Part shown: piece by piece, positions 1-64,000 of the stretch
How positions within the stretch are numbered: the stretch's first letter is position 1
Layout of the letters: each line of letters opens with the position of its first letter
Source of the DNA: Candidatus Kapaibacterium sp.
GTDB taxonomy: Bacteria > Bacteroidota > Ignavibacteria > Palsa-1295
Reading direction: 5' to 3'
Assembly (NCBI GenBank): GCA_035632315.1
Contig: DASQGZ010000034.1
Coordinates: 12,693 to 76,692 of the forward strand
Length of the DNA stretch: 64,000 nt
Position numbers and translations under genes: made by a program
The notes under the pieces: generated by a model
Databases searched by the model: none
What the model saw: the letters and a program-made list of their open reading frames with translations, nothing else
Told to the model about the DNA's origin: nothing

Positions 1-153
1 ATTGTCTCGCTGATTATTAAGCGCCGAGTTCTGGTACCTGAAGAACAAGAAAGTGTAATGGTACAGGCATTGCTTGACAATTATATGCTGCTAATCAAGC
101 GATAATTTTTTTCATATTAACTTAACACTGTTCACTATTTAATCATTGTTATT

Positions 154-2526
154 ATGACTACCACCTCTAAGCACTTTATACTTTACGTTCTAATACTTTT
201 TTTAATCCCCTCTAGCGAAGCTTTTGCTCAGGAAGCAATCCCGAATCAAACGGTAAAAGGAATGATAACAGAGCAAGGCAGCGATCAGCCGGTACAAGGA
301 GCGATCGTCTCCATTGTCGGCACAAAGCTCGGAGCACGAACAAAAGCCGATGGAAATTTCCGAATTGAAAATGTCCCTGTCGGCAGACACGAGCTTCGAG
401 TCCTTGCAGGAGGATACGAAACGATCACCCAAGATATTCTCGTCACAAGCGGAAAGCAAGTCATCATCAATTTACCGTTGACGGCAAAAGTATATAAAGC
501 CGAACAAGTCGTCGTTCAGGCAAATGACGATTTCAAGCCGATCAATGAAGCGGCGCTTTCAAGCGCGACAACATTCACGGTCGACGAAGTAAAACGATTC
601 GCCGGCAGCCGCGAAGACCCTGCTCGTATGGCGCAGACGTTTGCCGGTGTCGTCGGCGTTGACGACCAGCGCAATGACATCATCATTCGCGGCGGCTCGC
701 CGATGGAATTGCTCTGGCGACTTGACGGCATTGATATACCAAACCCGAATCACTTTGCCACACAAGGCGCGACCGGCGGCCCCGTTAATGCCATTAACAC
801 AAACCTGCTGAGCAACAGTGATTTTCTTACGGGGGCATTCCCGGCCGAATACGGTGATAAACTTTCGGGCGTATTTGATCTGCGCACCCGTAAAGGAAAT
901 ACTGAAAAATATGAATTCGTCGGACAACTGGGATTCGCCGGAGTAGAAGCGATGGCGGAGGGCCCTCTTTTCGGCAACGGAAGCTCGTTTATTGCAAGTT
1001 ACAGAAAATCAACATTGCAGGTATTCGATGCACTCGGGATTAATTTCGGTTTTGCCGGCATCCCAAAATATGAAGATCTGACGATCAAAGCAGATATCCC
1101 CCTCGGCAGCTCGGATGCGCTTAGTATTATTAGTTTGGGCGGAACCGGCACGATCGATCTTTTCGACAGCAAAAAAGACACGGTGTATACCGGAGATTTT
1201 GATATTACGAGCGGTTCCGACCTCGGCGTTGCCGGTGCAACGTGGAAGCACACATTTAATACAAAGACAATCGGAGAATTCTCACTCAGCGGAGTCTATC
1301 AAAAATATCATACGACGGTCGATTCGCTGACGACCGATGCGTTCAACCATGTCACGAGTAAAAATCTGTTCTACGTTGCCGATTCATACGAAGGATTCTA
1401 TTCTGCAAAATACAAACTCAATTATGCGCACGACGTTTCGAATTTCTTTAGTGCAGGGATCGAAACACGATTGCCATTCTATAACATTGATGAATATCGT
1501 ACAACCGTTCGCGATGAAAAGAACGGAATCCCATACTCGATCAAAGCAAATGGTAATTCATTTCATGCACTCACATATGTAAATTGGCAATGGCGGCCGA
1601 ATGATGCGCTTACTTTCAATACTGGCGTACACGCTCAATATATTGAGATCAGTAAAAAAACTTCGATCGAGCCTCGCTTTGGCGCTCAATGGGCGTTCGC
1701 AGAAGGACAAGACCTCACGGCAGGCTTTGGCGTACATCGCCAGTCTCAGCCCCTTGTAGTGTATTTCGGGAATGCCGCGAATTCGTCGCTCGATTATACT
1801 CAGAGTCTACACTACATACTGGGATACTCAAATCGATTAGCAAGCGATCTGCTTCTGAAAGTTGAGGGTTATTATAAAGACATTTCACACGCACCGGTCA
1901 GAAGCGACTCTCTTTCATCGTTTAGCATGTTAAATGCCGGCAGTACATTTGGTGGTGTCTCTACGGACTACCCATTAATGAGTACCGGACTTGGTCGGAC
2001 GTATGGTATTGAATTCACACTGATGAAACATTTTGCCGACGGATACTATTTTACGGCAACAAGCTCGCTCTTCCGTCAACGTTTTACCGGCTCGGATGGT
2101 GTATGGAGAAACGGCGCGTTCGACAATAAGTATATCATCAATTTACTGGCGGGTTACGAATGGAAATTAAGCCCGACCTTTTCAATCGAATTTTCAGAAA
2201 AGTTAACGCTTGCCGGCGGCGCACCATATACACCGATCGATACTGTACGCGCTAGAATGTTCAATGCATCGGGTCAATTTGGCCCGCAGTACTACGATGA
2301 GACACAGGCGTTCGCCGTTCGTTATCCGGCATATAAGCGGCTCGATCTTAAAATCGAATTCAGGCAGAATCTTGGATCAGTTTCGATCATTGGGTTCATC
2401 ACCGCAGAAAATGCACTCAATGCAAAAAATATTCTGACCTATGCTTGGGATGCTCGCAGAAATGAGATCACACAACTGAATCAGTTAGGAATATTTCCGT
2501 ATGGTGGCTTTCGAATAGAGTTCTGA
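154..2526 (+). CDS. TonB-dependent outer-membrane receptor (N-terminal CarboxypepD_reg-like domain, plug, beta-barrel; C-terminal Phe)
   Basis: 790-aa ORF with signal peptide MTTTSKHFILYVLILFLIPSSEAFAQ; CarboxypepD_reg-like N-terminus (GMITEQGSDQPVQGAIVSIVGTKLGARTKADGNFRIENVPVGRHELRV); plug-like region (DIIIRGGSP); ends ...GFRIEF. Confidence 0.8.
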   Translation: MTTTSKHFILYVLILFLIPSSEAFAQEAIPNQTVKGMITEQGSDQPVQGAIVSIVGTKLGARTKADGNFRIENVPVGRHELRVLAGGYETITQDILVTSGKQVIINLPLTAKVYKAEQVVVQANDDFKPINEAALSSATTFTVDEVKRFAGSREDPARMAQTFAGVVGVDDQRNDIIIRGGSPMELLWRLDGIDIPNPNHFATQGATGGPVNAINTNLLSNSDFLTGAFPAEYGDKLSGVFDLRTRKGNTEKYEFVGQLGFAGVEAMAEGPLFGNGSSFIASYRKSTLQVFDALGINFGFAGIPKYEDLTIKADIPLGSSDALSIISLGGTGTIDLFDSKKDTVYTGDFDITSGSDLGVAGATWKHTFNTKTIGEFSLSGVYQKYHTTVDSLTTDAFNHVTSKNLFYVADSYEGFYSAKYKLNYAHDVSNFFSAGIETRLPFYNIDEYRTTVRDEKNGIPYSIKANGNSFHALTYVNWQWRPNDALTFNTGVHAQYIEISKKTSIEPRFGAQWAFAEGQDLTAGFGVHRQSQPLVVYFGNAANSSLDYTQSLHYILGYSNRLASDLLLKVEGYYKDISHAPVRSDSLSSFSMLNAGSTFGGVSTDYPLMSTGLGRTYGIEFTLMKHFADGYYFTATSSLFRQRFTGSDGVWRNGAFDNKYIINLLAGYEWKLSPTFSIEFSEKLTLAGGAPYTPIDTVRARMFNASGQFGPQYYDETQAFAVRYPAYKRLDLKIEFRQNLGSVSIIGFITAENALNAKNILTYAWDARRNEITQLNQLGIFPYGGFRIEF

Positions 2527-2535
2527 TCACCCAAA

Positions 2536-2570
2536 GAAAAAGCGAGCGTTCAAACGCTCGCTTTTTTATT
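2536..2570. terminator. rho-independent hairpin terminator (bidirectional)
   Basis: aaaaagcgagcgttcaaacgctcgcttttttatt: perfect GC-rich stem flanked by A-run and T-run, immediately after the receptor stop codon. Confidence 0.6.
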
Positions 2571-2572
2571 TG

Positions 2573-2646
2573 TAGCGGGGGAGGGATTTGAACCCACGAC
2601 CTGCGGATTATGATTCCGACGCTCTAACCAACTGAGCTACCCCGCC
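2573..2646 (-). tRNA. tRNA with CAT anticodon (elongator tRNA-Met, or tRNA-Ile2 if lysidinylated)
   Basis: Reverse complement GGCGGGGTAGCTCAGTTGGTTAGAGCGTCGGAATCATAATCCGCAGGTCGTGGGTTCAAATCCCTCCCCCGCTA folds as a cloverleaf with a 7-bp acceptor stem, D-arm GCTC/GAGC, anticodon loop ATCATAA, T-loop TTCAAAT and discriminator A; two stem mismatches (27-43 and 50-64); CCA not encoded. Confidence 0.6.
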
Positions 2647-2677
2647 GCAATCTTCCACAACAAATACGCGGCCGTTA

Positions 2678-3379
2678 TTGTTGAGAGCGCTCCTAACGAA
2701 TAAGCGAATACGTCAAGTTCCGATGTCATCAAAGAAAGCCTATCCGCTTCATTATCTTGAACGACTTCCTAAAACGGGAAGCACATCCCGGCATCCTGTC
2801 ATTATCCTCCTGCATGGAAGAGCAGCGAAAGCTGAAACGATCTTTTCCATCGAAGGCCTTTTCGATCCCTCATTTCATATCATTGCAATTCAGGCGCCGT
2901 ACAGCAGCGAGAAGGGTGACTTCGAATGGTTCTTGCCATACGATTACGAACGTCCGCTTGAATCGTTTTCTGAGCAGCAGTTTCGTGAATCGGAAACAAT
3001 ATTGACTGAACAAATTCAAGCAATGATGATCGAACGTTCGGTAACTGCAGACCGGCTTTTTATCGGCGGATTCAGTCAAGGTGCGGCGATGAGCCACATT
3101 ATTTCACTCCGAGGAAATATCTCTGTTCGCGGAGTACTTGCGATGAGCGGCTTTTTCCCAAGACCGCTGTTATATTGGAAATTGCCCGAAATACGTTCGT
3201 CTTATTTTATCTCTCACGGGACGAACGACAAAGTCTTATCTATTTCAGAGTCGAAGTTCGCATACGACTTTTATACAGAGCATCATATTGATGCTGAATT
3301 CTTCGAGTATAATGGCCGCCACAAAATGACGATTTCGTTATTACAAAAAATAAATGATTGGATCAGGACGAAGTATTAA
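2678..3379 (+). CDS. phospholipase/carboxylesterase-family alpha/beta hydrolase
   Basis: 233 aa; nucleophile elbow GGFSQGAAMS; HG...ISHGTNDKV; typical PF02230-like layout. Confidence 0.7.
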   Translation: MLRALLTNKRIRQVPMSSKKAYPLHYLERLPKTGSTSRHPVIILLHGRAAKAETIFSIEGLFDPSFHIIAIQAPYSSEKGDFEWFLPYDYERPLESFSEQQFRESETILTEQIQAMMIERSVTADRLFIGGFSQGAAMSHIISLRGNISVRGVLAMSGFFPRPLLYWKLPEIRSSYFISHGTNDKVLSISESKFAYDFYTEHHIDAEFFEYNGRHKMTISLLQKINDWIRTKY

Positions 3380-3396
3380 TACGCCTGAATGCTGTG

Positions 3397-3717
3397 CTAA
3401 TTAAAATCGAGAACTCGTATGCGGTCACCATCACGAATCGTGATCACGCCGCTTCCGAATTTCGATTCAAGGTATGGTGAACGGATAAGCCATTTACGAT
3501 CCGTGCTTGGTAAGATACTATTTTGCCCTTTGAACATAAATGGGTCGCGCTCGTCGGTCTCGGAACCATCGTTGACAAACAGCCAATATGCAGTTTTCCC
3601 GCGCGGTGTTTTCAGCCGAAGCCGGTAACCGCCTGTCGTTTTCGAAAGAGAAAAATCTGTCGCGGTATTTATCGAGAGAGAAACAGTATTGAATTGCACT
3701 TTCACCTCATGCCACAC
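3397..3717 (-). CDS. hypothetical small protein (GTG start), last gene of the sugar operon
   Basis: 106-aa ORF co-directional with and downstream of 3787..5022; no recognisable motif. Confidence 0.3.
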   Translation of the reverse strand: MWHEVKVQFNTVSLSINTATDFSLSKTTGGYRLRLKTPRGKTAYWLFVNDGSETDERDPFMFKGQNSILPSTDRKWLIRSPYLESKFGSGVITIRDGDRIRVLDFN

Positions 3718-3786
3718 AGTTGAATCGACTTCGAGAAACTCTCCCCAATCCGGAATAAACAGATCGACATGATGATACGCGGCATC

Positions 3787-5022
3787 TTACGGAATGTCGT
3801 ATGAACATCGTAACTCATTCCTTCGCTGCCACACGGTTTCGTACGGCGATGCTCCGACCCATTTATCTTCACTGGTGTACCCTGCTTTCACTGCTTCGAT
3901 CTTTTCAAGCATGAATGACGGCTCTTCGGGAAAGAATGTACCAAGTTCTTTTGCAGAGTAATATGGATGAAGTCCGGCAATCACTGAATATGGGTTCTGA
4001 GATCTCAGCACAAGTGACCATGTTCGCTGTTGGATCGGTTGTGCGATCCCGCTCTCAAGTGAGCCAAGAGCATAATCGCGAGCCATATATGTATATTTAT
4101 GTATAGATTTTACAGCCGGTATTTCATAACGAACTCGTCTGCGTGAACGAACGATCTCAGTACATTCGAACGAATTGTTTCGTTTGTGTGCAATCTCGCG
4201 AATGATCTCCGGAAGAACATACGATGTGGCAGCGACAAATACGATATCAGGAAGAATATGAGTTATAGAGTCTTCAAAAAAATATTCTCCGTACGAGGCA
4301 GCTTCTGTATTTGACGGCACAAGCGTAGATTCATTTGCGTCACGTGAATGCGCCCCGCAGTAACTTCCCCCAAGATATTTCACGGAATAATTTGCCAGCA
4401 GATATTCGAGCATCATTTCGGATTTACTTCGAATTGCCGAATCGCGGCTGTATTCACTAAGAAGAACGAGTGGTGTAATATAATAATATAAATAACGAGG
4501 AGAATCGAACTCTGTCATCCCTGTTCGAACAGTTTCATGTATCCAATACAGAAGCCACTCTTTCGATTCTGCGTTGATCTCCTGTGAAGAACGACCCATA
4601 AACCATTCACTCGCATCGAGAGAATCCCACTCCTCGCTGAAAAGAAATAAAGATCCGTAATACATTAAAAAATGATTTTCCGTATCTCCGCGATATGGGG
4701 TAAAATGCTTCCAACACTCACGGATCTTTTGTTTATAGGATACGGGAAGAATATTTTTACATGAAAAATAGAGTCCGGCACAGCCATACATCCAAAACAT
4801 ATCACCATATTCACGGCCTAATAATGTGTCAAGCTGCCCGTACGCAAGCTTAGGGTTTATTCCTTCGAGTAGCTTTGCCGTCACTGCCGAAAATGTCGGG
4901 TGATATTCTGTCTGCGCGATCTTTTCGATAACCTCAAATTTAATTGCGTCAGACTGCGCATACGAAGTCTTGCATAATATAATACAAATAGTAAATATAA
5001 TGATATATTTAAATGGAGTCAT
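3787..5022 (-). CDS. secreted hypothetical protein
   Basis: 411 aa with signal peptide MTPFKYIIIFTICIILCKTSYAQ; stop overlaps the start of the upstream gene (ATGA at 5022). Confidence 0.6.
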   Translation of the reverse strand: MTPFKYIIIFTICIILCKTSYAQSDAIKFEVIEKIAQTEYHPTFSAVTAKLLEGINPKLAYGQLDTLLGREYGDMFWMYGCAGLYFSCKNILPVSYKQKIRECWKHFTPYRGDTENHFLMYYGSLFLFSEEWDSLDASEWFMGRSSQEINAESKEWLLYWIHETVRTGMTEFDSPRYLYYYITPLVLLSEYSRDSAIRSKSEMMLEYLLANYSVKYLGGSYCGAHSRDANESTLVPSNTEAASYGEYFFEDSITHILPDIVFVAATSYVLPEIIREIAHKRNNSFECTEIVRSRRRVRYEIPAVKSIHKYTYMARDYALGSLESGIAQPIQQRTWSLVLRSQNPYSVIAGLHPYYSAKELGTFFPEEPSFMLEKIEAVKAGYTSEDKWVGASPYETVWQRRNELRCSYDIP

Positions 5023-5897
5023 TATTTAACGGTGGCTGATCTGATCGACCACAACTGAAGCGAGTCCAGGCCTGAACGAAGGAAAAAACGTTTGCTTCCA
5101 TAGAGATCGCAGACCCAAACCCCGCCTGAAAGAGAGACTGCATACATTTTATTTCCGATAGTGATCATCGAATGGATATTTCTTGGAGATCCTGTTATTA
5201 AATGCAGGACACGACTGCTGTCATACTCATATATACCCCTCTCCCCGCTGATAAAGATATTCGAGTCGGAATATGCAACACTCCACAACGGGCCCCGCTG
5301 TGAGTACTGACGAACAACCTGCTTCCCATTTGCAAACAAACCTCCGTCATTCGTAAGAACTAATTGCGTCTCATTATTCAGAACATCGGCAACTATATTT
5401 GGTACCACACGATGATCCCGGTCATAATATAAATGAGATTGAAATTCTCTGGGGCCCGACTCACTCCAATGTTCTCCTCGATCAGTGCTTGACCACATGC
5501 CTGTCGAAGTTGCAATGGATATTTTTTCCGGATCTGCTTGATCGATCGCAACGTCCATTACCTCAGCAACTTTCCAATCGGTGAGCATTCGCCAATGAGC
5601 GCCTGCATCAGTTGAACGCATACAGCCATTTCCACAGCCGAGATAGAGCGTTCTGCCAAAACTCGAATCGACAACTGCAACAGAGTAACATTTCACATGG
5701 CTCCATCCGACATGTTTCCAGGTCGAGCCGCTATCGTCACTCGTCCAAAGTCCGGCTCCGGTCGAACTGCCGCCCATAAATGCAGAGGGATCATCGTTTG
5801 CAAGGGCACAGGTATATAAACGCAGGTGATTCTGGGCAGACAAATTTGATGCCCATAAAAAGAGACTACAGACAAAGAGTAGAATTACAATTCGCAT
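5022..5897 (-). CDS. secreted BNR/Asp-box repeat protein (sialidase/Ycf48-like beta-propeller)
   Basis: signal peptide; three SxDxGxTW boxes (SDDSGSTW, STDAGAHW, STDRGEHW). Confidence 0.7.
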   Translation of the reverse strand: MRIVILLFVCSLFLWASNLSAQNHLRLYTCALANDDPSAFMGGSSTGAGLWTSDDSGSTWKHVGWSHVKCYSVAVVDSSFGRTLYLGCGNGCMRSTDAGAHWRMLTDWKVAEVMDVAIDQADPEKISIATSTGMWSSTDRGEHWSESGPREFQSHLYYDRDHRVVPNIVADVLNNETQLVLTNDGGLFANGKQVVRQYSQRGPLWSVAYSDSNIFISGERGIYEYDSSRVLHLITGSPRNIHSMITIGNKMYAVSLSGGVWVCDLYGSKRFFLRSGLDSLQLWSIRSATVK

Positions 5898-7888
5898 TCG
5901 ATGTATCCATCCCGAAAGCGGATTTTTGCAGAAAGACCGTTAACTTTTGGAGTGTATGTCAAAATGTTATTTTCGAGTTTTGCGCCAAGCATATCCCGTA
6001 CAACAAGAATAATAAATTCCGCCCACGACCATGGTAGAATCCCGATCGGTGGTAACGGCGGTGTAGGTCGCGAACCGTAAAATTCAAAGAACGACCCCGA
6101 GGCTCCTGCCTTATTAATAAGCCACTCCATCGCCTTATCAAACCAAACCCTCTCATTAAATTGTAATGCACACTGAGCAAATAAAATTGTGGCAAGCGAC
6201 CATGGTCCCGGTGAATCAGGCTCGCCCGAAATATCATAACGGCCAAGTCCGCCGCCGTCCCATGCTTGTGACCACAGCGCTGTGATGTCTGCAAACGTAT
6301 CTTTTGCTATACTGCTATTCCGGTCGATCACACCGAAGAGTACCGGAAAGAGTTGCGTAATATCAGGCTCAAGCTTGTGGACTCCTTTTCCTGATAATGG
6401 CATTGTTTTCGGAACGAACCTGGAAAAAAAGTCCTCGGCTTCTTTTTTCGTGTTAAGACGAATCTCTGTTTGCACACGTCCATCAACAAGAATTCTCTTT
6501 CGAATTTTCCCTTCGCGAATGAACAAGTGGGTCGGGTGAGAAAGAAATGCTGTTCTCATTTTCTGTGCTGCATCGTGCCATTTCAGGGCTTTCTGTTGCT
6601 TCCCTAAACGATCTGCAATGACCGATGCCGACTCCAGTCCGCAGATCGCAACTGTTTGATGAACTATGTCGTAACCCGATTCAATGCCCATTGCTGCCAT
6701 GCGTTCCCAAATATCGCGCGATGATTTGAGTAGATTTGTGTTCGAATCAAAAAATTCCGAATGCAATAGATAGTCTGCAACTCTTTCGATGGGGTCCGAA
6801 TAATCGTTGAAGAATTTTTCATCTGCCGTCCAGTCGAGATATGTTCGAAGGGCCATGAGGACAAATCCGTTCGAGTCAAGCTCGGCATCTCGTCCGCCTC
6901 GAAAACGACTCGCTTCGGCGATCATCCCCACGTTACTTGTCAAGCGTGTGAGTATGTTCTTCAGTACAGCCCTTGCACGATCGAATTGCCCCGAATAAAC
7001 AAGTCCTTCAGCTACCCGTGAAGCGTCTCTCCCCCACTGCATTCCATACTGCCAGATGCCGGAATCGAATCTTCCGTCATCTGATACCACCGCTCGAAGT
7101 CCGTATTTCGCAGCGTCAAATAGTTTTGCGATCGGCTCTGATATATTATTACTCGAAACTATATTTGATGATGTATTCCAATATTTTTGTTCGTCTGTGA
7201 ATTCACTTGCGAGATCGATACTGACATCTGTTAATTGATGATTAACAATATAGATAAATTGGGACTCAGTATTATCACCTTGGATTCCCTCAGGAGTAAG
7301 GGTAATAAATCTCTCATTGGTTGTTACTGTCGGAGAACCGGTAATGACGATCGCTCCGTGTCCGGAAGCAACGAGCGATCTGTCGGAAGCGTAAAATGAA
7401 GAATATAATACAGGGTTTGCGTACAATCCCGTTTCGATCTGAATATCTCGTTTGCCGGCATTATAAACATTTACCCATCTGATAAGATGATCAGCACCGT
7501 CCGGCACATAAAAACTTTCCCAGACGTCGCAATTGCCTGCGTGCCAATGTGCAAGAATGGTCGGAACTCCCTCATATTCAGACCACTCAACTGTCAAGTC
7601 ATCGTGTGTAGGCCTGTGGCGTATACCTTCGATCGTGACCGTCAGCATCGTACGTTCTAAGCCATACTCAGGGTGGAAAAGATAGCTTCCCCATTTACGG
7701 GTAAAATGCATCGGTTCTTGCAAAATAATACCGAGCGGCGTTGCGTCTAGGTTTCTGCTCCATTGAATACACGCCGTGATTTTGCCGGAGCCGAGAAAAA
7801 AGTAATCGGTGTCGGCAAGCATCGTTTGGTGATCGGGATGTAGTGATTGAAGATTATTCACGACAAGCAAAGTTACGTCACGAGCCAA
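5885..7888 (-). CDS. six-hairpin (alpha/alpha)6 glycoside hydrolase, GH15-like (glucoamylase/trehalase/glucodextranase family) with N-terminal beta-sandwich domain
   Basis: 667 aa, the size of bacterial GH15 enzymes; motifs QYGMQWGRDAS and RDIWERM resemble GH15 conserved regions; 13-nt overlap with the downstream BNR gene. Confidence 0.55.
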   Translation of the reverse strand: MARDVTLLVVNNLQSLHPDHQTMLADTDYFFLGSGKITACIQWSRNLDATPLGIILQEPMHFTRKWGSYLFHPEYGLERTMLTVTIEGIRHRPTHDDLTVEWSEYEGVPTILAHWHAGNCDVWESFYVPDGADHLIRWVNVYNAGKRDIQIETGLYANPVLYSSFYASDRSLVASGHGAIVITGSPTVTTNERFITLTPEGIQGDNTESQFIYIVNHQLTDVSIDLASEFTDEQKYWNTSSNIVSSNNISEPIAKLFDAAKYGLRAVVSDDGRFDSGIWQYGMQWGRDASRVAEGLVYSGQFDRARAVLKNILTRLTSNVGMIAEASRFRGGRDAELDSNGFVLMALRTYLDWTADEKFFNDYSDPIERVADYLLHSEFFDSNTNLLKSSRDIWERMAAMGIESGYDIVHQTVAICGLESASVIADRLGKQQKALKWHDAAQKMRTAFLSHPTHLFIREGKIRKRILVDGRVQTEIRLNTKKEAEDFFSRFVPKTMPLSGKGVHKLEPDITQLFPVLFGVIDRNSSIAKDTFADITALWSQAWDGGGLGRYDISGEPDSPGPWSLATILFAQCALQFNERVWFDKAMEWLINKAGASGSFFEFYGSRPTPPLPPIGILPWSWAEFIILVVRDMLGAKLENNILTYTPKVNGLSAKIRFRDGYIECEL

Positions 7889-9983
7889 TGCTCATAATCC
7901 AAATATATAGTAAAACGATTACCCCCACACCAACCCAAGAGAGCAGGAATCCAAGAATGTCACTTCGTGTCGGTTTCCAGAATTCCCAATTTGTATGCGG
8001 AAATAATTTATTTTTCTCGATGAGCGTCGGATCGTTCACACGGCGCAGAACTTCAGCATCATCTACTGCCCTGTCTGCAACGGATGGCGTATGCACTCGA
8101 GCATAAAACTCTCGCAGTACTCGTTGCGAATTTGGCTTTGTCAACAGACTCACCAGAAAAAGTATGACGAACGGGAAAATAATATCGAATGCAAACGAGG
8201 CAGTGTCGAGCCCTGCTTTCGAATAATTCGTAAAGTCAAATCCGACGAGCGACAGAAGCCAAAGCTCCGCTTTGAATGTGCCGATACCGATGTGTTTTGA
8301 ATTCTGATCTGCCGGGTCAGTCGCTTCTATTTTTTCGAAAAAGATCGGAGTAGAAGCAACATCAATATGTTTCGTAATTTTCTCACCCAGTGAATGGGCC
8401 GCACCGTTTGCAACATCCGATTCTTTTGCACGAACAGTCGCAACTTCTGTTTTCGAATGAGTCGATCGAAGGAGCGACGGGTCGGTTCGAATTGACGTGA
8501 TCGCAGGCATAAGCGTCGGCATAATAACGGTCACAAAGATCGAAAGACACATCTGAAGCACGACTGCTTTCGTCGTAAGCCGACGCCAAAAATAGACAAG
8601 CCAGAGCGACGGACCGATCACCGTACCGATCGCAAGCACATATTTAAATACGACAAAAATATCATCGACCACATACGCGAACGCAATACCTCCGAGAAGT
8701 ACGAGAAAGATAACGATGCGGCCGGCGAGCAATTGAGTTTTCTCGGAAGTACCCGGACGCAACGGAAGTAAAATATTTTTTGTGAAAGCCGCAGACCATT
8801 CGAGACTCGATCCCGCTTTCGATGACATATTGGCTGCAAGAACACTCGCGATCATCAGCCCGACAAAGCCGACACCAAGCAGATCGTTCGTCATCGTGCC
8901 CCAAATGAATGTCGCATCGGAAAGTGTACCTCCATAGAGTGCCAGTGCGATCATACCGGTGAGCGCCCAACCAATGATAAGCAGGCGCTTTGCAAATGCC
9001 CCGCTGACCATTCCGATTCGCGCTGACGAATCGTCTTTTGCAGAACCTCCGACAGTGAAGTTGCGCGGTGCAAGACCGATAAGATTCACCAGTACCATCG
9101 TCAGAACAAAATACCACGTATAATTACTGCCCGCTCCGCTGCCGAAGAGATCGAACAGTGCATCCGGTACTTTCCGATGCAATCCCTCAAATCCTCCGAG
9201 GACGTGAAGTCCGACCGGTATCAGTGCTGTTGAAAGAAAGAAGATCATAATGCCTTGCAACACATCCGTAAATGCTGCAGCAAATAAACCGCCCATAATG
9301 ACATACGCCGCCGTAATACATCCGTAAATCAGATAGAAAGTAGTCAGATCTAGGTATGAAATACTGGAAACGATCTCTCCCCGATTCGATAATTCATGAA
9401 GATAGTTCAACCTCGATAGTGACTGAGCATTGAGTGAACTGTGCGATTGCGTCTCTTCGAGCGTTTTCATTTCCGAAAACATCACAACCTTCTGCCGCTC
9501 CTCGAGCGTACATTCATTCGCCGGTTTTATCATTACCGCTTGCATTGTTTTGCCCGTGATTAGATACCCGAGCGAAGAACCATAGATAGCTGATAGTAAG
9601 AGATACACAGCAAAGAGTCCCGACAAAAATTTCGATTCGAACCGATGTTCATAGATATCGCCTGGACCGACATAGCGCGCCCTTCGCTGCAAGACGGCGC
9701 TAAACCAATAGAAAGGCGTAATGAAGAGCACAAGATTCTGAAACCATACGCCGGAAAGACCTTGACGGTAAATTTCGCGTGTGACCCCGGCAGCCTGATC
9801 GGCGCTGACCATATTGCCAAAATTCAAGAACGTGGTCAGCACTTTGCCAAAACTTCGCCCTCCTTGAAAGAAATCGCTTGTGGACCTAATGCGGCGCTGT
9901 GTTCGCCGCCCGATATAGATAAGTACTGCAACGTAGAGCAGAATGATCGCCCAATCAAGAATATGCAGGCCCCAAATCCTCAC
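7878..9983 (-). CDS. sodium:solute symporter family (SSS) transporter with long C-terminal extension
   Basis: 701 aa, multi-TM; N-terminal region (FFQGGRSFGKVLTTFLNFGNMVSADQAAGVTREIYRQGLSG) typical of SSS; first gene of a four-gene operon with overlapping stops and starts. Confidence 0.8.
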   Translation of the reverse strand: MRIWGLHILDWAIILLYVAVLIYIGRRTQRRIRSTSDFFQGGRSFGKVLTTFLNFGNMVSADQAAGVTREIYRQGLSGVWFQNLVLFITPFYWFSAVLQRRARYVGPGDIYEHRFESKFLSGLFAVYLLLSAIYGSSLGYLITGKTMQAVMIKPANECTLEERQKVVMFSEMKTLEETQSHSSLNAQSLSRLNYLHELSNRGEIVSSISYLDLTTFYLIYGCITAAYVIMGGLFAAAFTDVLQGIMIFFLSTALIPVGLHVLGGFEGLHRKVPDALFDLFGSGAGSNYTWYFVLTMVLVNLIGLAPRNFTVGGSAKDDSSARIGMVSGAFAKRLLIIGWALTGMIALALYGGTLSDATFIWGTMTNDLLGVGFVGLMIASVLAANMSSKAGSSLEWSAAFTKNILLPLRPGTSEKTQLLAGRIVIFLVLLGGIAFAYVVDDIFVVFKYVLAIGTVIGPSLWLVYFWRRLTTKAVVLQMCLSIFVTVIMPTLMPAITSIRTDPSLLRSTHSKTEVATVRAKESDVANGAAHSLGEKITKHIDVASTPIFFEKIEATDPADQNSKHIGIGTFKAELWLLSLVGFDFTNYSKAGLDTASFAFDIIFPFVILFLVSLLTKPNSQRVLREFYARVHTPSVADRAVDDAEVLRRVNDPTLIEKNKLFPHTNWEFWKPTRSDILGFLLSWVGVGVIVLLYIWIMSIGS

Positions 9984-10059
9984 GTTCAGTAGTGTTTATG
10001 CGATATTTGTAATGAATATCATTTGAATTGGAATTCTCTATCGAACGAGAAAGTTTCTG

Positions 10060-11448
10060 TTGATGAAAGGTAATGATATGAATTACGACGAAACCAACGA
10101 TACAATGTGGTCCGGCTCGCGCGATCTGATCGGCTCAGGAATGCCGCTTGAAAAATATAATTTCCCGAAAGACCCCCGCCAGATCGGCGGAGCGTATAGT
10201 GTCGAGGAGAATGCAAAATTGCTCCTGCGCTATTTCTATTTCGAACGATTGTTGCTCCGATCGCTCGCCGGGTGGTCAATGGGTACGCCGGAATTCGAAG
10301 TAAAAGTAGAATACGGGCGCCACCTCTATTATCATTCGGAAGCGGCGATGGCATTTCGTACTCGGCTTTCGGAATTACGTTTCAATCCGGAAACAGCCGA
10401 TCATTATACGAATCAAGAGATCGAGTCGTTCTTTGCCGAACTCGTTCACGCCGAATCTCCTGCCCATTTTCTTGCTGGCGTGTACGGCGTGCTTGTACCG
10501 AATCTTATCAATACGTATCAGGAACACATGTCCTCGACCGATCAAGTCGCCGATGCTCCGACTGTTCGCATTTTCAAGCATATTCTTGCCGATTATACCG
10601 AAATGTATCTTTGGGGCAAAGAAGCGATCGAAGCATATATAAATGGAGGGTATGACGGAGCGAATATCGTCTTTTCCCAGATGCATATCGAGCAGATGCT
10701 CAGTTCGATCGGAGGGGTCTCCGGAAAAAAAGAGCGTTCCGTTACCCCGACAAATCTCCGCAGCGCTGGCAAAGGGATCTTCGAACGGTCATTCGTTGCC
10801 ACACGCGATCCTCGTTTCACAACGTTCGAGCATACATACGATTACCGCAAAGCTGACGAAGGAAAGATCGAATACGACTCAGAATATGAAGAGGCACAGC
10901 TTGACCTCATTCGTTCTCAGCGCGATGAACTCGATGCGATCGAGACGTTCAGCAATGTTCTTTACGAAATACGAGATGTGCCGTTCGGTTTCGATTACGA
11001 TCTGGCAAGAATCATTTATGATGAGTGCCGTCATACCGAACTCGGGTATAAAGCATTAATCGAGAAGGGGTTTGACCCATTCGACCTTGCTAATCGGCTA
11101 CTCGGTATCAAAGTGCGTACGAAACTGCCTCCTGAGTATTCGCTGGCTGAGATCAATTTGTTCGGCGAAGCAAATATTGTGCAGGAGGTTGCAAAACAAT
11201 CAAAAGCCGGTTATAAGAAAAAAGATATTTCCGGAATGCTTTTTGATTACGTCAATGCCGACGAGCGAACACACATCCAAAAAGGCACGCGTTGGCTAAC
11301 CTATCTTTTCAAGACCGACTCCATTACGGAGATCGAACAAAAGACGAAAGAAATAGCGATCGAACGGTTACTCGAACTTGGGATCATCGATCATGAAGTG
11401 GCGCTGACAATATCGCATAAAGAGCTGGCAAAAATTATCGGCGAGTAA
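10060..11448 (+). CDS. ferritin-like/diiron-carboxylate superfamily protein (hypothetical, 462 aa)
   Basis: two ExxH motifs about 80 residues apart (YDECRHTELG and NADERTHIQKG), each preceded by a Glu about 25 residues upstream; N-terminal half may be a degenerate duplicate. Confidence 0.5.
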   Translation: MMKGNDMNYDETNDTMWSGSRDLIGSGMPLEKYNFPKDPRQIGGAYSVEENAKLLLRYFYFERLLLRSLAGWSMGTPEFEVKVEYGRHLYYHSEAAMAFRTRLSELRFNPETADHYTNQEIESFFAELVHAESPAHFLAGVYGVLVPNLINTYQEHMSSTDQVADAPTVRIFKHILADYTEMYLWGKEAIEAYINGGYDGANIVFSQMHIEQMLSSIGGVSGKKERSVTPTNLRSAGKGIFERSFVATRDPRFTTFEHTYDYRKADEGKIEYDSEYEEAQLDLIRSQRDELDAIETFSNVLYEIRDVPFGFDYDLARIIYDECRHTELGYKALIEKGFDPFDLANRLLGIKVRTKLPPEYSLAEINLFGEANIVQEVAKQSKAGYKKKDISGMLFDYVNADERTHIQKGTRWLTYLFKTDSITEIEQKTKEIAIERLLELGIIDHEVALTISHKELAKIIGE

Positions 11449-11450
11449 TT

Positions 11451-11478
11451 AAAAAGGCGGCTGTGAGCCGCCTTTTTA
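11451..11478. terminator. bidirectional rho-independent terminator between convergent genes
   Basis: aaaaaGGCGGCTGTGAGCCGCCttttt. Confidence 0.7.
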
Positions 11479-11484
11479 ATAAGC

Positions 11485-13332
11485 TTAGTGTGTATGTGCC
11501 GCTTCGCTTGACGGTCCCCAACCCGGCGGAGGCATATTCTGCGGGTAGTAATCCATTCCCTCAGGCGCATCGGGCGAACTATATTCGTATGGACCACGGA
11601 ATACGCGCGGCTGTTCGGCAAAATTGCCGTGCGGGATCGGATAGGTCAACGTCCATTCGAGCGTGTTTGCATGCCACGGATTCGTCGGGGCTTTCTTCCC
11701 TCTGAAAATACTATAGATCAGATTGAAGAGAAAGATTAATACCGAGAACCCGAGTATAAATGCGCACACCGACATAAATGCATTCAGCGGCTGTAAGTGT
11801 GCCAAATGCGCGTATTGCGTGTAATCGTAAATACGGCGCATCATCCCGTTAATGCCAAGAATATGCATCGGGAAAAAGACTCCGTTGAATGATAAGAATA
11901 ACAGCCAGAAGTGGATCTTTCCTAGTGTTTCGTTCATCATCCGCCCGAACATCTTCGGAAACCAGTAATAAATACCGGCAAAGATCGACATGATCGACCC
12001 TCCAAAGAGTACATAGTGGATATGACCGACAATGAAATATGTGTCATGGATAAAAATATCGACAGGTGTTGACGCCATAAAGATACCGGAAAGACCTCCG
12101 ATCACGAACATCGACACAAACCCGACAGCGAACATAAACGCCGTCGTGAATTTGATATTCGCCCCCCATAGCGTGCCAAGCCAATTGAATGTCTTAATGG
12201 CGGACGGGACTGCGATCACCATCGTCGAGATCATAAATGTCGTGCCGAGCAGCGGATTCATTCCGGACTGGAACATATGATGACCCCAGACGATAAATCC
12301 GAGAAAAGCAATGCCGGCGATCGCAAGTACCATTGCTTTATACCCGAAGATCGGTTTACGGGCAAACACAGAAATTATTTCCGAGGCAAGCCCCATCGCA
12401 GGTAAGATCATAATATATACTTCAGGATGTCCGAAGAACCAGAAGAGATGCTGCCAAAGCAATACCTGCCCGCCGCCGGCATGACCGGTGATCGGAGAAC
12501 CGGCTACAAGCAATCCGTGCGGAATGAAGAAGCTCGTACCGATCGTGCGATCGAAGAGCAACAGTACCAGTGCTGCGGCAAGAACCGGAACAGCAAGTAA
12601 CAGCAAGATCGCTGTAATAAAGATCGCCCAGATCGGAAGCGGCATACGAAACCACGACATTCCCGGTGCGCGCATATTGACGACCGTCGTAATGTAATTG
12701 ATCGCTCCCATCAGCGAAGCACAGCCAGAAAATAGCAAGCTGATCAGCCAAAGATTTTGCCCCCACGTTACACCGGAAAGCTCAGGAACAGCCGAAAGCG
12801 TCGGATAGCTTGTCCAACCACCGCCTGCCGCTCCGCCCGGTACTAAAAATGCGCTCATCATCACGAGGCCGGCAAGCAGAGCAAGCCAGAACGATGCCAT
12901 ATTCAGTTTCGGGAAGGCCATATCACCCGCCCCAAGTTGCAACGGTATCAAGAAATTCGCAAATGTGCCCATTAAAAATGGCATCACTGCAAAAAAGATC
13001 ATGAATGTTGCGTGCATTGTGAACGCGGAATTGTAGAATTCAGGAAGAATAATACCGCCGGCGATCATTTTCTCACCGAAGATCAATGAGAAAAACTTTG
13101 CCATGATCGTATAAAACCAACCTTGATGATCAGGCCATCCAAGCTGCAAGCGAACGACAAGAGCAAGCAAACCGCCGACAAGCAGGAAGAAGCAGCTTGT
13201 AAATAAGAACTGAATACCGATCGTTTTATGATCGGTCGAGAAGATGTATTTTCTCCAGAAACTGAGTTCGTGATGCTCGTGAGCATGGGCTCCGGCAATT
13301 TTTATTTCTTTTGGTAGTACGATCGTTGACAT
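11485..13332 (-). CDS. coxA: cytochrome c oxidase subunit I (heme-copper oxidase)
   Basis: 615 aa, 12+ TM; canonical subunit I sequence blocks (GHPEVYIMILPAMG, WGHHMF, HDTYFIVGHIHYVL); GAGG Shine-Dalgarno upstream of ATG. Confidence 0.9.
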   Translation of the reverse strand: MSTIVLPKEIKIAGAHAHEHHELSFWRKYIFSTDHKTIGIQFLFTSCFFLLVGGLLALVVRLQLGWPDHQGWFYTIMAKFFSLIFGEKMIAGGIILPEFYNSAFTMHATFMIFFAVMPFLMGTFANFLIPLQLGAGDMAFPKLNMASFWLALLAGLVMMSAFLVPGGAAGGGWTSYPTLSAVPELSGVTWGQNLWLISLLFSGCASLMGAINYITTVVNMRAPGMSWFRMPLPIWAIFITAILLLLAVPVLAAALVLLLFDRTIGTSFFIPHGLLVAGSPITGHAGGGQVLLWQHLFWFFGHPEVYIMILPAMGLASEIISVFARKPIFGYKAMVLAIAGIAFLGFIVWGHHMFQSGMNPLLGTTFMISTMVIAVPSAIKTFNWLGTLWGANIKFTTAFMFAVGFVSMFVIGGLSGIFMASTPVDIFIHDTYFIVGHIHYVLFGGSIMSIFAGIYYWFPKMFGRMMNETLGKIHFWLLFLSFNGVFFPMHILGINGMMRRIYDYTQYAHLAHLQPLNAFMSVCAFILGFSVLIFLFNLIYSIFRGKKAPTNPWHANTLEWTLTYPIPHGNFAEQPRVFRGPYEYSSPDAPEGMDYYPQNMPPPGWGPSSEAAHTH

Positions 13333-13353
13333 ACGTTATCCTCTCTTACAATC

Positions 13354-14199
13354 TTATTTCGAAGCGACGGTGGAAGCAGAATCGGAAGCCGGGGCAGCGG
13401 GTGCGGGCGGCGGTGCTGCTTGCGAAGCAAGCCAATGATTGAGCGAATCGCGCGTAACAACATGCACGAATCCTTTCATTCGGTAATGGCCGAGACCACA
13501 GAGTTCAGCGCAGGCGATCTCAAGATCGCGAACTTCGGTCGGTTGTATCCAGACAGCCGTCGGCATTCCGGGAACCGCGTCTTGCTTGATACGAAATTCA
13601 GGTACAAAGAAACTATGGATCACATCCTGCCCTTCGAGTTTGATCTGCACCGGCTCATTGACAGCAAGATATAATTGATTGATCGTATTAATGTCATCTG
13701 CCGTATTGAACTTGCCGTCAGGACCAGGATAGGTAATATCCCACTCAAACTGACGCGGACGGATCTGTATGACCGGAGCGCCTTTCGGAAATCTGTCAGG
13801 GCTTTTGACCTCAGACCAGATCGCATTACTAAAGATCGCAAGAAATACCAATATGATTGCCGGCAACGCAGTCCAGGTAATTTCGAGCTTGTTGTTACCG
13901 TGATAGTATGTCGCTTTACGGCCGGGCTTCTGACGATACTTCCAAAGAAAATAGACCAGACAAACCTCGACCAGCACGAACACGACAAGCGTAATCCACA
14001 GTATAACATTAAAGAGACTGTCAATGTCAGGAGCGTATGTGCTCGACTTATCCGGAAGGGCATTCATCCACCAGGAATACCAGTGATGGTTCGGATAGCG
14101 GGGTTTGACATCCTGCGCCAAAAGCGCTGTCGGAAGCGCGAGGAGAAGGGCTCCGACACATCGCCCGATTCCTCGCTTAATACCTGAGATCATCAGCAA
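13354..14199 (-). CDS. coxB: cytochrome c oxidase subunit II (CuA site; no cytochrome c domain; Ala/Pro-rich C-terminal tail)
   Basis: CuA motif H...CAELCGLGHYRM; two N-terminal TM helices; C-terminus AAPPPAPAAPASDSASTVASK. Confidence 0.85.
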   Translation of the reverse strand: MLMISGIKRGIGRCVGALLLALPTALLAQDVKPRYPNHHWYSWWMNALPDKSSTYAPDIDSLFNVILWITLVVFVLVEVCLVYFLWKYRQKPGRKATYYHGNNKLEITWTALPAIILVFLAIFSNAIWSEVKSPDRFPKGAPVIQIRPRQFEWDITYPGPDGKFNTADDINTINQLYLAVNEPVQIKLEGQDVIHSFFVPEFRIKQDAVPGMPTAVWIQPTEVRDLEIACAELCGLGHYRMKGFVHVVTRDSLNHWLASQAAPPPAPAAPASDSASTVASK

Positions 14200-14275
14200 T
14201 AAAAAGTAGATCTATTAAAATTTTCCTCACAAAACAGCGAGGGGTACCATTCTACCCCTCGCTTATGACATTCGC

Positions 14276-15088
14276 TTATTGCGCTTTGAGGGTAAAGTCA
14301 ACTGTCTTGCTGTCTTTTGCAGCGACAGTAACTTTTTGATCGACACTCACGCCTTTACCGTCAACCGTCTCGTGCCAGCAGCTGATCGTGTAGTCCCCTG
14401 CCGGAACGCCTGCGATGGAGAATTTACCGTCATTTTTAGTAACTGCAAAGAACGGATGGTTCAGCACACCTGCATAGCAGTTCATCCAGCCGTGAACGTC
14501 GCATTTGATCGGTACCATCACCTCAACTTTGTCGAAGCTCTCTTCTTTATCCGGCGATCCCGGCGGCTGTCCGTCGTTGAACTGAGAGTTCTTGTCACCG
14601 TGTGAATGGATATTATGAAGTGTTTTATCGGAGTTCTTGATCACAAACTTCTGGCCTGTGAGAATTCCAAAAACGTGAGGCTCATATTGACAGCCATGCT
14701 GATCAAGCGTGACCGGTGTTGTAGGAGCGGCATACGTTTTCCCGCCGAGTCCGTCTTTAATGTAAATAAACGCGTTCGAAAGCGTCCCGCCGTCCCCGGT
14801 GATCCAATGGTCTTCCATAACCGCACCGGAATGTGCTGATTTACAAACCGGATCGGCATCCATCGCGATCGCTTTATTTGCCGGAGCCGCTCCATCGAGC
14901 TTCACTGTTCCGGTAATCGTCGCACCGTTTGCCATATCGACCGTTGCAACAGTCCCAGGGCCGCCTGCGGCGCCATTGTCTCCACCTTCATTTTCATCTT
15001 CGCTCTTCTTGCCGCCGCAACTGATGAGTCCGACAACAACAAGTAACGACAGGAAATATGATAACTTACGTAATGTTCGAGTATTCAT
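14276..15088 (-). CDS. lipoprotein with type-1 copper (cupredoxin, amicyanin-like) site fused to a CarboxypepD_reg-like domain
   Basis: lipobox LISC; Gly/Ala-rich linker; His (LHNIHSHGD) about 37 residues before CDVHGWM (C-x2-H-x2-M); C-terminal DGKFSIAGVPAGDYTISCWHE...VDFTLKAQ. Confidence 0.5.
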   Translation of the reverse strand: MNTRTLRKLSYFLSLLVVVGLISCGGKKSEDENEGGDNGAAGGPGTVATVDMANGATITGTVKLDGAAPANKAIAMDADPVCKSAHSGAVMEDHWITGDGGTLSNAFIYIKDGLGGKTYAAPTTPVTLDQHGCQYEPHVFGILTGQKFVIKNSDKTLHNIHSHGDKNSQFNDGQPPGSPDKEESFDKVEVMVPIKCDVHGWMNCYAGVLNHPFFAVTKNDGKFSIAGVPAGDYTISCWHETVDGKGVSVDQKVTVAAKDSKTVDFTLKAQ

Positions 15089-15244
15089 CTCTGCTAATCT
15101 TATATTTTGTGAAATTCTTGGGTTCTCTGGTAGCTAGATTACAAAAATACGGAGAATTTTGGCGCCCGAACAGGAATTTACGTTATGAAGTCAGACGATA
15201 TGAGGCGTAATATAACTTCAAATAGTGTTAATTACTCTTAGTCA

Positions 15245-16096
15245 ATGAATATCCAACTTCAAAACACATATAATGAATGCCGCAGAATCGCGGCACATTA
15301 TGAAAATTTCCCTGTAGGTTCGGTACTCATCCCAAAACGATTGAGGCACCATTTTTATGCATTCTATGCATTTATGCGCACCGCAGATGATTTCGCCGAT
15401 CTGCCGAACCGGTCGCGTGAAAAAAGGTTACGACTTCTCGAAGACTGGCGGGACAAATTACAAATGATCTTATCGGGCGGTACTGTCGATTCTCCGATCT
15501 TTATCGCGCTTGCCAATACTATTACAGAATGTGATCTTGCGAGTGAGCCGTTAAAAAAATTACTCGAAGCATTTGAGTTCGACGCACGCGGAGATGTCCG
15601 CTTCGAAACATTCGAAGATCTTCGGTGGTACACTTCTCGTTCAGCCGACCCGGTCGGCGAACTCGTTCTTGCGCTCTTCGGCTATCGTGATCAGAGGCGC
15701 GTCAAATTATCAAATGACATTTGTACAGCCCTGCAGCTCCTGAATTTTATTCAGGATATTGCAGAAGACCTATCGAACGATCGTTTTTACTTCCCGAATG
15801 AAGATTGGAACATGTTCGGTATCGAGCCTTCGAAGCGCCCCGATCTCGAACGGCTTGCATTGCTCTGTCTGTTCGAACTCGAACGGGTTGAATCGCTCCT
15901 CGATCGTGGCGCGCCGCTTGCCGAAGCTGTCGGTGGGCGGTTAGCATTCGAGCTTCGCGCTATTATCCATTCTGCCCGCCGATTATCGCAAAAAATCGCT
16001 AAAAACGATGGTAACACTTATTTAACGCGCCCAACACTCGGAAAAAGGGAACGTTTCGCTGTGCTTTTACAGTCTTTGATGTTCAGAGCAGCATAA
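15245..16096 (+). CDS. hpnC: squalene/phytoene synthase family protein, HpnC-like (hydroxysqualene synthase)
   Basis: 283 aa; N-terminal HYENFPVGS...YAFMRTADDFAD (Asp-rich motif 1); trans-isoprenyl diphosphate synthase head-to-head fold. Confidence 0.6.
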   Translation: MNIQLQNTYNECRRIAAHYENFPVGSVLIPKRLRHHFYAFYAFMRTADDFADLPNRSREKRLRLLEDWRDKLQMILSGGTVDSPIFIALANTITECDLASEPLKKLLEAFEFDARGDVRFETFEDLRWYTSRSADPVGELVLALFGYRDQRRVKLSNDICTALQLLNFIQDIAEDLSNDRFYFPNEDWNMFGIEPSKRPDLERLALLCLFELERVESLLDRGAPLAEAVGGRLAFELRAIIHSARRLSQKIAKNDGNTYLTRPTLGKRERFAVLLQSLMFRAA

Positions 16097-17028
16097 TGAC
16101 AGACATACGACCCGTTCATAGCGCGGAATCCATTTTTTTAGAAGAGCCTTTGCCTGTCGCATCGACCGACGGCAAGAGTAATTTCTTCTACTCCTTCTCG
16201 CTTTTGCCGCGCGATGAACGCGAGGCACTCCAGTCAGTATATGAATTTTGCCGTTATACCGACGACCTCGTTGATGAAGATCTGCCGCTTGAAATCCCGG
16301 GCATCGATGTCAAAAAAGAAGTAGCGCTCGAAAAGAAACGCGTTCGGCTCGATTGGTGGCGCGCTGAAGTAGAAAAGTGCTATGCAGGAACGAGTAAGCA
16401 TCCGATCCTTCGTAATCTATATAAGGTCATCTTACGCTTCAAAATTCCGAAGCAGTATTTCCTGACACTTATCGACGGTGTCGAGATGGATCTCGTCAAG
16501 AATCGTTATGAGACGTTCGACGAACTGCGGGAATATTGCTATGCCGTAGCCAGTATTGTCGGTCTCGTCACGATAGAAATTTTCGGTTACAAGTTCGAGC
16601 GCACGAAAGAATATGCGATCGATCTCGGTATTGCGCTGCAACTAACGAATATTTTACGCGACGTAAAAAAAGATGCTTCGATGGGGCGCATCTATCTCCC
16701 ACGTGAAGACATGGAATGCTTTGGCGTAACCGAAGAAGATATTCTGCATGGCAATTACAATCTGCCGTTCATTAACCTAATGAAGTTCGAGGTCGCGCGC
16801 GCGCGTGAGCATTACACGTCTGCACGGATGAAGCTTGGCAAAGGCGAGCGTTTCACGCTTTTCGCCGCTCAGATAATGGATGCGATCTATTTCCGATTAC
16901 TTCGCAAGATCGAGCTTGCAGAGTATAATGTCTTTCAAAAGCGTATCACAGTCAGCACACCGCATAAGATCTTGATCGCATTTCGGTTCTGGTTTTCAAG
17001 CGTGATCTTTCGCGAACGCGGAAGCTGA
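16096..17028 (+). CDS. hpnD: squalene/phytoene synthase family protein, HpnD/CrtB-like (presqualene diphosphate synthase)
   Basis: 310 aa; FYYSFSLLPRDEREALQSVYEFCRYTDDLVDE; second Asp-rich motif ILRDVKKD; ATGA overlap with hpnC-like gene. Confidence 0.6.
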   Translation: MTDIRPVHSAESIFLEEPLPVASTDGKSNFFYSFSLLPRDEREALQSVYEFCRYTDDLVDEDLPLEIPGIDVKKEVALEKKRVRLDWWRAEVEKCYAGTSKHPILRNLYKVILRFKIPKQYFLTLIDGVEMDLVKNRYETFDELREYCYAVASIVGLVTIEIFGYKFERTKEYAIDLGIALQLTNILRDVKKDASMGRIYLPREDMECFGVTEEDILHGNYNLPFINLMKFEVARAREHYTSARMKLGKGERFTLFAAQIMDAIYFRLLRKIELAEYNVFQKRITVSTPHKILIAFRFWFSSVIFRERGS

Positions 17029-17071
17029 TGTACTATTTGTAAATTTTTCGCCACGAATTCGTCTCGTATTC

Positions 17072-18703
17072 ATGAATAAATTAATTGGTTTTTTTCTTTT
17101 ACTGATCACCTCGCCGGTATTCTCTCAGATCACGGTCGAAGGCACCGTCACCGACGCGAATGGAAAAGCGCCGATCCTTGCTCATGCACATATTGGGCAG
17201 TATAATGATATGGAAAAAAGTACCGACGTACTATGTGACCAGAATGGACATTTTACTGTGCAAGTCCCTGCATTCGGTATTTATTCGCTTCGTCTGAGCG
17301 CTGTCAATCATCAGGAAGTTAATGTGCAGGTCATTCTCGATGGAACGGAAAAAGATGTAATAGTTAGTGTCAGACTTCAGACGAACGCGTATCAGATCGA
17401 AACCCCAAAAGTCACCGGCGACTGGAATAAATTTGCTTTCTCTACTGCCGAGGTGATGAAAGTATCTCAAACAGCCGGTGGAAAGACCATTTACACGGCC
17501 GAACTCACTGCGACAGCCGATACGCTAGCGTATCAATTATTGGGTGTTGCCGGCGAGCATAGTGTTAATGGCACTCAAGCTGACTACTTTTCCTATGACG
17601 GCGGAGGAGATTATCGCTCGGTCATCAAAACTCACAAAGGCGATAAAGTAACGGTCACGTTTGACCCGGAAAAATTACCGGCGACACAAACGACAGGACT
17701 TCCCATCATTGAATTCAAAAATAGCCCATTCCTCAAACGATCGTCAGAACTTTCTACAGCGATCAATAAAATGCATCGAGAGACGTTCCCAGATCCTTCA
17801 AGCGAAACTCCTGTATCTGCGGAGAAATACAAAGAGCTATTTCGATTTATTCAAAAGGCGCAAGCCGATGCTAATACCTCCGGCGACAAGCGCTTGGCAG
17901 AATTTGCGACCGTAATGCTCGTAAAAGAATTTACACCGGAAGCCGAGTTCGGCACAGCAAATGCCGAGCTTGTTCTGCAAACAGTACGGGCTGAGTCGCC
18001 GCTCTGGGTCTTTGCTCCGAACGAGATCATCGAGGTCACCAAACTCGCAGCAAAAGAACGCAGTGAAACATATCGCAATGCGTTGAAAAAGAATCCGCAA
18101 AAACTTGTTCGTGCTATTGCGCTGGCGACTGAAATGCAACATGCTATCTCTGTTGAGGATAAGACAAACTGGAAAAGCCTGTATGTAACTCTAAAGAACG
18201 ATTACAACGATGTTCCCGAAGTCAAATGGTTCATTCTTCAAAATAATCCCGATGCACTTGTTCAAACCGGGAAACTCGTACCGTCTTTCGAGCTGGCATT
18301 GTTAGACGGCTCAGGAAATGTAAGTAATACCTCAATGCTCGGCAAGTATTATATGATAGACTTTTGGGCAACGTGGTGCGGGCCCTGTGTACATGAGATG
18401 CCTGCGGTTCACAAAGCATACGAAAAATTCAGAGGTAAAAAAGGATTTGAGATCCTCTCAATTTCCATGGACGCAAAACAAGACAATATCGCCCCCTTCC
18501 GTGCAAAGAAATGGAAGATGCCGTGGCTCCACGCATTCATCCCCGGTGTGTTCAATGCCGATCTTGCAAAGAAATTCGAAATCGCAGGTATTCCAAAACC
18601 AATTCTCGTCAGCCCTGAAGGTAAGATTGTTGCAAAAGACGACGATCTGCGCGGCGAAAATCTTGAAAAAACACTGGCGAAGTATTTGGGAGAACCGAAT
18701 TAG
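17072..18703 (+). CDS. secreted thiol-disulfide oxidoreductase, TlpA/ResA-like thioredoxin domain with large N-terminal domain
   Basis: signal peptide; C-terminal YYMIDFWATWCGPCVHEMPAV (WCGPC active site). Confidence 0.75.
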   Translation: MNKLIGFFLLLITSPVFSQITVEGTVTDANGKAPILAHAHIGQYNDMEKSTDVLCDQNGHFTVQVPAFGIYSLRLSAVNHQEVNVQVILDGTEKDVIVSVRLQTNAYQIETPKVTGDWNKFAFSTAEVMKVSQTAGGKTIYTAELTATADTLAYQLLGVAGEHSVNGTQADYFSYDGGGDYRSVIKTHKGDKVTVTFDPEKLPATQTTGLPIIEFKNSPFLKRSSELSTAINKMHRETFPDPSSETPVSAEKYKELFRFIQKAQADANTSGDKRLAEFATVMLVKEFTPEAEFGTANAELVLQTVRAESPLWVFAPNEIIEVTKLAAKERSETYRNALKKNPQKLVRAIALATEMQHAISVEDKTNWKSLYVTLKNDYNDVPEVKWFILQNNPDALVQTGKLVPSFELALLDGSGNVSNTSMLGKYYMIDFWATWCGPCVHEMPAVHKAYEKFRGKKGFEILSISMDAKQDNIAPFRAKKWKMPWLHAFIPGVFNADLAKKFEIAGIPKPILVSPEGKIVAKDDDLRGENLEKTLAKYLGEPN

Positions 18704-18715
18704 TGTTTATTTGCA

Positions 18716-18754
18716 TCAAAAAAAAATGGGACGAGAATGTCCCACTTTTTTTTT
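18716..18754. terminator. bidirectional rho-independent terminator
   Basis: aaaaaaaaaTGGGACgagaatGTCCCActtttttttt. Confidence 0.7.
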
Positions 18755-18766
18755 AATATTACCAGC

Positions 18767-19174
18767 TTATTTTCTTCTCATCGCGTCAATACTCCACGGT
18801 CCGGCTCCGGCAGCAGAAATAAAAAGCCAGATGAAGCAGAGGAGCACTGCCGGTTCTCCATGATTGACGACCGTCCAGAATCCATGGGAGAAATGCCCTT
18901 GGAAATATGCAACTGCCATTTCACCGGAGAGAATAAATGCCACCGGACGCGTAAATAATCCAACGAGCAGTAACGCTCCGCCGAAGACTTCGAGGACGCC
19001 GGCAAGTCCCATTTGCGAGAACAGTGAGATCGTTATTCCATTGGGCAATGGCGCCGGCCAGCCAAAGAGCTTCATTGCGCCGGGCTGCATGAAAACCAAT
19101 GCGGCAAAAATGCGCAGCAAACTTAATATATAAGGGGAATACGATTGCCACTTGGATGAAATATTATTACTCAT
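18767..19174 (-). CDS. DoxX family membrane protein
   Basis: 135 aa, four TM helices, typical DoxX N-terminus (YSPYILSLLRIFAALVFMQPGAMKLFGWP). Confidence 0.75.
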   Translation of the reverse strand: MSNNISSKWQSYSPYILSLLRIFAALVFMQPGAMKLFGWPAPLPNGITISLFSQMGLAGVLEVFGGALLLVGLFTRPVAFILSGEMAVAYFQGHFSHGFWTVVNHGEPAVLLCFIWLFISAAGAGPWSIDAMRRK

Positions 19175-19230
19175 ATTTGTCTGATAGATATTAATGAGGG
19201 GCGAAGCAGAGTATCGCCCCCCAAGTCAGT

Positions 19231-19659
19231 TTACTTTTTCGGGTAAGTATAATTTACCATCCACTTGACACCGTATTTATCGGTAAACATACCGAAATAC
19301 GCGCCCCAGAACATATCGGCGAGCGGTACTTCAATTTTTCCTCCTGCGGATAAACCGTTGAAGAGCTTTTCGGTTTCTGCTTTACCCTCCGTTTCGAGAG
19401 AAAGCATCATGTTATCTCCGACATTGAGCTTTTGCCCCATTGACTCGAGTGCATCGGTGCCCATCAGAACATTTCCTTTGCCGATCGGCAAGGAAACGTG
19501 CATGATCTTATCGGCATCCTGCGGCTGCATTTTCGCTCCATCTGGAGTATCCTTGAATCGTTGGAGCGTAATGAACTCTCCGCCGAAGACCGATTTGTAG
19601 AAGTTGAATGCTTCCTCGGTATTGCCGGGAAAGTTTAAGTATGGATTAAGAGTTGCCAT
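19231..19659 (-). CDS. VOC-superfamily protein, PhnB/3-demethylubiquinone-9 3-methyltransferase-like domain
   Basis: 142 aa; MATLNPYLNFPGNTEEAFNFYKSVFGGEF. Confidence 0.7.
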   Translation of the reverse strand: MATLNPYLNFPGNTEEAFNFYKSVFGGEFITLQRFKDTPDGAKMQPQDADKIMHVSLPIGKGNVLMGTDALESMGQKLNVGDNMMLSLETEGKAETEKLFNGLSAGGKIEVPLADMFWGAYFGMFTDKYGVKWMVNYTYPKK

Positions 19660-19692
19660 GGTGGTTTATAATTATTTGGTGAAACAAAAAAA

Positions 19693-20142
19693 TTATCCTT
19701 TTGACGCCGCTTCAAGATCGGCGATTATTATCTTGCTCATTGCAAAAAAAGCTTCCATGATTCGCTTTCCTTTTACGGGGTCACGTTCCTGCAAGAACGT
19801 CCCGAGATTCTCTGGCACGACCTGCCACGAAACGCCGAACTTATCCTTGAGCCATCCACACCGGCTTTCGGCGCCGCCTTCGGTGAGCTTCTGCCAATAA
19901 TAATCGATCTCCTTTTGATCTTTACAGGTAATGAAAAGTGATATTCCTTCTGAGAATGAGAAGTGTGGTCCCCCATTGAACGTGTACAATGTCTGACCGT
20001 CAACTTCGAATGTCCCGCCCTGCGCACGATCTGCGCCCGGGATGAGGCTTGTGATCTTCGAGTTCGGAAAGACGGATGTGTAAAATTTCATCGCCTCTTC
20101 CGCCTGATTATTGAACATCAGGAATGTTGTGATCTTTTGCAT
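19693..20142 (-). CDS. VOC-superfamily protein, PhnB-like (paralogue)
   Basis: 149 aa; ITTFLMFNNQAEEAMKFYTSVFPNS. Confidence 0.7.
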   Translation of the reverse strand: MQKITTFLMFNNQAEEAMKFYTSVFPNSKITSLIPGADRAQGGTFEVDGQTLYTFNGGPHFSFSEGISLFITCKDQKEIDYYWQKLTEGGAESRCGWLKDKFGVSWQVVPENLGTFLQERDPVKGKRIMEAFFAMSKIIIADLEAASKG

Positions 20143-20162
20143 GATATTTTTATTAATGTTAA

Positions 20163-20786
20163 TTATACAAATGAGCCGGTTTTTATATCGCCCGAGCGTG
20201 TATAGTTTGCGACAATAACGCCGTGCGGTGAAACTGTGCTCTTGGTGAGCGTGAATGATCCTGCGATCGTGCCATCGTCAAATAAGCGCTTACCCGATCC
20301 GAGTGTCACAGGAAAGATCTTCAGCCACATCTCATCGACGAGATCGTTCTTCAAGAGTGTCTGAATGAAATTACCACTGCCATGCACTTGCAGGTCGGGT
20401 CCCTTCTCCGATTTTATTTTTTTTACTGCCGCGACGACATCGCCTTCAAGTTGTATGGTATTTTTCCAATCAGACGTGATCGGCGAGCGAGATGCAACAT
20501 ATTTTGTTGCATTATTCAGCGGAGCGGCACCAAGATCTTTTGGATCAGCCTTTGGCCAGTATGAAGCAAAAATGTCGTATGTTTTCCGACCGAGCAACAG
20601 ATCGAATTTATCGCCCATCTGTACACCCATTTCTGTTCCTAAGAATTCATCGAAATATGGTACTGTCCAACCGCCATATTTGAACCCGCTCGAAGTATCT
20701 TCTTCAGGTCCTCCTGGGGCTTGCATGACGCCATCAAGTGAAATAAATGATAGAACTATTACCTTTCTCATATTCATACTCCTCAA
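20163..20786 (-). CDS. dihydrofolate reductase-family protein (RibD C-terminal domain, YwjB-like)
   Basis: VIVLSFISLDGVMQAPGGPEED... Confidence 0.7.
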   Translation of the reverse strand: MRSMNMRKVIVLSFISLDGVMQAPGGPEEDTSSGFKYGGWTVPYFDEFLGTEMGVQMGDKFDLLLGRKTYDIFASYWPKADPKDLGAAPLNNATKYVASRSPITSDWKNTIQLEGDVVAAVKKIKSEKGPDLQVHGSGNFIQTLLKNDLVDEMWLKIFPVTLGSGKRLFDDGTIAGSFTLTKSTVSPHGVIVANYTRSGDIKTGSFV

Positions 20787-20971
20787 TTTTGATTGTTATC
20801 CAGAAACGGGATCACGGTTTCCGCAAGTCGCGGCGACGAACAGATCGTATAATGTGTAAGCGACGGAATAATAGCAAGTTGTGACGCAGATTTTCCCTCT
20901 ATTCCAGCTTGCCCAAAAACAAAAGCCGGCAGAAAAAGGGCAGCGAGCAACACAGTGATGATAGTTTTCAT
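20783..20971 (-). CDS. small secreted hypothetical protein
   Basis: 62 aa with signal peptide MKTIITVLLAALFLPAFVFGQ; 4-nt overlap with downstream gene. Confidence 0.4.
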   Translation of the reverse strand: MKTIITVLLAALFLPAFVFGQAGIEGKSASQLAIIPSLTHYTICSSPRLAETVIPFLDNNQN

Positions 20972-21016
20972 AACTTGTTTTCCTTTCGTTTATAGTAATA
21001 AAATCGTTTTATGTAA

Positions 21017-21505
21017 TTACTCTTTGACAACGGGTACCCAGATCTCTAAATGGACGTTGTTCATATCCATGCTCGGCTCTGAATAAAATTCAAAATCGAG
21101 CGACAGCTTCGGGTCCATCGAGTATCCTGATGTCGGCATCCATTCACCGTAAATGTAGCCGAAAAATTCATGGAGGCGGCTGACTTCACCATTGTATGTA
21201 AAGACTGCATACTTTGCAGCCGGTATCTCCTTGCCCGTCATTCCTTCAGGAATATTGCCGAGGTCCGTGACTGCATATCCGGCGATATAGTAGTACTTCG
21301 GAAACCCGCCTTCATTCATATCAAAGTCACGCGAGTAATCTTCTATGCCGAAGACTCCCGGCAATATCGCATAAGGAATTGTCGTATGCTGTTTTGCGAA
21401 TTCATTCCATGCATCCTGTATTGCAGGAATCCCCCTTTCAGTATATCGCTCGACACCGACGATCTTGAATGCCTCTCTGGTTCGAAAATTTGGTTTTTTG
21501 TTCAT
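21017..21505 (-). CDS. GyrI-like small-molecule-binding domain protein (AraC effector-binding/SbmC family)
   Basis: start placed at internal ATG (MNKKPNF...); IVGVERYT...DAWNEFAK... typical GyrI-like. Confidence 0.65.
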   Translation of the reverse strand: MNKKPNFRTREAFKIVGVERYTERGIPAIQDAWNEFAKQHTTIPYAILPGVFGIEDYSRDFDMNEGGFPKYYYIAGYAVTDLGNIPEGMTGKEIPAAKYAVFTYNGEVSRLHEFFGYIYGEWMPTSGYSMDPKLSLDFEFYSEPSMDMNNVHLEIWVPVVKE

Positions 21506-21632
21506 CTCCGTTGATTTTTGATGATTTAATTTCTTGTGTGCAAAAATACAATGTCGTAATATGCCCATGTGAGGCGCGAAAACGCCAATTTAAAGGGTTG
21601 ATTCCGACAAAAAAATATCGTATCTTTGTGCT

Positions 21633-22598
21633 ATGAAAAACATCGCTATTCTCGTTCCTCGCGGGGCTGCAGCATTAAGCTGCATCGAGGGGTCGGTCAT
21701 TGGGTTTGGCAGAGCCAATGAAGTTCTAGCAAGTTTCGGCAAGCCGCCGCTCTTTCAAACGACACTTGTGGGTATTGATCACGAGCCGCAGACATACGAT
21801 CGGTGCTTCAGTGTTCGTCCTGACGTCACGATAGGCGATCCGCAGAGGTTCGATCTCATTATTATTCCGGCCGTCAATGGAAACTGGAATGACGTGATCG
21901 GCTTAAACCAAGATTTCTTTCCATGGATCATCGATCAGTATAAGCATGGCGCAGAAGTTGCGAGCTTATGTGTCGGTGCATTTTTGCTTGCGGCGACCGG
22001 TCTTGCCGACGGGAAAAAGTGCGCAACACATTGGATGTTTCAAAACGACTTCCGCAAAATGTTTCCGAACATCGACCTTGTCTCCGAGAAAGTGATCACG
22101 GATGAACACGGCGTGTATTCGAGCGGCGGCGCTTCTTCGTTTTGGAATCTCATCTTATACTTGATCGATAAATATGCCGGGCGCGATGTCGCGATCGCCT
22201 GCGCGAAGATCTACGAGATCGAGATCGACCGCAACTCGCAATCGCAGTTCATTATCTTTTCCGGTCAGAAAGATCATGAAGACGAGCCGATCAAAGAAGC
22301 TCAAGCGTTTATCGAGCAAAATTTTCAGAAGAAAATAACTGTCAATGAACTTGCGTCGATGTGCGCGATGGGACGCCGAACATTCGAACGGCGTTTCAAA
22401 AAAGCAACATCTAATACGGTTGTCGAATATCTTCAGCGTGTCAAGATCGAAGCGGCCAAGCGAAGTCTCGAACACAATCGCAAGCACGTTGCCGAGATCA
22501 TGTACGACGTCGGTTACTCCGATACGAAAGCATTCAGAACGACCTTCAAGAAGATCACAGGCCTTTCACCGGTCGACTATAGAAATAAATATGTATAG
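21633..22598 (+). CDS. GlxA-type transcriptional regulator (DJ-1/PfpI domain plus AraC-family HTH)
   Basis: N-terminal DJ-1/PfpI-like (MKNIAILVPRGAAALS...LCVGAFLLA); C-terminal AraC HTH (ITVNELASMCAMGRRTFERRFKK...YDVGYSDTKAFRTTFKKITGLSP). Confidence 0.8.
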   Translation: MKNIAILVPRGAAALSCIEGSVIGFGRANEVLASFGKPPLFQTTLVGIDHEPQTYDRCFSVRPDVTIGDPQRFDLIIIPAVNGNWNDVIGLNQDFFPWIIDQYKHGAEVASLCVGAFLLAATGLADGKKCATHWMFQNDFRKMFPNIDLVSEKVITDEHGVYSSGGASSFWNLILYLIDKYAGRDVAIACAKIYEIEIDRNSQSQFIIFSGQKDHEDEPIKEAQAFIEQNFQKKITVNELASMCAMGRRTFERRFKKATSNTVVEYLQRVKIEAAKRSLEHNRKHVAEIMYDVGYSDTKAFRTTFKKITGLSPVDYRNKYV

Positions 22599-22614
22599 TC
22601 TGAGGCAGCGGATA

Positions 22615-23118
22615 TTACTTGATCGTCATAAGGTACGCATCAAGCTGCTCGAATGTACCACTCCAACCCTGTGTCATACCACCACGCCCGGCTTCGAAGG
22701 TTGCAATCTCTTCTTCGGTACCATCGAGCGGAGCCCATTCGATCATTAATTCCGTTTTACCATCCCGCTCAATGAGTGTTGTCGTCGAGATCATTTTCAA
22801 CGGCCACGTCGGAGCAAGCGGATGAATGGTTACGCCGCCGGCCGCATCGGAAAAATGTGTTATGAGCGAGATCTTTTCGGGCGGGATGATCTCAAGAAAC
22901 GTCCACTTCCCCCACATTTCATTTCCATCAGCGGAGACAAGTGAATAATGAAACGTGCCTCCGACACGAAGATCCATATTACACGTGCCCATCTTCATCC
23001 CCGTGGGGCTGAACCAATTGATGAGATGTTTCGCATCGGTCCATACCGCCCACACAAGTTCGCGCGGAGCATCGAATGTGCGTTTGATCGCGAACGGCTT
23101 TACTGATTCTGCAGTCAC
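22615..23118 (-). CDS. SRPBCC-superfamily protein, AHSA1-like (paralogue 5)
   Basis: start placed at GTG 23118 preceded by AGGAGAATTATT; KPFAIKRTFDAPRELVWAVWTDAKHLINWF. Confidence 0.65.
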   Translation of the reverse strand: MTAESVKPFAIKRTFDAPRELVWAVWTDAKHLINWFSPTGMKMGTCNMDLRVGGTFHYSLVSADGNEMWGKWTFLEIIPPEKISLITHFSDAAGGVTIHPLAPTWPLKMISTTTLIERDGKTELMIEWAPLDGTEEEIATFEAGRGGMTQGWSGTFEQLDAYLMTIK

Positions 23119-23146
23119 AATAATTCTCCTGAATAAAAAAAAATGA

Positions 23147-23632
23147 TTAATACTCCGCAAGCACTTCGTCAAGACGTTCGTAGCCTTCGCGCATCCCCCA
23201 TTCCATACCTTGTTCAAGCATTCCATCACGGTCTGCTTTCGAAGCAAATGTGGAGATGACAGTCATTTTTGTTTTACCGCTGATATTTTCAAGTGTCGTT
23301 GCATTTGTGATAATATGTCCGGCTTGCGGCTCGAATTCAAGGGTCATCACAAGCTTCGATGGCGGATCGAATTCTTTGAAGATGCCATTGAACGCAAATT
23401 CGTTTCCATCAGGATCATACTGAAGAAATCTCCACTTCCCACCCACACGCGGCTCAAGTGTTTCTATGACAGTGCGGAGCATTCGCGGCCCCCACCATTT
23501 GGGGATCATCTCGGCATCTGTCATCGCCTTGAAGACAAGTTCGCGCGGAGCATCGAACTCGCGCGTGATGACGATCTCGGTATCCGAAGCGAGCGTCATT
23601 GTCAATGTGTCTTTAGCAGTTGTTGTACTCAT
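23147..23632 (-). CDS. SRPBCC-superfamily protein, AHSA1-like (paralogue 4)
   Basis: ITREFDAPRELVFKAMTDAEMIPKWWGP. Confidence 0.75.
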   Translation of the reverse strand: MSTTTAKDTLTMTLASDTEIVITREFDAPRELVFKAMTDAEMIPKWWGPRMLRTVIETLEPRVGGKWRFLQYDPDGNEFAFNGIFKEFDPPSKLVMTLEFEPQAGHIITNATTLENISGKTKMTVISTFASKADRDGMLEQGMEWGMREGYERLDEVLAEY

Positions 23633-23650
23633 AATATGTTCTCTTAAGAA

Positions 23651-23917
23651 TTATCCGAAACGCTCGATCGCTCTTGCCTTTGCACGAGCTGCGACGACAG
23701 CACGATCGCGCGGCTCGGCTGTGGTTGTCAGTGAATCAATCAACACCCTGGCAACTCGAGCAGTATCTTCAACGGCTCGATTGAAAGCCGCCACATTTGG
23801 CAAAGAAGGCTTTTGAAAACCCGATAATTTTCTGACGAATTGCAGCGCCGCATCGTGAATTTCTTCGTCGGTTGCAGGCGGATCGAAGTTAAATAGTGTT
23901 TTAATGTTTCTGCACAT
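23651..23917 (-). CDS. DUF2277 domain protein
   Basis: 88 aa starting MCRNIKTLFNFDPPATDEEIHDAALQFVRK, characteristic of DUF2277. Confidence 0.65.
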   Translation of the reverse strand: MCRNIKTLFNFDPPATDEEIHDAALQFVRKLSGFQKPSLPNVAAFNRAVEDTARVARVLIDSLTTTAEPRDRAVVAARAKARAIERFG

Positions 23918-23932
23918 AGTTATTTCGGAATA

Positions 23933-24415
23933 TTACCGAAGACTATCAGCAAGTTTATCGAGCGACTCGTTCCAGCCCTGCTTGGTCATTTCGCTCATTT
24001 CACCGCCCGGTAATCCGGTGTGGTGTAATGTCATCTTTGTTTTGCCGTTCAGATCTTCAAACTCTACGTAGGTTATCATATCTCCGGGAAACTCTCCCGG
24101 AAGACCATAATAACTTGCCGGCACGACATTCCCGTCGGGATCGGAGAATTTATTCGTAAAGACGATCTTTTTCATCGGGACTAGTTCGAGATACTCGCCA
24201 GTGTTGAAATTATCTCTTCCGTCCGGCCAGCGCATCGCCCAAAGAAATTTCCCGCCGACCCTGAGATCTATCTCGCAGACCGGGCAGGTAAATATCTTTG
24301 GTCCCCACCATTTCTTGAAATGCTCCGGCACAGTCCATGCGCGCCAGACAAGTTCGATCGGCGCGTCAAAGATGCGTTCAATAGTAATTTCATTCGTTGT
24401 TACTGTTGCCGACAT
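23933..24415 (-). CDS. SRPBCC-superfamily protein, AHSA1-like (paralogue 3)
   Basis: ITIERIFDAPIELVWRAWTVPEHFKKWWGP. Confidence 0.75.
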   Translation of the reverse strand: MSATVTTNEITIERIFDAPIELVWRAWTVPEHFKKWWGPKIFTCPVCEIDLRVGGKFLWAMRWPDGRDNFNTGEYLELVPMKKIVFTNKFSDPDGNVVPASYYGLPGEFPGDMITYVEFEDLNGKTKMTLHHTGLPGGEMSEMTKQGWNESLDKLADSLR

Positions 24416-24419
24416 CGGT

Positions 24420-24905
24420 TTATCCTTTTAAGTATGTTTGAACATATTCTTCAAGATGGGCAAGATGTTGCTTGCCGCCTTCGATAGCGCCGTATTTCTC
24501 GACGACATGGTTGCGCTGCTTCGCCGTCTGGAATAATGATCTCATTGTCACTCTCGTTTTACCACCAAGATCTTCGAACGTGACCGTTGCGTGAAATTGC
24601 GCATCGTTTACGCCAACATCATCCCCGCCGCCGTGACCATATTCGAGCCTCTCGGGTTTTATGATCGTCTCATAGTACATCTCATTCGGAAAGTCTTTCC
24701 CATCGGGTCCGTGCATCGTGTGAAACCATACGCCGCCGGGCTTGAAGCTGAATTTATGTGTCGTGGTCGTAAATCCGTTCGGACCCCACCATTTCTCGAG
24801 ATGCTTCGGGTCGGTCCATGCTTCGAAGACAAGTTCACGCGGTGCATTGATGATCCGCTCGATGACGATCTCGCGTTCTGTTGTTGATTGATTATCCATA
24901 AGCAA
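24420..24905 (-). CDS. SRPBCC-superfamily protein, AHSA1-like (paralogue 2)
   Basis: IVIERIINAPRELVFEAWTDPKHLEKWWGP. Confidence 0.75.
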   Translation of the reverse strand: MLMDNQSTTEREIVIERIINAPRELVFEAWTDPKHLEKWWGPNGFTTTTHKFSFKPGGVWFHTMHGPDGKDFPNEMYYETIIKPERLEYGHGGGDDVGVNDAQFHATVTFEDLGGKTRVTMRSLFQTAKQRNHVVEKYGAIEGGKQHLAHLEEYVQTYLKG

Positions 24906-24952
24906 CGGTACTATTTATTGAAATAAATAATGTATTTATCAATCAGATAGAG

Positions 24953-25597
24953 TTACTGTTCTACTTCATACATTATATGCGTAATCCCTTGAGAAGGTAT
25001 TACCTTTTTAATTTTTACGGCTCTATCCGGATTCATATTTTCAAAAAGTCTGACGCCATTCCCAAATACGACGGGAGCATAATGAAGAGTAAATTCCTCA
25101 ATAAGGCCTGCGTTGAGATATTGCATCACAGTATTTGCACCTCCCGAGATTCGTATGTCTTTTGAACCGACTACTTTTTTTGCCTGAGCAAGTGCGCTTT
25201 CGATGCCATCGTTTACAAAATAGAATGTGGTGCCACCGGGTCGTACCCACGGCTCGCGAACCTCGTCAGTCAGAACAAATACCGGAGTGTGGAATGGTGC
25301 GTCGTCAGGCCAAGAGTTTTCGCCAGCGTTGAACATATTCTTGCCCATGATGCTCGCCCCGGTACGGGTAAATGTTTCCTCCAGCAGTGTATTATCTTCT
25401 CCTGTTTCACCGCCTTCACCGAATTTTAGGTTTTTAAGAAAAAATTTCTGCTGAAAAACCCAATGCATGAGATCCATCCATTTTTTCATCGAATTCTTGA
25501 ATTCCGGATCTCCGGCAAGAGCCATTTCAAACTTTTCCGGCGCGATGAAGCCGTCGAGCGAGATCACCATATCAAAGAAGACTTTATTCTTTTTCAT
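24953..25597 (-). CDS. dihydrofolate reductase-family protein (RibD C-terminal domain), second paralogue
   Basis: start placed at internal ATG (MKKNKVFFDMVISLDGFIAPE); the longer ORF would overlap the upstream gene. Confidence 0.7.
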   Translation of the reverse strand: MKKNKVFFDMVISLDGFIAPEKFEMALAGDPEFKNSMKKWMDLMHWVFQQKFFLKNLKFGEGGETGEDNTLLEETFTRTGASIMGKNMFNAGENSWPDDAPFHTPVFVLTDEVREPWVRPGGTTFYFVNDGIESALAQAKKVVGSKDIRISGGANTVMQYLNAGLIEEFTLHYAPVVFGNGVRLFENMNPDRAVKIKKVIPSQGITHIMYEVEQ

Positions 25598-25604
25598 AAG
25601 TATG

Positions 25605-26075
25605 TTAATGTGATTGTAAAAAATCTCTGAGTGAAACGCCAATGATATGTTTCCAACCTTCCTCGAAATTCGAGCGGAAGAAATCCTTTGTGTCCGGAAA
25701 ACTCTCGATGCCGGCATGAGTGAGTCGGAGACGGGTACCATTGTTTTCGGGAAACAGCTCGAACGTCACTTCCGAACTGCCGGGATAATTTTCATATCGC
25801 CAGGTGTATGATATTTTTTTGCCGAGAATGACACTTGTTACCTTGCAGAGATGCGTATATGTTTTCCCGCCATTCACGACCGAGAAATGAAATTCAAAAC
25901 CTATCTCAGCCCTAAACTCCGGAAGTTCAAAATACCAGCACGTCAACTTATCATTCTGTGTGATCGCGTCCCAAACTTTGGAAATCGGCACATCGAACGT
26001 TCGTTCGACGATGACCGGCTCGGCGGTATGGACGCCATTATGGTTTGTTCTCGTCGCTGCTGTTGTTTCCTGCAT
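25605..26075 (-). CDS. SRPBCC-superfamily protein, AHSA1-like (paralogue 1)
   Basis: start at ATG 26075 with AAGGAG 7 nt upstream; VIVERTFDVPISKVWDAITQNDKLTCWYF; 38-nt overlap with arsR-like gene. Confidence 0.65.
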   Translation of the reverse strand: MQETTAATRTNHNGVHTAEPVIVERTFDVPISKVWDAITQNDKLTCWYFELPEFRAEIGFEFHFSVVNGGKTYTHLCKVTSVILGKKISYTWRYENYPGSSEVTFELFPENNGTRLRLTHAGIESFPDTKDFFRSNFEEGWKHIIGVSLRDFLQSH

Positions 26076-26397
26076 CTTGTTTCTCCTTCGATTGTAATTC
26101 CTGTAAGTACTGCTCCAATGCATCAAGCTTCCCTTCCCAGAATCTGCGGTACTGCTCGATCCAATCGTCCACCTCGCCAAGCTTGCCCAGTTTTGCTTCG
26201 CAGTACCGCTCTCTCCCCTGCTGCTTGATATCCACCAGCCCGCACTCCGAGAGTATCTTCACATGCTTCGAAACTGCCGGACGGCTCACCTTGAAATGCT
26301 CGGCGATTCCATTGATGGTCAATGCATGAAGCGCAAGCAAACTCAGTATTGCTCTGCGCTTCGGATCGGCTATTGCTTGAAATACATCTCGTCTCAC
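26038..26397 (-). CDS. ArsR/SmtB-family transcriptional regulator
   Basis: FQAIADPKRRAILSLLALHALTINGIAEHFKVSRPAVSKHVKILSECGLV (winged HTH). Confidence 0.8.
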   Translation of the reverse strand: MRRDVFQAIADPKRRAILSLLALHALTINGIAEHFKVSRPAVSKHVKILSECGLVDIKQQGRERYCEAKLGKLGEVDDWIEQYRRFWEGKLDALEQYLQELQSKEKQDAGNNSSDENKP

Positions 26398-26548
26398 GGC
26401 ATATACAACCTAATGCGTAACCGTTCGGTTTCCTATTTTTTAATAATTTTTCAGATTTTTTATTGCCCCTGTAATCTATTTGTTTATAAAGAATTGCAGT
26501 CCCTGGTGTATTGGCACGGCATTGAACCGGATTTTGTTTTAGCATAGA

Positions 26549-26872
26549 ATGAAGATTCTTTTCTCAGTCATTCTGCTCGTTGGGGCATTCTATTTTATCT
26601 GGTGGGGATATAAAAATCTTCTCCGGCGTGAGCGTGATACGGCAGAAGGTGCGATCGATGGTGTTGCTTGTCATCTCTGCGGTGAAGCATATCCGCGCGA
26701 AGAAGTTGTGACGGTAGAAAAGAAAGCCGGTTTCGAAAATTATTTTTGCGGCAACTGCATTGCCAAGCTCGCCGCTGCTTACAATGAAATTGTCGTCGAA
26801 GGTTCTGCTCCGCCTGTTTTCGAGCATCACGTTCTCAACGGCGATAATGGATCGGTAGCTCACTACAATTAA
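26549..26872 (+). CDS. small membrane-anchored zinc-ribbon protein (hypothetical)
   Basis: N-terminal TM helix; CHLCGE...x24...CGNC (two CxxC pairs); stop overlaps dusB start (TAATG). Confidence 0.45.
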   Translation: MKILFSVILLVGAFYFIWWGYKNLLRRERDTAEGAIDGVACHLCGEAYPREEVVTVEKKAGFENYFCGNCIAKLAAAYNEIVVEGSAPPVFEHHVLNGDNGSVAHYN

Positions 26873-27873
26873 TGGCTAGAATCGGACATATCGACTTAGG
26901 GGAAAAGCCATTACTATTGGCGCCGATGGAGGACGTCTCTGATGTATCGTTCCGCATCACACAGCGCCGCATGGGTGCTGATGTCGTTTATACGGAGTTC
27001 ATTTCGAGCGAGGCGATCATCCGACAGATCGCCAAACAAATGAAAAAGATGGCAATGCTCGAAGAAGAGCGGCCGCTGGCGATCCAAATTTATGGTGGCG
27101 ACCCGGAACATATGGCAGAAGCAGCTCAAGTTTCCGAAGCGGCGAGTCCCGATTTTCTTGACATCAATTGCGGCTGCTGGGTAAAGAATGTTGCCGGCAA
27201 AGGTGCAGGCGCTGGTCTCCTGAAAGATCTTCCGCGAATGGAAAAGATGACTCGCGCTGTTGTCGATGCAGTAAAACTACCTGTTACAGTAAAGACCCGT
27301 CTCGGTTGGGATACGGATTCTATTAATATCCTGGATACAGCTCCGATGCTTGAACAAGCCGGAGCCGCCGCATTAACAATTCATTGCCGCACCCGTTCGC
27401 AAGGACATAGCGGCAATGCAGATTGGAGCTGGATACCACGTATAAAAGAGCGTGTGTCGATTCCCGTATTTCTCAATGGTGATGTGAATTCTCCCGAAGC
27501 CGCAGATCGTGCATTTCGCGAGACAGGCTGTGATGGCGTAATGATCGCCCGTGCGGCGATCAGCAATCCGTTCATCTTCCGTGAGATTAAAGAATATTTT
27601 GCTGCCGGTTCGTATTCGCCTGCCTCTCTCGAAGAGCGGATCGAGTTTTGTCTGAACCATCTTCGCCACTCGATCGAAATCCGTGGTGAGCACGCCGGCA
27701 TCCCGAACTTCCGGAAATATTATCTTGGCTATTTCAAAGGTATCTACGGCGCGGCGAAACTTCGCGCAGAGTTGATGTTGATCTGGTCGTTCGCAGAGGT
27801 AGAGGAGAAACTGTGGCAATTCGCAGCGGTTACGAAAGAGCGTGAACAAGCAGCATTGTTAGTTGCCGCATAA
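26872..27873 (+). CDS. dusB: tRNA-dihydrouridine synthase (Dus family, DusB-like)
   Basis: LLLAPMEDVSDVSFR...IQIYGGDPEHM...DINCGCWVKNV... Confidence 0.85.
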   Translation: MARIGHIDLGEKPLLLAPMEDVSDVSFRITQRRMGADVVYTEFISSEAIIRQIAKQMKKMAMLEEERPLAIQIYGGDPEHMAEAAQVSEAASPDFLDINCGCWVKNVAGKGAGAGLLKDLPRMEKMTRAVVDAVKLPVTVKTRLGWDTDSINILDTAPMLEQAGAAALTIHCRTRSQGHSGNADWSWIPRIKERVSIPVFLNGDVNSPEAADRAFRETGCDGVMIARAAISNPFIFREIKEYFAAGSYSPASLEERIEFCLNHLRHSIEIRGEHAGIPNFRKYYLGYFKGIYGAAKLRAELMLIWSFAEVEEKLWQFAAVTKEREQAALLVAA

Positions 27874-27885
27874 TACTACTTTCTC

Positions 27886-28929
27886 GTGCTACAACTTTCC
27901 GATTATGACTACCAGCTCCCGGAAGAACTCATTGCGAAGTATCCCCTTGCGCATCGAAGTGATTCGCGGTTGCTCATACTGCATCATAAAAACGGTACGA
28001 TAGAAGACAGGTCATTTCCTGAGATTCAGCAATATGTACACCCTGGTGATTGTATCGTTCTGAATGAAACACGAGTGATCCCTGCCCGATTAATGGCAAC
28101 TCGTGAAACAACCGGAGCGATCGTAGAAATTTTTCTTGAGACACGACAAGCTGATATGACCGATACGTGGCGTGTACTCGCTGCGCCGGCGAAAAAATTA
28201 AAATCCGGCGAGCGATACATCATCAATAATGACCTTTCTTGCATTGTACTCGAAGAACTTCCTGAGGGCGAGAGAATCGTGCGGTTCGAGTCAGAGTCAG
28301 GGCACCTAGAAACCGCTCTCGAATCTGCTGGATCGATGCCTATCCCACCGTATCTTCACCGACCCGCAGAAATGCTTGACCGAGAGCGCTATCAGACAGT
28401 GTATGCGCATTCACCCGGCGCTGTCGCTGCGCCGACTGCTGGCTTACATTTTACATCGGAAATTCTTTCGGTATTAGAAAACAAAGGAGTTCGAATCGTG
28501 AAGGTCACCCTCCATGTCGGTCTCGGGACATTTCGTCCAGTAGAATCGGAAGATATTACAAAGCACACAATGCACGCCGAGCGATATGAAGTAAGCAAAG
28601 AAGCTGCATCTATAATTAATAATGTAAGAAAGAATGGCGGAAAGATCGTTGCTGTCGGAACGACTGCCGCACGAACGCTTGAAACTGTTGCAAACAGTGA
28701 TGGAATTATTAACACAGGAAGCGGCGAAACATCTATCTTTATTTATCCGCCATACAAATTCAAAGCGGTCGATGCACTTCTCACAAATTTTCACCAGCCA
28801 AAGTCAACGCTCTTGATGATGATCTCCGCCTTTTCCGGATATGAGAATGTGATGAAGGCATACAAACATGTTATTAAAGAACGGTACCGGTTCTTAAGTT
28901 ATGGAGATGCGATGCTAATAATTGAATAA
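27886..28929 (+). CDS. queA: S-adenosylmethionine:tRNA ribosyltransferase-isomerase
   Basis: MLQLSDYDYQLPEELIAKYPLAHRSDSRLLIL...; full-length QueA. Confidence 0.9.
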   Translation: MLQLSDYDYQLPEELIAKYPLAHRSDSRLLILHHKNGTIEDRSFPEIQQYVHPGDCIVLNETRVIPARLMATRETTGAIVEIFLETRQADMTDTWRVLAAPAKKLKSGERYIINNDLSCIVLEELPEGERIVRFESESGHLETALESAGSMPIPPYLHRPAEMLDRERYQTVYAHSPGAVAAPTAGLHFTSEILSVLENKGVRIVKVTLHVGLGTFRPVESEDITKHTMHAERYEVSKEAASIINNVRKNGGKIVAVGTTAARTLETVANSDGIINTGSGETSIFIYPPYKFKAVDALLTNFHQPKSTLLMMISAFSGYENVMKAYKHVIKERYRFLSYGDAMLIIE

Positions 28930-28961
28930 TCCCAGTAATCGAATAATCCCAAAATCCCGGT

Positions 28962-29999
28962 TCATACAGTTGGGATGATCTCCGCGATCAAATTCTCTAC
29001 GAGCAGTGAATCGTCAATACTTGTTTTGCGTGTTTGGTATTCTGTGCGAACAAGTGCGCGGATGGCATTGTCGAGCTGCGCTCGTGAATAGCCACGCGCC
29101 GCATTAATGTAATCTTTTACATAGTACGCAGCCCCGCCATAGAGATCGAGCGCTTTGATGATCTCGGCTTCGCTTGCTTTATTCGACACCAATTCTCTGG
29201 CAACGACGATCTGTTCGAAATAACGATTAATACCAAGCATCGTCAGATAGAACGCCTTCTTATCTGCTTCGAACATCTTGATCGCGATCTCGGTCGCAAG
29301 TGCTTTGTTGCGAAGGCCGATCGCCTTGGTAAGATTAAACACATTGTATGTTGGCGAAACACCGACACTCGCCTCGACATCGGCAGTAGTAATCTGGTCA
29401 GCATCACCGACGTATGTAATTATCTTCTCCAACTCGTTCGAGAGTGCACGAAGATCTGTCCCGATAAGCGAGACTAACATTTGTGCGGCGCGCGTATCGA
29501 GATGCTTCGCATATTTTTCGCAGCGCTCGTTTATCCATTCAATGGCATCCCGTTCTTTCAACGCGTCAAATCCGACCGCAGTACTTTTTGCATGCAAGCC
29601 TTTCCACGGATGAGTATTTTTTGCGCCAGGTTTTGACGAATCGAGAATGAGTACCGTCGAGCGGTTTGGGTCGTCGAGATACGCACCGATGGCTTCGTTC
29701 TCTTCCTGCTTGCGTTCGTCGGAACGTGCAGTAAATAATTTCTCGGTGTTACGGCAGATGACCAAACGCGATTCCGCCATTACCGGATATGCCCGTGCGG
29801 ACGACAATACTTCGCCAAGCGTTGCATCAATTCCGTCGAACTCATCAAGATTGAACGACCGAAGAGCTGCATCGGGAAGCAGCAGATCGACGGATTTGCG
29901 GATCAGTTCGTCACGGAGAAATTCTTCTTCGCCATAAAAAAAATAAACGGTATCGGCTTTTCCCGCGCGCCAGGCTTTTTCGATCTGTGATGCTGTCAT
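28962..29999 (-). CDS. holA: DNA polymerase III delta subunit
   Basis: 345 aa; N-terminal VYFFYGEEEFLRDELI; clamp-loader delta architecture. Confidence 0.8.
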   Translation of the reverse strand: MTASQIEKAWRAGKADTVYFFYGEEEFLRDELIRKSVDLLLPDAALRSFNLDEFDGIDATLGEVLSSARAYPVMAESRLVICRNTEKLFTARSDERKQEENEAIGAYLDDPNRSTVLILDSSKPGAKNTHPWKGLHAKSTAVGFDALKERDAIEWINERCEKYAKHLDTRAAQMLVSLIGTDLRALSNELEKIITYVGDADQITTADVEASVGVSPTYNVFNLTKAIGLRNKALATEIAIKMFEADKKAFYLTMLGINRYFEQIVVARELVSNKASEAEIIKALDLYGGAAYYVKDYINAARGYSRAQLDNAIRALVRTEYQTRKTSIDDSLLVENLIAEIIPTV

Positions 30000-30706
30000 C
30001 GAATAATAGTAAGCGAACGGCGAAGAACCGTGTTCCCCGCTTGGAGGATCACCGGATACGACCCCGATTGCAAATTGCGCGTATTGATCTTCACGCTTTT
30101 CCAGCCGACCGAAGGGTGATAATCTTCATAGATGCGCTGGATTTCAACGCCCATCTCATCGTAAATGGAAAGGCGGGCGAGTGAATAGTCCTCGTCGATA
30201 TAAAAAGTAAATGTCGTCTGGTCTCCGGTGGCAAATGAAACCGGATTCGGTATATTCTGTGGAAATTGTATTCCGGCCAAGATATTGCCAGCGCTTGGTC
30301 GAGGTGTCGGCGCATCATTTATGGATGCGGCAGAGATCCCTAAGCCGCCGTTACCAGAAATGATTGCAACACTATTTCCCGGATCGTCTTTTGTAGGACC
30401 GACTATCAGCATCCCGTTAACCTCGACGCGGCCCTGCATGATCGTGAGTGAATTCACTTCTACGCTCTGCCCTTCACCCACAGTAACAGTAGAATTGTCG
30501 CCTACGATAACATCAACATCACGATGATGGCTTTCGCCGGGGAAGACTCCCTCGGGAGGCTGCAGCCAAATACCGTCGTTCTGTATTTCCCAGTTCCGGC
30601 TATCGGTCCAAGGTCCGCTTGCGACCGAGCGAAACTCGCTCTGTGCAATGACAGATGCGGGTACGAGCGCCATAGCGGCTGCAAATATTGCGAGGGGGCG
30701 GTTCAT
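29996..30706 (-). CDS. secreted protein with T9SS C-terminal sorting domain (hypothetical)
   Basis: signal peptide MNRPLAIFAAAMALVPASVIAQ; CTD ...LSIYDEMGVEIQRIYEDYHPSVGWKSVKINTRNLQSGSYPVILQAGNTVLRRSLTIIR; 4-nt overlap with holA. Confidence 0.65.
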   Translation of the reverse strand: MNRPLAIFAAAMALVPASVIAQSEFRSVASGPWTDSRNWEIQNDGIWLQPPEGVFPGESHHRDVDVIVGDNSTVTVGEGQSVEVNSLTIMQGRVEVNGMLIVGPTKDDPGNSVAIISGNGGLGISAASINDAPTPRPSAGNILAGIQFPQNIPNPVSFATGDQTTFTFYIDEDYSLARLSIYDEMGVEIQRIYEDYHPSVGWKSVKINTRNLQSGSYPVILQAGNTVLRRSLTIIR

Positions 30707-30854
30707 ATCAGTAACTTATTACGAACAAACTTATAGCCCTCAAGGAGAGTTTCCTGCGCCAGATGCCCCCAGAATGAATTCATTTTAACTGAAACGTTAT
30801 TAAACATATAGGCCATTTTTGCGTCTATATCTACAAAGAAAGAAGGTTAGTAAA

Positions 30855-31286
30855 ATGACAAAGATGGATACGTTTCGAAAAATATGCGCAACGACTATCG
30901 CAGTAGCAATGACGAGTGCAGCGCTAGCGCAGCCGCCCACACGATGGAAGGATTTGACAGCCGACCAAAAGGTAGATCGCCGTGTTGAAATGATGAAAAA
31001 GCGCCTTGCAATATCAGATGCGCAAGCAGTTCAGATCTCGAACGTCTTACATCAAGAGCAGAAAACTCTTGCAACCGATCGCGAGCAAGTGAAGTCCGCG
31101 CCGGCTGAACAAAAAATGCTTGCGCGTACGAATCTGCAAAAAGACCGGCTCGCCGGCAAAGAGAAAGTGCTGACGGCACTCACCCCGGACCAGCTCGCTA
31201 AAGCGGAAGAAATACGGAAGCGTCATGTACAAAAAATGCGAGAGTACAGGATGTTTATGCACCATGAACGCTTCGACCAACGATAA
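30855..31286 (+). CDS. periplasmic LTXXQ-motif (Spy/CpxP-like) protein
   Basis: signal peptide MTKMDTFRKICATTIAVAMTSAALAQ; LTADQ and LTPDQ motifs; basic, helical. Confidence 0.55.
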   Translation: MTKMDTFRKICATTIAVAMTSAALAQPPTRWKDLTADQKVDRRVEMMKKRLAISDAQAVQISNVLHQEQKTLATDREQVKSAPAEQKMLARTNLQKDRLAGKEKVLTALTPDQLAKAEEIRKRHVQKMREYRMFMHHERFDQR

Positions 31287-31310
31287 GTTGACAACTCATT
31301 CCACACAATG

Positions 31311-31352
31311 CAAAACGCCTTCTCCTATAGTAGCGAGAGGGCGTTTTGTTAT
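31311..31352. terminator. bidirectional hairpin terminator between convergent genes
   Basis: caAAACGCCtTCTCctatagtagcGAGAgGGCGTTTtgtt. Confidence 0.55.
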
Positions 31353-31996
31353 GCAAAGAGTTGCTCTTGCAAAGACTTCAGTTTAAAACTTCGGCGGTGG
31401 ACATCACAAAAACCGAATTTTGCGATCGCATCGCGATGCTCCTTCGTCCCATAGCCTTTATTTCGAAAGAAATTATATTGGGGATATTCGGCGTGCAGTT
31501 CGCGCATAATTCGGTCGCGTGTGACCTTCGCAATGATCGAAGCAGCGGCAATGCTCGGAGATAAGGCATCACCGTCAACGATCGTCATAAACGCGTACCT
31601 GAGCGTTGTCCGAAAATAATTACCGTCAACCAGCAGCATTTGGGGAGTAAGTGTTCCCTCCAACTGTGCAACGGCATCCGTCATCGCCAGCATCGTAGCC
31701 GTGAGAATATTAATCTTGTCTATCTCTTGCGGCGAACGAATGCCAATGCCGATCCCCAGAGCATTTTCGTGAATGATCTCAAAGAGGCGTTCGCGTTCCC
31801 CCTCAGATAATTGCTTCGAATCATTAAGCCCGTAGCAATCTCGTGGAAGGCCGGATTCGATAGGAAGCAATACCGCCGCAGCCACGACCGGCCCGGCAAG
31901 CGGGCCACGGCCTGCTTCGTCAATGCCGGCGACCAAACGGCAGCCCTCGGCAAGAAATTGCCTTTCGTATTTCCACGAGATACGTCTTCGATTCAC
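31349..31996 (-). CDS. rnhB: ribonuclease HII
   Basis: VAGIDEAGRGPLAGPVVAAAVLLP...DSKQLS... Confidence 0.85.
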   Translation of the reverse strand: MNRRRISWKYERQFLAEGCRLVAGIDEAGRGPLAGPVVAAAVLLPIESGLPRDCYGLNDSKQLSEGERERLFEIIHENALGIGIGIRSPQEIDKINILTATMLAMTDAVAQLEGTLTPQMLLVDGNYFRTTLRYAFMTIVDGDALSPSIAAASIIAKVTRDRIMRELHAEYPQYNFFRNKGYGTKEHRDAIAKFGFCDVHRRSFKLKSLQEQLFA

Positions 31997-32038
31997 GATG
32001 CAAAATTACGAAGCAGAGGAATTGCGAACCCGGAAAGA

Positions 32039-33574
32039 TCAAAGTGCAGTTTTTATTCCAAAATGCAGCACTGCTGCATCGAGCGGAACACCACGGGCGA
32101 GCGCGACTGCTGCTTGCAAATATCCGATCTGTGTTTCGAACAGAAAACTGATACCATATCCGACCGCAGACCATTTATGAAATGGGACCGAGAGATATTC
32201 TGCCTGCTCAAGATAACCAATGTCGGTAAATATGCCCATATAAGATCGCGTCGAAAACATAAACCGAGGTTCGATCCGTGCAATGGCGTAACGGGAAACG
32301 TAAAAGCTGGCATCGCGGTATCCCCGAAGCGACAAGAGCCCGCCAATGCGAAACAGATCCGATAATTCAAGAGCTTTCGAATCTACCTCCCGTGCCGATA
32401 GTGCAAGAAATCCTACAAGCCGAGGCGCGACCGCAACGGCAGTTTCAGCATCCGCAATAAATGTCCGAATACCAACTGTCGTATTATAGCCCAGTGAATC
32501 GGTGATGGATTTCGCCCCGTATCTTGCTCCGAGCGAAATTTTATAACCATCTGTAGGTGCAATGGGGTTATCTCGCTCATCGAAAGAAAATAACAATTCG
32601 CCGCTCAGCGTATGAGATGCATCGACACTATGAGATATTCCGGGAGTCACATAGTCATACGCACCGTTTGCCGAGATCGTCACTGAAGAAAGCGAGTGAA
32701 TCGCAAATGATAATTCCAAATGGGTCGAGACGTAGAGGCTATCTTCATCATGCCGAGTTACCGAAATTGCGCCATCGATAGGAAGGGCAAATAACCAGGG
32801 TTCAATATACCTGAATGAAAGATCAGAAGTAACTGCAGTCAACCGTTGGTACCGAAATGCCGCTTGTCTGGCTGTTCCTCCAATATTCAAAAAAGCAAGA
32901 TCGAGAAATCCGTTGATGTAGGAGCCGGTCCCGCCAATCGGTGACGGATTATACCCGAGCACACCGTCGATCGAAGTAGTGCGTACTTCCTGAACAGATA
33001 GTGAAACACCGACCGATGAATCATTTATTTTATAGAGTGTCGGCTCGGATACATTTGCAAATAATCCCGATTGGCGCAATCGTCCGGCGGCAGCAACGAG
33101 CAAATCGTTAGTTGCAATAGGGTGAGCGGGAATAAAAAACTCTCTGCGAATGACATCGGTATCGGTTTGTGATATTCCTTCTACCCGGCACGAGGTAAGT
33201 TTGGCAAACATGCCTTCACTGATACGAAGACGAACAGCAATATGCCCGCTATCGAGCGGCTGCAAACGCTCGATTGTCCCAGTCGCAAATGCAAAGCCGA
33301 GGTCGGTGTATTTGCTGATGAGTGATTCGATGTCATTGGCGAGCAGCACTTCATTTAACGTATCACCGACTTTTGTCTTAAAATTACTGAGAATAACTTC
33401 GCCCGCGATATGCTCCGAGCCAATGACGTCAAGTCGTGAAATGATGTAGTGGTGCGAAAGCTGCGCAAAACCTGAGGAACAGCAAAACGCTGTAAAAATA
33501 AGAGGCAGGAGTCGTATGATCTGACGATTCTTCACAGAGCCGAGAACGACCATCGGCAAAACCGGATTCCGCAA
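32039..33574 (-). CDS. Omp85-family outer-membrane protein (POTRA plus bacterial surface-antigen beta-barrel; BamA/TamA-like)
   Basis: 511 aa; signal peptide; N-terminal POTRA-like (ISRLDVIGSEHIAGEVILSNFKTKVGDTLN); C-terminal barrel ending ...FGIKTAL. Confidence 0.6.
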   Translation of the reverse strand: MRNPVLPMVVLGSVKNRQIIRLLPLIFTAFCCSSGFAQLSHHYIISRLDVIGSEHIAGEVILSNFKTKVGDTLNEVLLANDIESLISKYTDLGFAFATGTIERLQPLDSGHIAVRLRISEGMFAKLTSCRVEGISQTDTDVIRREFFIPAHPIATNDLLVAAAGRLRQSGLFANVSEPTLYKINDSSVGVSLSVQEVRTTSIDGVLGYNPSPIGGTGSYINGFLDLAFLNIGGTARQAAFRYQRLTAVTSDLSFRYIEPWLFALPIDGAISVTRHDEDSLYVSTHLELSFAIHSLSSVTISANGAYDYVTPGISHSVDASHTLSGELLFSFDERDNPIAPTDGYKISLGARYGAKSITDSLGYNTTVGIRTFIADAETAVAVAPRLVGFLALSAREVDSKALELSDLFRIGGLLSLRGYRDASFYVSRYAIARIEPRFMFSTRSYMGIFTDIGYLEQAEYLSVPFHKWSAVGYGISFLFETQIGYLQAAVALARGVPLDAAVLHFGIKTAL

Positions 33575-33587
33575 GAATCTATACCGC

Positions 33588-34088
33588 CTACTGCCACTTC
33601 ATTTTTTGCATTGACTTTGGCTTATCAAGCACTTCTTTTGCAATAATAAATTGACGGTATGTTGATGAGGTTAGATTAGGCAATAACCTGATCTTCGCTG
33701 CGACCGGCACATCGTATGCGGCACGTTCCTCGGTGGTTTCTTTGTAGCCCGCGCTTGTCACGCCGGCGTCGTTGATTATGTTAGCGGCAGCGTCCGGCTT
33801 TGAAGCGGGAGCATCATCATACGAAGCTGATGCATACGCTGATTCAAAATTTGTATCGTCACGTGTCGTTCTTGCCGGCACGTTTTGCTTGATTTTATTT
33901 GCTGAAGATTCACTGTAGACTCGGACATTCTCGTTTATCTCGGCAAGACGCTTCTTACGAGTTTGGTCGGCAAGCGATTTTAAAAGCTCGTCTTTTTGGT
34001 TTGGCTTGTTCTTTTTCTTCGCCGCATTCGCAAATGCGCGAAGTATAAAAAAAATGAACGCGAGAATATATATCCAATTTCCTTTCAT
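33588..34088 (-). CDS. membrane-anchored hypothetical protein
   Basis: N-terminal TM (WIYILAFIFFILRAF) followed by Lys-rich and Ala/Ser-rich low-complexity. Confidence 0.4.
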   Translation of the reverse strand: MKGNWIYILAFIFFILRAFANAAKKKNKPNQKDELLKSLADQTRKKRLAEINENVRVYSESSANKIKQNVPARTTRDDTNFESAYASASYDDAPASKPDAAANIINDAGVTSAGYKETTEERAAYDVPVAAKIRLLPNLTSSTYRQFIIAKEVLDKPKSMQKMKWQ

Positions 34089-35326
34089 ACTGCTCCCGAT
34101 ACGATAGTCCCCGATTTGACGACTGCTACAACATCGCTGACACCAATATGGTACGGTAAATATGCAAGCGATGGAATGTCATACAGAACAAAGTCTGCCA
34201 TTTTCCCGATCTCGACCGAACCATGTGTAGCTGTCCTGTCTAGTGCCGCCGCCCCGTTGATGGTTGCGGCTGTGAGCGCTTCTTCAGGAGTCATCCCCAT
34301 CCCGATAACGGCAAGTGAAACCGCAAGCTGCATATTCTCGCTCATCGAGGAGCCAGGGTTGCAGTCGGTCGCAATTGAGACGGCACAGCCTGCGTCAATC
34401 ATTTTCCGAGCCGGTGCGTACGGGGATCGGATGCACATCGCAGTAATGGGTAACAACGTCGCAATCGTCCGATCCGACCGCGCCAGGGCTGCGATCCCTT
34501 CACTACTAATCTTCAACAAATGGTCGGCGCTGAAACTGCCGAGTTTCGCTGCAAGTTCGGCACCACCGGTATTTGCAAGTTCATCGGCGTGGAGTTTGAT
34601 TTTTAATCCTGCTCGCTTTGCCGCATTACAAATTTGTTCGGTCTCGTCGTTCGTAAAATATCCCTCGTCGCAAAAAACATCTGCGAACTCTGCAGCATTT
34701 GTTTTGATGACTGCCGGAAGTTGTTCATAAATCAATTCTTCGACATAATCAGCGTGAGTTCGTTCTTTCGGGATAGCATGCGCACCGAGCCACGTACGAA
34801 CGATCGTTACAGGAGTCCGGCCGCCGACGAGCTTCGCGGCTTCAAGTAGCTTCAGCTCTGCATCTACGGACAACCCATACCCGGACTTTACTTCCATCGA
34901 TGTTGTGCCAAGCGTTAGCGCGTTTCGAACTAACCGTTCCGAATGATCGGCGATCTGGTTTGCGCTCGCTGAACGCACAGGATCCACACTCGCTCGGATG
35001 CCGCCGCCCGCAGCAGCTACTTCCTGGTAACTTTTTCCCGAAGCGCGCATACAGAACTCATCACTCCGATCCCCCATAAAAACGGCATGAGTATGTGAAT
35101 CAACAAAACCGGGAAGAGCAAGGAGACCCCGGCAATCAACAACGGTCGAATCGGAAGGGAGTTGTTTCGTGACTTCATCTTCAGAGCCAACACCTATGAT
35201 CCTGCCGCCTTCATCACAAAGAATTGCAGCACGATCAATTCGAAAAATATCGTTCATTGCCTTGCCTCTTCGGGCGAAAGCTCCGGTGGGCGTGATCAGT
35301 TGTCCGATATTACGATAACACTTCAT
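34085..35326 (-). CDS. hutI: imidazolonepropionase (amidohydrolase)
   Basis: GFVDSHTHAVF...ATDCNPGSS..., HutI signature; no other hut genes adjacent. Confidence 0.8.
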   Translation of the reverse strand: MKCYRNIGQLITPTGAFARRGKAMNDIFRIDRAAILCDEGGRIIGVGSEDEVTKQLPSDSTVVDCRGLLALPGFVDSHTHAVFMGDRSDEFCMRASGKSYQEVAAAGGGIRASVDPVRSASANQIADHSERLVRNALTLGTTSMEVKSGYGLSVDAELKLLEAAKLVGGRTPVTIVRTWLGAHAIPKERTHADYVEELIYEQLPAVIKTNAAEFADVFCDEGYFTNDETEQICNAAKRAGLKIKLHADELANTGGAELAAKLGSFSADHLLKISSEGIAALARSDRTIATLLPITAMCIRSPYAPARKMIDAGCAVSIATDCNPGSSMSENMQLAVSLAVIGMGMTPEEALTAATINGAAALDRTATHGSVEIGKMADFVLYDIPSLAYLPYHIGVSDVVAVVKSGTIVSGAV

Positions 35327-35481
35327 TCGTCAAAATTACGAAGAATCAGAAATTGATCTCAGGGAATGAAGTTTTAAAATGTGAGGCCTGATCAAGCAAA
35401 CAGAATAACTCCTGCACCCGCGTCAAGGAGTGCAGGAGCCATTCTCAGGTTCCATTATGCGGTGAGAAACATATTGAAGTT

Positions 35482-35676
35482 CTAAACCGCGTCTGCGTGA
35501 GACTCACTTTCAAACATCACCGCCTCAGCCTCTTCGAGGTAATCATCGGCAAGACGTTTGAGCAGTTGGAGTTCGTTTAAGGTGAGCCCGACAAATATCG
35601 GTTCACTTTCGCTTTGGACGCGCGCATCGTGAAGCTTGCGGCTTAGCGCCAGGAGTCGGTCAAGAGTAGCTATCAT
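35482..35676 (-). CDS. small hypothetical protein (64 aa)
   Basis: ORF only; helical, acidic. Confidence 0.25.
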   Translation of the reverse strand: MIATLDRLLALSRKLHDARVQSESEPIFVGLTLNELQLLKRLADDYLEEAEAVMFESESHADAV

Positions 35677-35731
35677 AAGTCAGTGTTGAGGGGTTGGTAC
35701 ACTAAATTCTACGTCCCGTACTGCCTATTAT

Positions 35732-35755
35732 CGTGCTCCGATAAATGGGAGCACG
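35732..35755. promoter_or_regulatory. perfect 8-bp inverted repeat CGTGCTCC-N8-GGAGCACG (candidate operator)
   Basis: seen directly; related TGCTCCCG motifs recur at about 35848 and 35907. Confidence 0.25.
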
Positions 35756-35847
35756 GAACGTTGCTATACAAATATGCAACATTTTTTCTCAAAATCCAAA
35801 TTATTTTGCAAAAAAAATTAAAAAAAGTATAAAATGTTGAAAATTAA

Positions 35848-37053
35848 CTACCGTGCTCCCGTATTTTGGAGCATAATTGACACTTTTGATGCTTCCGATA
35901 GCGAGTTATCATGCTCCCGATGAGTTATCCCCGTGATCTGGACAAGATCGTAGCGCTCGGTATCCGTAAAGGCTTTATTATTTTCTGATTTTGACCGTTT
36001 GTTCAGGACATACTCGCCGCGACCGCTTTCGCCGCACGCCATCGCACGAACCCTGCCTTTTTCGTCGAACCGCTCACTAACAATTCGGAAAAGTCCGCTC
36101 TCAGTCGAAAGACCATCTGACAAACGCTTACCGGATCTGTTAAACGTCATATATGTACTTTTGAGCGAGAGGCGAAGTGTACTGGCAGCGTCATCAATAA
36201 GTTTGACAAACTCCGGCCGCTGCCATTTGTATTCCGAATGACACCAATTATCAATGGATGTAAGTGCCGGACAATTCGATTGACGAGTACATGGCGCAAA
36301 AATAGTGAACCCGTCTTTCACCACAGCATCACGAAAGCCGAGTAGTCGGCGTGATCGCTCTCGCGCTGCCGGTTCGGTGATAATGATAAAGCCGGTATCG
36401 GTGAGAATACTTTTGAATAAATTGAGTAATCGTGTCTCTGCTTCGCTTGAGAGTTCATTCAATGTATTTGTCATAAACACAAGATCGAACTTCTTGCTAT
36501 CAAATTGCACACTGTCTGCTAATTCGAGATCGACCATCTTTGTCTCGAGTGTTGACCGATCATTGCGAAGTTTTTTCGAAAAGGATGAGTAAAACCGTTG
36601 GACAAATTTCAGATTTTCTGCAATGTTATCTCCCGCAATTATTTCTATATTTGGAGGAGATGACAATTCGTACTGGCAATATTGTAATAGTCCCCATAAT
36701 GAAGCCCCCGTGCCCGTGCCGAGATCTAGAACACGCAATGAATCTGTTTTAAAAAAATTCGAAATTGCCAGCTCACGAAGCTGGGGAAGGATTTTCAGGG
36801 TATTCGTACTTGTATAATAGAGCTGGTATGCTTCACGAAATGCAGGGTTTGCAAGATATTTCTCTGATAAAAAGTCTTCTCGACCGGTTGTTAGGCCCAT
36901 ACTAAGCGTCCGGACGGCTTCGGCAATACCCTCGATGCGTTTTCGAATGATACTTCGTTTGATCGAATCCGGGTCAAGGCTGATGCCGAGAACCTCTTCG
37001 AGCGTTCCGATGTATTCAGGTGCAAGCGCAAGATTTTTCCGTTTGATGGACAT
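35848..37053 (-). CDS. class I SAM-dependent methyltransferase (Rsm22-like, COG5459)
   Basis: VLDLGTGTGASLWGL (motif I); DLVFMTNTLNELS; Cys cluster near C-terminus. Confidence 0.55.
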   Translation of the reverse strand: MSIKRKNLALAPEYIGTLEEVLGISLDPDSIKRSIIRKRIEGIAEAVRTLSMGLTTGREDFLSEKYLANPAFREAYQLYYTSTNTLKILPQLRELAISNFFKTDSLRVLDLGTGTGASLWGLLQYCQYELSSPPNIEIIAGDNIAENLKFVQRFYSSFSKKLRNDRSTLETKMVDLELADSVQFDSKKFDLVFMTNTLNELSSEAETRLLNLFKSILTDTGFIIITEPAARERSRRLLGFRDAVVKDGFTIFAPCTRQSNCPALTSIDNWCHSEYKWQRPEFVKLIDDAASTLRLSLKSTYMTFNRSGKRLSDGLSTESGLFRIVSERFDEKGRVRAMACGESGRGEYVLNKRSKSENNKAFTDTERYDLVQITGITHREHDNSLSEASKVSIMLQNTGAR

Positions 37054-37804
37054 CGACTCTCAATACGCTTCACAACCGCAAACGACACCAGTTCGCTCCA
37101 GCTGGCGAAAGGCACTCTCCATTCTTTGGAAACTTTGCCTCGCTGCTATCTTCATTCCGGTTCTGCAAGTGCTGATTTTGAAATTTATTAATCCGCCGGT
37201 TTCGACGATGATGGTCTATCAGAGCATTGAACATTTATTTACCGGTGAGAGTATGGCGTTCACACATACGAATCTGTCGTGGAATGAGATACCCGATTCA
37301 TTCGTGCAGGCAGTGATCGCCGGCGAAGACCAGAAATTCTTCGACCACAACGGCTTCGATTGGGATGAGATCGAAAGCGCCAAGCGCGAACACGCGCGGC
37401 ATCCGAACCGACCGATGCGCGGAGCAAGCACGCTTTCTCAGCAAACCGCAAAAAATTTATTCTTGCCACCGTGGCATTCGTTCATACGAAAAGGAGTGGA
37501 AGCGTATTATACTGTTCTTATTGAATTTTTCTGGAGCAAGCAGCGCATATTACAAACGTATGCGAACATTGCCCAACTCGGGCCGAACGAATACGGCGTT
37601 GAAGAAGGTGCCGTCTATCATTTTCACAAACATGCCTGGGAGCTTACTGCATCTGAAGCTGCCCGACTTGCTGCGACACTCCCGAACCCCGATCGTTGGA
37701 GCGCATCGAAACCATCCCCATATATTGTCAGACGATCCGCACGTATCCTTCGTCAAATGAGGGGATTACCGGGTTCTGACGAAGATGATGGCGATCCTGA
37801 TTGA
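37046..37804 (+). CDS. mtgA: monofunctional biosynthetic peptidoglycan transglycosylase (GT51)
   Basis: TM helix then INPPVSTMM...AVIAGEDQKFFDHNGFDWDEI...RGASTLSQQTAKNLFL; start placed at ATG 37046. Confidence 0.75.
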   Translation: MDIDSQYASQPQTTPVRSSWRKALSILWKLCLAAIFIPVLQVLILKFINPPVSTMMVYQSIEHLFTGESMAFTHTNLSWNEIPDSFVQAVIAGEDQKFFDHNGFDWDEIESAKREHARHPNRPMRGASTLSQQTAKNLFLPPWHSFIRKGVEAYYTVLIEFFWSKQRILQTYANIAQLGPNEYGVEEGAVYHFHKHAWELTASEAARLAATLPNPDRWSASKPSPYIVRRSARILRQMRGLPGSDEDDGDPD

Positions 37805-37863
37805 TAGAACTGCATTTAACAATAATTTTATATGGTTTGACTCGACTTATCCACTACTTATAC

Positions 37864-37888
37864 GGCTTTTGGAAAGCCTCATTTTGGA
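37864..37888 (+). terminator. rho-independent terminator of mtgA
   Basis: GGCTTTtggAAAGCCtcattttgg. Confidence 0.5.
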
Positions 37889-38241
37889 TTTCACCGATAA
37901 GCCGAGCGAGGAGTATGTGTATGTGGAAACCTGTGAAAACATCAAAAGTCGAATGATCTCGTGAATAACCCTCCACCGCTCCACAACTTGCTCACAAGGG
38001 AATTTCTCAGTATTGAGTAATCCACAAAGTTGTCCACTTTACTGTTAGTAAATATCAACAAGCCGCCGGAAGCCTATTTTATCGGATTGTTACCTGTGGA
38101 AAAACTCCGAAGTGCTGATTTGGCAATGATTCCGTAATGCCTTATTATTAAGACCCTTACAAAACGGTTGTTCTACGGACTCTTCCATTTTGAAATGCCC
38201 ATCAACACTGGCTCTGAGAAGTACGAAAAAACTATCTGTAC

Positions 38242-39111
38242 TTACAGATATTCACGGATCGCAACACCTGATGACGAAGCAACTGTGATAAAATTCGCAG
38301 GTTTATCGGTCCAACAACCCGAATTATAGTAATGGATATTGTCTTCGTGCAATTCCATTGCCTGATGCGTGTGTCCGCAAAAAACATACGACGCATTTTT
38401 CAATTTTGCATAAGCGATCGCGTCGGCGGCAATTTTTTCCGAAACACGCAGCCACGTTTTGCTGCGGCGCTTCATCCACCTCGTGACTCGCTGCTGCTCG
38501 GAATCGATCTTCTGGAAAAATTTATAGAATCCGCAGGCGACCGCACTGATGACGACGTTCTCGTTGAGAAATTTATCGAATTGATGTCCGTGGATCGCGA
38601 TATAGCGCTCATTCTCAAATTCCCATATATATTCGTCGAAGACCGGGATCCCGAGCAGATGTGTCAGGATCTGCGCGATGCCGTCGTGGTTGCCGGCAAC
38701 CCAGGCGACTTCGACGCCACGCTTCGGATTGGAAAGTTTTCTAATGTATGAAAGAAATTTCCAATCTTCTTTTCTCAGCCGCTTGAAATTCAGGTCGTCA
38801 AACACATCGCCGTTAATGACGAGTCGTTTGAATCCGTAACTTTTGAGCATCTTCAACGCATCGCGCGACCGCGAAACATCCGAGCCCAAATGTATGTCGC
38901 TGATGATCATCGTATCGACAAGCCGGACGTGCCCCAATCGTTCTTCGGCATGATCGTCGTCGAATTCGTGATCGAACTCGACGTCTATATCGACTTCGTT
39001 CGGGTCGAGTGCAATTACTCCATTCCTAAAGAGTTGCATGGTGCTGGTGTTAATTAGTGATAGATTTACATGAAGCATTCGTTCGTCCGAAGGCTTGCGT
39101 TCGGATGGCAC
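38242..39111 (-). CDS. calcineurin-like metallophosphoesterase (LpxH-like)
   Basis: MIISDIHLGSD...INGDVFD...VAGNHD; N-terminal 25-70 aa of the ORF may be non-coding (alternative ATG at 39039). Confidence 0.65.
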   Translation of the reverse strand: MPSERKPSDERMLHVNLSLINTSTMQLFRNGVIALDPNEVDIDVEFDHEFDDDHAEERLGHVRLVDTMIISDIHLGSDVSRSRDALKMLKSYGFKRLVINGDVFDDLNFKRLRKEDWKFLSYIRKLSNPKRGVEVAWVAGNHDGIAQILTHLLGIPVFDEYIWEFENERYIAIHGHQFDKFLNENVVISAVACGFYKFFQKIDSEQQRVTRWMKRRSKTWLRVSEKIAADAIAYAKLKNASYVFCGHTHQAMELHEDNIHYYNSGCWTDKPANFITVASSSGVAIREYL

Positions 39112-39454
39112 GATAACCGCTATGACTTGAGGGGCAAAACAGACGGGATATACAACAAACGATTGATCTGGAAAGCGGTTACCGGAACATCAACCTTGTG
39201 TTATATTATTGTAACGGTGGGAACTTTATTACCTAAATTATAGGTTTTATACTGTCACGTATTGTAAGGTTTGAATCGAAATCACGGGATACATTTCGTT
39301 CTACTTACTACAAAACAACGATGAATATTTCTCTTGTGGGTTACCACTAGAGTGTTGTTCGTTTTACAACTAACCCTGCCGATGATCTGTCACGGGAACA
39401 TCGGCAAGATCACAATGAAATTATCAGGCTGCGGGATAAGCCCCATAATTCGGT

Positions 39455-40225
39455 ATGTGCAATAACTGGATCGATCCGCTTGTGCGAATATTGATTCGCA
39501 ACATTTGGATCGTATTGATCATATTATGTTTCAGCGTATCTGTACGAGCGCAACAGACAACCCCATCTCACGACGGGCGTACTGTCGCTGCTACGCCAAC
39601 ATCTTCCGAAACTCCCGCCTCGCTTGACAATCCGGCATCCGTTCTTGCGATGATGAGTACTGAGCCGCAATTCTACAGAGACTTTAAATTTCAGAATACA
39701 GCGCCTTCTTCCGTTACAATTACCGGTGCGGACATCGCCTCCGGATATTCAGGTGTTAAGATCATATCATCTCAGACTACGCCATTGCCGGCCACGATCG
39801 CCCCGGGAGAATTTTTTACCGTCCGCCTTGGATATTCCGAACTGAATACCCACGTCACTTCCGATACCCTTATCCTGACAAAAGAGAACGGATCGACGCT
39901 CTCATACCCGATCTGTATTTCTCGCATAAAGGCGACTTTTGAGCAAAATGGATTTAATCACCGCCAAATCGCGCTCTCCGTTACCCCCGACCAAAAGAAC
40001 CGGAGCGTTCAGGTTATCCTATACAGTGGATATCACGGGAACATTGCTATTTATACAAAAGACGGCACGCTCCTTGACGAGGCGAAAAATGTCCGGTCGT
40101 ACATTTGGCATACGACGCCCGGAAAAAAATTGTATGACGAAAACGAATATGTTATCCGAGTTACGTGTATCGATGGCGGCCAGACTCTGACTCGCTCCGA
40201 AACGATCTCGTTCGCATCAAAATAA
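39455..40225 (+). CDS. secreted hypothetical protein, paralogue A of tandem pair
   Basis: signal peptide ...ILCFSVSVRAQ; C-terminal 60 aa about 65% identical to paralogue B. Confidence 0.6.
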   Translation: MCNNWIDPLVRILIRNIWIVLIILCFSVSVRAQQTTPSHDGRTVAATPTSSETPASLDNPASVLAMMSTEPQFYRDFKFQNTAPSSVTITGADIASGYSGVKIISSQTTPLPATIAPGEFFTVRLGYSELNTHVTSDTLILTKENGSTLSYPICISRIKATFEQNGFNHRQIALSVTPDQKNRSVQVILYSGYHGNIAIYTKDGTLLDEAKNVRSYIWHTTPGKKLYDENEYVIRVTCIDGGQTLTRSETISFASK

Positions 40226-40233
40226 AAGTTGAG

Positions 40234-40273
40234 CTGTGGCGTATTGTTGTATGGGTTAGTGAATACGTTGCAG
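40234..40273 (+). other. conserved 3'UTR stem-loop element, copy 1 (12-bp stem, 16-nt loop)
   Basis: CTGTGGCGTATT-gttgtatgggttagtg-AATACGTTGCAG; loop sequence identical in copy 2. Confidence 0.4.
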
Positions 40274-40281
40274 TCTTGAGA

Positions 40282-40319
40282 GCGCAGGCATCCAAACCCC
40301 GGACGCCTGCGTTTTTTTT
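40282..40319 (+). terminator. rho-independent terminator, copy 1
   Basis: GCGCAGGCatccaaaccccggacGCCTGCGtttttttt. Confidence 0.65.
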
Positions 40320-40605
40320 ATTGACAAATTAAGAAACTATTATTCCTTCTTCGAAATTATATTCTCGTTCTGTTTTCGAATGTGCGATTGTGTATGCACC
40401 CATACATCCATACACAACCACCGAACATTCGGGTGCCACAACAGAACGACTCATGACACAACGCATTCGCTGCGTTGCACTAACCGAAAAAAAAAATCAC
40501 TGACCCGTCGGCGGTTCATACCGGCTGCCGATTCTCATTTGTCACCACTATAGCAGCGGGTTTTCCCCACGTTGCAATATGATTTTTTTTCCGGAGCATT
40601 CCGGC

Positions 40606-41358
40606 ATGCGATTATTATATCGTGTGCTCGGAGTCGTGTACATTTTATTCTCTTGTAATACTCGGACGACTGCTCAGCATCTCGCCAATATGGCAGGATC
40701 CGACGCGGAGTTAGGACCGAAAAGTCTTGCCCCGGTTGTGAGCAGTATTCCGCTCGATACTTCGCATACCATCCTGAAGATGGCAAGCAGCGAGTGGCAG
40801 TTCACAAGGGATTTCCAGTTCATGAACATCTCTTCTTCGGCGATCACCCTCACAGACGCATTAATGCGTTCCGGCGATTCCGGGATCAGCGTCGTCTCAG
40901 TCATTGGTAACGAATTCCCTCTGACGCTTGCCGGCGGAGGAAATATGACAGTACGTCTTGCATATTCGGCATCGAATATCAATACACGCAGCGACACATT
41001 GCTGATCGAGCGCGAAGAGGGTTCGCCGTTCAAATTTCCCGTGCAAGCGCGTCACGGATCAGTGTCTGCCGTGCAAAACGGATTCGGAAGGCGGCAGCTT
41101 TCGCTGACGGTGACGCCAAATTCATCCGAGCGAATGATCGAAGTGAAATTTTCGATGGCAACCATCAAAGGGAATATTGGAATCTATACCACTGATGGCA
41201 TTCTCGTCGATGAAGCAAAAAATGTCGGATCGTATATCTGGAGAACCTCACCAAAGATGCCGAGACATAATGAAAATAAATATGTCGTCCGGGCAACGTG
41301 CACCGACGGAGGGTATACGCTTTCAAAATCCGAAACAGTAAAATTCTCCGCACAATAA
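40606..41358 (+). CDS. secreted hypothetical protein, paralogue B of tandem pair
   Basis: start placed at ATG giving signal peptide MRLLYRVLGVVYILFSCNTRTTAQ. Confidence 0.6.
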   Translation: MRLLYRVLGVVYILFSCNTRTTAQHLANMAGSDAELGPKSLAPVVSSIPLDTSHTILKMASSEWQFTRDFQFMNISSSAITLTDALMRSGDSGISVVSVIGNEFPLTLAGGGNMTVRLAYSASNINTRSDTLLIEREEGSPFKFPVQARHGSVSAVQNGFGRRQLSLTVTPNSSERMIEVKFSMATIKGNIGIYTTDGILVDEAKNVGSYIWRTSPKMPRHNENKYVVRATCTDGGYTLSKSETVKFSAQ

Positions 41359-41363
41359 TTGTG

Positions 41364-41404
41364 CTGCAGCGTATTTGTTGTATGGGTTAGTGATTACGTT
41401 GCAG
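41364..41404 (+). other. conserved 3'UTR stem-loop element, copy 2
   Basis: CTGCAGCGTATT-tgttgtatgggttagtg-ATTACGTTGCAG. Confidence 0.4.
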
Positions 41405-41414
41405 TTCTACCAAA

Positions 41415-41451
41415 GCGCAGGCTTCCACACCCCGGAGGCCTGTGCTTTTTT
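41415..41451 (+). terminator. rho-independent terminator, copy 2
   Basis: GCGCAGGCttccacaccccggagGCCTGTGCtttttt. Confidence 0.6.
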
Positions 41452-41516
41452 ATTTACATACATCGGGCGCGAAAAGATATGGTTGTGATGTTAGGTTTAC
41501 ATCGACAAGTCTTGTA

Positions 41517-41852
41517 ATGAGTGAAGACGATACATCCCGGCTAACACCGAAACAGATCCAACAGATCGCGCGGGACCGCGCAGTCGGTAAAACGTCTCAT
41601 ACTCGCGCTGAGGAAATGTCCGATCAAGCGGAAGAAGAATACCGCAATGCACTTCGCGAGAACGCACCATATCTGACGCTCGGAATGCAAATGGCAGCAA
41701 CGATCGCCCTTGGTGCGGGCGTCGGCTGGTGGATCGACCAAAGTTCAGGCAGTTCGATATGGCTTGGCATCTGCTCGGGGATCGGCGCAGTACTTGGAAT
41801 GGGTTACTTTATTTTGATCGTCCTGAAAATGGATCGGAAATCGAAGTTGTAA
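41517..41852 (+). CDS. AtpZ/AtpI-like small membrane protein (ATPase_gene1 family)
   Basis: NAPYLTLGMQMAATIALGAGVGWWIDQSSGSSIWLGICSGIGAVLGMGYFILIVLKM; start placed at internal ATG (MSEDDTSRL). Confidence 0.5.
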   Translation: MSEDDTSRLTPKQIQQIARDRAVGKTSHTRAEEMSDQAEEEYRNALRENAPYLTLGMQMAATIALGAGVGWWIDQSSGSSIWLGICSGIGAVLGMGYFILIVLKMDRKSKL

Positions 41853-41869
41853 GTAATGGCAATGAAGCA

Positions 41870-43120
41870 ATGGCAATAAAGATCGGACACAGCGCTGCTG
41901 CTGAGGCCCTTGACGCGAAAGACTTCGATATCTCGACGTTCGTGCTTGTCGTACTGCTGACCGTCTCCGGATTTATTTCGATCTACAGCGCAACCTACGC
42001 CGCTCAGATGAGCGACCGCTTCAGTTTGCAGCTGCTCTTCGGAGCCGGAGGCATCGTTATCTTACTTGTAATGGCTTTACTGCCGATCAGATGGCTGTCG
42101 GTCGCTGCATACCCATTCTATGCGTTCTCGCTCGGTTTGCTGGTGCTGGTGCTTGTCGCTGGAAAAGTCGTGTACAGTCAAAAAAATTGGCTGGCGTTCG
42201 GCGGATTATCGTTTCAGCCGTCAGAACTTGCAAAACTCGCTACGATCATGGCGATCGGGAAATATCTTTCGGGCGACAGAAAGCTGACACGACCCTCCGA
42301 TCTCATCGTCGCATCTATCATTGTGATCATCCCGATCGCGCTGATACTTGCCGAACCCGACCCGGGCAGTGCGATGATCTATGTCGGGTTGCTATTTATT
42401 ATTTTGCTCTGGGCAGGCGCCGACCTGTTCTTGCTGCTGGCGATCATTGGACCTGGCGTTGCTGCGGTGATGTCGTTATTTGGTAAATGGGCAATGCTCG
42501 GATCGGTGCTGGCGATCGGAGCTATGATGTTCTTAGGATTTCGAAAGAATCTGATCACGACAACGATCGTGTTCCTACTGGTCATCGGCGCGTCGTTCTC
42601 GTCGAACATACTCTATACTCATTTGCATCCGTATCAACAGGAGCGCATCGACCTCCTGCTCAATCCGGAGGCAGACCCACAAGGCGGAGGATATAATATC
42701 ATCCAATCGAAAATGGCGATCGGCTCCGGCGGAATGTTCGGCAAAGGCTATCTGAAAGGCTCTCAGACGCAGCTTCGGTTTGTGCCGAAACAATGGACAG
42801 ATTTCATTATGAGCGTTCCTGCCGAAGAGTTCGGCTTTGTCGGTGCAATGGTATTGCTCATACTATATATAATTTTAATATCACGAAGCCTCGCGATCGC
42901 ATCGAGTGTGCGAAGTAATTTTTCAAGTGTCATCGCGATCGGCATTGCCGGGATATGGCTTCTGCACGTGACTGTGAATATCGGAATGACACTCGGCGTT
43001 GTGCCGGTCGTCGGCATCCCCTTGCCATTTATGAGCTATGGTGGCTCCTCGCTCGTAACGAATATGCTGATGGCAGGAATACTAATGAACCTCTACCGAA
43101 ACCGCCGGATACAATTTTAG
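41870..43120 (+). CDS. SEDS-family peptidoglycan glycosyltransferase (RodA/FtsW)
   Basis: 10 TM; GGLSFQPSELAKLATIMAIGKYLS; NPEADPQGGGYNIIQSKMAIGSGGMFGKGYLKGSQTQLRFVP; start placed at ATG 41870 just after the upstream stop. Confidence 0.8.
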   Translation: MAIKIGHSAAAEALDAKDFDISTFVLVVLLTVSGFISIYSATYAAQMSDRFSLQLLFGAGGIVILLVMALLPIRWLSVAAYPFYAFSLGLLVLVLVAGKVVYSQKNWLAFGGLSFQPSELAKLATIMAIGKYLSGDRKLTRPSDLIVASIIVIIPIALILAEPDPGSAMIYVGLLFIILLWAGADLFLLLAIIGPGVAAVMSLFGKWAMLGSVLAIGAMMFLGFRKNLITTTIVFLLVIGASFSSNILYTHLHPYQQERIDLLLNPEADPQGGGYNIIQSKMAIGSGGMFGKGYLKGSQTQLRFVPKQWTDFIMSVPAEEFGFVGAMVLLILYIILISRSLAIASSVRSNFSSVIAIGIAGIWLLHVTVNIGMTLGVVPVVGIPLPFMSYGGSSLVTNMLMAGILMNLYRNRRIQF

Positions 43121-43126
43121 TGGGTA

Positions 43127-44872
43127 TTACCGATAATGCACAAATGAAATATCGAACGGCGGCATTGCCGCTGCGTCTATTTGCAAATGATATACACCCG
43201 TTGCAAGGCCTTCGACTGAGAGCGGCATCGGTGCATCTGTTGAAATATTTCCGTTGGATGATCCAACGAGCTTCCCGTTAAGATCGTAGAGCCGAAGCGT
43301 TAACGCGCCTGAATACAATGTCGAATAGATCATCGTCCGTTCGCCCGCAGGGTTCGGCACAAGCTTGAAGAGCGGCTCGGTATTATCGGCTGTTGTGCTT
43401 GTCACCGTACTTTGGCCACACGATCTGAACGAGCCGATGATCCCTTGAAAGCTTGCACCGGTGATCGCTGTTGCCGTTCCGGAACATCCGTCCCCTTCCA
43501 CAAGCGACGAAATGGAATCGAATGTAATATAATCGCAATCGAATTCGTACGGGTACCATTGAAACGCCGCATACCCGACAAGCGAATCGGGCAACGCATT
43601 AAGATCGTCCGCTTCGATATGCAGTGCGGCTCTTCCGCTCCAGCGGCTGCCTGCTACGTCAATGCTCTTGCCATAAAAAAGAAAACTACCAAGGTACGTC
43701 AGCGAGCCCGGTACATAATGCACGATCATATCAACGGTCGGCATCGGCGCTTTGTGATGCACGTAGATCGGCAGCCTGATCGTGACATTTGGTGTGTCAT
43801 TGATAATGCGCGCACTTGAGAACCGGTAATCAACTTTCGGTCCTGCCGTGACAACTTTCACCGAATCACCGCCGCTATTGGTCGTCCGCCAAATAGAGCC
43901 GTCCGGTGCAGAAGATAGAACAATATTGTCGTTAATAGCACATAGCAAACGAGAATCCTGGTGTTCAGATGGGCCACCGATCGCTTTCCAGGATTTTCCG
44001 TGATCGAGTGAACGAAACACCCCTTGTCCTTGCGAACTCCCAGCGTATGCTGCATTTGCCGATACGCTGCACGATGAAGAAAAGAAGGACTTAGGCTCCT
44101 GTATCGTTGAAGTCCATGACTGCCCATTATCGGTTGTTAAAAATATTTCCGAGTATCCGTTCTCAGTTTCATTGTACTGTTCATTTGTAATATAAACGCG
44201 CGACGCATCACAGGAGTCGAGCATAAATGAATAGCTATCGAGATCAACCTGCCCAGTTTGCTGAGACCATGATTTTCCAAAATCAGTCGATATGTTAATG
44301 TGTGAATTGTACATCGATTGTACCGACCTTGATAGTACATAACCTGTTTTTGACCGTGGGTTATAAATAGCTTCATACGCTCCGCCTCCAGAGCTTTCCA
44401 CTGTTTGTTTTGTCCATGTTGAACCTCCGTCGCTTGTATAGCTTATCGTACCTTGTAAACTGGCTCGGTCTGCGACAAAAAGCTCATTCCCATTTCGAGC
44501 AAACGAAACACCGAAACATTCACCTGTAACGAGAATATGATTCCAAGTAACACCTCTATCATTAGTGATGAATGCGCCTTGATTGATATAAACAATTGCA
44601 CCGGTATCTTTACTAAAAAAGCAAATATCACTGATGACATTTCCCGAACCTGATAATGGTGTCGTGATCTGCTGCCAAGTATTACCTGAATCTAAAGAAT
44701 TGAATACATCCGTTACGCCTGCCCAAAGGATACCATCTTTGAACGAGATTGCCCCCCCGTAAAGTATATTATATGACCCCAGTAAATTCGGCGCGACGTT
44801 TTTCCACTGGGCATAAACTGAGTGTGCTTGGCAAGCCAAGAGACAAATAAGGAAAATTATAGGACGTTTCAT
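43127..44872 (-). CDS. secreted BNR/Asp-box beta-propeller protein with T9SS C-terminal sorting domain
   Basis: signal peptide; six SxDxGxTW boxes (LDSGNTW, NDRGVTW, SDGGSTW, TDFGKSW, TDNGQSW, LDHGKSW); CTD ...LATGVYHLQIDAAAMPPFDISFVHYR. Confidence 0.7.
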   Translation of the reverse strand: MKRPIIFLICLLACQAHSVYAQWKNVAPNLLGSYNILYGGAISFKDGILWAGVTDVFNSLDSGNTWQQITTPLSGSGNVISDICFFSKDTGAIVYINQGAFITNDRGVTWNHILVTGECFGVSFARNGNELFVADRASLQGTISYTSDGGSTWTKQTVESSGGGAYEAIYNPRSKTGYVLSRSVQSMYNSHINISTDFGKSWSQQTGQVDLDSYSFMLDSCDASRVYITNEQYNETENGYSEIFLTTDNGQSWTSTIQEPKSFFSSSCSVSANAAYAGSSQGQGVFRSLDHGKSWKAIGGPSEHQDSRLLCAINDNIVLSSAPDGSIWRTTNSGGDSVKVVTAGPKVDYRFSSARIINDTPNVTIRLPIYVHHKAPMPTVDMIVHYVPGSLTYLGSFLFYGKSIDVAGSRWSGRAALHIEADDLNALPDSLVGYAAFQWYPYEFDCDYITFDSISSLVEGDGCSGTATAITGASFQGIIGSFRSCGQSTVTSTTADNTEPLFKLVPNPAGERTMIYSTLYSGALTLRLYDLNGKLVGSSNGNISTDAPMPLSVEGLATGVYHLQIDAAAMPPFDISFVHYR

Positions 44873-44961
44873 AGAATATATTCAGTAATCATGTATGATG
44901 AACCTCAGATACTGCCCTATTAGATATCTAAATAACCCTTACCCCCCTGAAAAGTTACAAC

Positions 44962-45900
44962 TCAGTCAATAAGAATTGCCTTTATTTTAGGTTGCATACG
45001 GTGATCATTGGTCAAAAAACAGTAATTTTCGCTTGCAGGGTGAGGGTCCTTAAGCGGTCCCTTTAGACCGTTTTTTGTAATTTCAAAACAATCGTAACCA
45101 AATTCTCGAAGAAAATCAAGAATATCTTTTGGCTGGTAACCAGCTTGCCGCATCATAGAGATTGTCATCTCTAGAATAACAATCGGTTTCTCGCGTGCAA
45201 GTAATTGTTTCATTCCTTGAAGAGCAAACAGTTCTGCCCCTTCAATGTCCATCTTAATAAAATCGACTCCTGAAATTCCTCGTGAACTGACAAATTCATC
45301 TAATGTCGTTGCCCCAACTTGAATCGTACGAGCTTTCAAGTGTTCTGCAAGCACAGTACTCCCAGTACCTCTATTCCCTTTTGGCGGCAAACCGAATGCA
45401 ATTTGTCCTGAAAAATTCGTAAGTGCAATCCTCGATAAAATGATCTTTTCGTTGAGTCCATTCAGGTCTATATTCTCTTGCAATCTGTCTGCAACCTCGG
45501 GGATCGGCTCGAATGTATATACTTTTTTCGCAAGTTTAGAAAAAAGTAATGCCATCTGACCAATGTTACCGCCAATATCAAGAATAATATTCGAACCCTC
45601 AGCAAGTATTTTTATTGTCGGTGTATCTCTCCATTCATAAATATTATAATACAGGGGGAATTGTGCTTCATCATCCAACTCCAACCTCATCCTCCCACGG
45701 TCTTTCGTTGTGACTTCGACGATGACGGGTTCGGATGCCCAGCCGTGGACTGCCATCATCAATGGGTAGCGACCCTTCTTGATCGGAGTGTAAGTCAGGT
45801 ATGCACGCAATGCTTTGCGGACAAGTTGTTTCAGCGTTGACGCCATTCGTTCGTTCAGTGGGAAATTATAAGTTCGTTTAGAACGCTGGTATGGGAACAA
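44962..45900 (-). CDS. FkbM-family methyltransferase
   Basis: ILDIGGNIGQMALLF...FEPIPEVADRLQENIDLNGL...FIKMDIEGAELFAL. Confidence 0.75.
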   Translation of the reverse strand: MFPYQRSKRTYNFPLNERMASTLKQLVRKALRAYLTYTPIKKGRYPLMMAVHGWASEPVIVEVTTKDRGRMRLELDDEAQFPLYYNIYEWRDTPTIKILAEGSNIILDIGGNIGQMALLFSKLAKKVYTFEPIPEVADRLQENIDLNGLNEKIILSRIALTNFSGQIAFGLPPKGNRGTGSTVLAEHLKARTIQVGATTLDEFVSSRGISGVDFIKMDIEGAELFALQGMKQLLAREKPIVILEMTISMMRQAGYQPKDILDFLREFGYDCFEITKNGLKGPLKDPHPASENYCFLTNDHRMQPKIKAILID

Positions 45901-45988
45901 CGGGTTCGGCGGAATTGAACTTATTGCTAAAGCTAAGAGTTATCTGCCCGCTTTTAATAAAGGCACAGCTGCTTCGGCGGCACAAAAT

Positions 45989-48082
45989 ATGGACAATGAA
46001 TCGAAAAAAGGCGACCCTCTCGAGGGATCGTCCGAACCCGAGATAGATCCCCTTAGTAAGCTCTCTCAGGCGACTCCTGAGCCTGACGGACAACAGAGCG
46101 TTCTCGATAAGATCAAGCACACCGTTCTCGGCGCACCTCGTAATCTCCGCGATCCGAAAGTTTTTCATTCTATTTCGCTCATTGCGTTTTTAGCATGGGT
46201 CGGTCTCGGGGCTGACGGACTCTCATCATCGGCATACGGACCGGACGAATCATTTCGCGCACTCGGCACACACACCTACCTCGCTGTCGCCCTTGCGCTT
46301 GCAACGGCATTTACCGTTTTTATTATTTCATACGCGTACTCGCGACTGATCGAGCACTTCCCGTCCGGCGGTGGCGGGTATATCGTCGCATCGCATTTGA
46401 TCGGGCCACGCTTCGGCGTGATCAGTGGCTCGGCGCTGCTCGTTGATTATGTGCTGACGATCTCGGTTTCGATCGCCAGCGGCGCCGACCAGATCTTCAG
46501 TGTTCTGCCTCCTGAATGGGCACAATGGAAGCTGTTAGTAGAAACATCAACGATCTTTCTCCTTCTTCTGCTAAATCTTCGGGGTGTGAAAGAATCGGTC
46601 ACCATACTGATGCCGATCTTTCTTATCTTTCTACTCTCGCACGCGATCATGATCTTCGTCGGATTGTTTTCGCATGTGCCCGAGATCGGACGTGTGACGA
46701 CCGAAGTCACGACCGGATTTAGCAAGGGATTATCGTCCCTTGGTTTTATGGTACTCTTCGGGATATTTATTAAAGCCTATTCGATGGGTGCCGGAACATA
46801 CACGGGTATCGAAGCCGTCTCGAACGGATTGCAAATCATGCGCGAGCCGAAAATTCATACGGCTCGCAAAACGATGCTCTATATGTCGCTCTCGCTGGCG
46901 ATCACAGCAGGCGGCATCCTGATCTGCTACTTGCTTTTCCGCGTCTCACCTGTAGAAGGCAAAACAATGAACGCTGTGCTCTCAGAAAATTTTGCAGGCT
47001 CATGGATGATCGGTACCTTCCCGATCGGGCAAGTCTTTATCTGGATCGTGCTCGGTTCTGAAGCGGCGCTGTTATTTGTTGCAGCGCAGGCAGGATTCAT
47101 CGACGGCCCTCGCGTGATGGCAAATATGGCAGGCGACTCGTGGCTGCCGCATCGCTTTACGTCGCTCTCTGATCGTCTGACAATGCAGAACGGCGTGATC
47201 CTGATGGCAGGCGCGGCTATCGTGACACTGCTGATCACCGGCGGCGATGTTTCGACGCTCGTCTTGATGTATTCGATCAATGTATTCGCAACGTTCTCAC
47301 TGACCGAGATCGGAATGGTGCGCTTTTGGTACAAAGGCAGGCATGAACATCATGATTGGTCGAAGAAGATCGTTATCCACGTCATCGGCTTGACGTTGTG
47401 TCTTTCGATTCTCGTCGTCAATATCATCGAAAAATTCCTCGTCGGCGGCTGGGTGACGCTTGTCGTAACGGTCGCACTGATATTATTCTGTTTCTGGATA
47501 CGCAAACATTACGATGATGTGAAAAACAACGTCAAGAAGCTCGACGATCTGCTTGCCGATATTCCGCTTCCCGATGCAACGACGATTCCCGAAATGAAAC
47601 CGAATGCGCCGACTGCCGTGATGCTTGTTGGCGGATATGGCGGACTCGGGCTTCACACGCTGCTTTCAATTCAACGATTATTCCCGAACAGCTTCAAGAA
47701 CGTCATCTTCGTTTCGGCCGGCGTTATTGACTCGGTTCGTCTGAAGGGCGCCGAAGAAGTCGAGCAACTGCAAAAAAAGACCGAAGAGGACCTTGCGCAA
47801 TATGTCAATCTTGCTCATAAGCTTGGCTTTGCCTCCGAAGCGCGATCAGGCGTCGGCATCGAAGTCGTCGATGAAGTTCGCAAGATTTGCCTCGAACTTG
47901 CCAGGGAATATCCGCGCTCGATCTTTTTCGCCAGCAAATTGATCTTCGAAAAAGAACACTGGTATCAGCGATTACTTCACAATGAGACCGCAAATCAAAT
48001 TCAGCGCCGCCTGCAATTCGACGGGCTCAATTCAATGATCTTACCGGTGAGGATTTTCGAAACCGCTGCAGCGAAGAAATAA
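45989..48082 (+). CDS. KimA-like K+ transporter (APC superfamily) with C-terminal cytoplasmic domain
   Basis: LSSSAYGPDE; FPSGGGGYIVASHLIGPRFGVISGSALLVDYVLTISVSIASGADQIF closely matches B. subtilis KimA (YPQGGGAYIVS...GGSLLVDYILTVAVSISAGTDAI); TGIEAVSNG. Confidence 0.7.
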   Translation: MDNESKKGDPLEGSSEPEIDPLSKLSQATPEPDGQQSVLDKIKHTVLGAPRNLRDPKVFHSISLIAFLAWVGLGADGLSSSAYGPDESFRALGTHTYLAVALALATAFTVFIISYAYSRLIEHFPSGGGGYIVASHLIGPRFGVISGSALLVDYVLTISVSIASGADQIFSVLPPEWAQWKLLVETSTIFLLLLLNLRGVKESVTILMPIFLIFLLSHAIMIFVGLFSHVPEIGRVTTEVTTGFSKGLSSLGFMVLFGIFIKAYSMGAGTYTGIEAVSNGLQIMREPKIHTARKTMLYMSLSLAITAGGILICYLLFRVSPVEGKTMNAVLSENFAGSWMIGTFPIGQVFIWIVLGSEAALLFVAAQAGFIDGPRVMANMAGDSWLPHRFTSLSDRLTMQNGVILMAGAAIVTLLITGGDVSTLVLMYSINVFATFSLTEIGMVRFWYKGRHEHHDWSKKIVIHVIGLTLCLSILVVNIIEKFLVGGWVTLVVTVALILFCFWIRKHYDDVKNNVKKLDDLLADIPLPDATTIPEMKPNAPTAVMLVGGYGGLGLHTLLSIQRLFPNSFKNVIFVSAGVIDSVRLKGAEEVEQLQKKTEEDLAQYVNLAHKLGFASEARSGVGIEVVDEVRKICLELAREYPRSIFFASKLIFEKEHWYQRLLHNETANQIQRRLQFDGLNSMILPVRIFETAAAKK

Positions 48083-48092
48083 GTTTTACCCA

Positions 48093-49502
48093 ATGTCTAT
48101 GAAAATTACTTCTGCACTTGCATCATTGCTTGTGCTCGCCCTGCACACTGCTTCGCCTGCACAAACAACTACACAAACACCAACCGACACGACTTCTCAT
48201 CCTGCCGCCCAGGATTCTGTCGGCGAACCATTTGCTTGGGGTGATTTCACCTGGATCAACGGCAACGACCGCCGCCACACTGCATTGCTCGATTCGAAGT
48301 ATGTGACCGGACGCGTGCTTGTCGATGCAAACTACACGGCATCGAACCAACATCCGATCGATCATACGGTCATCGGCTCGACATCATTGGCACGCGATAA
48401 TGAATTTGCAATCAATGTGGCTGCCCTTGGCGGAGATTTTCACTACGATAATGCCCGTGCATCAATTCTGTTGCAAATGGGCACCCGCGCTACCGTCGTA
48501 CCACGAAATGACTATAGCGCATACCACGGACAGTATGACCTCTTTGACGCATATAGGTTTCTCAGCGAAGCAAATGCCGGGTATCACTTCAATGTCTGGC
48601 ACGGGATCAATGTCGATGCCGGACTATTTATGTCCTATGTCGGACTCTTCTCGTATTACAATGCGGAGAATTGGACATACCAACCGTCGTTTACTTCGGA
48701 TAACACTCCATGGTTTTTTAATGGAATGCGAATTCAGATGTTTCCCAGCGACCGGATGAAATTCGAACTCTGGCTCGTCAATGGGTGGCAGTCGTATGCG
48801 AAGTTTAACAATGCCCCAGGAGTCGGGCTTCAGTTCACCTGGCGTCCGGTAGAGTCCATTCAGGTGCTTTCGAATAATTATTACGGTCACGATGCGGCCG
48901 GTATTCCCGACCGTATGCGCTTTCATACCGATAATAGTTTTTTACTCAGATATTATAACAACCCGGGATCGAACGGCATATCCAGAATGGCGTTTTCCGT
49001 TACGCAGGATGTCGGCTTTGAGAATGGCGACGGGATCGTTTCCGGGTTTTCAAAAGTGGCAGGGCAATACCAGCAGTATTTCATCAGTGGGATGGCGTAT
49101 AATCGTATCTGGTTCGCGAACGACCATCTCGGCACGACGATCGGTGCAGGCTATATCAATAATCCGGGACGATATCTGGTGCTCTACCCAACCGGTGATG
49201 CGAGCCCATTGCCAAATCCGAACAATCCTACTTCCAATGCCGGGACACATCCATTCTCAGCAAATCCCGGGGACCCGTTTCACGGCTGGGATGCGAGCGT
49301 GTCATTCGATTGGATGCCGAACGATTACGTGCAATATCAATTCCAAGTCATTCATCGTGAGGCGGATGTGCCATACTTCGCGGGTCCCGGCGGTGTGACT
49401 TCACCCTCCGGATATACGACGACAGTTATTCCGACCGGTTGGGCGCCTGATCTTGTCAAAAATGAGACTCGGTTTATCGGAGCCGTGCTCGTACGGTTTT
49501 AG
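48093..49502 (+). CDS. outer-membrane porin-like beta-barrel protein
   Basis: signal peptide MSMKITSALASLLVLALHTASPAQ; aromatic-rich alternating strands; C-terminal ...VLVRF. Confidence 0.5.
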   Translation: MSMKITSALASLLVLALHTASPAQTTTQTPTDTTSHPAAQDSVGEPFAWGDFTWINGNDRRHTALLDSKYVTGRVLVDANYTASNQHPIDHTVIGSTSLARDNEFAINVAALGGDFHYDNARASILLQMGTRATVVPRNDYSAYHGQYDLFDAYRFLSEANAGYHFNVWHGINVDAGLFMSYVGLFSYYNAENWTYQPSFTSDNTPWFFNGMRIQMFPSDRMKFELWLVNGWQSYAKFNNAPGVGLQFTWRPVESIQVLSNNYYGHDAAGIPDRMRFHTDNSFLLRYYNNPGSNGISRMAFSVTQDVGFENGDGIVSGFSKVAGQYQQYFISGMAYNRIWFANDHLGTTIGAGYINNPGRYLVLYPTGDASPLPNPNNPTSNAGTHPFSANPGDPFHGWDASVSFDWMPNDYVQYQFQVIHREADVPYFAGPGGVTSPSGYTTTVIPTGWAPDLVKNETRFIGAVLVRF

Positions 49503-49514
49503 AAGATTTGATTT

Positions 49515-49560
49515 TATGTAGTAGCTCCGACTTCAGTCGGAGCAAGCTGGCTCTACTATA
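49515..49560. terminator. bidirectional hairpin between convergent genes
   Basis: GTAGTAGCTCCGACttcaGTCGGAGcaagctggCTCTACTAT nested stems. Confidence 0.45.
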
Positions 49561-50775
49561 TTAAAAATGATAGCTCCCGCTGATGACCGGAATGATCGGG
49601 AAATCGGGCGCATTGAAGACATATTCACCGAGCGACTTTTCCGTTCGTGATGCACCGGACGTATAGAGCGAAAACACAACGCCAATATCGATGGTCAGAT
49701 CGTTCTGAAAATATCTGATCGTTGCAAGCACCGGAACAATATCGAAATCCTGAATGAAAAACAGTTCGATGTTGAATTTCAGATTTTCACCGACACGCTC
49801 GGAGCCGGCGATCGCCAGAAGATTTTCTTGTTTGTTGTACCGTATTCCGTTCGAGTCGAGCGCGTTCTTCCACGTCGCGCCGGCGAGCAGTGTCAAGTTT
49901 GCATCCCATCTTCCATACGTTGCCGCTCCATAGACCATTCCGAGTTTTACGGTACTGACAACTTCAGAGTATAACCCCTGTCCGCCAACGGCAAGATGCC
50001 ATAGTTCACTCTCGTACGGCGTCACTTTCAAACCGGCCGTCGCAACAATAATATTATTTTTCAGCGGGAGAAACACGCCTCCAAGATTTGTCGAGAGCCA
50101 ATTCGTCGGACCGAAGTTCATTTGCAAGCCGCCAAAAAAATAATCGGCGATAAAATTATTTCCTTCGCCGTACGGGATCGCAGTCGGTGTAATGTAGGTC
50201 TGTGATGCCCGTGGGTCGAGGGCAGTCAGATAGGCAGTCGTATAAAACTCATTGCGCCGATCGCCTTTTCCGCTGTAATTATCGATGTAGCGGATATTCG
50301 GATATTTGAAATAGAGGTCGCCCCAATCGGTCGAAAGCACGACATGAGCCGAATCGTCAAAGAGATAGCGGTTGCCGCGGAAATCGTCGTGCGTATCGGT
50401 ATGGACGAGCGAAATAAACTCCGCCTTTTGCTGTCCGGTAAAATTCAACACATTATTTTTTTGAACATCGATCGCATTTTTCGACGCGTCTTCGAGCAGA
50501 TTATCATGGAGGACATAATTGAAGCGGTAGTCGATGGCGTAGGAAATATCCTGTAACGGTATCTCCAGCCGCCCATAGCGCGTCTGAAACAGAATTCGGT
50601 CAGGCGCCGGTTTTTGCAGAACGATCCCGAAGAACTGGGATGAATCCTTCATCACGAGATCGACCAGAAAATCGCGCGCAAGATCTCGCGGCGACATCTG
50701 CGAACGCGAGACGCCGAACGTGATCAACAAAATAATAAACATTGCGACGGATCGCCTAAGACCGCTTGCGTACAT
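49561..50775 (-). CDS. outer-membrane beta-barrel hypothetical protein
   Basis: signal peptide; C-terminal ...ISGSYHF. Confidence 0.5.
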   Translation of the reverse strand: MYASGLRRSVAMFIILLITFGVSRSQMSPRDLARDFLVDLVMKDSSQFFGIVLQKPAPDRILFQTRYGRLEIPLQDISYAIDYRFNYVLHDNLLEDASKNAIDVQKNNVLNFTGQQKAEFISLVHTDTHDDFRGNRYLFDDSAHVVLSTDWGDLYFKYPNIRYIDNYSGKGDRRNEFYTTAYLTALDPRASQTYITPTAIPYGEGNNFIADYFFGGLQMNFGPTNWLSTNLGGVFLPLKNNIIVATAGLKVTPYESELWHLAVGGQGLYSEVVSTVKLGMVYGAATYGRWDANLTLLAGATWKNALDSNGIRYNKQENLLAIAGSERVGENLKFNIELFFIQDFDIVPVLATIRYFQNDLTIDIGVVFSLYTSGASRTEKSLGEYVFNAPDFPIIPVISGSYHF

Positions 50776-51319
50776 TTTTTATTCGTTCGGGATGTGATTC
50801 GATAAATTGCTTCCAATTCGTTGGCGCTCTGCCCGGGGCACGATGACGCAGTGCGTGCGTCAGTGCGACCGCCAGCGCATCGTACGCGTCAGGAAGTTTT
50901 TGTTTCTCGTCGCCTAAGGCGACTAATTTACCAACCATAAATTCGACCTGCGCTTTCGATGCGTTGCCGTTGCCGGTCACTGCCTTCTTCACAAGACGCG
51001 GCGCATATTCGGCAACAGGAATTTCTGCCAACTCCGCAGCTACTACAGCAACACCGCGAGCTTGGCCAAGTTTCATTGCCGACTGCACGTTCTTATCGTA
51101 AAATGCCGATTCGATCGCGCATTCATCGGGGGACGTCCGCTCGATTACAGCAGAAAGCCGGCGAAAAATAGTGACGAGCCGTTTCGGCATCACGTCCATT
51201 TTTTTTGCCTCGATGGCGCCGAACTCAACCAGACGAAACCGATTCGCCGAGCGCTTATCTATCTCAATGACGCCGTAACCGGTGACGATCGTACCGGGAT
51301 CGATACCGAGAATGATCAT
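50756..51319 (-). CDS. ruvC: crossover junction endodeoxyribonuclease RuvC
   Basis: MIILGIDPGTIVTGYGVIE... Confidence 0.85.
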   Translation of the reverse strand: MIILGIDPGTIVTGYGVIEIDKRSANRFRLVEFGAIEAKKMDVMPKRLVTIFRRLSAVIERTSPDECAIESAFYDKNVQSAMKLGQARGVAVVAAELAEIPVAEYAPRLVKKAVTGNGNASKAQVEFMVGKLVALGDEKQKLPDAYDALAVALTHALRHRAPGRAPTNWKQFIESHPERIKNVRKRS

Positions 51320-51393
51320 AATTTGACGTGCAAATTACGAACCGGCCGAGTTTTCCTCGTAAATTTGCACTCTTATACTCAACTTCGGTAATG

Positions 51394-51858
51394 AAACTGA
51401 TCACCTATCTTCGCCCGGAATATATCGAGATCGGCTTAAACGCTGCATCGAAAGACGAACTCATCCGTAATATGGTCGATATCGCCGCAAGAAATCCGAA
51501 CGTTCAGGATAAAGCGAAAGTCCTGACCGCGATCACCGAACGCGAACGTATTATGAGCACGGGCGTCGGCAAAGGCTTTGCAATCCCACACGGAAAAACA
51601 GATGCCATTTCCGACATTGTTCTTGCATTCGCTGTCACTGCCGAACCTGTCGATTATGCATCAATGGACAGCGAGCCGGTACGATTGGTCCTGTTACTCG
51701 TCAGCCGCGAAAGCGATGTCGGCGTGAGATTAAAACTTCTTTCACGCGCATCGAAAGTGATGAACTCCGATACGACTCGTAAAGCCCTGCTTGATGCGAA
51801 AACGAAAGAAGATATCCTCCGCATACTCGGCGACGAAGAAGAGAGGATCGGCGATTGA
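51394..51858 (+). CDS. ptsN: PTS EIIA-type-2 nitrogen-regulatory protein (PtsN-like)
   Basis: LITYLRPEYIEIGLNAASKDELI...GKGFAIPHGKTD. Confidence 0.7.
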   Translation, partial: KLITYLRPEYIEIGLNAASKDELIRNMVDIAARNPNVQDKAKVLTAITERERIMSTGVGKGFAIPHGKTDAISDIVLAFAVTAEPVDYASMDSEPVRLVLLLVSRESDVGVRLKLLSRASKVMNSDTTRKALLDAKTKEDILRILGDEEERIGD

Positions 51859-53117
51859 TGAATATCAAAGCTCCGCGCGGCACAAAAGATATTCTGCCGC
51901 CGGAATCAGCTCTGTGGCAGGAGATCGAACGCGCCGTTGATGAAACTGCCCGTGTGTTCGGGTATGATGAGATCAGAACGCCGATGTTCGAACCTGTCTC
52001 ACTGTTCAAACGCTCGGTCGGAGAAACAAGCGACATCGTCTCGAAAGAAATGTATCTCTTCACCGATAAAGGCGGTGAAGAGATGGCGCTTCGACCTGAA
52101 CTGACGGCTTCTGTCGTGCGTGCCGCGATCGAACATAATCTTATTTCGCAGCAAGGGTCCATTGCAAAGCTTTATTATAATAGCGCTCCGATGTTCCGCT
52201 ACGAACGGCCACAGATGGGGCGCCAGCGGCAATTTCATCAGTTCGGTATCGAACTGCTCGGTTCGCCCAGTGCGCTTGCCGATCTGCAGACCGTCGCGTT
52301 CGCACATTCTGTGTACCAACGGCTTGGTTTTGTGAATTTCGAGCTTCGACTCAATACGCTTGGCTCACCCGAGATCCGAGAAAAATGGCGAGAGTATCTT
52401 GTCGCATATTTGCGAAAATATGTCAATGACCTTTCCGATGACAGTAAACGGCGGCTTGAAACGAATCCGATCAGAATTCTCGATTCAAAAAATGAGCGCG
52501 ACCATGAAATCGTTCGTGATGCTCCGGCTATCTCAGATTATCTTGACGAAGCAGATAAAGTGCATTTTGACACCCTGCAAGCTCATTTAACCGATGCAGG
52601 AATAAAATTCCGGATCGATCCGCTTCTGGTTCGCGGACTTGATTATTACAACCGGACGGTATTCGAGTTAACATCAAATGATCTCGGATCGCAGGATGCA
52701 CTCTGCGGGGGAGGACGTTATGACGGACTCGTCGAGCAGCTCGGCGGACCGGCAATTCCTGCGGTTGGCTTCGCGGCCGGCGTTGAGCGGCTGGTGATCG
52801 TCCTGCAAAAAATGCGCGGCATAATAAATCAGACGCCGCTCGATGCCTATGTCGTGCTTGCAGATAAATCGGCAGTCAAAACGCTGATCGAGGTTTCGAG
52901 CGAGATCAAAGGCGCAGGGTTTTCCTGCACGTACGATCTGCTTGAGCGCTCGATGAAAGCTCAAATGCGTGAGGCAGGAAAGCTCGGGGCACGCTATGTT
53001 GTTATACTTGGTGCAGACGAGATCGCAAACAATAGCGTGACGCTCAAGAATATGGCAGAAGGCTCACAGGAGATGATCGGGCGTTATCTTCTTGCGGATC
53101 GTCTTGGGAAGTCGTAA
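51855..53117 (+). CDS. hisS: histidine--tRNA ligase
   Basis: MMNIKAPRGTKDILPPESALWQ...; class II aaRS motifs; AGAGGA Shine-Dalgarno. Confidence 0.9.
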   Translation: MMNIKAPRGTKDILPPESALWQEIERAVDETARVFGYDEIRTPMFEPVSLFKRSVGETSDIVSKEMYLFTDKGGEEMALRPELTASVVRAAIEHNLISQQGSIAKLYYNSAPMFRYERPQMGRQRQFHQFGIELLGSPSALADLQTVAFAHSVYQRLGFVNFELRLNTLGSPEIREKWREYLVAYLRKYVNDLSDDSKRRLETNPIRILDSKNERDHEIVRDAPAISDYLDEADKVHFDTLQAHLTDAGIKFRIDPLLVRGLDYYNRTVFELTSNDLGSQDALCGGGRYDGLVEQLGGPAIPAVGFAAGVERLVIVLQKMRGIINQTPLDAYVVLADKSAVKTLIEVSSEIKGAGFSCTYDLLERSMKAQMREAGKLGARYVVILGADEIANNSVTLKNMAEGSQEMIGRYLLADRLGKS

Positions 53118-53163
53118 ATTTGCCCACCATGTTATTATTCACTGATCGTAATATCAATCGAAA

Positions 53164-53922
53164 ATGGAACCGTTACCGCCAGTAAAAGAAGTCGAATACC
53201 GCTGTATCATCGGCAAGGATTTCGACGAAATAATGGGGCAGGAGTACACAACCTTCAGCTTCGAAACAGCAAAGGAATTCTCGAGCTTCCGCTACGAGAT
53301 CGCCGTTCGCTATAAGCTCGAAGGCTCGAATATCACGTTCCGTGTGCTTGGTATGACGGCCACACGAATGATGATGCCTGCATTCGGGACTGCGCAATCG
53401 GTTCTGAAAGTCCCTCAGCTTCAGCCGGGGAAATACACCGTTACATTCGTTAAAAGCGATAGTAATGCAACCGAATTTTTTCTTGAGGTGACCAAACGTG
53501 GTTTGCAGATCGTCAAACCGATTCCCCGCAAGCGCTTTATTGACCTTGTCATTAAAGGCGAAGCGGCTGCTCATACGCCGAAAGCAGTCGCGTCAACGAT
53601 CTCGAAGTCGCCGCATGCGCCGCTCGTACCTCGAACGATCCAAAAGCGCCCGCCCCCCCCGACCCCGGAAGAACTTGAGATATTAGCAGCTTTGAAAGAC
53701 GAAACCCCTGAAGAACGCGATGCCCGCGAGGAACTCGAGCTCTTCGGAAGGCGCGCAGCAAGGAAGAAAGCAGTGGCTGCAAAGGCGAAGAAGTCCCATA
53801 AGCCATTGAAAAAGAAGGTGAAACCGGCAACCAAGAAAACGAAAGCAAAACCAAAGGCAAAGCCCAAAAAAGCTAAAAAACCTGTGAAAAAGAAGCCTGC
53901 TCCTAAGAAGAAGAGAAGATAA
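53164..53922 (+). CDS. hypothetical protein with C-terminal lysine/alanine/proline-rich histone-H1-like tail
   Basis: 170-aa globular N-terminal domain, Pro-rich linker, tail KKAVAAKAKKSHKPLKKKVKPATKKTKAKPKAKPKKAKKPVKKKPAPKKKRR. Confidence 0.55.
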   Translation: MEPLPPVKEVEYRCIIGKDFDEIMGQEYTTFSFETAKEFSSFRYEIAVRYKLEGSNITFRVLGMTATRMMMPAFGTAQSVLKVPQLQPGKYTVTFVKSDSNATEFFLEVTKRGLQIVKPIPRKRFIDLVIKGEAAAHTPKAVASTISKSPHAPLVPRTIQKRPPPPTPEELEILAALKDETPEERDAREELELFGRRAARKKAVAAKAKKSHKPLKKKVKPATKKTKAKPKAKPKKAKKPVKKKPAPKKKRR

Positions 53923-54064
53923 AACGTGCACAAGGATCAACAAAAATTTGAAATTTTGGGCACTTTATTGAAAAAAGCTGTATTTTCGCCAGTGGGATGA
54001 TGCAAAGTGTATCAACCCATTTGTGTACCCTTGCACCATTATTCATTTAATTTGGAGAGATACG

Positions 54065-54250
54065 ATGGAGCGATATAATGAACTCAAAGCACTGCTCGAA
54101 AGCTTCGAACCGGATTTCGAGAAGTTTTATGTTAAAGGCAATAAGTCCGCGGGTGTTCGTGTCCGTAAGGCTATGAACGAGTTGAAAAAGAAGGCCCAGG
54201 AGATTCGCATCGAAGTCCAAAATATGAAATCGGCCGAAGCGAAAGGCTAA
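54065..54250 (+). CDS. histone H1-like protein Hc1-family small DNA-binding protein
   Basis: KGNKSAGVRVRKAMNELKKKAQEIRIEVQN matches the Hc1 N-terminal domain (KGNKAAAQRVRTESIKLEK); start placed at internal ATG (MERYNEL). Confidence 0.6.
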   Translation: MERYNELKALLESFEPDFEKFYVKGNKSAGVRVRKAMNELKKKAQEIRIEVQNMKSAEAKG

Positions 54251-54328
54251 CCTCAGTTCTTTCCAAACTATTAAACCCCTTCCAAATGTACATTTGGAAG
54301 GGGTTTTCAATAGTATTCGATACTGCGA

Positions 54329-55198
54329 CTACTGAACAAACGCCAATGGCAGTGTTGCAGAATTACTGCCGGCAATGACTCGTAGGTAATACATTCCGTC
54401 AGATAAGCCGCTGCGGATAAACGGGATCATATACGAGCCCGCAGAATATGTGCTCGAAACAAGTTTCTCGACTTCCCTGCCTGTTATATCATAGATCGCG
54501 ATCGTTACCGGAGCGCTCTCACTCAAAGAAAGATGAATGGCACTTTGCTCCCGGATCGGGTTCGGAAATACCGATACGTTAAATGAAGATGCTGCCTGAT
54601 CCGGAATGCCTGAGTGCACGTCACTGTATGCGAGGTCATCAACTTCAAACCAGCTGCCGACATGGGGTGTCGATGAAGTCTTACCGCTGATCAAGAAAAT
54701 GACTGTCATTGTATCCGGAACCGTCAACGGGTCGAGATATGTATAGGGCAAACTCAACTGAGACCATTGTGAAACCTCCGTTGCTGAACGTATCGAAATG
54801 GCTCCGACCGGAGTTGAGGATTGCTTTGTCAGCGTCGATGCGATCGAAAGGACATCTCCGCTATCCGAATGAAATTTTATCCACATCGTAAGTGCAACGA
54901 CACGATGATCGACTCCCGAACCGGCATTGGCGGCGGTTGTATTGAAAAGCAGTGGCGGATATGGTGTGCCGGAAAATTGCACAACATCCCCGCGAGCCGC
55001 AAGCGACCCGCCGTGCGCATCTGTTGTGGATGATACGTTCGTGACCGATCCGGGGATATTCGATGTAGCCCAGTTGTCCGGATCACCGCCCGTCCAAGTC
55101 TCGAAGCCGGCATTAAGAATTTGTCCGTAATTCGCTTTGGGGAGGCATATAACGATGAGTACACAAAACAATAATTTTCTCATTAATAACTTTTCCAT
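54329..55198 (-). CDS. secreted hypothetical protein with T9SS C-terminal sorting domain
   Basis: signal peptide; CTD ...YSAGSYMIPFIRSGLSDGMYYLRVIAGSNSATLPLAFVQ. Confidence 0.6.
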   Translation of the reverse strand: MEKLLMRKLLFCVLIVICLPKANYGQILNAGFETWTGGDPDNWATSNIPGSVTNVSSTTDAHGGSLAARGDVVQFSGTPYPPLLFNTTAANAGSGVDHRVVALTMWIKFHSDSGDVLSIASTLTKQSSTPVGAISIRSATEVSQWSQLSLPYTYLDPLTVPDTMTVIFLISGKTSSTPHVGSWFEVDDLAYSDVHSGIPDQAASSFNVSVFPNPIREQSAIHLSLSESAPVTIAIYDITGREVEKLVSSTYSAGSYMIPFIRSGLSDGMYYLRVIAGSNSATLPLAFVQ

Positions 55199-55334
55199 TG
55201 TAGTGCGATGGTTACCTGATTTTCTAACAATAATACTTGATAGTTCGGTTTAGAGATAATGCACGTCCATAATATAAAAAAATAGAATACAAAAGCGCCG
55301 TCCAGCGGCGCTTTTTTTTGGAAGATCACAACGA

Positions 55335-57500
55335 TCAGAATGAATGATGCACGATGCCCTTCGTCACTGTCATCCCTTCCGATTGTAATCTGCACATATA
55401 GACTCCATCCGCAAGATGCAGGCTTGCCGCATCGAATGAGATCTCGTGCTCGCCATTTGTTTGAAATTCGTTGACAAGCGTTGCGATCTCTTTCCCCGTT
55501 ATGTCTAACATATCCAGTCGAACAAGAGACGACAAAGGAACAACGTACCGTATGGTCGTTTCACCGGCGAACGGATTCGGATAGTTCTGCACGACCGAAG
55601 CATCCCAAGCAACCGGCACAGGCATAGTTACCCCACTTTTGCTCGGTCGTTGAGTACGGTAGAGCCCTGAACCCGTCGTGCCGGCATAGGCTATCTGATG
55701 CGCAGCGTCGTCATACATAAATGTCGGCGTACTTGCAAACGGGAACGTAGCTGCAAACCAAACAGAACCTCCGCTAGAGGAGGTTGACATTGCTGTCGCG
55801 CTCGCTGCGATCATAAAGAGACTCGGAGATTCTATGACAAGACCTGTAATATTCTTCAATGACGATGATAATGTCAACCAGCTCGCTCCGTTGTTGTTCG
55901 TATAATAAACACCATCAGCATTCGACGCATAGACATACCCAGTCGTACTATGAGCTGTCACTGCAAGGGGATTTGTGACAAGATTAGATGACAATTGCCA
56001 CGCATCGCCGTTGTTCGTTGTGTAATACACGCCTGATGTACAAAATGCAAATACATATCCTTGTGAACCGACGGTCAGGAATTTGATCGTATCCTGCGGG
56101 ATGCCGCTTCGCTTAATGCTCCAAGATAAACCGTTATCGATCGACCGATAGACCGTTCCGTTAAATCCGCCGAGAAACACTGTGCCGGAAGGCGTCACAC
56201 ACGATGCACGCATCAATGTTTTATTGATCCCGATGAGAAGCGAACCGGCTGTAATATCCGTCCAGGTATTGCCATCGTCAGTTGAATGATAGACTGCCGT
56301 TCCGAAAGCCGTCGCGTATAATTCGGTTGCGCTGGTCGCCGTGATGGAAGTAAAATTATGCGAAACGAGTACATCGCTTTGCACCGGTAACCAAGTATCG
56401 CCCTGATCGACCGAGCGGTATAATTCTGCGGTATCCGCCACAGCAAAGATATTTCCGCTGCTATCGGCTCCCATCGCCTGCACGGAGGCAGTGATCATAC
56501 CTTTACTACTCGGATTCCAAGTTTTGCACGTATCATGAGATGCAAAAACTCCGTTCTTCGAGAGCCCTTCAAAAAAATCCGAGTTTTTTCCTAAAAGACA
56601 GAGTGCATTATCGACGTCTGCAGTTGCCGCACGCACCGATTTCCAGGAGGCACCACCATTACGGGAAAACCACAGACCGGCTCCGCCGCTAACAAGGATG
56701 CTGTTGCCCTCATCGGTCGCAACTTCTGTGCCTGATGTAATATTCAATCCTCCGGTGCCGGAAATAATATTCCAGGAATTCCCGCTATCTGCCGAAGAAA
56801 AGATCCCTGCCTGGCTTGTTGCATACAGAGTTCCGGCAGCAGAGACTGCAATTGCGGCAACAACTTGTGGGAGCGATCCGGTGCTCACATTTGTCCATGA
56901 ACTTCCTTCATCTGTCGAACGAATCAGTCCGCCTGCGGTAATACCAAAGACTGAGCCGCTTGGTCCGCGGAAGAGCCGTGTGACCGGGAAAAGATCGGTC
57001 ACTCCGGGTTCGACCGGAATTCCATTCGTCGAATTACTCCACGACGTTCCCTGATTGCTTGAGCTGAATACGCCTGCGCCATAAGTTCCGACGATTATTG
57101 TTCCGTTCGAATTAACGGTAATCGAAAGCAAACTTGGTGCTGTCAGTGACGCGACCTGATTCCATGTTACACCTTGATCGGTCGATTTATAGGCGCCGGA
57201 ACTTGTCACAGCATACGCAACTGTCCCCGCAGGATCAAATGCAATAGCACTCTGCGAAGAGAAATCGAATGATTGGCTCGACGAAGTCCAGCTCGCGCCT
57301 TTATTCGTTGTCCGAAATACTTGCTTTGAAGCTGCAGCGAGTACGACGTTTCCTGACCCTTTTGCGAATGTCCAGACTTGCGCCCCTGCAGGACCTGCCG
57401 TCTGTTCAAATGTTGTTGGTTGTCCAAACGAATCGCCTGTAATTACCAACAAAGACAGAGCCATCACGCCAAAAAACGAATGTAATTTCATACTGATCAA
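55335..57500 (-). CDS. secreted multi-BNR/Asp-box beta-propeller protein with T9SS C-terminal sorting domain
   Basis: 721 aa; at least 12 SxDxGxxW boxes; CTD ...LHLADGVYMCRLQSEGMTVTKGIVHHSF. Confidence 0.7.
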   Translation of the reverse strand: MISMKLHSFFGVMALSLLVITGDSFGQPTTFEQTAGPAGAQVWTFAKGSGNVVLAAASKQVFRTTNKGASWTSSSQSFDFSSQSAIAFDPAGTVAYAVTSSGAYKSTDQGVTWNQVASLTAPSLLSITVNSNGTIIVGTYGAGVFSSSNQGTSWSNSTNGIPVEPGVTDLFPVTRLFRGPSGSVFGITAGGLIRSTDEGSSWTNVSTGSLPQVVAAIAVSAAGTLYATSQAGIFSSADSGNSWNIISGTGGLNITSGTEVATDEGNSILVSGGAGLWFSRNGGASWKSVRAATADVDNALCLLGKNSDFFEGLSKNGVFASHDTCKTWNPSSKGMITASVQAMGADSSGNIFAVADTAELYRSVDQGDTWLPVQSDVLVSHNFTSITATSATELYATAFGTAVYHSTDDGNTWTDITAGSLLIGINKTLMRASCVTPSGTVFLGGFNGTVYRSIDNGLSWSIKRSGIPQDTIKFLTVGSQGYVFAFCTSGVYYTTNNGDAWQLSSNLVTNPLAVTAHSTTGYVYASNADGVYYTNNNGASWLTLSSSLKNITGLVIESPSLFMIAASATAMSTSSSGGSVWFAATFPFASTPTFMYDDAAHQIAYAGTTGSGLYRTQRPSKSGVTMPVPVAWDASVVQNYPNPFAGETTIRYVVPLSSLVRLDMLDITGKEIATLVNEFQTNGEHEISFDAASLHLADGVYMCRLQSEGMTVTKGIVHHSF

Positions 57501-58270
57501 GTTTAGGATGAATGACGATTAATGCCGGAATCGAATAAAAAACACACCGGTAAATACAAAGTTACAGTCCTTTCTCGCAAAATGACCAAAATCCTAATTT
57601 AATACCTGCATAATGACGACAAAATATCAACTGTGTATTTTTGCACAGGTGTTTTTATCAATGAATACTCTTCGTTTTGTCATAGTCGTATTGTGCATCG
57701 CAGGCCTCCTTCGCCTGATCGGTTAATCGTTTTTTTTTCTGTATATACTCCAAAAATCATCCGTTCTCATAATCCATTTTATATGCCAATGTCTATGCTC
57801 ATATTCAGAATATTAAGGGCCAAAAAAATAAAATTGGATCTTTTTGACATAAAAAAACACTCATCCCCATTGTTATTTTAACCGCCATAAAAGATAAATT
57901 TTTGAAATTATTAGTTTAACGACTCAGCGTATAAGTTATTGATATTTAATAAATTATAAGAATCTATCTTTTACTTCAAAAATAATTTGCACTTGCTATG
58001 TTTTTTAATTATATTCGTATCCGTTTCTAGTTGCCCCTTCGCTCAAAACTGAATAGTTAGCCGTAATCCGCGAGTAAAAATCTCTCGGAGTAGTATGCCG
58101 TGCCAAAGGAGTTACCGATACTGTTTGTTTCGGTTACTCGAAACGATAAATTTGTTTCTGGCTTTGAAATAAGAGATAATGTAGGGGTGATCTTTATTCT
58201 GTAAAGATCAGCATTATTTTTTATGGCGGAAGCAACGGGAAAAAAGTTTTTATCACTAACCCATACATAT

Positions 58271-61200
58271 ATGAAGCAGGCACGTTTTCTTTTTGCCCTG
58301 TGGATTCTTTCACTCTTTGCAGCGAAAGACATATCTGCACAAATAACGCGCAGTTTTACCTATCAAGGTATTTTGGTTAATGCAGCAAACCAGCCCCTGA
58401 GCGGTGAACATCGTCTGACGGTAAAGCTTTACGATTCGCCTACCGAAGGCGCTGTTGTTCATAACGAGTCGTTCGCCACGACACTCGATAAGGGCGTCTT
58501 CAATGTGACGATCGGTTCAGAAACGCCATTCGAACCTCATTTTTCGTTCGCGAAGCAATACTGGATCGGCGTCAGCGTGGACGACGGCGTCGAAATGACA
58601 CCGCGTACGCTCGTTACTACCGTCCCGTATGCTTTGTCGTCTAATGAGGCAAGTGCGCTTACGCCAAATGCGACAGGAGCCGTACGCAGTTTCAATGGCC
58701 GCACTGGTGATCTCGTACTTAAAAGTGGAAACGGTCTCGATATTGAAACCGTCGGCAACACGATCACGATCTCGACTGCACTATCAGGTTATAAAGGCGG
58801 CGGAGCGCCACAGCAATCATTTGTAAATAGTGCGGCAGGAACAGCAAATCAAATATTTGTAAATGGTGGTGTCAGCGCGCAAACAGGAGCAGTCACACTC
58901 AGTCTTCCGCAAGATATTGCTACAACCTCTTCCCCAACATTTGGCGGGATGAAGGTGACAAATTTAAACACCACAGGCATCGTACATAACACATTGACAG
59001 GTACATTGTCGACTTCGCTGATCGTCGATGGTGATGTCAGCCCAAGTGCGGGCATTTCCGATTCCAAACTTGCAACGATCTCAAGTGCAGGAAAAGTAAA
59101 TAATTCTGCTACTACCGCAACATCCTCGAATACGGCGAATAGCATTGTATCACGCGATGCATCAGGTAATTTCAGCGCGGCAACGATCACTGGGAATCTC
59201 AATGGCAATGCAACGACTGCATCGACATTCACCGGTTCGCTTTCAGGGGATGTGACAGGGACAGAATCATCAACGGCCGTTAGCACTGTCGGTGGCCAGT
59301 CTGCAGCTAATGTTGCTTCGGGTGCAGTTGCGGCTAATGCTGCAACAAATGCGAATACTGCAAGCACGATCGTCAAACGCGATGCGTCCGGTAATTTCAG
59401 CGCCGGAACGATCACGGGTAATCTTAATGGCAATGCAACGACTGCAACGGCTGCATCGACATTTACCGGCTCGCTTTCAGGGGATGTGATAGGGACAGAA
59501 TCGGCAACAGTCGTCAGCACTGTCGGTGGTCAGTCTGCAGCAAATGTTGCTTCGAGTGCAGTTGCGGCTAATGCTGCAACAAACGCGAATACTGCAAATA
59601 CGATCGTCAAACGTGATGGTTCGGGTAATTTTAATGCCGGACAGATGACCGGAAATTTAAACGGCAATGTCATCGGTAATCTTGTCGGAAACATAACAGG
59701 TAATCTTACCGGTAATGTTGTCGGTAACCTGACAGGCAATGTGACAGGTAATATAACAGGCGATGTCAGCGGCACATCTGCAAATGTAACCGGAGTCGTG
59801 ACCGAAGCGCACGGTGGAACAAACCAAAGCACATATACAGCCGGTGATATGCTCTATGCTTCGGGCGCGAATACGCTTTCGAAGCGTTCGATCGGCGCTG
59901 CAGGAAACGTGCTTTCAGTTTCGGGCGGGATCCCGGTGTGGTCAGCTCTGTCATCGCTTGGCGTGACATCGGTCGCAGGTACTGCGAATCAGGTACTCGT
60001 TAATGGCAGCACTTCCGCTCAACTTGGCAGTGTCGCATTATCCTTGCCACAGAATATTGACCTTGGCGCAACACCGCAATTTGCGAATGTGAATCTCACT
60101 GCTATTCCGAATAGCAGTACATACACTAACTTTGTCGTCTCGGCCGGAGGCGCATTGCAAACCCGCAGTTTCGCATCGCTTGCGAACGGATACTGGGCAC
60201 GCGGCGGAAATGCCGGTACAACTCCAGGGACTGACTATGTCGGTACCAGCGATAACACCGCTTTGTATTTGGGAGTCAATGGCGCAGCACGACTCGTGCT
60301 CGGAACGAACGGAAGCATGCAACATGATGCAGGCGGCAACACACGAGGCACCAATGCGATCGATCTACAACTGACAAGAACCGATGCTTCACACATTGCT
60401 TCAGGCGATTACTCAGTGCTTGCCGGTGGCCGTGACAATACAGCCAGCGGTACCGGCTCATTCGTCGGAGGCGGCGGCACCGATGGAACGACGGTTATTC
60501 CGAATATTGCTTCCGGCAACGGATCGGTCATCAGCGGCGGTCTTTGGAATACTTCGAGCGATGAAGCAACTGTTGTCGCAGGAGGTTACCACAATACGGC
60601 AAGCAATACAACAGCAACAGTCGGCGGAGGATCTGCAAATACTGCAAGCGGCGGGTTTTCGACGGTCGCCGGAGGCAGTGGCAACGCGGCAAGCAGCATC
60701 GCCGATCTTGTCAGTGGCGGTTATCAAAATAATGCGAGCGGCGGATACTCCACTGTAGGTGGAGGAACAGGAAATAGTGCAACAAAATATGCTTCGACCG
60801 TTAATGGGGGCTTCGGCAATACTGCAGGCGGGCTCTATAGCAGCATAAACGGTGGGAAGAGCAATTCTGTCAGTTCAGACTACTCGTCGATCGACGGAGG
60901 ACTCTCTAACACAGTGAGTGACCAATATAGCGGAGTCGGAAGCGGGTTTAACAATAGTGTCTCAAACACGTTCAGCTTCATCGGTGGCGGACAGAATAAT
61001 GAAGCAGGTTCGTATTCCGGTGTAGTAGGCGGCGGTTATAATAATCATTCGCTCGCTAATTATTCAGCCGTTGTTGGCGGTCAGCTCAATTATGCTGAAG
61101 CAGATTATACATTCACCGGGGGTGGCTACAACAATATCGTTGAAGCTGGCTACTCGGCCACCTCAGGCGGTTACAAGAACATCGCAGATGGCTCGTACGA

Positions 61201-61837
61201 AGTGATCGCAGGTGGATATTCGAACGCAGGCTATTCCACGGCCGGCGTCGTCTCGGGCGGAGCTTCGAACCAATCGGTCGGAGATTATTCTACGATCGAC
61301 GGCGGATCGAGCAACACGACCAACGCAAATTATTCGACGATCACCGGCGGTGCGAATAACACGACGACATCCGGCGCTGATTATTCAGTTGCATACGGCA
61401 ATTCGGCAAACACATCACAGTATGGACAACAGGCGCAGGCAGCGGGTCAGTTTTCTTCCAACGGCGATGCACAGACATCCGTCTATGTAGAGCGCGGTTC
61501 GACTAACAGTACCACTACCGTGAACTTGGCTCTTGACGGCGGCTCGACCGAACTTGTTGTACCGGGAAGCACAACGTTCGCGTTCAAGATACTTGTCGCT
61601 GCTCGTGACGACGCCGGAAACTCGGCAACGTACCTTATCGAAGGTAATGCCGCTAATAATAGCGGCACAGTGACGATCACATCGTCTGCTACAACAAGCT
61701 ACACCAACGGATTCACCACCGGTTCTGTATCAGTCAGTTCGAATAGTGCGACGATGCGTATCAAGGTTAGCGATTCCAATGGGTCGCATACGGTTCATTG
61801 GGTAGCCCGTGTGGAAACAGCAGAAGTTATGTTTTAA
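58271..61837 (+). CDS. giant secreted Gly/Asn/Thr/Ser-rich repeat protein (tail-fibre/YadA-head Hep_Hag-like repeats); putative adhesin or surface fibre
   Basis: signal peptide MKQARFLFALWILSLFAAKDISAQ; three protein repeats of about 79 aa (IVKRDASGNFSAGTITGNLNGNATTA...); GNxTGN heptads; 14-mer repeats S.V.GG..N.ASG; C-terminal Phe. Confidence 0.7.
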   Translation: MKQARFLFALWILSLFAAKDISAQITRSFTYQGILVNAANQPLSGEHRLTVKLYDSPTEGAVVHNESFATTLDKGVFNVTIGSETPFEPHFSFAKQYWIGVSVDDGVEMTPRTLVTTVPYALSSNEASALTPNATGAVRSFNGRTGDLVLKSGNGLDIETVGNTITISTALSGYKGGGAPQQSFVNSAAGTANQIFVNGGVSAQTGAVTLSLPQDIATTSSPTFGGMKVTNLNTTGIVHNTLTGTLSTSLIVDGDVSPSAGISDSKLATISSAGKVNNSATTATSSNTANSIVSRDASGNFSAATITGNLNGNATTASTFTGSLSGDVTGTESSTAVSTVGGQSAANVASGAVAANAATNANTASTIVKRDASGNFSAGTITGNLNGNATTATAASTFTGSLSGDVIGTESATVVSTVGGQSAANVASSAVAANAATNANTANTIVKRDGSGNFNAGQMTGNLNGNVIGNLVGNITGNLTGNVVGNLTGNVTGNITGDVSGTSANVTGVVTEAHGGTNQSTYTAGDMLYASGANTLSKRSIGAAGNVLSVSGGIPVWSALSSLGVTSVAGTANQVLVNGSTSAQLGSVALSLPQNIDLGATPQFANVNLTAIPNSSTYTNFVVSAGGALQTRSFASLANGYWARGGNAGTTPGTDYVGTSDNTALYLGVNGAARLVLGTNGSMQHDAGGNTRGTNAIDLQLTRTDASHIASGDYSVLAGGRDNTASGTGSFVGGGGTDGTTVIPNIASGNGSVISGGLWNTSSDEATVVAGGYHNTASNTTATVGGGSANTASGGFSTVAGGSGNAASSIADLVSGGYQNNASGGYSTVGGGTGNSATKYASTVNGGFGNTAGGLYSSINGGKSNSVSSDYSSIDGGLSNTVSDQYSGVGSGFNNSVSNTFSFIGGGQNNEAGSYSGVVGGGYNNHSLANYSAVVGGQLNYAEADYTFTGGGYNNIVEAGYSATSGGYKNIADGSYEVIAGGYSNAGYSTAGVVSGGASNQSVGDYSTIDGGSSNTTNANYSTITGGANNTTTSGADYSVAYGNSANTSQYGQQAQAAGQFSSNGDAQTSVYVERGSTNSTTTVNLALDGGSTELVVPGSTTFAFKILVAARDDAGNSATYLIEGNAANNSGTVTITSSATTSYTNGFTTGSVSVSSNSATMRIKVSDSNGSHTVHWVARVETAEVMF
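59140..59690 (+). repeat. intragenic tandem DNA repeat, unit about 237 bp, about 2.3 copies at more than 90% identity
   Basis: near-identical blocks beginning ATCGTCAAACGCGATGCGTCCGGTAATTTCAGCGCCGGAACGATCACGGG at about 59143, 59371 and 59608. Confidence 0.75.
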
Positions 61838-61920
61838 AGTCAGAAAGAGTAGAGAGAGAGTTCGATCTGACTTTTTTAAGAGAAGGCTGTGAAGCGATTT
61901 GCTTCACAGCCTTTTTCTTT
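61838..61920. terminator. two tandem hairpin terminators (the second is perfect and bidirectional)
   Basis: AAGTCAGAaag...tcgATCTGACTTtttt, then AAGGCTGTGAAGCgatttGCTTCACAGCCTTtttc. Confidence 0.7.
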
Positions 61921-61925
61921 TGATC

Positions 61926-62645
61926 TTACTTTCGGGCGGAAATAATTTTATGTAATGCAACTTCGGAAATAAACTGTTCGAAGAGCTCACCGGCAAGCGG
62001 TTCGTCAAAGCCCATTCTCTCAGGATGCCACTGCACGGCAAGAAAAAATGGTTTTGTTGTTTGATCTTCCCATTCGATGGCTTCAATGATACCATCATTT
62101 GACGAGCGAGCACTGACCTTCATTCCCGGTGCAACATTTTCGATGCCCTGATGATGAGCGCTGGTAACATTCGACTCTGTCCGTCGTGTCGCGCGTTTCA
62201 ACAATGTCCCGGCTTCGATATGAATGTTATGCCTTCTGTCACTTTGTCCACTCTTTGAATGCAGGGCGAGGTCTTCAGGTGAAAGATTTGTTATCAACGT
62301 ACCGCCATAATGCACATTAAGCATTTGAAGTCCCCGGCAAATACCAAAGATCGGAAGCCCGCGTTCGTCGGCTCTTTCTGCAATCCTAAATTCGTTCGCA
62401 TCGCGATTTTCATCGATCTCACACATATCGCGTTCGCTCTCTTTTCCGAACCGCGCGGGATCAATATCAACTCCTCCGGTAAAAAGCACCCCATCAACCA
62501 ATTCGATCGCTGACGGATCACTCGAAAGATCGATCATTTCCAGTTCATCATGCTGCTTCGAAGCCGCATGCCTGAGAGCCACAATGTAATACTGATACTT
62601 TGCAACCCCGCTCGGAGCGTAACTGAGTCCGATCGTCAAATTCAT
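61926..62645 (-). CDS. class I glutamine amidotransferase/peptidase C26 (gamma-glutamyl hydrolase, PuuD-like)
   Basis: FGICRGLQ (nucleophile Cys); VQWHPE (His-Glu). Confidence 0.75.
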   Translation of the reverse strand: MNLTIGLSYAPSGVAKYQYYIVALRHAASKQHDELEMIDLSSDPSAIELVDGVLFTGGVDIDPARFGKESERDMCEIDENRDANEFRIAERADERGLPIFGICRGLQMLNVHYGGTLITNLSPEDLALHSKSGQSDRRHNIHIEAGTLLKRATRRTESNVTSAHHQGIENVAPGMKVSARSSNDGIIEAIEWEDQTTKPFFLAVQWHPERMGFDEPLAGELFEQFISEVALHKIISARK

Positions 62646-63646
62646 TATGTATTCGCAGAAAATATACTCTCTATTGCATTATGAAGAATGTCTTCACCAC
62701 GAGAAATGACAGTCCGAGACCGTACGACAACCAACGGCACAGCGATTGTCATTTCTTGCACGAGACTCAACAATTTCAATTCGTCTTTTGTCGTAGTAAT
62801 GACAAGATCGCAGTTATCATGCGCTGCGGCTGTCTCGATCTCGGCTATCATCCTACGATCATACATAGTATGATCTCGAAACCGTAGAGGTATAACATTT
62901 CGAAAAAATGGCCGAATAGAGTTTTCGAACGATCCCGGATTTCCAATGCCGGAAACAGCGAGAACGGTCTTATTTTTAAGCTCGGGCAATTCAAAAAAAT
63001 GTTTTTGCGGCACAATTTCCTCGAACGATTCGATCTTTGTAGCAGCAAAAACAACAGGTTTATTCACCGTCTGCCAGTTGGATGAAGCCCAGTTTGTGAT
63101 CATAATAATATCAGCATCATTAGCTGCCGAGATCGTTTCGCGACCTTTACCAAATGGAATGACCGCCGGTATGTCTTCATCTTCATTAATAAGAAGTATA
63201 TTGAGATCGCGTCGAATACGCATGTGCTGAAACCCATCATCGAGAATGACAACCTCTGCGCCAAGCTCTGCCGCTTTTTGTGCGCCTCGCAAACGATCTT
63301 CATCGCATAGAACGATCGCGCGTTGAAGTTCCTGTGCATAGAGCATTGCTTCGTCGCCACTTTGGTCAAGCGTTGAATAAATGTCATTAGAATCCCGCAC
63401 AACCAGCAAGCCATTCGATTTTCGTTTGTAGCCGCGCAGTACGATCGCAACTCGCTTGTGATACTTCTGCTCGATCAACAGGGCAAGATAGATCGCCAGA
63501 GGAGTCTTCCCTGTACCGCCGGAAGACAAATTGCCGACGGATATGACCGGAATTGAAACAGCATCTGAACGAAAGAACCCCCTGCGGTACAACCGCCGCC
63601 GCACCCACATTCCCCATGCATACGGATTTACCAGATCAATCAGCAT
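62645..63646 (-). CDS. lpxK: tetraacyldisaccharide 4'-kinase
   Basis: VISVGNLSSGGTGKTP P-loop; full length 333 aa. Confidence 0.85.
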   Translation of the reverse strand: MLIDLVNPYAWGMWVRRRLYRRGFFRSDAVSIPVISVGNLSSGGTGKTPLAIYLALLIEQKYHKRVAIVLRGYKRKSNGLLVVRDSNDIYSTLDQSGDEAMLYAQELQRAIVLCDEDRLRGAQKAAELGAEVVILDDGFQHMRIRRDLNILLINEDEDIPAVIPFGKGRETISAANDADIIMITNWASSNWQTVNKPVVFAATKIESFEEIVPQKHFFELPELKNKTVLAVSGIGNPGSFENSIRPFFRNVIPLRFRDHTMYDRRMIAEIETAAAHDNCDLVITTTKDELKLLSLVQEMTIAVPLVVVRSRTVISRGEDILHNAIESIFSANT

Positions 63647-64000
63647 AATCCGTTTTTAGAGACTGAAATGGAAGAGACATTCGGTTCAAATACGCAGCCT
63701 GTTCTTGCTCCGATCGCAAATATCCGGTATAATCGATGCGATGCGGCGTGATGATGACGGAAGAGAACGGATACGGAATCTCAAATTTATCCCAACTTGA
63801 TGAAAGTATCTTTTTTCGTTTGTGTTCGATCTCGAGAAAATATAACGGCAGATCCAGTCCGTTTGCAGCAATGAATGCCCCGCGCTTAAATATTTCCGCC
63901 GGACCTTGCGGACCGTCCGGCGTAATGACAAGACGCTGTGCATCGGCTGATCGAACGAGGTCCATTGCCTCGTCAAGCGCTTCCATCCCGCCTTTACCAC
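63636..64000 (-). CDS. DUF374-family (lysophospholipid acyltransferase-like) protein, C-terminal part; truncated by window edge
   Basis: VITPDGPQGP motif typical of DUF374; ORF runs off the window end; overlaps lpxK start by 11 nt. Confidence 0.5.
   Translation of the reverse strand, partial: GKGGMEALDEAMDLVRSADAQRLVITPDGPQGPAEIFKRGAFIAANGLDLPLYFLEIEHKRKKILSSSWDKFEIPYPFSSVIITPHRIDYTGYLRSEQEQAAYLNRMSLPFQSLKTDYAD

Follow-up and report, generated by a model that had tools for sequence, protein, structure and literature searches.

The locus and the question of its electron donor

What hands electrons to the CuA centre of an oxidase whose genes include no cytochrome c? The question is raised by a 64 kb stretch of Kapabacteria DNA (the whole stretch analysed, hereafter the window), in which three co-directional ORFs on the minus strand encode a lipoprotein (gene X) and subunits II and I of a haem-copper oxidase (coxB and coxA; Table 1). 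Blue-copper proteins stand in for cytochrome c in chloroplasts, cyanobacteria, Chloroflexus, haloarchaea, Sulfolobus and acidophilic iron oxidisers. To our knowledge, no such replacement has been described for Acidobacteriota or for the Kapabacteria/Ignavibacteria branch.

The coxB product, for which the ATG at 14193 is a possible alternative start, scored 164.9 bits against TIGR02866 in a profile scan (cut-off 147.7) and also matched PF02790 and PF00116 in a Pfam scan. It carries the CuA motif, the upstream His in DVIHSF and, within QFEWD, the Trp for electron entry. No CxxCH motif or haem c domain was found in it, and it thus lacks the fused cytochrome c of a caa3-type enzyme. The coxA product scored 508.9 bits against PF00115 and 650.4 bits against TIGR02891, slightly below the cut-off of 670.75. 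With HPEVY (A1) and 12 hydrophobic segments in subunit I, and CuA in subunit II, the enzyme is predicted from its sequence to be an A-type (aa3-type) oxygen reductase.

A CxxCH search of all ORFs of at least 90 aa over the whole window was empty, and tblastn of the window with cox3, cox4, ctaA, ctaB, DUF420, Rieske, cytochrome b and octahaem cytochrome seeds gave no match. No candidate reductant of X (Rieske/cytochrome b, ACIII or cytochrome c) was found in the 64 kb. The preliminary description had reported a coxB with CuA and an Ala/Pro-rich tail and without fused cytochrome c, and a locus free of c-type cytochrome and subunit III/IV genes; all of this is borne out. In close relatives coxA is followed by a short cox3-like gene, ctaA, ctaB, SCO1 and DUF420. 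The lack of subunit III in the window, and in the related locus L087, is therefore a local rearrangement.

Table 1. Features of the oxidase locus (positions in the window).
Feature	Coordinates	Strand	Details
Gene X	14276..15088	-	270 aa lipoprotein; cupredoxin nested in transthyretin-like (CarboxypepD_reg) beta-sandwich
Signal peptide	15017..15088	-	lipobox L-I-S-C; Cys24 is the predicted lipid-anchor residue
Disordered tether	14948..15016	-	residues 25-47; Gly/Glu/Asp/Lys-rich, low pLDDT
N-terminal strands of split transthyretin-like / CarboxypepD_reg sandwich	14849..14947	-	residues 48-80
Inserted cupredoxin domain	14459..14848	-	about residues 81-210; includes C82 (14843-14845), C133 (14690-14692) and His158 of the HN motif (14615-14617)
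Putative copper-binding loop	14483..14503	-	C196-D-V-H199-G-W-M202, read from sequence
C-terminal strands of transthyretin-like / CarboxypepD_reg sandwich	14279..14458	-	residues 211-270
Terminator-like hairpin	14236..14263	-	11-bp stem, 7 G-C pairs, then GTTTTGTG (pattern scan)
coxB, subunit II	13354..14199	-	281 aa; signal-like N-terminus, 2 TM helices, CuA domain, Ala/Pro-rich tail
Electron-entry Trp motif of coxB	13738-13752	-	QFEWD
CuA motif of coxB	13477-13512	-	CAELCGLGHYRM
C-terminal tail of coxB	13357-13431	-	AAPPPAPAAPASDSASTVASK
coxA, subunit I	11485..13332	-	615 aa; A1-type haem-copper oxidase, 12 predicted TM helices
GHPEVY motif of coxA	12415-12429	-	

Gene X encodes a cupredoxin nested in a second beta-sandwich

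A signal peptide with the lipobox LISC and a single hydrophobic stretch (residues 6-24) predict export of X to the periplasmic side. The lipobox Cys column holds Cys in 71 of 88 homologues, and nearly all homologues have a low-complexity run rich in G/S/E/P/A/T after it. In the AF2 model of X (pLDDT 86.9, pTM 0.79), pLDDT falls below 50 at residues 23-42. The Kapabacteria group has Lys and acidic residues in abundance after the lipobox Cys (CGGKKSEDENE), a stretch that we take to resemble a Bacteroidota surface-export signal. A protein 100% identical to X occurs in a Candidatus Kapabacteria MAG.

The middle region of X adopts in the model the Greek-key beta-sandwich fold of cupredoxins, and the modelled architecture is that of a cupredoxin inserted into a split beta-sandwich, nested rather than tandem. 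The enclosing domain was assigned to the PF13620 (CarboxypepD_reg)/transthyretin-like family, which is defined by a full-profile score above the gathering threshold and a seven-strand sandwich; X alone scored 30.0 bits over residues 215-268, just under the 32.3 cut-off. Thus the CarboxypepD_reg domain named in the preliminary description is present, and the end-to-end fusion is replaced by an insertion. In our literature search, no description was found of a cupredoxin inserted into a CarboxypepD_reg or transthyretin-like domain.

The predicted copper ligands are invariant

The ligand set of X (H158 ... C196-x2-H199-x2-M202) has a spacing identical to that of amicyanin, and the predicted ligands occupy the canonical positions, with the His in an HN motif and the others in a Cys-xn-His-xm-Met loop. 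In a family profile alignment they coincide with the positions of the ligands in 5fc9 and amicyanin, and their grouping into one site is judged from topological equivalence. Among the 88 homologues, whose overall identity is about 45%, H158, N159, C196, H199 and M202 are each conserved in 88/88, W201 in 87/88, and C82 and C133 in 100%. The ligands and the cupredoxin hallmark Asn159 are also invariant in a smaller set of 55 homologues. Invariance of the four ligands and of C82/C133 at such an overall identity indicates that the pattern is not due to chance, and the lipid anchor and amicyanin-like ligands first noted for this gene stand. C82 and C133 probably form a disulfide.

Other readings of these residues were discarded. 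C82-x3-H86 is not a haem or metal motif, as its His is not conserved. A second metal site at H161/H211/H239/E240 was ruled out as a universal feature: H211 is kept in 76/88 and H239 in 72/88 homologues, being swapped for Asn/Ser and Gln in some of them. The top structural match was 6hbe; NirK or multicopper-oxidase-like catalysis was ruled out, since the single cupredoxin domain aligns alone and X is without type-2 copper ligands and without the HC/HCH bridge.

X lies between complex III and oxidase genes in many related loci

In 66 of the 81 related loci with room downstream, an oxidase or haem A gene directly follows X (ctaA in 45, coxB in 10, coxA in 9, ctaB in 2), and in a further 8 such a gene lies within 8 kb. 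The CoxB neighbours resemble that of the window: CxxCH is seen in 0/32, and the full CuA motif, counting the Gln variants CSQLC/CAQLC, in 30/32. Upstream, 23 loci with full coverage place X immediately after a Rieske/cytochrome b operon of b6 type, the set on the same strand being Rieske, cytochrome b6-like, subunit IV-like and a terminal octahaem cytochrome c. At least the octahaem cytochrome c precedes X, with a gap of 17-40 bp, in 37 of 86 related loci, partial ones included. In many genomes X sits exactly between the genes of the Rieske/cytochrome b6-type complex and those of the oxidase. The preliminary description had named a c-type cytochrome co-transcribed just upstream of X as a sign against a copper donor; none is there in the window, and in these 37 loci there is one.

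A hairpin separates X from coxB

The X-coxB intergenic region folds with an MFE of -24.3 kcal/mol, a z-score of -3.4 relative to dinucleotide shuffles. The region after X has z < -2 in 28 of 43 related loci, and in L005 and L087 hairpins of different sequence occur at the same position. With a strong hairpin lying between X and coxB, the three genes cannot be taken as one operon; what remains of the operon described earlier is their shared direction. The hairpin could allow X to be made in excess over the oxidase, or X could be transcribed as its own unit. A recurrent hairpin after X fits the expectation for a carrier that is needed in excess.

Proposed role of X and alternatives

We favour, with moderate confidence, a role of X as a lipid-anchored type-1 (blue) copper shuttle that passes one electron at a time to CuA of the adjacent aa3-type oxidase. 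X would take the role filled elsewhere by a soluble or fused cytochrome c. Acylated at Cys24, it would be held on the outer face of the cytoplasmic membrane, where it would bind one copper cycling between Cu(II) and Cu(I). Its reductant would be the haem c subunit of a quinol-oxidising complex, which in many Acidobacteriota would be the adjacent Rieske/cytochrome b complex and in this Kapabacteria genome would be encoded outside the window; its oxidant would be CuA. The beta-sandwich may act as a spacer or docking module. The octahaem cytochrome is better seen as belonging to the complex III analogue, as its c subunit, and as the likely reductant of X, not as a substitute for X. The invariant ligands, the tether, a CoxB without haem c and the synteny support the blue-copper donor to CuA suggested in the preliminary description; from these we infer the transfer.

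Several observations count against a shuttle. The class I domains of the octahaem cytochrome could feed CuA directly, X then being accessory. X heads the biogenesis genes ctaA-ctaB-DUF420 more often than the structural genes, and the 64 kb window encodes no reductant for it. The Lys- and acid-rich residues after the Cys may direct sorting to the outer membrane, and CuA would then be out of reach.

The octahaem cytochrome c upstream of X leaves room for a role like that of AcoP, in which X would strengthen or adjust the contact of a c-type cytochrome with the oxidase by binding both, or join a III-IV supercomplex, with the octahaem or another cytochrome c as the true CuA donor; we regard this as unlikely. 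It is still less probable that X works as a chaperone or assembly factor bringing copper to CuA or CuB while the oxidase is being made. Pfam gives it no match to PCuAC or SCO1, and it lacks the hallmarks of SCO1/SenC (thioredoxin fold, CxxxC and His), PCuAC (H(M)x10Mx21HxM) and CupA-like chaperones (an exposed Cys/Met-rich site). A His/Cys/His/Met set accompanied by an HN motif is characteristic of electron carriers, whose redox site is tight and buried, and not of the labile sites of chaperones. In two of the clusters (L011 and the P0022 locus) the role of CuA chaperone is already filled, since a separate, dedicated SCO1 gene is present there.

That ctaA is the commonest immediate neighbour downstream could mean that X is the partner with which haem A synthase (CtaA) exchanges electrons in the periplasm; for the bacterial enzyme we know of no electron donor or acceptor. 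We hold such a partnership to be very improbable: neither the window nor L087 has a ctaA nearby, and X is still joined to coxB-coxA in both; in L005, L058 and L080, where the structural genes and ctaA share one strand, X abuts the structural genes and not ctaA; and a terminator-like hairpin usually stands between X and ctaA. There is equally little to recommend X as a general periplasmic or surface blue-copper carrier for another enzyme (in denitrification, metal oxidation or extracellular electron uptake), with an incidental or regulatory linkage to the oxidase. The frequency of oxidase and haem A genes next to X or within 8 kb speaks against it, as does the absence from X of type-2 copper ligands and of an HC or HCH bridge beside Cys196, and a linkage to oxidase genes that extends over about ten phylum-level labels is hard to square with an incidental one.

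If X is indeed the shuttle to CuA, the missing electron donor of aa3 oxidases that lack cytochrome c would be identified, and aerobic respiration in these groups would depend on copper at one further step, from complex III to IV. It may also be, and this we put forward only tentatively, that X represents a widespread, unnamed class of carriers forming the standard link from b6-type complex III to aa3-type complex IV in Acidobacteriota and in parts of Bacteroidota/Kapabacteria, Gemmatimonadota, Marinimicrobia, Chloroflexota and Omnitrophota, with the transthyretin-like module as docking handle. Some highly abundant soil bacteria would then have, in their core aerobic chain, an equivalent of the b6f-plastocyanin pair. 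The nested architecture of such a III-IV carrier would be a new example of a redox module fitted with a docking domain.

Comparison with known cupredoxins

The small type-1 copper carriers amicyanin, plastocyanin and pseudoazurin share 12-24% sequence identity with X. They are soluble and serve methylamine dehydrogenase or photosystem I, whereas X is predicted to be anchored to lipid through a long linker, carries its cupredoxin within a transthyretin-like domain, has the extra invariant C82/C133 pair and would have an aa3 oxidase as partner. Auracyanin (Chloroflexus, azurin-like), halocyanin (haloarchaea) and sulfocyanin SoxE (Sulfolobus) belong to other cupredoxin subfamilies; they are single-domain proteins, none with the nested beta-sandwich, and the upstream partners of auracyanin (ACIII) and sulfocyanin (SoxM/SoxLN) differ from that proposed for X. 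The archaeal Nmar_1307-type cupredoxin of Nitrosopumilus maritimus (PDB 5fc9) is likewise a single domain, of 95 residues, and has Arg aligned with Met202 of X. Compared with other CarboxypepD_reg/transthyretin-like domains of PF13620 (carboxypeptidase D, the SusC N-terminal extension, Kustc1130), that of X is interrupted by the cupredoxin of roughly 130 residues.

AcoP, the cupredoxin partner of cytochrome c oxidase in Acidithiobacillus ferrooxidans, is marked by a long C-x6-H-x4-M loop and green copper site, is without a transthyretin-like domain and is confined to acidophilic iron oxidisers. X has neither this loop nor the region-1/region-3 sequence of the AcoP family and is nearer to plastocyanin. 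For membrane-bound cupredoxins encoded in the COX operons of iron oxidisers, PMC8239418 cites Degli Esposti 2020.

A large family outside the curated cupredoxin models

The combination of domains, called unusual in the preliminary description, is common in nature: the X family comprises 3278 clusters at 50% identity and, with Acidobacteriota in the majority, spans at least 594 species. Neither whole X at E up to 0.1 nor the excised middle domain at E up to 1 matched a cupredoxin model of Pfam or NCBIfam; precomputed Pfam lists for 120 homologues held beta-sandwich families only, and phmmer of X against PDB sequences gave weak beta-sandwich matches only. The cupredoxin identity comes from structure and profile alignment, 5fc9 and amicyanin being reached by the family profile. 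Since no curated cupredoxin model recognises it, X is classed as a new cupredoxin subfamily outside the existing ones. A literature search, mostly of articles outside subscription journals, found no paper describing the family, and metabolic reconstructions of abundant soil and sediment bacteria miss it. In genome annotations its members are labelled 'carboxypeptidase regulatory-like domain protein', 'TonB-dependent receptor' or 'hypothetical', a mislabelling due to the copper domain being invisible to Pfam and NCBIfam. In these clusters a TlpA-like thioredoxin encoded nearby and a TPR protein carry the transthyretin-like module as well.

Oxidase genes in the window

The gene for X, a lipoprotein in which a cupredoxin is nested in a CarboxypepD_reg (transthyretin-like) sandwich, is arranged head to tail with coxB and coxA on the minus strand in the ORF scan of the window. 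CoxB is a genuine subunit II (TIGR02866, 164.9 bits against a cut-off of 147.7), with the CuA motif CAELCGLGHYRM, an upstream His and the entry tryptophan of QFEW; its tail is Ala/Pro-rich and CxxCH is absent. CoxA is a subunit I of the A1 type; it contains GHPEVY and has 12 hydrophobic segments. It scored slightly under the cut-off of TIGR02891 (650.4 bits against 670.75), and the match covers 549 residues for a 504-position profile; the approximately 45 extra residues are probably located between the first two transmembrane helices. No CxxCH motif was found in any ORF of at least 90 aa across the whole 64 kb, and tblastn gave no match in the window for cox3, cox4, ctaA, ctaB or DUF420, nor for Rieske protein, cytochrome b or multihaem cytochrome. 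The preliminary description of the locus was accurate as to the ORFs, the CuA-bearing CoxB without CxxCH and the lack of a cytochrome c gene in the operon.

The hpnCD-X arrangement is retained in three related loci with X homologues (L005, L006, L087) and in the locus of the homologous protein P0022. The secreted protein at 17072-18703 combines a CarboxypepD_reg-like domain at its N terminus with a TlpA/ResA-like thioredoxin domain at its C terminus; L005 and L087 have comparable genes close to X. TlpA-type thioredoxins are known to make CoxB and Sco ready for copper insertion.

Features of the window, of related loci carrying X homologues (L numbers) and of the locus of the X homologue P0022
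Feature	Locus	Positions	Strand	Remarks
X	window	14276-15088	-	ORF, 270 aa
coxB	window	13354-14199	-	ORF, 281 aa
coxA	window	11485-13332	-	ORF, 615 aa
hpnC/hpnD	window	15245-17028	+	divergent from X; squalene synthesis as in hopanoid pathways
DUF455 gene	window	10060-11448	+	convergent, other flank of X-coxB-coxA
CarboxypepD_reg-like/thioredoxin (WCGPC)	window	17072-18703	+	543 aa; 2 kb from X
Similar gene	L005	2275-3933		near X
Similar gene	L087	2612-4252		near X
Residues 25-35 of X	window	15014-14984	-	after Cys24
Terminator-like hairpin	window	14236-14263	-	between X and coxB; 11-bp GC-rich stem, then GTTTTGTG
Hairpin	L005	8985-9014		same position; then T-rich run
Hairpin	L087	10838-10870		same position; then T-rich run
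Rieske-to-octahaem c operon	L011	2286-7973		directly upstream of X
Rieske-to-octahaem c operon	L058	226-7986		directly upstream of X
Same upstream operon	L012, L020, L023, L027, L033-L035, L043-L046, L048, L049, L061, L063, L064, L066, L068, L072, L080, L083
ABC ATPase, ABC-2 permease, SCO1, DUF420	L011	10531-13184		after ctaB
46-aa gene, 200-aa cox3-like, SCO1, DUF420, DUF983	P0022 locus	16454-17526		after ctaB; Kapabacteria-type
CarboxypepD_reg (N-terminal)/TPR protein	L001	11397-12335		~310 aa; after X-ctaA-ctaB-DUF420
CarboxypepD_reg (N-terminal)/TPR protein	L004	11236-12213		~310 aa; after X-ctaA-ctaB-DUF420
Small cytochromes c	L008	3731-7888
Small cytochromes c	L069	3341-7885
Small cytochromes c	L047	490-1950
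Small cytochromes c	L084	15-1184
Tandem X pair	L065	6442-7386, 7674-8663
Tandem X pair	L079	7947-8663, 11093-11836

Export signal, fold and predicted copper site of X

The signal peptide of X terminates in a lipobox, L-I-S-C24. The Gly/Glu/Asp/Lys-rich stretch after C24 is disordered in the AlphaFold2 model (pLDDT <50, residues 23-42), and the remainder was modelled confidently (mean pLDDT 86.9, pTM 0.79). Nearly all Foldseek matches in the PDB were cupredoxins, among them amicyanin, plastocyanin, pseudoazurin, CuA domains and the Nitrosopumilus cupredoxin 5fc9 (probability 1.0, E 1e-4 to 1e-3, target-normalised TM-scores 0.6-0.74). A protein 100% identical to X is on record in a Candidatus Kapabacteria MAG. 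Residues following the Cys are Lys- and then acid-rich in Kapabacteria-type proteins (CGGKKSEDENE, CGGKKDEEAEE) and Gly/Ser/Pro/Ala-rich in Acidobacterial ones. We take the former stretch to resemble the surface-export signal of Bacteroidota lipoproteins, and it could bear on the localisation of X.

Among 55 aligned homologues that share 45-79% identity with X, the residues H158, N159, C196, H199 and M202 are invariant, as are C82, C133, Q130, D154, N171, E189, W238 and E240; all of these are likewise invariant in 88 sequences drawn from genomes of many phyla. The family profile matched 5fc9 (E 0.0018), pairing NSDxTLHNIH and KCDVHGW with NDDSVPHNIQ and CSFHPW, and hhalign placed LHNIH of X opposite PHNVH of amicyanin, which holds the ligand His53. 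The C-x2-H-x2-M spacing is that of amicyanin. Since the ligands are invariant, the alignments pair them and the loop spacing is identical, the amicyanin-like type-1 ligand set ascribed to X at the outset is correct. By topological equivalence, the four ligand residues are predicted to cluster in space.

By modelled fold and by ligands, X is thus a member of the cupredoxin superfamily. It is outside every named subfamily, because no curated model detects its cupredoxin (the excised piece matched no Pfam family at E up to 1), its identity with cupredoxins of solved structure amounts to 12-24%, the ligand loop is unlike that of AcoP, and no described precedent for the nested architecture was found in a literature search.

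Gene neighbourhood of X in related loci

The context of X was surveyed at 86 loci annotated by BLAST with seed proteins. At the 81 loci with downstream room, the next same-strand gene after X was ctaA in 45, coxB in 10, coxA in 9 and ctaB in 2; 8 more had an oxidase gene elsewhere within the locus. None of 32 neighbouring CoxB proteins contained CxxCH and 30 had the full CuA motif, the remaining two being truncated ORFs. At 37 of the 86 loci, X directly follows a cytochrome c gene that shares its strand, with a gap of 17-40 bp. This cytochrome gene is mostly an ORF of ~1000-1100 aa with eight CxxCH motifs (octahaem c), matching multihaem and class I cytochrome c in Pfam and NCBIfam. The three genes preceding it encode a Rieske protein, a cytochrome b6-like protein and a subunit IV-like protein; among loci with enough upstream sequence, the full set was seen in 23, sometimes with Fer4 and HEAT-repeat genes ahead of it. 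The cytochrome b of this operon is nearest to Geobacter ExtP/ExtQ models and cytochrome b6. The operon appears to be a form of complex III, as yet unstudied, in Acidobacteriota and other phyla. In genomes that carry the labels of five or more phyla, the X gene is placed between this complex III analogue and the genes of complex IV.

A typical order, that of L011 (Bryobacteraceae), is Rieske, cytochrome b6, subunit IV, octahaem c, X, ctaA, ctaB, ABC transporter, SCO1 and DUF420. In L058 and L080 (Thermoanaerobaculia), Fer4, HEAT, Rieske, cytochrome b6, subunit IV and octahaem c precede X, and coxA, cox3, cox4, coxB, ctaA and ctaB follow it. The fuller cluster of Kapabacteria type comprises X, coxB, coxA, ctaA, ctaB, a gene of 46-47 aa, a short cox3-like gene (its product in the P0022 locus scores 22.7 bits, just below the Pfam COX3 cut-off of 23.8), SCO1 and DUF420. 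A shortened version, X-coxB-coxA with DUF455 and a sodium:solute symporter after it, is common to the window and L087 (73% identical).

At some loci, labelled Chloroflexota, Gemmatimonadaceae, Omnitrophota and Anaerolineales, the place of the octahaem protein ahead of X is taken by smaller cytochromes c, mono- or dihaem, one to three in number. One of these bears an ethylbenzene-dehydrogenase-like (EB_dh) haem-binding domain, and the oxidases of L008 and L084 are A2-type (YSHPAVY). The ~310-aa CarboxypepD_reg/TPR gene was found in many Vicinamibacterales loci; its product is a third oxidase-cluster protein with the CarboxypepD_reg sandwich.

Hairpin between X and coxB

The 76-nt X-coxB spacer, which holds a terminator-like hairpin, folds with -24.3 kcal/mol (z = -3.4 against dinucleotide shuffles). 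The hairpins at this position in L005 and L087 are unrelated to it in sequence. Among 43 loci with a post-X gap of at least 40 nt, the median z was -3.1, and z was < -2 in 28. X may form its own transcription unit or close the complex III operon; alternatively, an attenuating terminator may split it from the oxidase genes. In each case, its expression can be in excess of the oxidase. Mobile carriers are usually expressed in excess of their enzyme. X had been called the first gene of the operon; it does precede coxB and coxA, but with a hairpin in between this wording is to be softened.

Proposed role of X

X is probably a tethered blue-copper carrier from a quinol-oxidising complex to CuA. The established part of this mechanism comprises the export signal, tether, fold and invariant type-1 ligand set, the adjacent subunit II with CuA and no cytochrome c, and the conserved place between complex III and IV genes. 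Acylated at Cys24, X would stay at the inner membrane, facing the periplasm, and swing on its ~25-residue tether. The haem c of the quinol-oxidising complex would pass one electron to X, which would deliver it through the exposed His199 edge to CuA, and thence it would reach haem a and the a3-CuB site. The reductant of X is not encoded within the 64 kb. The sandwich domain with the invariant W238 and E240 might, speculatively, serve as a spacer or docking handle; a domain of this type is also found on the TlpA-like thioredoxin at 17072-18703 and on the TPR protein of Acidobacterial clusters. The donor to CuA suggested in the preliminary description is supported, and extended, by fold, invariant ligands and gene position between complexes III and IV.

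Where the octahaem cytochrome adjoins X, it is attractive to regard the cytochrome as the actual donor and X as an AcoP-like accessory partner. This is rather unlikely, as no cytochrome adjoins X in the window or at 36 loci for which ample sequence upstream is available, and as X has a short ligand loop and classical carriers for its closest structural neighbours. The frequent X-ctaA adjacency would suit a redox partner of haem A synthase, but loci including the window keep X with coxBA where ctaA is absent, and hairpins intervene, making such a role very improbable. A copper chaperone is improbable too: the ligand chemistry is unsuited to a labile site, X matches no chaperone motif or family, and SCO1 is encoded separately in the clusters. 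We give very little credence to a carrier for an unrelated enzyme or a surface protein; the latter would accord with the Lys/acid-rich stretch after Cys24, but both fit poorly with the synteny.

As a tethered carrier, X would be functionally like plastocyanin, the partner of b6f, and like auracyanin, halocyanin and sulfocyanin, which are membrane-anchored copper links to terminal oxidases. A functional likeness may also be drawn to AcoP, a cupredoxin whose gene accompanies cox genes (PMC4059628). That a blue-copper protein can be the donor to an oxidase is already known; what seems undescribed is the X family, its architecture and, in major soil phyla, its location between aa3 oxidases and a complex of b6 type. 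Work by Degli Esposti, cited in PMC8239418, reportedly describes membrane-bound cupredoxins in COX operons of iron oxidisers, and the X family may partially overlap with them.

Extent of the X family

A word-indexed search gave 5967 matches to X at E up to 1e-3, and 3278 clusters reached E 1e-30 or lower when the profile was run exhaustively against 1.84 billion cluster representatives. Relatives are encoded on at least 594 stretches of GTDB contigs (one genome per species). The best 80 of these are mainly from Acidobacteriota (Vicinamibacterales, Bryobacterales, Terriglobia, Thermoanaerobaculia), with others labelled Kapaibacterium, Kryptoniota, Bacteroidota, Gemmatimonadaceae, Marinimicrobia, Chloroflexota, Omnitrophota and Binatia, although taxon labels of the MAGs may be imperfect. 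Many relatives are annotated 'plastocyanin' by JGI; NCBI names are 'carboxypeptidase regulatory-like domain-containing protein', 'TonB-dependent receptor' and 'hypothetical'. Some genomes have tandem X genes (L065, L079) or double-length relatives of ~540-600 aa with two profile-matched stretches (the homologues P0121, P0132, P0144, P0149 and P0171).

Follow-up and report, generated by a model that had tools for sequence, protein, structure and literature searches.

An ArsR-headed operon with five AHSA1-type paralogues and a conserved candidate operator in a Kapabacteria genome

Results

The window, that is, the whole 64-kb stretch of DNA analysed here, derives from a Kapabacteria (Bacteroidota) genome and carries on its minus strand, at 22615-26397, a gene for an ArsR/SmtB-family repressor, five PF08327 (AHSA1) genes (here termed S1 to S5), one RibD_C reductase gene and one DUF2277 gene, in the order arsR, S1, RibD_C, S2, S3, DUF2277, S4, S5 (Table 1). 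All eight ORFs were recovered, co-directional, as a preliminary description had claimed, and the family assignments, together with successive gaps of -38, 7, 47-53, 4, 15, 18 and 28 nt, establish a single, tightly packed gene set. The eight-gene ArsR-headed operon is thus real.

Table 1. Features of the operon and its surroundings (window positions)
Feature	Position	Strand	Evidence or remark
Candidate ArsR operator GAAACCGAACGGTTAC (gene strand)	26417..26432		-35 to -20 from arsR GTG
arsR, 119 aa, ArsR/SmtB-family winged-helix repressor	26038..26397	-	GTG start; Pfam HTH_5 E 2.8e-13
S1, AHSA1/START-like, 156 aa	25605..26075	-	PF08327 1.8e-21
RibD_C/dihydrofolate-reductase-family protein, 214 aa	24953..25597	-	PF01872 3.7e-14
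S2, AHSA1/START-like, 159 aa	24420..24899	-	PF08327 1.1e-29
S3, AHSA1/START-like, 160 aa	23933..24415	-	PF08327 1.4e-37
DUF2277, 88 aa, between S3 and S4 in this lineage	23651..23917	-	PF10041 4.4e-34
S4, AHSA1/START-like, 161 aa	23147..23632	-	PF08327 8.5e-26
S5, AHSA1/START-like, 167 aa	22615..23118	-	PF08327 4.9e-26
GlxA-type AraC regulator (DJ-1/PfpI domain + HTH_18)	21633..22598	+	Pfam
Cluster second half	18767..21505	-	Pfam; gene calls on identical contig L001
GyrI-like/Cass2	21017-21505	-	Pfam
Second RibD_C gene	20163-20777	-	Pfam
VOC/PhnB-like gene	19693-20142	-	Pfam
VOC/PhnB-like gene	19231-19659	-	Pfam
DoxX	18767-19174	-	Pfam

The GTG of arsR is backed by the orthologue in the related MAG GCA_018266755.1 (contig L002), which has ATG at the equivalent position, and the RibD_C gene starts at the ATG at 25597 (MKKNKVFF...), 7 nt past the S1 stop, a start that fits PDB entry 3kgy from residue 4. 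For S2, the ATG at 24899 is more likely than the TTG at 24905, which would give 161 aa; the gene is called at 159 aa in L001, a contig identical to that of the window. The starts of both S1 and S5 had been placed inside their upstream genes. This holds for S1, which overlaps arsR by 38 nt and has AAGGAG 7 nt ahead of its ATG, but not for S5, because the S4 stop at 23147 lies 28 nt before the S5 GTG at 23118. This GTG is preceded by AGGAGA and yields a protein of the same length as the L002 orthologue; only the longest mechanical ORF, from a TTG at 23247, overlaps S4.

The ArsR protein scores 71 bits against the NCBIfam model HTH_metalloreg (NF033788; cutoff 55) and matches PDB entries 3f6o (8.5e-17) and 7r22 (3e-8). 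Its alignment reveals neither the canonical α3 CxC nor the α5 His/Asp metal site, and its C-terminal helix, W..YR.FWE..LD.L..YL, is conserved.

HMM searches place all five AHSA1-like proteins in PF08327 rather than in unrelated families, and S4 also exceeds the Polyketide_cyc2 threshold (PF10604, 34 bits vs a cutoff of 27.4). Pairwise identity among the five is 17-35%, S1 being the most divergent (17-26% to S2-S5), and all five have counterparts in other contigs at 47-78% identity: S1 in L097, L159 and L165 (47-54%), S2 in L002, L005 and L011 (73-78%), S3 in many contigs (49-63%), S4 in L002 (72%) and S5 in L002, L011, L133 and L165 (55-58%). Since the counterparts elsewhere are closer than the paralogues are to each other, S1-S5 represent old subfamilies, in agreement with the earlier view of them as old duplicates. 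It had also been proposed that they share only an N-terminal motif; in fact, the conserved columns include RVGG, GKT and a C-terminal GW as well, and S1 departs from the FDAPRELVW motif itself (FDVPISKVW). All five match solved AHSA1-type START structures: S1 is nearest to BH1534 (1xn5), Mll2253, CalU16 and YndB, S2 matches 1xuv and 2ldk, S3 1z94 and 1xfs, S4 1xuv (MM0500, 7.6e-44) and S5 2lf2.

The RibD_C protein, presumably an NADPH-dependent reductase, matches PDB entries 3kgy (1.2e-74) and YyaP (2gd9, 4e-10). Across many phyla DUF2277 retains 59-86% identity, its N-terminus (MCRNI..LFNFDPPAT) being invariant; it was found within AHSA1 clusters only in Bacteroidota-type contigs. The AF2 prediction (pLDDT 82.5) has four helices, and fold comparison returned no informative match.

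The region 26398-26548, suggested earlier as the place to look for an ArsR operator palindrome, does contain a candidate, which is new here. The sequence GAAACCGAACGGTTAC has one mismatch to the palindrome GTAACC-N4-GGTTAC, is followed by a degraded second half-site (GGTTGT) and is the sole match in the window at up to one mismatch (0.03 expected by chance). Every ArsR orthologue with at least 60% identity is preceded, at a distance of 25-52 nt, by this palindrome, which is present in two copies in L002 and L005 and in one copy each in L097, L143, L144, L146 and L159; in L143, L144 and L146 it closely follows a clear TTGACA-17-TACAAT promoter. A TTAACC-N4-GGTTAA variant precedes some orthologues at 37-44% identity. 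Overall, 13 of the 57 regions upstream of ArsR genes carry an operator-type site; the background rate is 0.0048 per 230 nt.

The span originally delimited, 22615-26397, encloses a real operon, which nevertheless makes up just the first half of a larger cluster, newly recognised here, that is conserved and goes on with GyrI-like, second RibD_C, VOC and DoxX genes. In the window the two halves are separated by an AraC-type gene, divergent from the GyrI-like gene, on which S5, the final gene of the unit, converges at a distance of 16 nt. This segment is absent from L002, in which two VOC genes and DoxX directly follow S5. VOC and DoxX genes, with or without a GyrI-like gene, also follow the AHSA1/DUF2277 arrays of L005, L011, L172 and L175, which present similar clusters of ArsR, multiple AHSA1, DUF2277, VOC and DoxX genes. 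Nor are these genes scattered in L002, where the block order S2-S3-DUF2277-S4-S5 is intact.

With S3-like genes as anchors, recurrence was assessed across 80 loci. ArsR is present in 53 of them; one AHSA1 domain was found in 49 loci, two in 21, at least four in seven and five in four. VOC genes adjoin the arrays in 8/80 loci, DoxX in 3/80 and RibD_C genes, just 26-38% identical to that of the window, in 10/80. Five paralogues in one operon, previously deemed unusual, hence fall in the upper tail of the distribution but are not unique, and, with arrays of ArsR and several AHSA1 genes recurring in metagenomes and even on an archaeal plasmid, the claim of an unusual arrangement was overstated. 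Both the AHSA1 subfamily that comes next after ArsR and the type of RibD_C differ between loci. Also new here are single ORFs that join the same AHSA1 subfamilies through short linkers: S1-S2-S5 in L165, S2-S3 in L133, X-S2 in the close relative L002, and S3-S4 or S4-S3 in at least nine independent contigs, a tally in which S3-containing fusions are inflated by the S3 anchor. These fusions show functional linkage, not physical contact.

Discussion

The pairing of ArsR with COG3832 (Aha1) proteins has been described as a widespread two-gene module whose ArsR partners lack metal motifs, and for which its authors considered a function in resistance or stress more probable than genuine toxin-antitoxin activity (Makarova, Wolf & Koonin 2009, Biol Direct 4:19; PMC2701414). 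The Kapabacteria operon shares with this module a metal-motif-free arsR directly upstream of, and overlapping, an AHSA1/COG3832 gene, as well as a patchy, chromosomal distribution. The described systems, however, are strictly pairs, whereas here ArsR heads eight genes, including five AHSA1 subfamilies, RibD_C and DUF2277, and the unit runs on into the VOC/DoxX/GyrI-like cluster.

The best-studied regulator of this class is Rv2034 of M. tuberculosis, encoded in the operon Rv2034-Rv2036. This protein represses its own gene and does not respond to Zn, Ni, Co, Cd, Pb, Cu or Mn (Gao et al. 2012, PLoS One 7:e36255; PMC3338718). It is co-expressed with Rv2035, for which a polyketide_cyc2 domain is cited, and Rv2036, and its footprint, CCGTAAGT-N4-ACTTACGG, adjoins its own start codon (PMC3338718). 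In both operons the gene for an ArsR-like regulator overlaps the next one, a COG3832-family gene, although the mycobacterial one has a single START-type gene vs five in the window, and the operators have a common 6-4-6 layout (GTAAGT-N4-ACTTAC for Rv2034, GTAACC-N4-GGTTAC here) with half-sites that differ at positions 5-6. The likeness between the regulators goes through the M. abscessus homologue of Rv2034, Mab3862 (7R22), which the window ArsR matched; canonical metal sites are found neither in Rv2034 nor in the window ArsR. Autorepression and metal insensitivity, demonstrated for Rv2034, would presumably also apply to the window ArsR.

The AHSA1-type START fold of S1-S5 is also that of B. 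subtilis YndB and of the enediyne 'self-sacrifice' resistance proteins CalC, CalU16 and CalU19, and S1 matches CalU16 (3.9e-7) and YndB (1e-6), albeit at low identity. YndB is reported to bind flavonoids and chalcones (Stark et al. 2010). Together these proteins set a precedent for AHSA1 members binding or neutralising hydrophobic natural products, the role of CalC being cited in PMC2701414. No enediyne or other biosynthetic cluster was seen near the window operon. Multi-SRPBCC clusters are also annotated in public genomes; one example, on the Halostagnicola larsenii plasmid NZ_CP007057 (HALLA_RS16550 to RS16530), consists of co-directional genes in the order ArsR/SmtB, three SRPBCC, dihydrofolate-reductase family, and differs in its archaeal host, its plasmid replicon, the three START-like genes instead of five and the absence of DUF2277.

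The fusions, the S2-S3-(DUF2277)-S4-S5 order retained in L002 and gaps of 4-28 nt suggestive of co-translation might indicate that the AHSA1 proteins, possibly joined by DUF2277, assemble into a single hetero-oligomer, a carrier or enzyme complex with several pockets, and are not independent binders of different ligands. We regard this as unlikely, if the most serious of the alternatives, given that fusion does not imply contact and that the composition and order of the arrays differ widely, with most anchored loci encoding only one or two AHSA1 domains. Joint assembly and independent binding are, in any case, not mutually exclusive.

Less probable still is a role for the AHSA1 proteins, together with the membrane protein DoxX, in handling one of the cell's own lipids or quinones, in the manner of Coq10- and CoxG-type START proteins. 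DoxX does stand at the end of the cluster, both in the window and in L002, L005, L011, L172 and L175; the description of Polyketide_cyc2, the second family assigned to S4, includes lipid transport in Pfam, and a 2026 review emphasises quinone and lipid roles of bacterial START proteins (PMC13525633). Yet the patchiness and variability of the cluster do not resemble core lipid or quinone metabolism, and the roughly 20 neighbours with Pfam families include no quinone-biosynthesis genes and, as sole lipid-related members, two SQS_PSY (squalene/phytoene synthase family) genes that lie ~2 kb past the DoxX end on the opposite strand, with a thioredoxin-like gene between. The VOC/PhnB-like, GyrI-like and RibD_C families are, moreover, typical of xenobiotic binding and modification, which counts against an endogenous ligand.

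We give little credence to a toxin-antitoxin-like addiction or persistence module with ArsR as antitoxin and S1 as toxin, even though this is the usual database label for COG3832-ArsR pairs, which first emerged from a search for two-gene modules that resemble toxin-antitoxin systems and are patchily distributed, and though the overlap of arsR and S1 resembles the gene coupling of such systems. Rv2035-Rv2034 does figure among the M. tuberculosis candidates induced in persisters (PMC3968373), but the authors of the original screen preferred a resistance or stress role (PMC2701414), and the COG3832 protein of S. maltophilia proved non-toxic in kill-rescue assays in E. coli and S. maltophilia (PMC7650669). 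Eight genes with five AHSA1 copies and enzymes are also unlike a two-gene pair, no mobile-element genes occur among those examined and the GC content is close to that of the flanks. Least plausible of all is a small biosynthetic pathway with cyclase- or dehydratase-type AHSA1 enzymes and RibD_C as its reductase, since, notwithstanding the polyketide cyclases of the SRPBCC superfamily, the weak to moderate Polyketide_cyc2 matches of S2-S4 and the reductase within the operon, no synthase, ligase or PKS/NRPS genes were seen among the neighbours, an MFS transporter occurs in only one related cluster (L005) and no demonstrated cyclase of the AHSA1 branch figures among the PDB neighbours of S1-S5.

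We lean, with somewhat better than even confidence, towards the operon being an enlarged, recurrent member of the ArsR-COG3832 stress-module class, with a proposed role in ligand handling. Several observations count against this interpretation. No σ70 promoter or Shine-Dalgarno sequence could be recognised ahead of the arsR GTG; a single good operator box is present, against two in relatives; the AT-rich gap ahead of S2 could harbor an internal promoter; the nearest PDB entries of S1-S5 are all structural-genomics 'uncharacterized' proteins; the variation from locus to locus in the AHSA1 subfamily next to ArsR and in the type of RibD_C makes the parts interchangeable, an argument against a fixed pathway; and DUF2277 may be a passenger gene, as 79 of the 80 GTDB species loci sampled have it away from AHSA1 arrays. 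The searched literature yielded no ligand, inducer or phenotype for close homologues, and the 'graded or multi-ligand' binding suggested in the preliminary description is conjecture.

In the stress-module interpretation, a dimeric, non-metal-sensing ArsR-type repressor would bind GAAACCGAACGGTTAC, located 20-35 nt ahead of the arsR GTG, and repress its own transcription unit, from arsR through S5, with S1 translationally coupled to arsR, until released by a non-metal signal. The AHSA1 fold elsewhere binds small hydrophobic molecules, and the five helix-grip (START-like) proteins would most likely bind, sequester or neutralise such compounds, candidates being antibiotics, plant or microbial phenolics, polyketides and quinone- or lipid-like compounds, so that S1-S5 may play a detoxifying, protective role. 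Joint action of the five is probable, as their subfamilies occur fused in single polypeptides in other organisms. Chemical modification and extra capacity for binding would come from the reductase and from the VOC, DoxX and GyrI-like genes downstream.

Composition and layout of the operon

The ArsR-headed locus had been described as eight co-directional genes, and eight minus-strand open reading frames (ORFs) were indeed confirmed in 22615-26397 (see table below), comprising arsR, five AHSA1/START-like genes (here S1 to S5, numbered from the arsR end), a RibD_C gene and a DUF2277 gene. From arsR to S5 the intergenic gaps are -38, 7, 47-53, 4, 15, 18 and 28 nt. The reported 38-nt overlap between arsR and S1, with an AAGGAG motif, was also recovered; the start of S5, which the preliminary description placed inside the upstream gene, was misassigned, as its GTG codon (behind AGGAGA) lies 28 nt past the S4 stop. 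The RibD_C protein scores 53 bits against a Pfam PF01872 cutoff of 24.1 and matches the PDB entry 3kgy (1.2e-74 over residues 4-210), with its N-terminal beta-strand intact, and none of the seven proteins other than ArsR has an NCBIfam model.

Features of the operon and its surroundings in the window
Feature	Position	Strand	Pfam match	Remark
arsR	26038-26397	-	HTH_5, 2.8e-13	
S1		-	AHSA1, 1.8e-21	
RibD_C		-	3.7e-14	start ATG at 25597
S2		-	AHSA1, 1.1e-29	start probably ATG at 24899
S3		-	AHSA1, 1.4e-37	
DUF2277	23651-23917	-	4.4e-34	
S4		-	AHSA1, 8.5e-26	
S5		-	AHSA1, 4.9e-26	start GTG at 23118
Candidate operator	26417-26432			-35 to -20 from arsR start
Second unit (GyrI-like/Cass2 to DoxX)	18767-21505	-		
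Extended cluster	~18767-26397			
140-aa ORF called on L001	26123-26545	-	none	L001 1367-1789
107-aa ORF	26549-26872	+	none	divergent from arsR
SQS_PSY gene pair	15245-17028	+	SQS_PSY	L001 10884-12667

The same gene order is found on an identical metagenome contig (L001). In the annotation of that contig the arsR frame was missed, and the regulator of the operon is therefore absent from it; an overlapping 140-aa ORF in a different frame was called over arsR, and S1 was lengthened to 172 aa by the gene caller. Scans of 22000-27000 for sigma-70 promoters and terminators gave counts no higher than those of shuffled sequences, and yielded neither a convincing promoter for arsR nor a terminator for the operon; an Rfam scan of 18000-27500 returned nothing credible (one sub-threshold snoRNA match, E 0.054). 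A horizontal-transfer island was considered and rejected, the GC content of the operon (0.44-0.49) being like that of its flanks.

The arrangement recalls the ArsR-COG3832 (Aha1/AHSA1) pair, a widespread module of which a 2009 survey counted ~280 instances in 750 genomes, with up to 10 per genome (PMC2701414), and whose linkage has also been noted in a Frankia genomics paper. As in the window, ArsR lies directly upstream of, and co-directional with, an AHSA1 gene. However, ArsR-COG3832 is a stand-alone gene pair, whereas the locus analyzed here, with its eight co-directional genes separated by gaps of -38 to 53 nt, is for that reason best described as an expanded relative of it.

Five old AHSA1 subfamilies, fused in other contigs

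Profile comparison places all five paralogues in PF08327 above the gathering threshold (77-129 bits, cutoff 22.1; model positions 1 to 121-125 of 125), in line with the single-family origin proposed previously. Each of the five has a match among the AHSA1-type START structures solved by structural genomics, S1 grouping with BH1534, YndB and CalU16, and S4 with MM0500, in the PDB comparison. Pairwise identity is 26-35% among S2-S5 and 17-26% between S1 and the other four, and recent tandem duplication was rejected on account of these low values (17-35%). The nearest counterparts in other contigs reach 73-78% (S2), 72% (S4), 55-58% (S5), 49-63% (S3) and 47-54% (S1) identity. Since each paralogue is thus far closer to its counterpart elsewhere than to its siblings, the array is composed of five old subfamilies, as the view of them as ancient duplicates had anticipated.

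The size of such arrays was assessed by scanning metagenome contigs with the paralogue alignment, confirming hits with its first sequence (S3) and counting domains with an iterated HMM. An ArsR gene is present at 53 of the 80 S3-confirmed loci, which harbor one (49 loci), two (21), three (3), four (3) or five (4) AHSA1 domains and are accompanied by RibD_C (10), VOC (8), DoxX (3) and DUF2277 (0) genes. Of the 26 loci that span 8 kb or more, 4 contain four or more domains. All of these numbers are lower bounds, because many contigs are short. The claim that a five-paralogue operon is unusual hence stands in part: the locus falls in the upper tail of array sizes, but the pattern itself is common rather than singular. 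On an annotated archaeal plasmid, too, ArsR is followed consecutively by three SRPBCC genes and one gene of the dihydrofolate reductase family.

In several comparison contigs, AHSA1 domains of different subfamilies, encoded by separate genes in the window, are joined in twos or threes by short linkers within one ORF. S1-like, S2-like and S5-like domains share a single stop-free ORF in L165 (8158-9558), and S3 and S4 are fused in at least nine contigs, in the order S3-S4 (L102, L111, L116, L121, L124, L125, L127) or S4-S3 (L113, L129). An S2-S3 fusion is present in L133 (1318-2307), a fusion of S2 to an unassigned AHSA1 domain in L002 (6302-7489), the contig of the related MAG GCA_018266755.1, and a further multi-AHSA1 ORF in L112 (3811-5280). 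These fusions connect all five AHSA1 subfamilies functionally, and raise the possibility, short of proof, that they work as one assembly. A stronger version, which we regard as rather improbable, is that the five subfamilies are obligate partners in one multi-pocket hetero-oligomer under a non-metal ArsR, perhaps including DUF2277 in this Bacteroidota lineage. If this were true, the arrays would constitute a so-far unrecognised multi-subunit machine for handling small molecules, instead of a set of redundant binders, and the S1-S2-S5, S3-S4 and S2-S3 fusions found elsewhere would be a sign of that assembly.

A conserved cluster larger than the operon

Comparison with relatives indicates that the genes are not scattered, the order S2-S3-DUF2277-S4-S5 being kept in L002, which also shares with the window a flank composed of queA, dus and a 107-aa ORF. 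The complete order in L002 is ArsR, the fused ORF ending in S2, S3, DUF2277, S4 and S5, followed by VOC, VOC and DoxX. Relative to L002, the window presents S1 and RibD_C at the head of the operon, and a segment with a GlxA-type AraC gene, a GyrI-like gene and a second RibD_C gene between S5 and VOC-VOC-DoxX. In the window these last genes form a second unit (GyrI-like/Cass2, RibD_C, VOC, VOC and DoxX) that is divergent from the GlxA-type AraC regulator (18767-22598 with the regulator gene included). Because VOC-VOC-DoxX directly follows S5 in L002, the AraC/GyrI-like/RibD_C segment appears to have been inserted into, and to have split, an ancestral cluster running from ArsR to DoxX. Four Bacteroidota-type contigs (L005, L011, L172 and L175) likewise carry ArsR, three to four AHSA1 genes, DUF2277, VOC and DoxX, variously adding an MFS transporter, a hydrolase or a GyrI-like gene. 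Given that VOC, DoxX and similar genes accompany the array in related contigs, the conserved entity is larger than the operon itself (extended cluster in the table).

Two neighboring features were recorded as well. The 107-aa ORF, kept at the same place beside dus in L002, codes for a protein with a hydrophobic stretch at its N-terminus and with two CxxC pairs (CHLC...CGNC). A few kb past the DoxX end of the cluster, two adjacent genes of the squalene/phytoene synthase family (SQS_PSY) adjoin a gene for a thioredoxin-like protein with a CarboxypepD_reg domain; no link between the SQS_PSY genes and the operon was seen.

A probable non-metal ArsR and its candidate operator

The regulator scores above the NCBIfam cutoff for an ArsR/SmtB metalloregulator subfamily. 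Alignment with 13 homologues revealed neither of the canonical metal motifs (alpha3 ELCVCD/CxC; alpha5 D/H...H/E): at alpha3 the sequence is LTINGIAEHF, which contains no Cys, and His is absent from the C-terminal helix. In the same alignment C52 and C66 are conserved solely within the close subfamily. A metal-sensing ArsR was consequently rejected for lack of metal motifs, a trait shared with the ArsR partners of the ArsR-COG3832 survey (PMC2701414). The conserved C-terminal helix is common to the window protein and other AHSA1-linked ArsR proteins. The protein matches Mab3862 of M. abscessus (PDB 7R22; E 3e-8), a homologue of the M. tuberculosis regulator Rv2034, and more closely the Rhodococcus structure 3f6o (8.5e-17).

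An exact-seed inverted-repeat search of 26380-26560 returned nothing but an AT-rich 9-mer, and a further palindrome scan within the window found no operator; a candidate surfaced only when the arsR upstream region was compared with orthologous promoters, which share the palindrome GTAACC-N4-GGTTAC. The corresponding box in the window, GAAACCGAACGGTTAC, is a palindrome with a 4-bp spacer, differs from this consensus by one mismatch, is its sole match in 64 kb (0.03 expected by chance) and is followed by a decayed second half-site. Two copies per ArsR promoter are present in L002 and L005, and one in L097, L143, L144, L146 and L159, while a TTAACC-N4-GGTTAA variant lies upstream of ArsR in several more distant loci. 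Overall, a site is present in 13 of 57 ArsR upstream regions, compared with a background rate of 0.0048 per 230 nt. In L143, L144 and L146 the box is located just 3' of a textbook TTGACA-17-TACAAT promoter, 9 nt ahead of the ATG (promoter and box at L143 3620-3706, L144 3592-3678 and L146 1042-1128), a layout that gives a clean model of where the repressor would act; a consensus of this type was not seen in the window's own arsR promoter.

The same layout, a palindrome with a 4-bp spacer close to the start codon of the regulator, is found in the DNase-footprinted operator of Rv2034, CCGTAAGT-N4-ACTTACGG (PMC3338718). The Rv2034 protein, the ArsR encoded by the Rv2034-Rv2035 (COG3832) operon, is a repressor of its own promoter, and it did not respond to any of the seven metals tested in that study (PMC3338718).

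DUF2277, a highly conserved companion

The 88-aa DUF2277 protein (117 bits against a PF10041 cutoff of 25; model 1-78 of 78) is 100% identical to an annotated protein of a 'Candidatus Kapabacteria bacterium' MAG and 59-86% identical to proteins across Proteobacteria, Firmicutes, Acidobacteriota, Actinomycetes, candidate phyla and others (loci L011-L090 and L173-L174), with an invariant N-terminus, MCRNI..LFNFDPPAT, that includes Cys2. The NCBI taxonomy gives the related name 'Candidatus Kapaibacteriota' as a synonym under taxid 976 (Bacteroidota). The AF2 model is confident (pLDDT 82.5) and contains four helices; no informative structural neighbor was found for it, nor any PDB sequence match. 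A DUF2277-anchored genome scan, which returned no close Kapabacteria relatives and is thus a test of DUF2277-AHSA1 linkage and not a synteny set, identified no conserved neighbor across 80 GTDB species loci. At only one of these (an Ignavibacteriae MAG) does the gene lie within an AHSA1 array, so that the inclusion of DUF2277 in the present operon is specific to the lineage. A 4-nt overlap between DUF2277 and a LigD Prim-Pol gene is seen in L173 and L174. A protein so well conserved and yet without known function merits separate study.

Functional interpretation

The operon is real and well delimited, and represents an enlarged form of a known module class. In the best-supported reading, a non-metal ArsR would repress its own operon, which would encode a battery of START-like small-molecule-binding proteins, together with accessory functions (reductase, VOC, DoxX and GyrI-like). 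Sequence conservation and a characterised homologue argue for the regulatory half of this reading, and fold and neighborhood point to the functional half. Endogenous handling of lipids or quinones by the AHSA1 proteins has less support, as does a biosynthetic role. Of the five paralogues, S1 alone matches the CalC/CalU16 self-sacrifice proteins, weakly (3.9e-7), and, unlike in the CalC/CalU16 linkage, no enediyne or other biosynthetic genes occur among the ~20 neighboring genes. A toxin-antitoxin label is unlikely, because the original ArsR-COG3832 authors doubted it and preferred a resistance or stress role (PMC2701414), an S. maltophilia homologue was non-toxic in kill-rescue assays (PMC7650669) and an eight-gene architecture is atypical of such systems.

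What is new here, namely the candidate operator, the pattern of fusions and the wider cluster, amounts to useful refinements; these do not overturn current views or reveal a new kind of system, but refine an open annotation problem. In soil and environmental bacteria, ArsR-AHSA1 modules rank among the commonest regulator-effector pairs that are still uncharacterised, and they are frequently given the wrong label of toxin-antitoxin systems. For these modules, GTAACC-N4-GGTTAC provides a testable candidate operator that ties a Bacteroidota subfamily to the footprinted Rv2034 site, and the comparison set indicates that distinct AHSA1 subfamilies travel together and are at times fused. The definition of a wider cluster of AHSA1, VOC, DoxX, GyrI-like, RibD_C and DUF2277 genes could, moreover, steer screens for ligands and phenotypes.

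Follow-up and report, generated by a model that had tools for sequence, protein, structure and literature searches.

A conserved hairpin behind a tandem pair of secreted-protein genes in Kapabacteria: a candidate 3′UTR-embedded small RNA

Introduction

In the 64,000-nt stretch of DNA analysed here (hereafter the window, meaning the whole of that stretch), two neighbouring paralogous genes are each followed by a hairpin with the same loop sequence and then by a terminator. This raises the question of what is being kept behind the two stop codons: an element serving the mRNA in which it lies, a site in the DNA, a leftover of the duplication, or an RNA that acts on another gene. The coordinates of all features are collected in Table 1.

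Table 1. Features of the tandem locus and of its predicted pairing sites in the window.
Feature	Position	Strand	Details
Host gene 1	39455..40225	+	ORF, 256 aa
Hairpin 1, copy 1	40231..40277	+	Stem GAGCTGTGGCGTA / TACGTTGCAG(T)CTT; covariance-model score 75 bits
Loop of copy 1	40244-40263	+	Invariant core TGTATGGGTTAGTGA at 40248-40262
Terminator, copy 1	40281..40319	+	Stem AGCGCAGGCATCC / GGACGCCTGCGTT, then eight T
Candidate pairing site	40495..40514	+	AATCACTGACCCGTCGGCGG; 5′ region of host gene 2
Host gene 2, paralogue of gene 1	40579..41358	+	Longest ORF, 259 aa
Hairpin 1, copy 2	41363..41405	+	Stem GCTGCAGCGTA / TACGTTGCAGT; covariance-model score 73 bits
Loop of copy 2	41374-41394	+	Invariant core at 41379-41393
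Terminator, copy 2	41412..41451	+	15-bp stem, 7-nt loop, six T
Anti-loop site	58252..58267	+	ATCACTAACCCATACA; ends 3 nt before ATG at 58271
Predicted target gene	58271..61837	+	1188-aa secreted repeat protein, signal peptide MKQARFLFALWILSLFAAKDISAQ

The host genes and their proteins

NCBI VEW28_05025, a protein of a Candidatus Kapabacteria MAG, has the same sequence as the product of host gene 1. A Logan contig assembled from run SRR6788488 matches the window identically. For host gene 2 (P0001, VEW28_05030) the NCBI call comprises 250 aa from 40606, which is likely the true start. The two proteins are 40% identical over their full length (BLASTP, E 8e-63), both carry an N-terminal hydrophobic helix with an A-Q motif at its end, and the gene starts lie 1124 nt apart, which bears out the first-pass annotation in its description of a tandem module of about 1.1 kb encoding paralogous secreted proteins. 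Its figure of about 65% identity at the C-terminus proved too high: the 70 C-terminal residues share 53%, and the two final 30-column blocks 54-60%. At the DNA level, identity is 32% at third-codon positions and 28% at four-fold sites, which amounts to saturation of the synonymous sites; the paralogues are old. Tandem pairs of family genes were also found on the gene maps of P0002, P0069 and P0070.

The AlphaFold model of the gene 1 protein (mean pLDDT 76) shows a helix at residues 8-32 followed by an all-beta region, and is best described as a signal or anchor helix with two predicted Ig-like beta-sandwich domains. Foldseek matched this model to PapD-like chaperones, RbmA and SPD-2/ASH domains, the PapD-like and SPD-2/ASH matches having E values of 1e-5 to 1e-8, yet TM-scores of just 0.2-0.35. 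As the first-pass annotation had proposed, the proteins belong to no known family by the measure of Pfam and NCBIfam, where neither had a match above cut-off; the Choice-of-anchor D model NF012200 reached 17.5 bits against a cut-off of 45, and for gene 2 only (NCBIfam). A C-terminal sorting domain of the type IX secretion system (T9SS) was considered and set aside, as PF18962 and TIGR04183 gave no match (Pfam E <= 0.1, NCBIfam E <= 10). In the model the C-terminal domain folds as a beta-sandwich, which would be compatible with a distant kinship to T9SS sorting domains. A neighbouring gene (43127-44872) does match PF18962.

Sequence blocks shared between the regions upstream of the two genes, also noted earlier, are present, and they belong to motifs kept in other genomes too. 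The upstream regions of the host family also contain separate repeated boxes resembling regulator sites.

A structured unit behind each stop codon

Each host gene is followed by a 3′ unit of about 95 nt, 84% identical between the two copies, which consists of a hairpin of 12-16 bp with a loop of 20-24 nt and then an intrinsic terminator. The loop 16-mer GTTGTATGGGTTAGTG occurs identically in both copies (40246-40261 and 41377-41392), as the first-pass annotation had claimed, and a 16-mer with three matches in the window arose in none of 100 shuffles. Folding of both 3′ regions agrees with the proposed order of hairpin and terminator hairpin (z = -4.4 and -5.3). The fold is strand-specific: the antisense strand folds about 10-14 kcal/mol worse than the sense strand, because the stems hold G-U pairs. 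The two stem differences that preserve pairing (U-G to C-G and G-U to A-U) are real and lie in alignment columns 20/67 and 24/59. Two details required adjustment: the 12-bp stem is present but extends to 13-15 bp when the outer pairs are included, and the distance of about 8 nt from stop codon to stem does not hold for copy 2, where it is 5 nt.

Counting the copies from other genomes described below, there are six; in each of them the helix begins 5-13 nt past the stop codon, and the unit closes with an intrinsic terminator that has a stem of 11-17 bp and 5-9 T. A conserved AAGTTG stands right in front of the helix. Since the unit starts so close to the stop codon and its end is the sole terminator, it is co-transcribed with the host gene. 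A TAnnTTTG-like box (TAAGTTTG) was examined as a promoter of its own for the small RNA and rejected. Pairing of the outer helix already starts at the last G of this box, so that the box cannot be the promoter of an RNA containing the covarying outer helix; in the L005 and L006 copies the box overlaps the stop codons.

Conservation and covariation across genomes

The 3′ unit also occurs behind homologous genes in four further Kapabacteria-type assemblies, giving six copies in five assemblies that represent about four lineages and thus few independent events. The copies in L001 (33% identical in protein) and L079 were reached through the protein only, while those in L005 and L006 were reached by a loop 19-mer, and each of these lies directly 3′ of a family gene. 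Across the six copies the 3′ unit is 67-86% identical, compared to 43-57% for the adjacent, best-conserved coding DNA; of the 15 pairs, 12 have coding third positions that are 24-34% identical, and the three closest-relative pairs reach 38-70%. The homologues in the other assemblies are 29-37% identical over the last 70 residues.

The 15-nt loop core TGTATGGGTTAGTGA is unchanged in all six copies. Towards its 5′ side the loop can differ, the L079 loop being a variant with a 1-nt deletion (UCAUUUGUGUAUGGG), and in L001 the loop is lengthened by CUCAUU, an addition specific to that lineage. Folding gives a hairpin and a terminator for every one of the six copies. In a structural alignment of the six, 97.4% of 154 cells are paired, compared to just 34-47% in slid controls, bearing in mind that this alignment was made by hand and fitted to the structure, which inflates pairing statistics. 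Eight pairs have changed on both sides, compared to 3.8 +/- 1.3 in shuffles (8 being reached in 2 of 500), and the covariation score is 0.447, compared to 0.237 in shuffles (reached in 0 of 500). The inner helix occurs as GCGTA/TACGT, CACGTA/TACGTG, CTACTA/TGGTAG and ACACTA/TAGTGT; the terminator stem GCAGGC/GCCTGC is kept in the different genomes, L079 having two compensatory changes.

Where the first-pass annotation had envisaged additional copies with broken stems as evidence against its proposal, the four further copies keep the hairpin through compensatory changes. With these compensated stems, the invariant core and the saturation of the coding DNA, its proposal of selection on RNA structure is upheld, and comparison of the sequences confirms purifying selection on the 3′ RNA element. 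The duplication would have carried along a 3′UTR regulator that is under far stronger constraint than the protein.

A covariance model (R1) run over the window and 13 loci found no canonical copies besides the six used for building it. Rfam 15 yielded no family for the element: at gathering thresholds the whole window returned one tRNA only, and an E-value search of 40150-41520 gave L20_leader at 19 bits (threshold 58.7) and Atu_C9 at 16 bits (threshold 40), the latter on the wrong strand. A scan of IMG/VR with a 15-mer returned 43 matches, all without stems or family genes and consistent with chance. A scan of JGI metagenomes with a 17-mer returned 18 matches, all chance by context, with a query that was too strict, as L079-like loops vary in their 5′ part and the scan missed the tandem-pair contigs of sample 3300047160.

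Complementarity of the loop to start-codon regions

The window contains a perfect complement of the loop, matching 16 nt of the copy-2 loop and 15 nt of the copy-1 loop, whose last base lies at position -4 relative to the ATG of a signal-peptide gene. The duplex of loop and site has a predicted energy of -25.6 kcal/mol, and two-strand sequence amounting to 128 kb would be expected to contain a third exact copy of a 15-mer about 1e-4 times. The gene that follows lies about 17 kb from the two host genes. Residues 768-1024 of its product match the head of UspA1 (3pr7_A, PDB) with an E value of 4.3e-16, which suggests a YadA/UspA1-type head-repeat, adhesin-like protein; we make no claim to membership of the trimeric autotransporters.

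A second site of this type was found in L002, another contig of the same MAG as L001, where a perfect 21-nt complement of the loop (7296-7316) ends at position -1 of a signal-peptide ATG. With its CUCAUU extension, the complementarity of the L001 loop would cross the L002 AUG, giving 24 bp with one bulged A. The gene adjoining the site as its upstream neighbour is homologous to the N-terminal domain of the window target (E 1e-27). The gene directly behind the site (gene B) was considered as an orthologue of the window target and rejected (best BLASTP E 0.29). In a scan of 596 Gb the loop 19-mer was found at only seven loci, about four being expected by chance according to our own arithmetic, which makes it very unlikely that a chance match would lie in the same genome and at a start codon. 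Three of the 19-mer matches (L003, L004 and L008) were discarded as chance, having neither stems nor a family gene nor an adjacent start codon.

Both target sites are mostly unpaired by prediction (0.64 and 0.82), and cofolding of loop and target sites gains 15-26 kcal/mol. Sites of the target type thus number two, in two genomes, the target search having covered, among assemblies with the 3′ element, those of the window and of L001. Among homologues of the target N-terminal domain (P0071-P0073, and L070-L078 from three assemblies) no loop or anti-loop sequence was found within 3 mismatches, the L070-L078 assemblies having been picked by target homology and not as carriers of the 3′ element. 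The complementarity of the loop to the start-codon region of secreted-protein genes is, as a property of these genomes, newly reported here.

Proposed mechanism and alternative explanations

We consider it reasonably probable that the element is a 3′UTR-embedded, trans-acting small RNA that blocks translation initiation. Each of the paralogous mRNAs would carry in its 3′UTR a regulatory module of about 95 nt, ending at the terminator of that mRNA, in which the loop serves as antisense seed; the core UGUAUGGGUUAGUGA of this seed is invariant, and its AUGGGU is always unpaired by prediction. The seed would pair with the G-free, A/C-rich leader just 5′ of the target ATG (58252-58267), and pairing at a leader that is needed for initiation in Bacteroidota would prevent translation, with destabilisation of the target as a probable further effect. 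Production of the small secreted Ig-like proteins would in this way go together with shutting off the adhesin-like gene. The active form is probably a fragment processed from the 3′ end of the mRNA, with the whole mRNA as the alternative. We infer that the cell makes and processes this RNA, that pairing takes place in vivo, and that its outcome is repression. Recognition probably starts at the unpaired AUGGGU and then spreads. Because a long stable helix closes the loop that holds the seed, pairing beyond a kissing contact requires opening of this helix or a helper protein.

A wider version of this proposal, which we put forward tentatively, is a hard-wired switch between two types of surface protein in a lineage of uncultivated Kapabacteria, in which the loop RNA from the 3′UTR of the Ig-like genes might silence the giant adhesin-like gene and also touch the leader of its own paralogue, making the circuit feedback-wired with more than one target.

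The first-pass annotation had offered three options for the element, namely a 3′UTR-derived small RNA, a stabiliser or a protein-binding signal. The antisense sites at start codons in two genomes favour the first, because a protein-binding or stabilising role would not predict a complement at a start codon. A cis-acting 3′UTR element, whose loop is read by an RNA-binding protein or nuclease that governs stability, processing or localisation of the host mRNA without any target in trans, is accordingly an unlikely explanation. The element does always stand directly behind genes of one family and uses their terminator, its invariant loop on a covarying stem has the typical look of a protein-binding hairpin, and global RRM-type RNA binders exist in Bacteroidota (PMC11697453); but recognition of the loop by a protein would not extend to the complementary sequence, and the 16- and 21-nt loop complements at the start codons of secreted-fibre genes would be left unexplained.

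The leader of host gene 2 provides the basis for a further alternative, in which the unprocessed 3′UTR pairs directly with the leader of the paralogue and opens or closes a terminator-like hairpin at 40507-40532, giving feedback on the gene family, the adhesin site being secondary. The candidate site at 40495-40514, which overlaps the 5′ arm of this hairpin, forms the strongest non-trivial loop duplex in the window (-24.5 kcal/mol, the next best reaching -20.5), and lies some 5 sd away from the block minima (-14.2 +/- 2.0 kcal/mol). Against such direct mRNA-mRNA or self-control, this duplex is rich in G-U pairs, of which it needs six, and the site has no conserved counterpart in L001 or L006 and may lie outside the transcript. 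Possible anti-loop sites upstream of gene 1 and of the L001 and L006 genes amount to background (-13.9 to -15.6 kcal/mol, with 32% of window blocks scoring -15 or lower), and the short matches ACTAACCC and ACTGAC found there were discounted for the same background energies. We therefore treat the 40495-40514 site as a tentative second pairing site of the proposed small RNA, and self-control as its main role as distinctly improbable.

Very improbable, in our judgement, is an element acting at the DNA level, that is, a protein-binding or recombination site of 15-19 bp that works in either orientation, the inverted repeats being incidental or a cruciform. The same sequence does occur in both orientations relative to nearby genes, and the regions upstream of the family genes do contain boxes resembling regulator sites. 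However, the stems covary while their sequence changes, many of the pairs are G-U and would be mismatched on the other strand and in duplex DNA, and the element has a single orientation relative to its host gene, with the terminator always next. Finally, the notion that the 3′ similarity has no function and was left by recent duplication or gene conversion at the gene ends, to which the adjacency of two copies with 84% identity might point, is already refuted by cross-genome conservation, the synonymous sites of the paralogues being saturated and the loop core identical behind the diverged genes of four other assemblies.

Comparison with known regulatory RNAs

CpxQ, SdhX, DapZ and MicL are enterobacterial 3′UTR-derived small RNAs that use the terminator of the parental mRNA. 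The candidate small RNA described here resembles them in lying directly past a stop codon, in ending at the terminator of its host gene and in having a seed better kept than the coding sequence. All six copies occupy the 3′ end of a coding transcript and share its terminator, and the conserved seed is represented by the 15-nt core with its 16- and 21-nt complements. In the enterobacterial RNAs the seed is a single-stranded 5′ stretch, whereas here a 12-16 bp hairpin carries it in its apical loop; the complementarity is long and perfect (15-21 nt), neither Hfq nor ProQ occurs in the host phylum, the module was duplicated along with its host gene, and it is known from sequence alone.

Among Hfq-independent systems, loop-exposed seeds are found in RsaE/RoxS of the Firmicutes, small RNAs with C-rich loops, and plasmid antisense RNAs begin their interactions with loop contacts. 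The candidate shares with these the exposure of the seed in a loop and targets in the ribosome-binding region, whereas its loop is much longer, G/U-rich and located in a 3′UTR, and its partner is a C/A-rich leader without a Shine-Dalgarno sequence.

Within Bacteroidota, 21 UTR-derived small RNA candidates have been reported in Bacteroides thetaiotaomicron (PMC7366714). Initiation in this phylum is not based on Shine-Dalgarno sequences and relies on A-rich leaders, and the small RNAs GibS and FopS repress by pairing at translation initiation regions without Hfq or ProQ (PMC7366714, PMC11697453). Paralogous copies, extended seeds at or near the start codons of cell-surface mRNAs and an Hfq-free block would be common to these RNAs and the candidate. 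However, GibS and FopS have their own sigma-ABfr promoters and are mostly intergenic, only one of 14 FopS being 3′UTR-derived (PMC7366714, PMC11697453), and their seed (R1/R1′) is at a single-stranded 5′ end, while the candidate carries its seed in a hairpin loop and has no space for a promoter. They act on SusC-like transporters and not on an adhesin-like fibre, and they occur in Bacteroidaceae and not in Kapabacteria. The Rfam searches gave no match for the element, and the published architecture of GibS and FopS sets it apart from them. The best reading, judged from the sequence, is a new family of an already known RNA type.

Significance

A literature search combining Kapabacteria with 'small RNA' found no paper, and few pairs of small RNA and target have so far been established in Bacteroidota. 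If true, the proposal would add a sRNA-target pair found from the genome sequence alone in a class without genetics, and an example of a 3′UTR-derived small RNA with a loop seed in a phylum without Hfq and without Shine-Dalgarno-based initiation. The element is also a candidate for a new Rfam family. The proposal is directly testable: the structure is defined, the seed does not vary, one particular start-codon site is the predicted target, and L079 supplies a natural variant. Loop variants of this kind would be expected to co-evolve with their targets, and that of L079 predicts a matching change of the target, to CCCAUACACAAAUGA.

Host genes and the age of their duplication

Two adjacent genes in the window (genes 1 and 2) are each followed by a 3′UTR RNA element of about 95 nt (copies 1 and 2), consisting of a hairpin with a 20-24 nt loop and then an intrinsic terminator. 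As the first-pass annotation had proposed, the genes are paralogous, with 40% protein identity over the full length (E 8e-63), but the C-terminal identity, put there at 65%, was measured at 53-60%. Their products exactly match hypothetical proteins VEW28_05025 and VEW28_05030 of a Candidatus Kapabacteria MAG, and the window agrees base for base with the Logan assembly of run SRR6788488 across 6.8 kb. No Pfam or NCBIfam model scored above cut-off for either protein. The AlphaFold model (mean pLDDT 76) comprises an N-terminal helix and two beta-sandwich domains, the nearest solved folds being PapD-like chaperones, RbmA and SPD-2/ASH domains at low TM-scores; the host proteins are predicted to be small, secreted or anchored, with two Ig-like domains.

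Coordinates of the host genes, upstream features and predicted target (in the window unless another contig is named)
Feature	Position	Strand	Description
Gene 1	39455-40225	+	ORF, 256 aa
Gene 2	40579-41358	+	ORF, 259 aa; NCBI start 40606
Upstream box regions	39230-39450; L001 about 9700-9800; L006 about 1270-1440		
Hairpin upstream of gene 2	40507-40532	+	10 bp, GTCGGCGGTT/GGCTGCCGAT, then T-rich stretch
Anti-loop site	58252-58267	+	Plus-strand reading ATCACTAACCCATACA; three bases before ATG at 58271
Predicted target gene	58271-61837	+	1188-aa secreted protein, clear signal peptide

The family is small: searching 1.8 billion representative proteins with a profile gave homologues P0002-P0008 at E < 1e-30. 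In gene maps of short contigs from JGI metagenome 3300047160, family genes for proteins of 254-258 aa occur as tandem pairs, and one contig has a single family gene beside a Metallophos gene, matching the window. Relatives therefore share both the arrangement in tandem and the local gene order.

Codon-level comparison of genes 1 and 2 shows that the duplication is old, since four-fold degenerate sites are saturated (28% identical) and third codon positions are 32% identical; the roughly 95 nt beyond the two stop codons are 84% identical. Among six copies of the element (the two in the window and those at L001, L005, L006 and L079, loci in four other assemblies) identity is 67-86%, against 43-57% for the 70 codons at the 3′ end of each host gene. 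At third positions of these codons, 12 of the 15 pairs show 24-34% identity, and the three pairs of closest relatives reach 38-70%.

A conserved structured RNA element

The only family member on a long NCBI contig, L001 (protein 33% identical), carries the same loop directly 3′ of the stop codon, in a stem of different sequence followed by a terminator. Its annotated start (10001) gives no signal peptide and probably lies too far downstream. L079, a JGI contig reached via the protein, also has the element, with a 1-nt deletion in the 5′ part of the loop. A scan for the 19-mer TTGTTGTATGGGTTAGTGA in a single genome for each GTDB species returned seven loci: L005 and L006 (both Candidatus Kapaibacterium sp.), where canonical elements directly follow 475-aa-type family genes, one repeat of L001, one locus on a second contig of the L001 MAG (L002), and three that look like chance matches (about four expected), having no stem, family gene or adjacent start codon. 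Viral and metagenome scans for the loop sequence gave chance matches only. No Rfam family matched the element; at gathering thresholds the window gave a single Rfam match, to a tRNA gene at 2573-2646 (−).

The records of the L001/L002 MAG (CAYOJJ01 contigs) are titled "uncultured Alphaproteobacteria bacterium". This label is probably wrong, as the gene content (T9SS Por_Secre_tail proteins, BNR/sortilin proteins, the host-gene family and the element) points to Kapabacteria/Bacteroidota.

As had been described, the fold of both 3′ regions in the window is a hairpin and, after it, a terminator hairpin with a U-run (z = −4.4 and −5.3); several pairs are G-U, which makes the fold of the reverse strand 10-14 kcal/mol less stable. 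The identical loop after both genes (16-mer GTTGTATGGGTTAGTG) and the two compensating stem differences were likewise borne out, while the helix reaches 13-15 bp, a minor extension of the reported 12-bp stem, and its start about 8 nt after the stop codon does not apply to copy 2, where the distance is 5 nt.

The six copies were aligned by hand (outer helix, variable bulge, inner helix, loop, linker and terminator, with gaps padded with N). In this alignment, which was fitted to the structure and whose six sequences stand for about four lineages, 97.4% of 154 cells hold standard pairs, compared with 86.7 ± 1.8% in shuffles and 34-47% when partners were slid by 1-3 columns. Eight pairs are changed on both sides (shuffles 3.8 ± 1.3; 2/500 reaching 8), and the covariation score is 0.447 versus 0.237 in shuffles, none of 500 reaching it. 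Double changes affect four of the six inner-helix pairs, with five pair types in one column; the terminator stem GCAGGC/GCCTGC has an unusually constant sequence, and L079 carries two compensatory changes in it. The invariant part of the loop is the 15-mer TGTATGGGTTAGTGA; in all six copies AUGGGU is unpaired with a probability close to 1. When the window and 13 loci were searched with a covariance model derived from the alignment, only these six copies matched. The element is a real, conserved, structured RNA absent from Rfam.

Anti-loop sites and the predicted target

A third exact copy of the 15-mer occurs in the window on the strand opposite to the loops, for which the chance expectation is about 1e-4 (128 kb of two-strand sequence). 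This reverse complement of the loop (anti-loop) is perfectly complementary to the copy-2 loop over 16 nt and to the copy-1 loop over 15 nt. The gene behind it, the predicted target, is called adhesin-like because residues 768-1024 form a UspA1/YadA-like head-repeat region (E 4.3e-16 against 3pr7); the protein also has tail-fibre-like repeats (IVKRDASGNFSAGTITGNLNGNATTA) and no match in Pfam or PHROG. The target gene is monocistronic, and terminator-like hairpins follow it at 61840-61915. About 30 nt upstream of the anti-loop lies a perfect 8-bp hairpin with a T-run behind it (GATCTTTA-ttctg-TAAAGATC; 58197-58240, +), which may be attenuator-like. Genes for secreted proteins appear to be frequent in the region: a large BNR/sortilin-like protein (43127-44872, −) matches the T9SS sorting-domain profile PF18962, and a second (55335-57500, −) is BNR/sortilin-like by eye.

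The seventh scan match, at L002, is independent. Its plus strand reads AATCACTAACCCATACAACAA, directly followed by an ATG opening another signal peptide, and is complementary to the L001 loop over 21 nt without a mismatch. Read from the sequences, the L001-specific loop extension CUCAUU would carry pairing across the L002 AUG, for 24 bp in all, interrupted by a single bulged A. Of the two genes that flank this site, the one immediately upstream shares homology with the window target's N-terminal domain (E 1e-27); the one directly behind the site has no significant similarity to that target. A perfect 14-nt palindrome (ATTCTACGTAGAAT, L002 7279-7294, +), directly upstream of the anti-loop and between two fibre-protein genes, may represent an operator or a hairpin. 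The motif is absent from three further assemblies at the loci with homologues of the N-terminal domain of the target, and neither these, the window nor the genome scan yielded a third target.

Both leaders are G-free, A/C-rich and predicted to be largely unpaired. Bacteroidota initiate translation without Shine-Dalgarno sequences and depend on A-rich leaders, at which Bacteroides sRNAs repress by pairing (PMC7366714, PMC11697453).

Proposed mechanism and alternative explanations

The most plausible reading of the element is a trans-acting sRNA of a new family, embedded in the 3′UTR, which presents its seed in the loop and has a specific predicted target. It would be transcribed together with the host mRNA, as the gap between stop codon and helix is only 5-13 nt and the only terminator lies after the element, and it probably acts after being processed near the conserved AAGTTG. 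We consider it probable, though far from certain, that the seed in the loop contacts the adhesin-like mRNA at its leader and thereby keeps ribosomes from loading; when the host gene was duplicated, the putative regulator was copied with it.

A purely cis-acting protein-binding hairpin is a rather improbable alternative, which would leave the antisense sites unexplained. Somewhat less likely still is control of the host gene or its paralogue through a site upstream of gene 2. There the best non-trivial loop duplex of the whole window is found (AATCACTGACCCGTCGGCGG, 40495-40514, +; −24.5 kcal/mol, against −20.5 for the next best site and 320-nt block minima of −14.2 ± 2.0), overlapping the 5′ arm of the hairpin upstream of gene 2, and a second short anti-loop-like match, CACTAACC, lies at 40476-40483. 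As the duplex contains many G-U pairs, and loop-duplex energies in the upstream regions of gene 1, L001 and L006 are at background, it is a possible second site and a lead only. A site acting at the DNA level is very unlikely, being contradicted by the G-U covariation, and absence of function is hardly credible given the conservation across genomes.

Other sequences upstream of the host genes

The spacer between the two modules contains a perfect 9-bp inverted repeat (TTGTGTATG/CATACACAA, loop CACCCATACATC; 40388-40417, +), one arm of which resembles the sRNA loop and the other the anti-loop; its own loop contains ACCCATACA. The repeat may have decayed from a full copy, or it may serve as a decoy. 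The shared upstream blocks TGTCAC and GCGGG...CCCCA of the first-pass annotation proved to be part of boxes common to family genes in three genomes. These regions carry two or three repeats each of (T)CACGGGA(T/A)ACA, and near the start CGGGAT(T/A)(G/A)CCCC(CTC); the boxes look like regulator binding sites together with a promoter or leader element.
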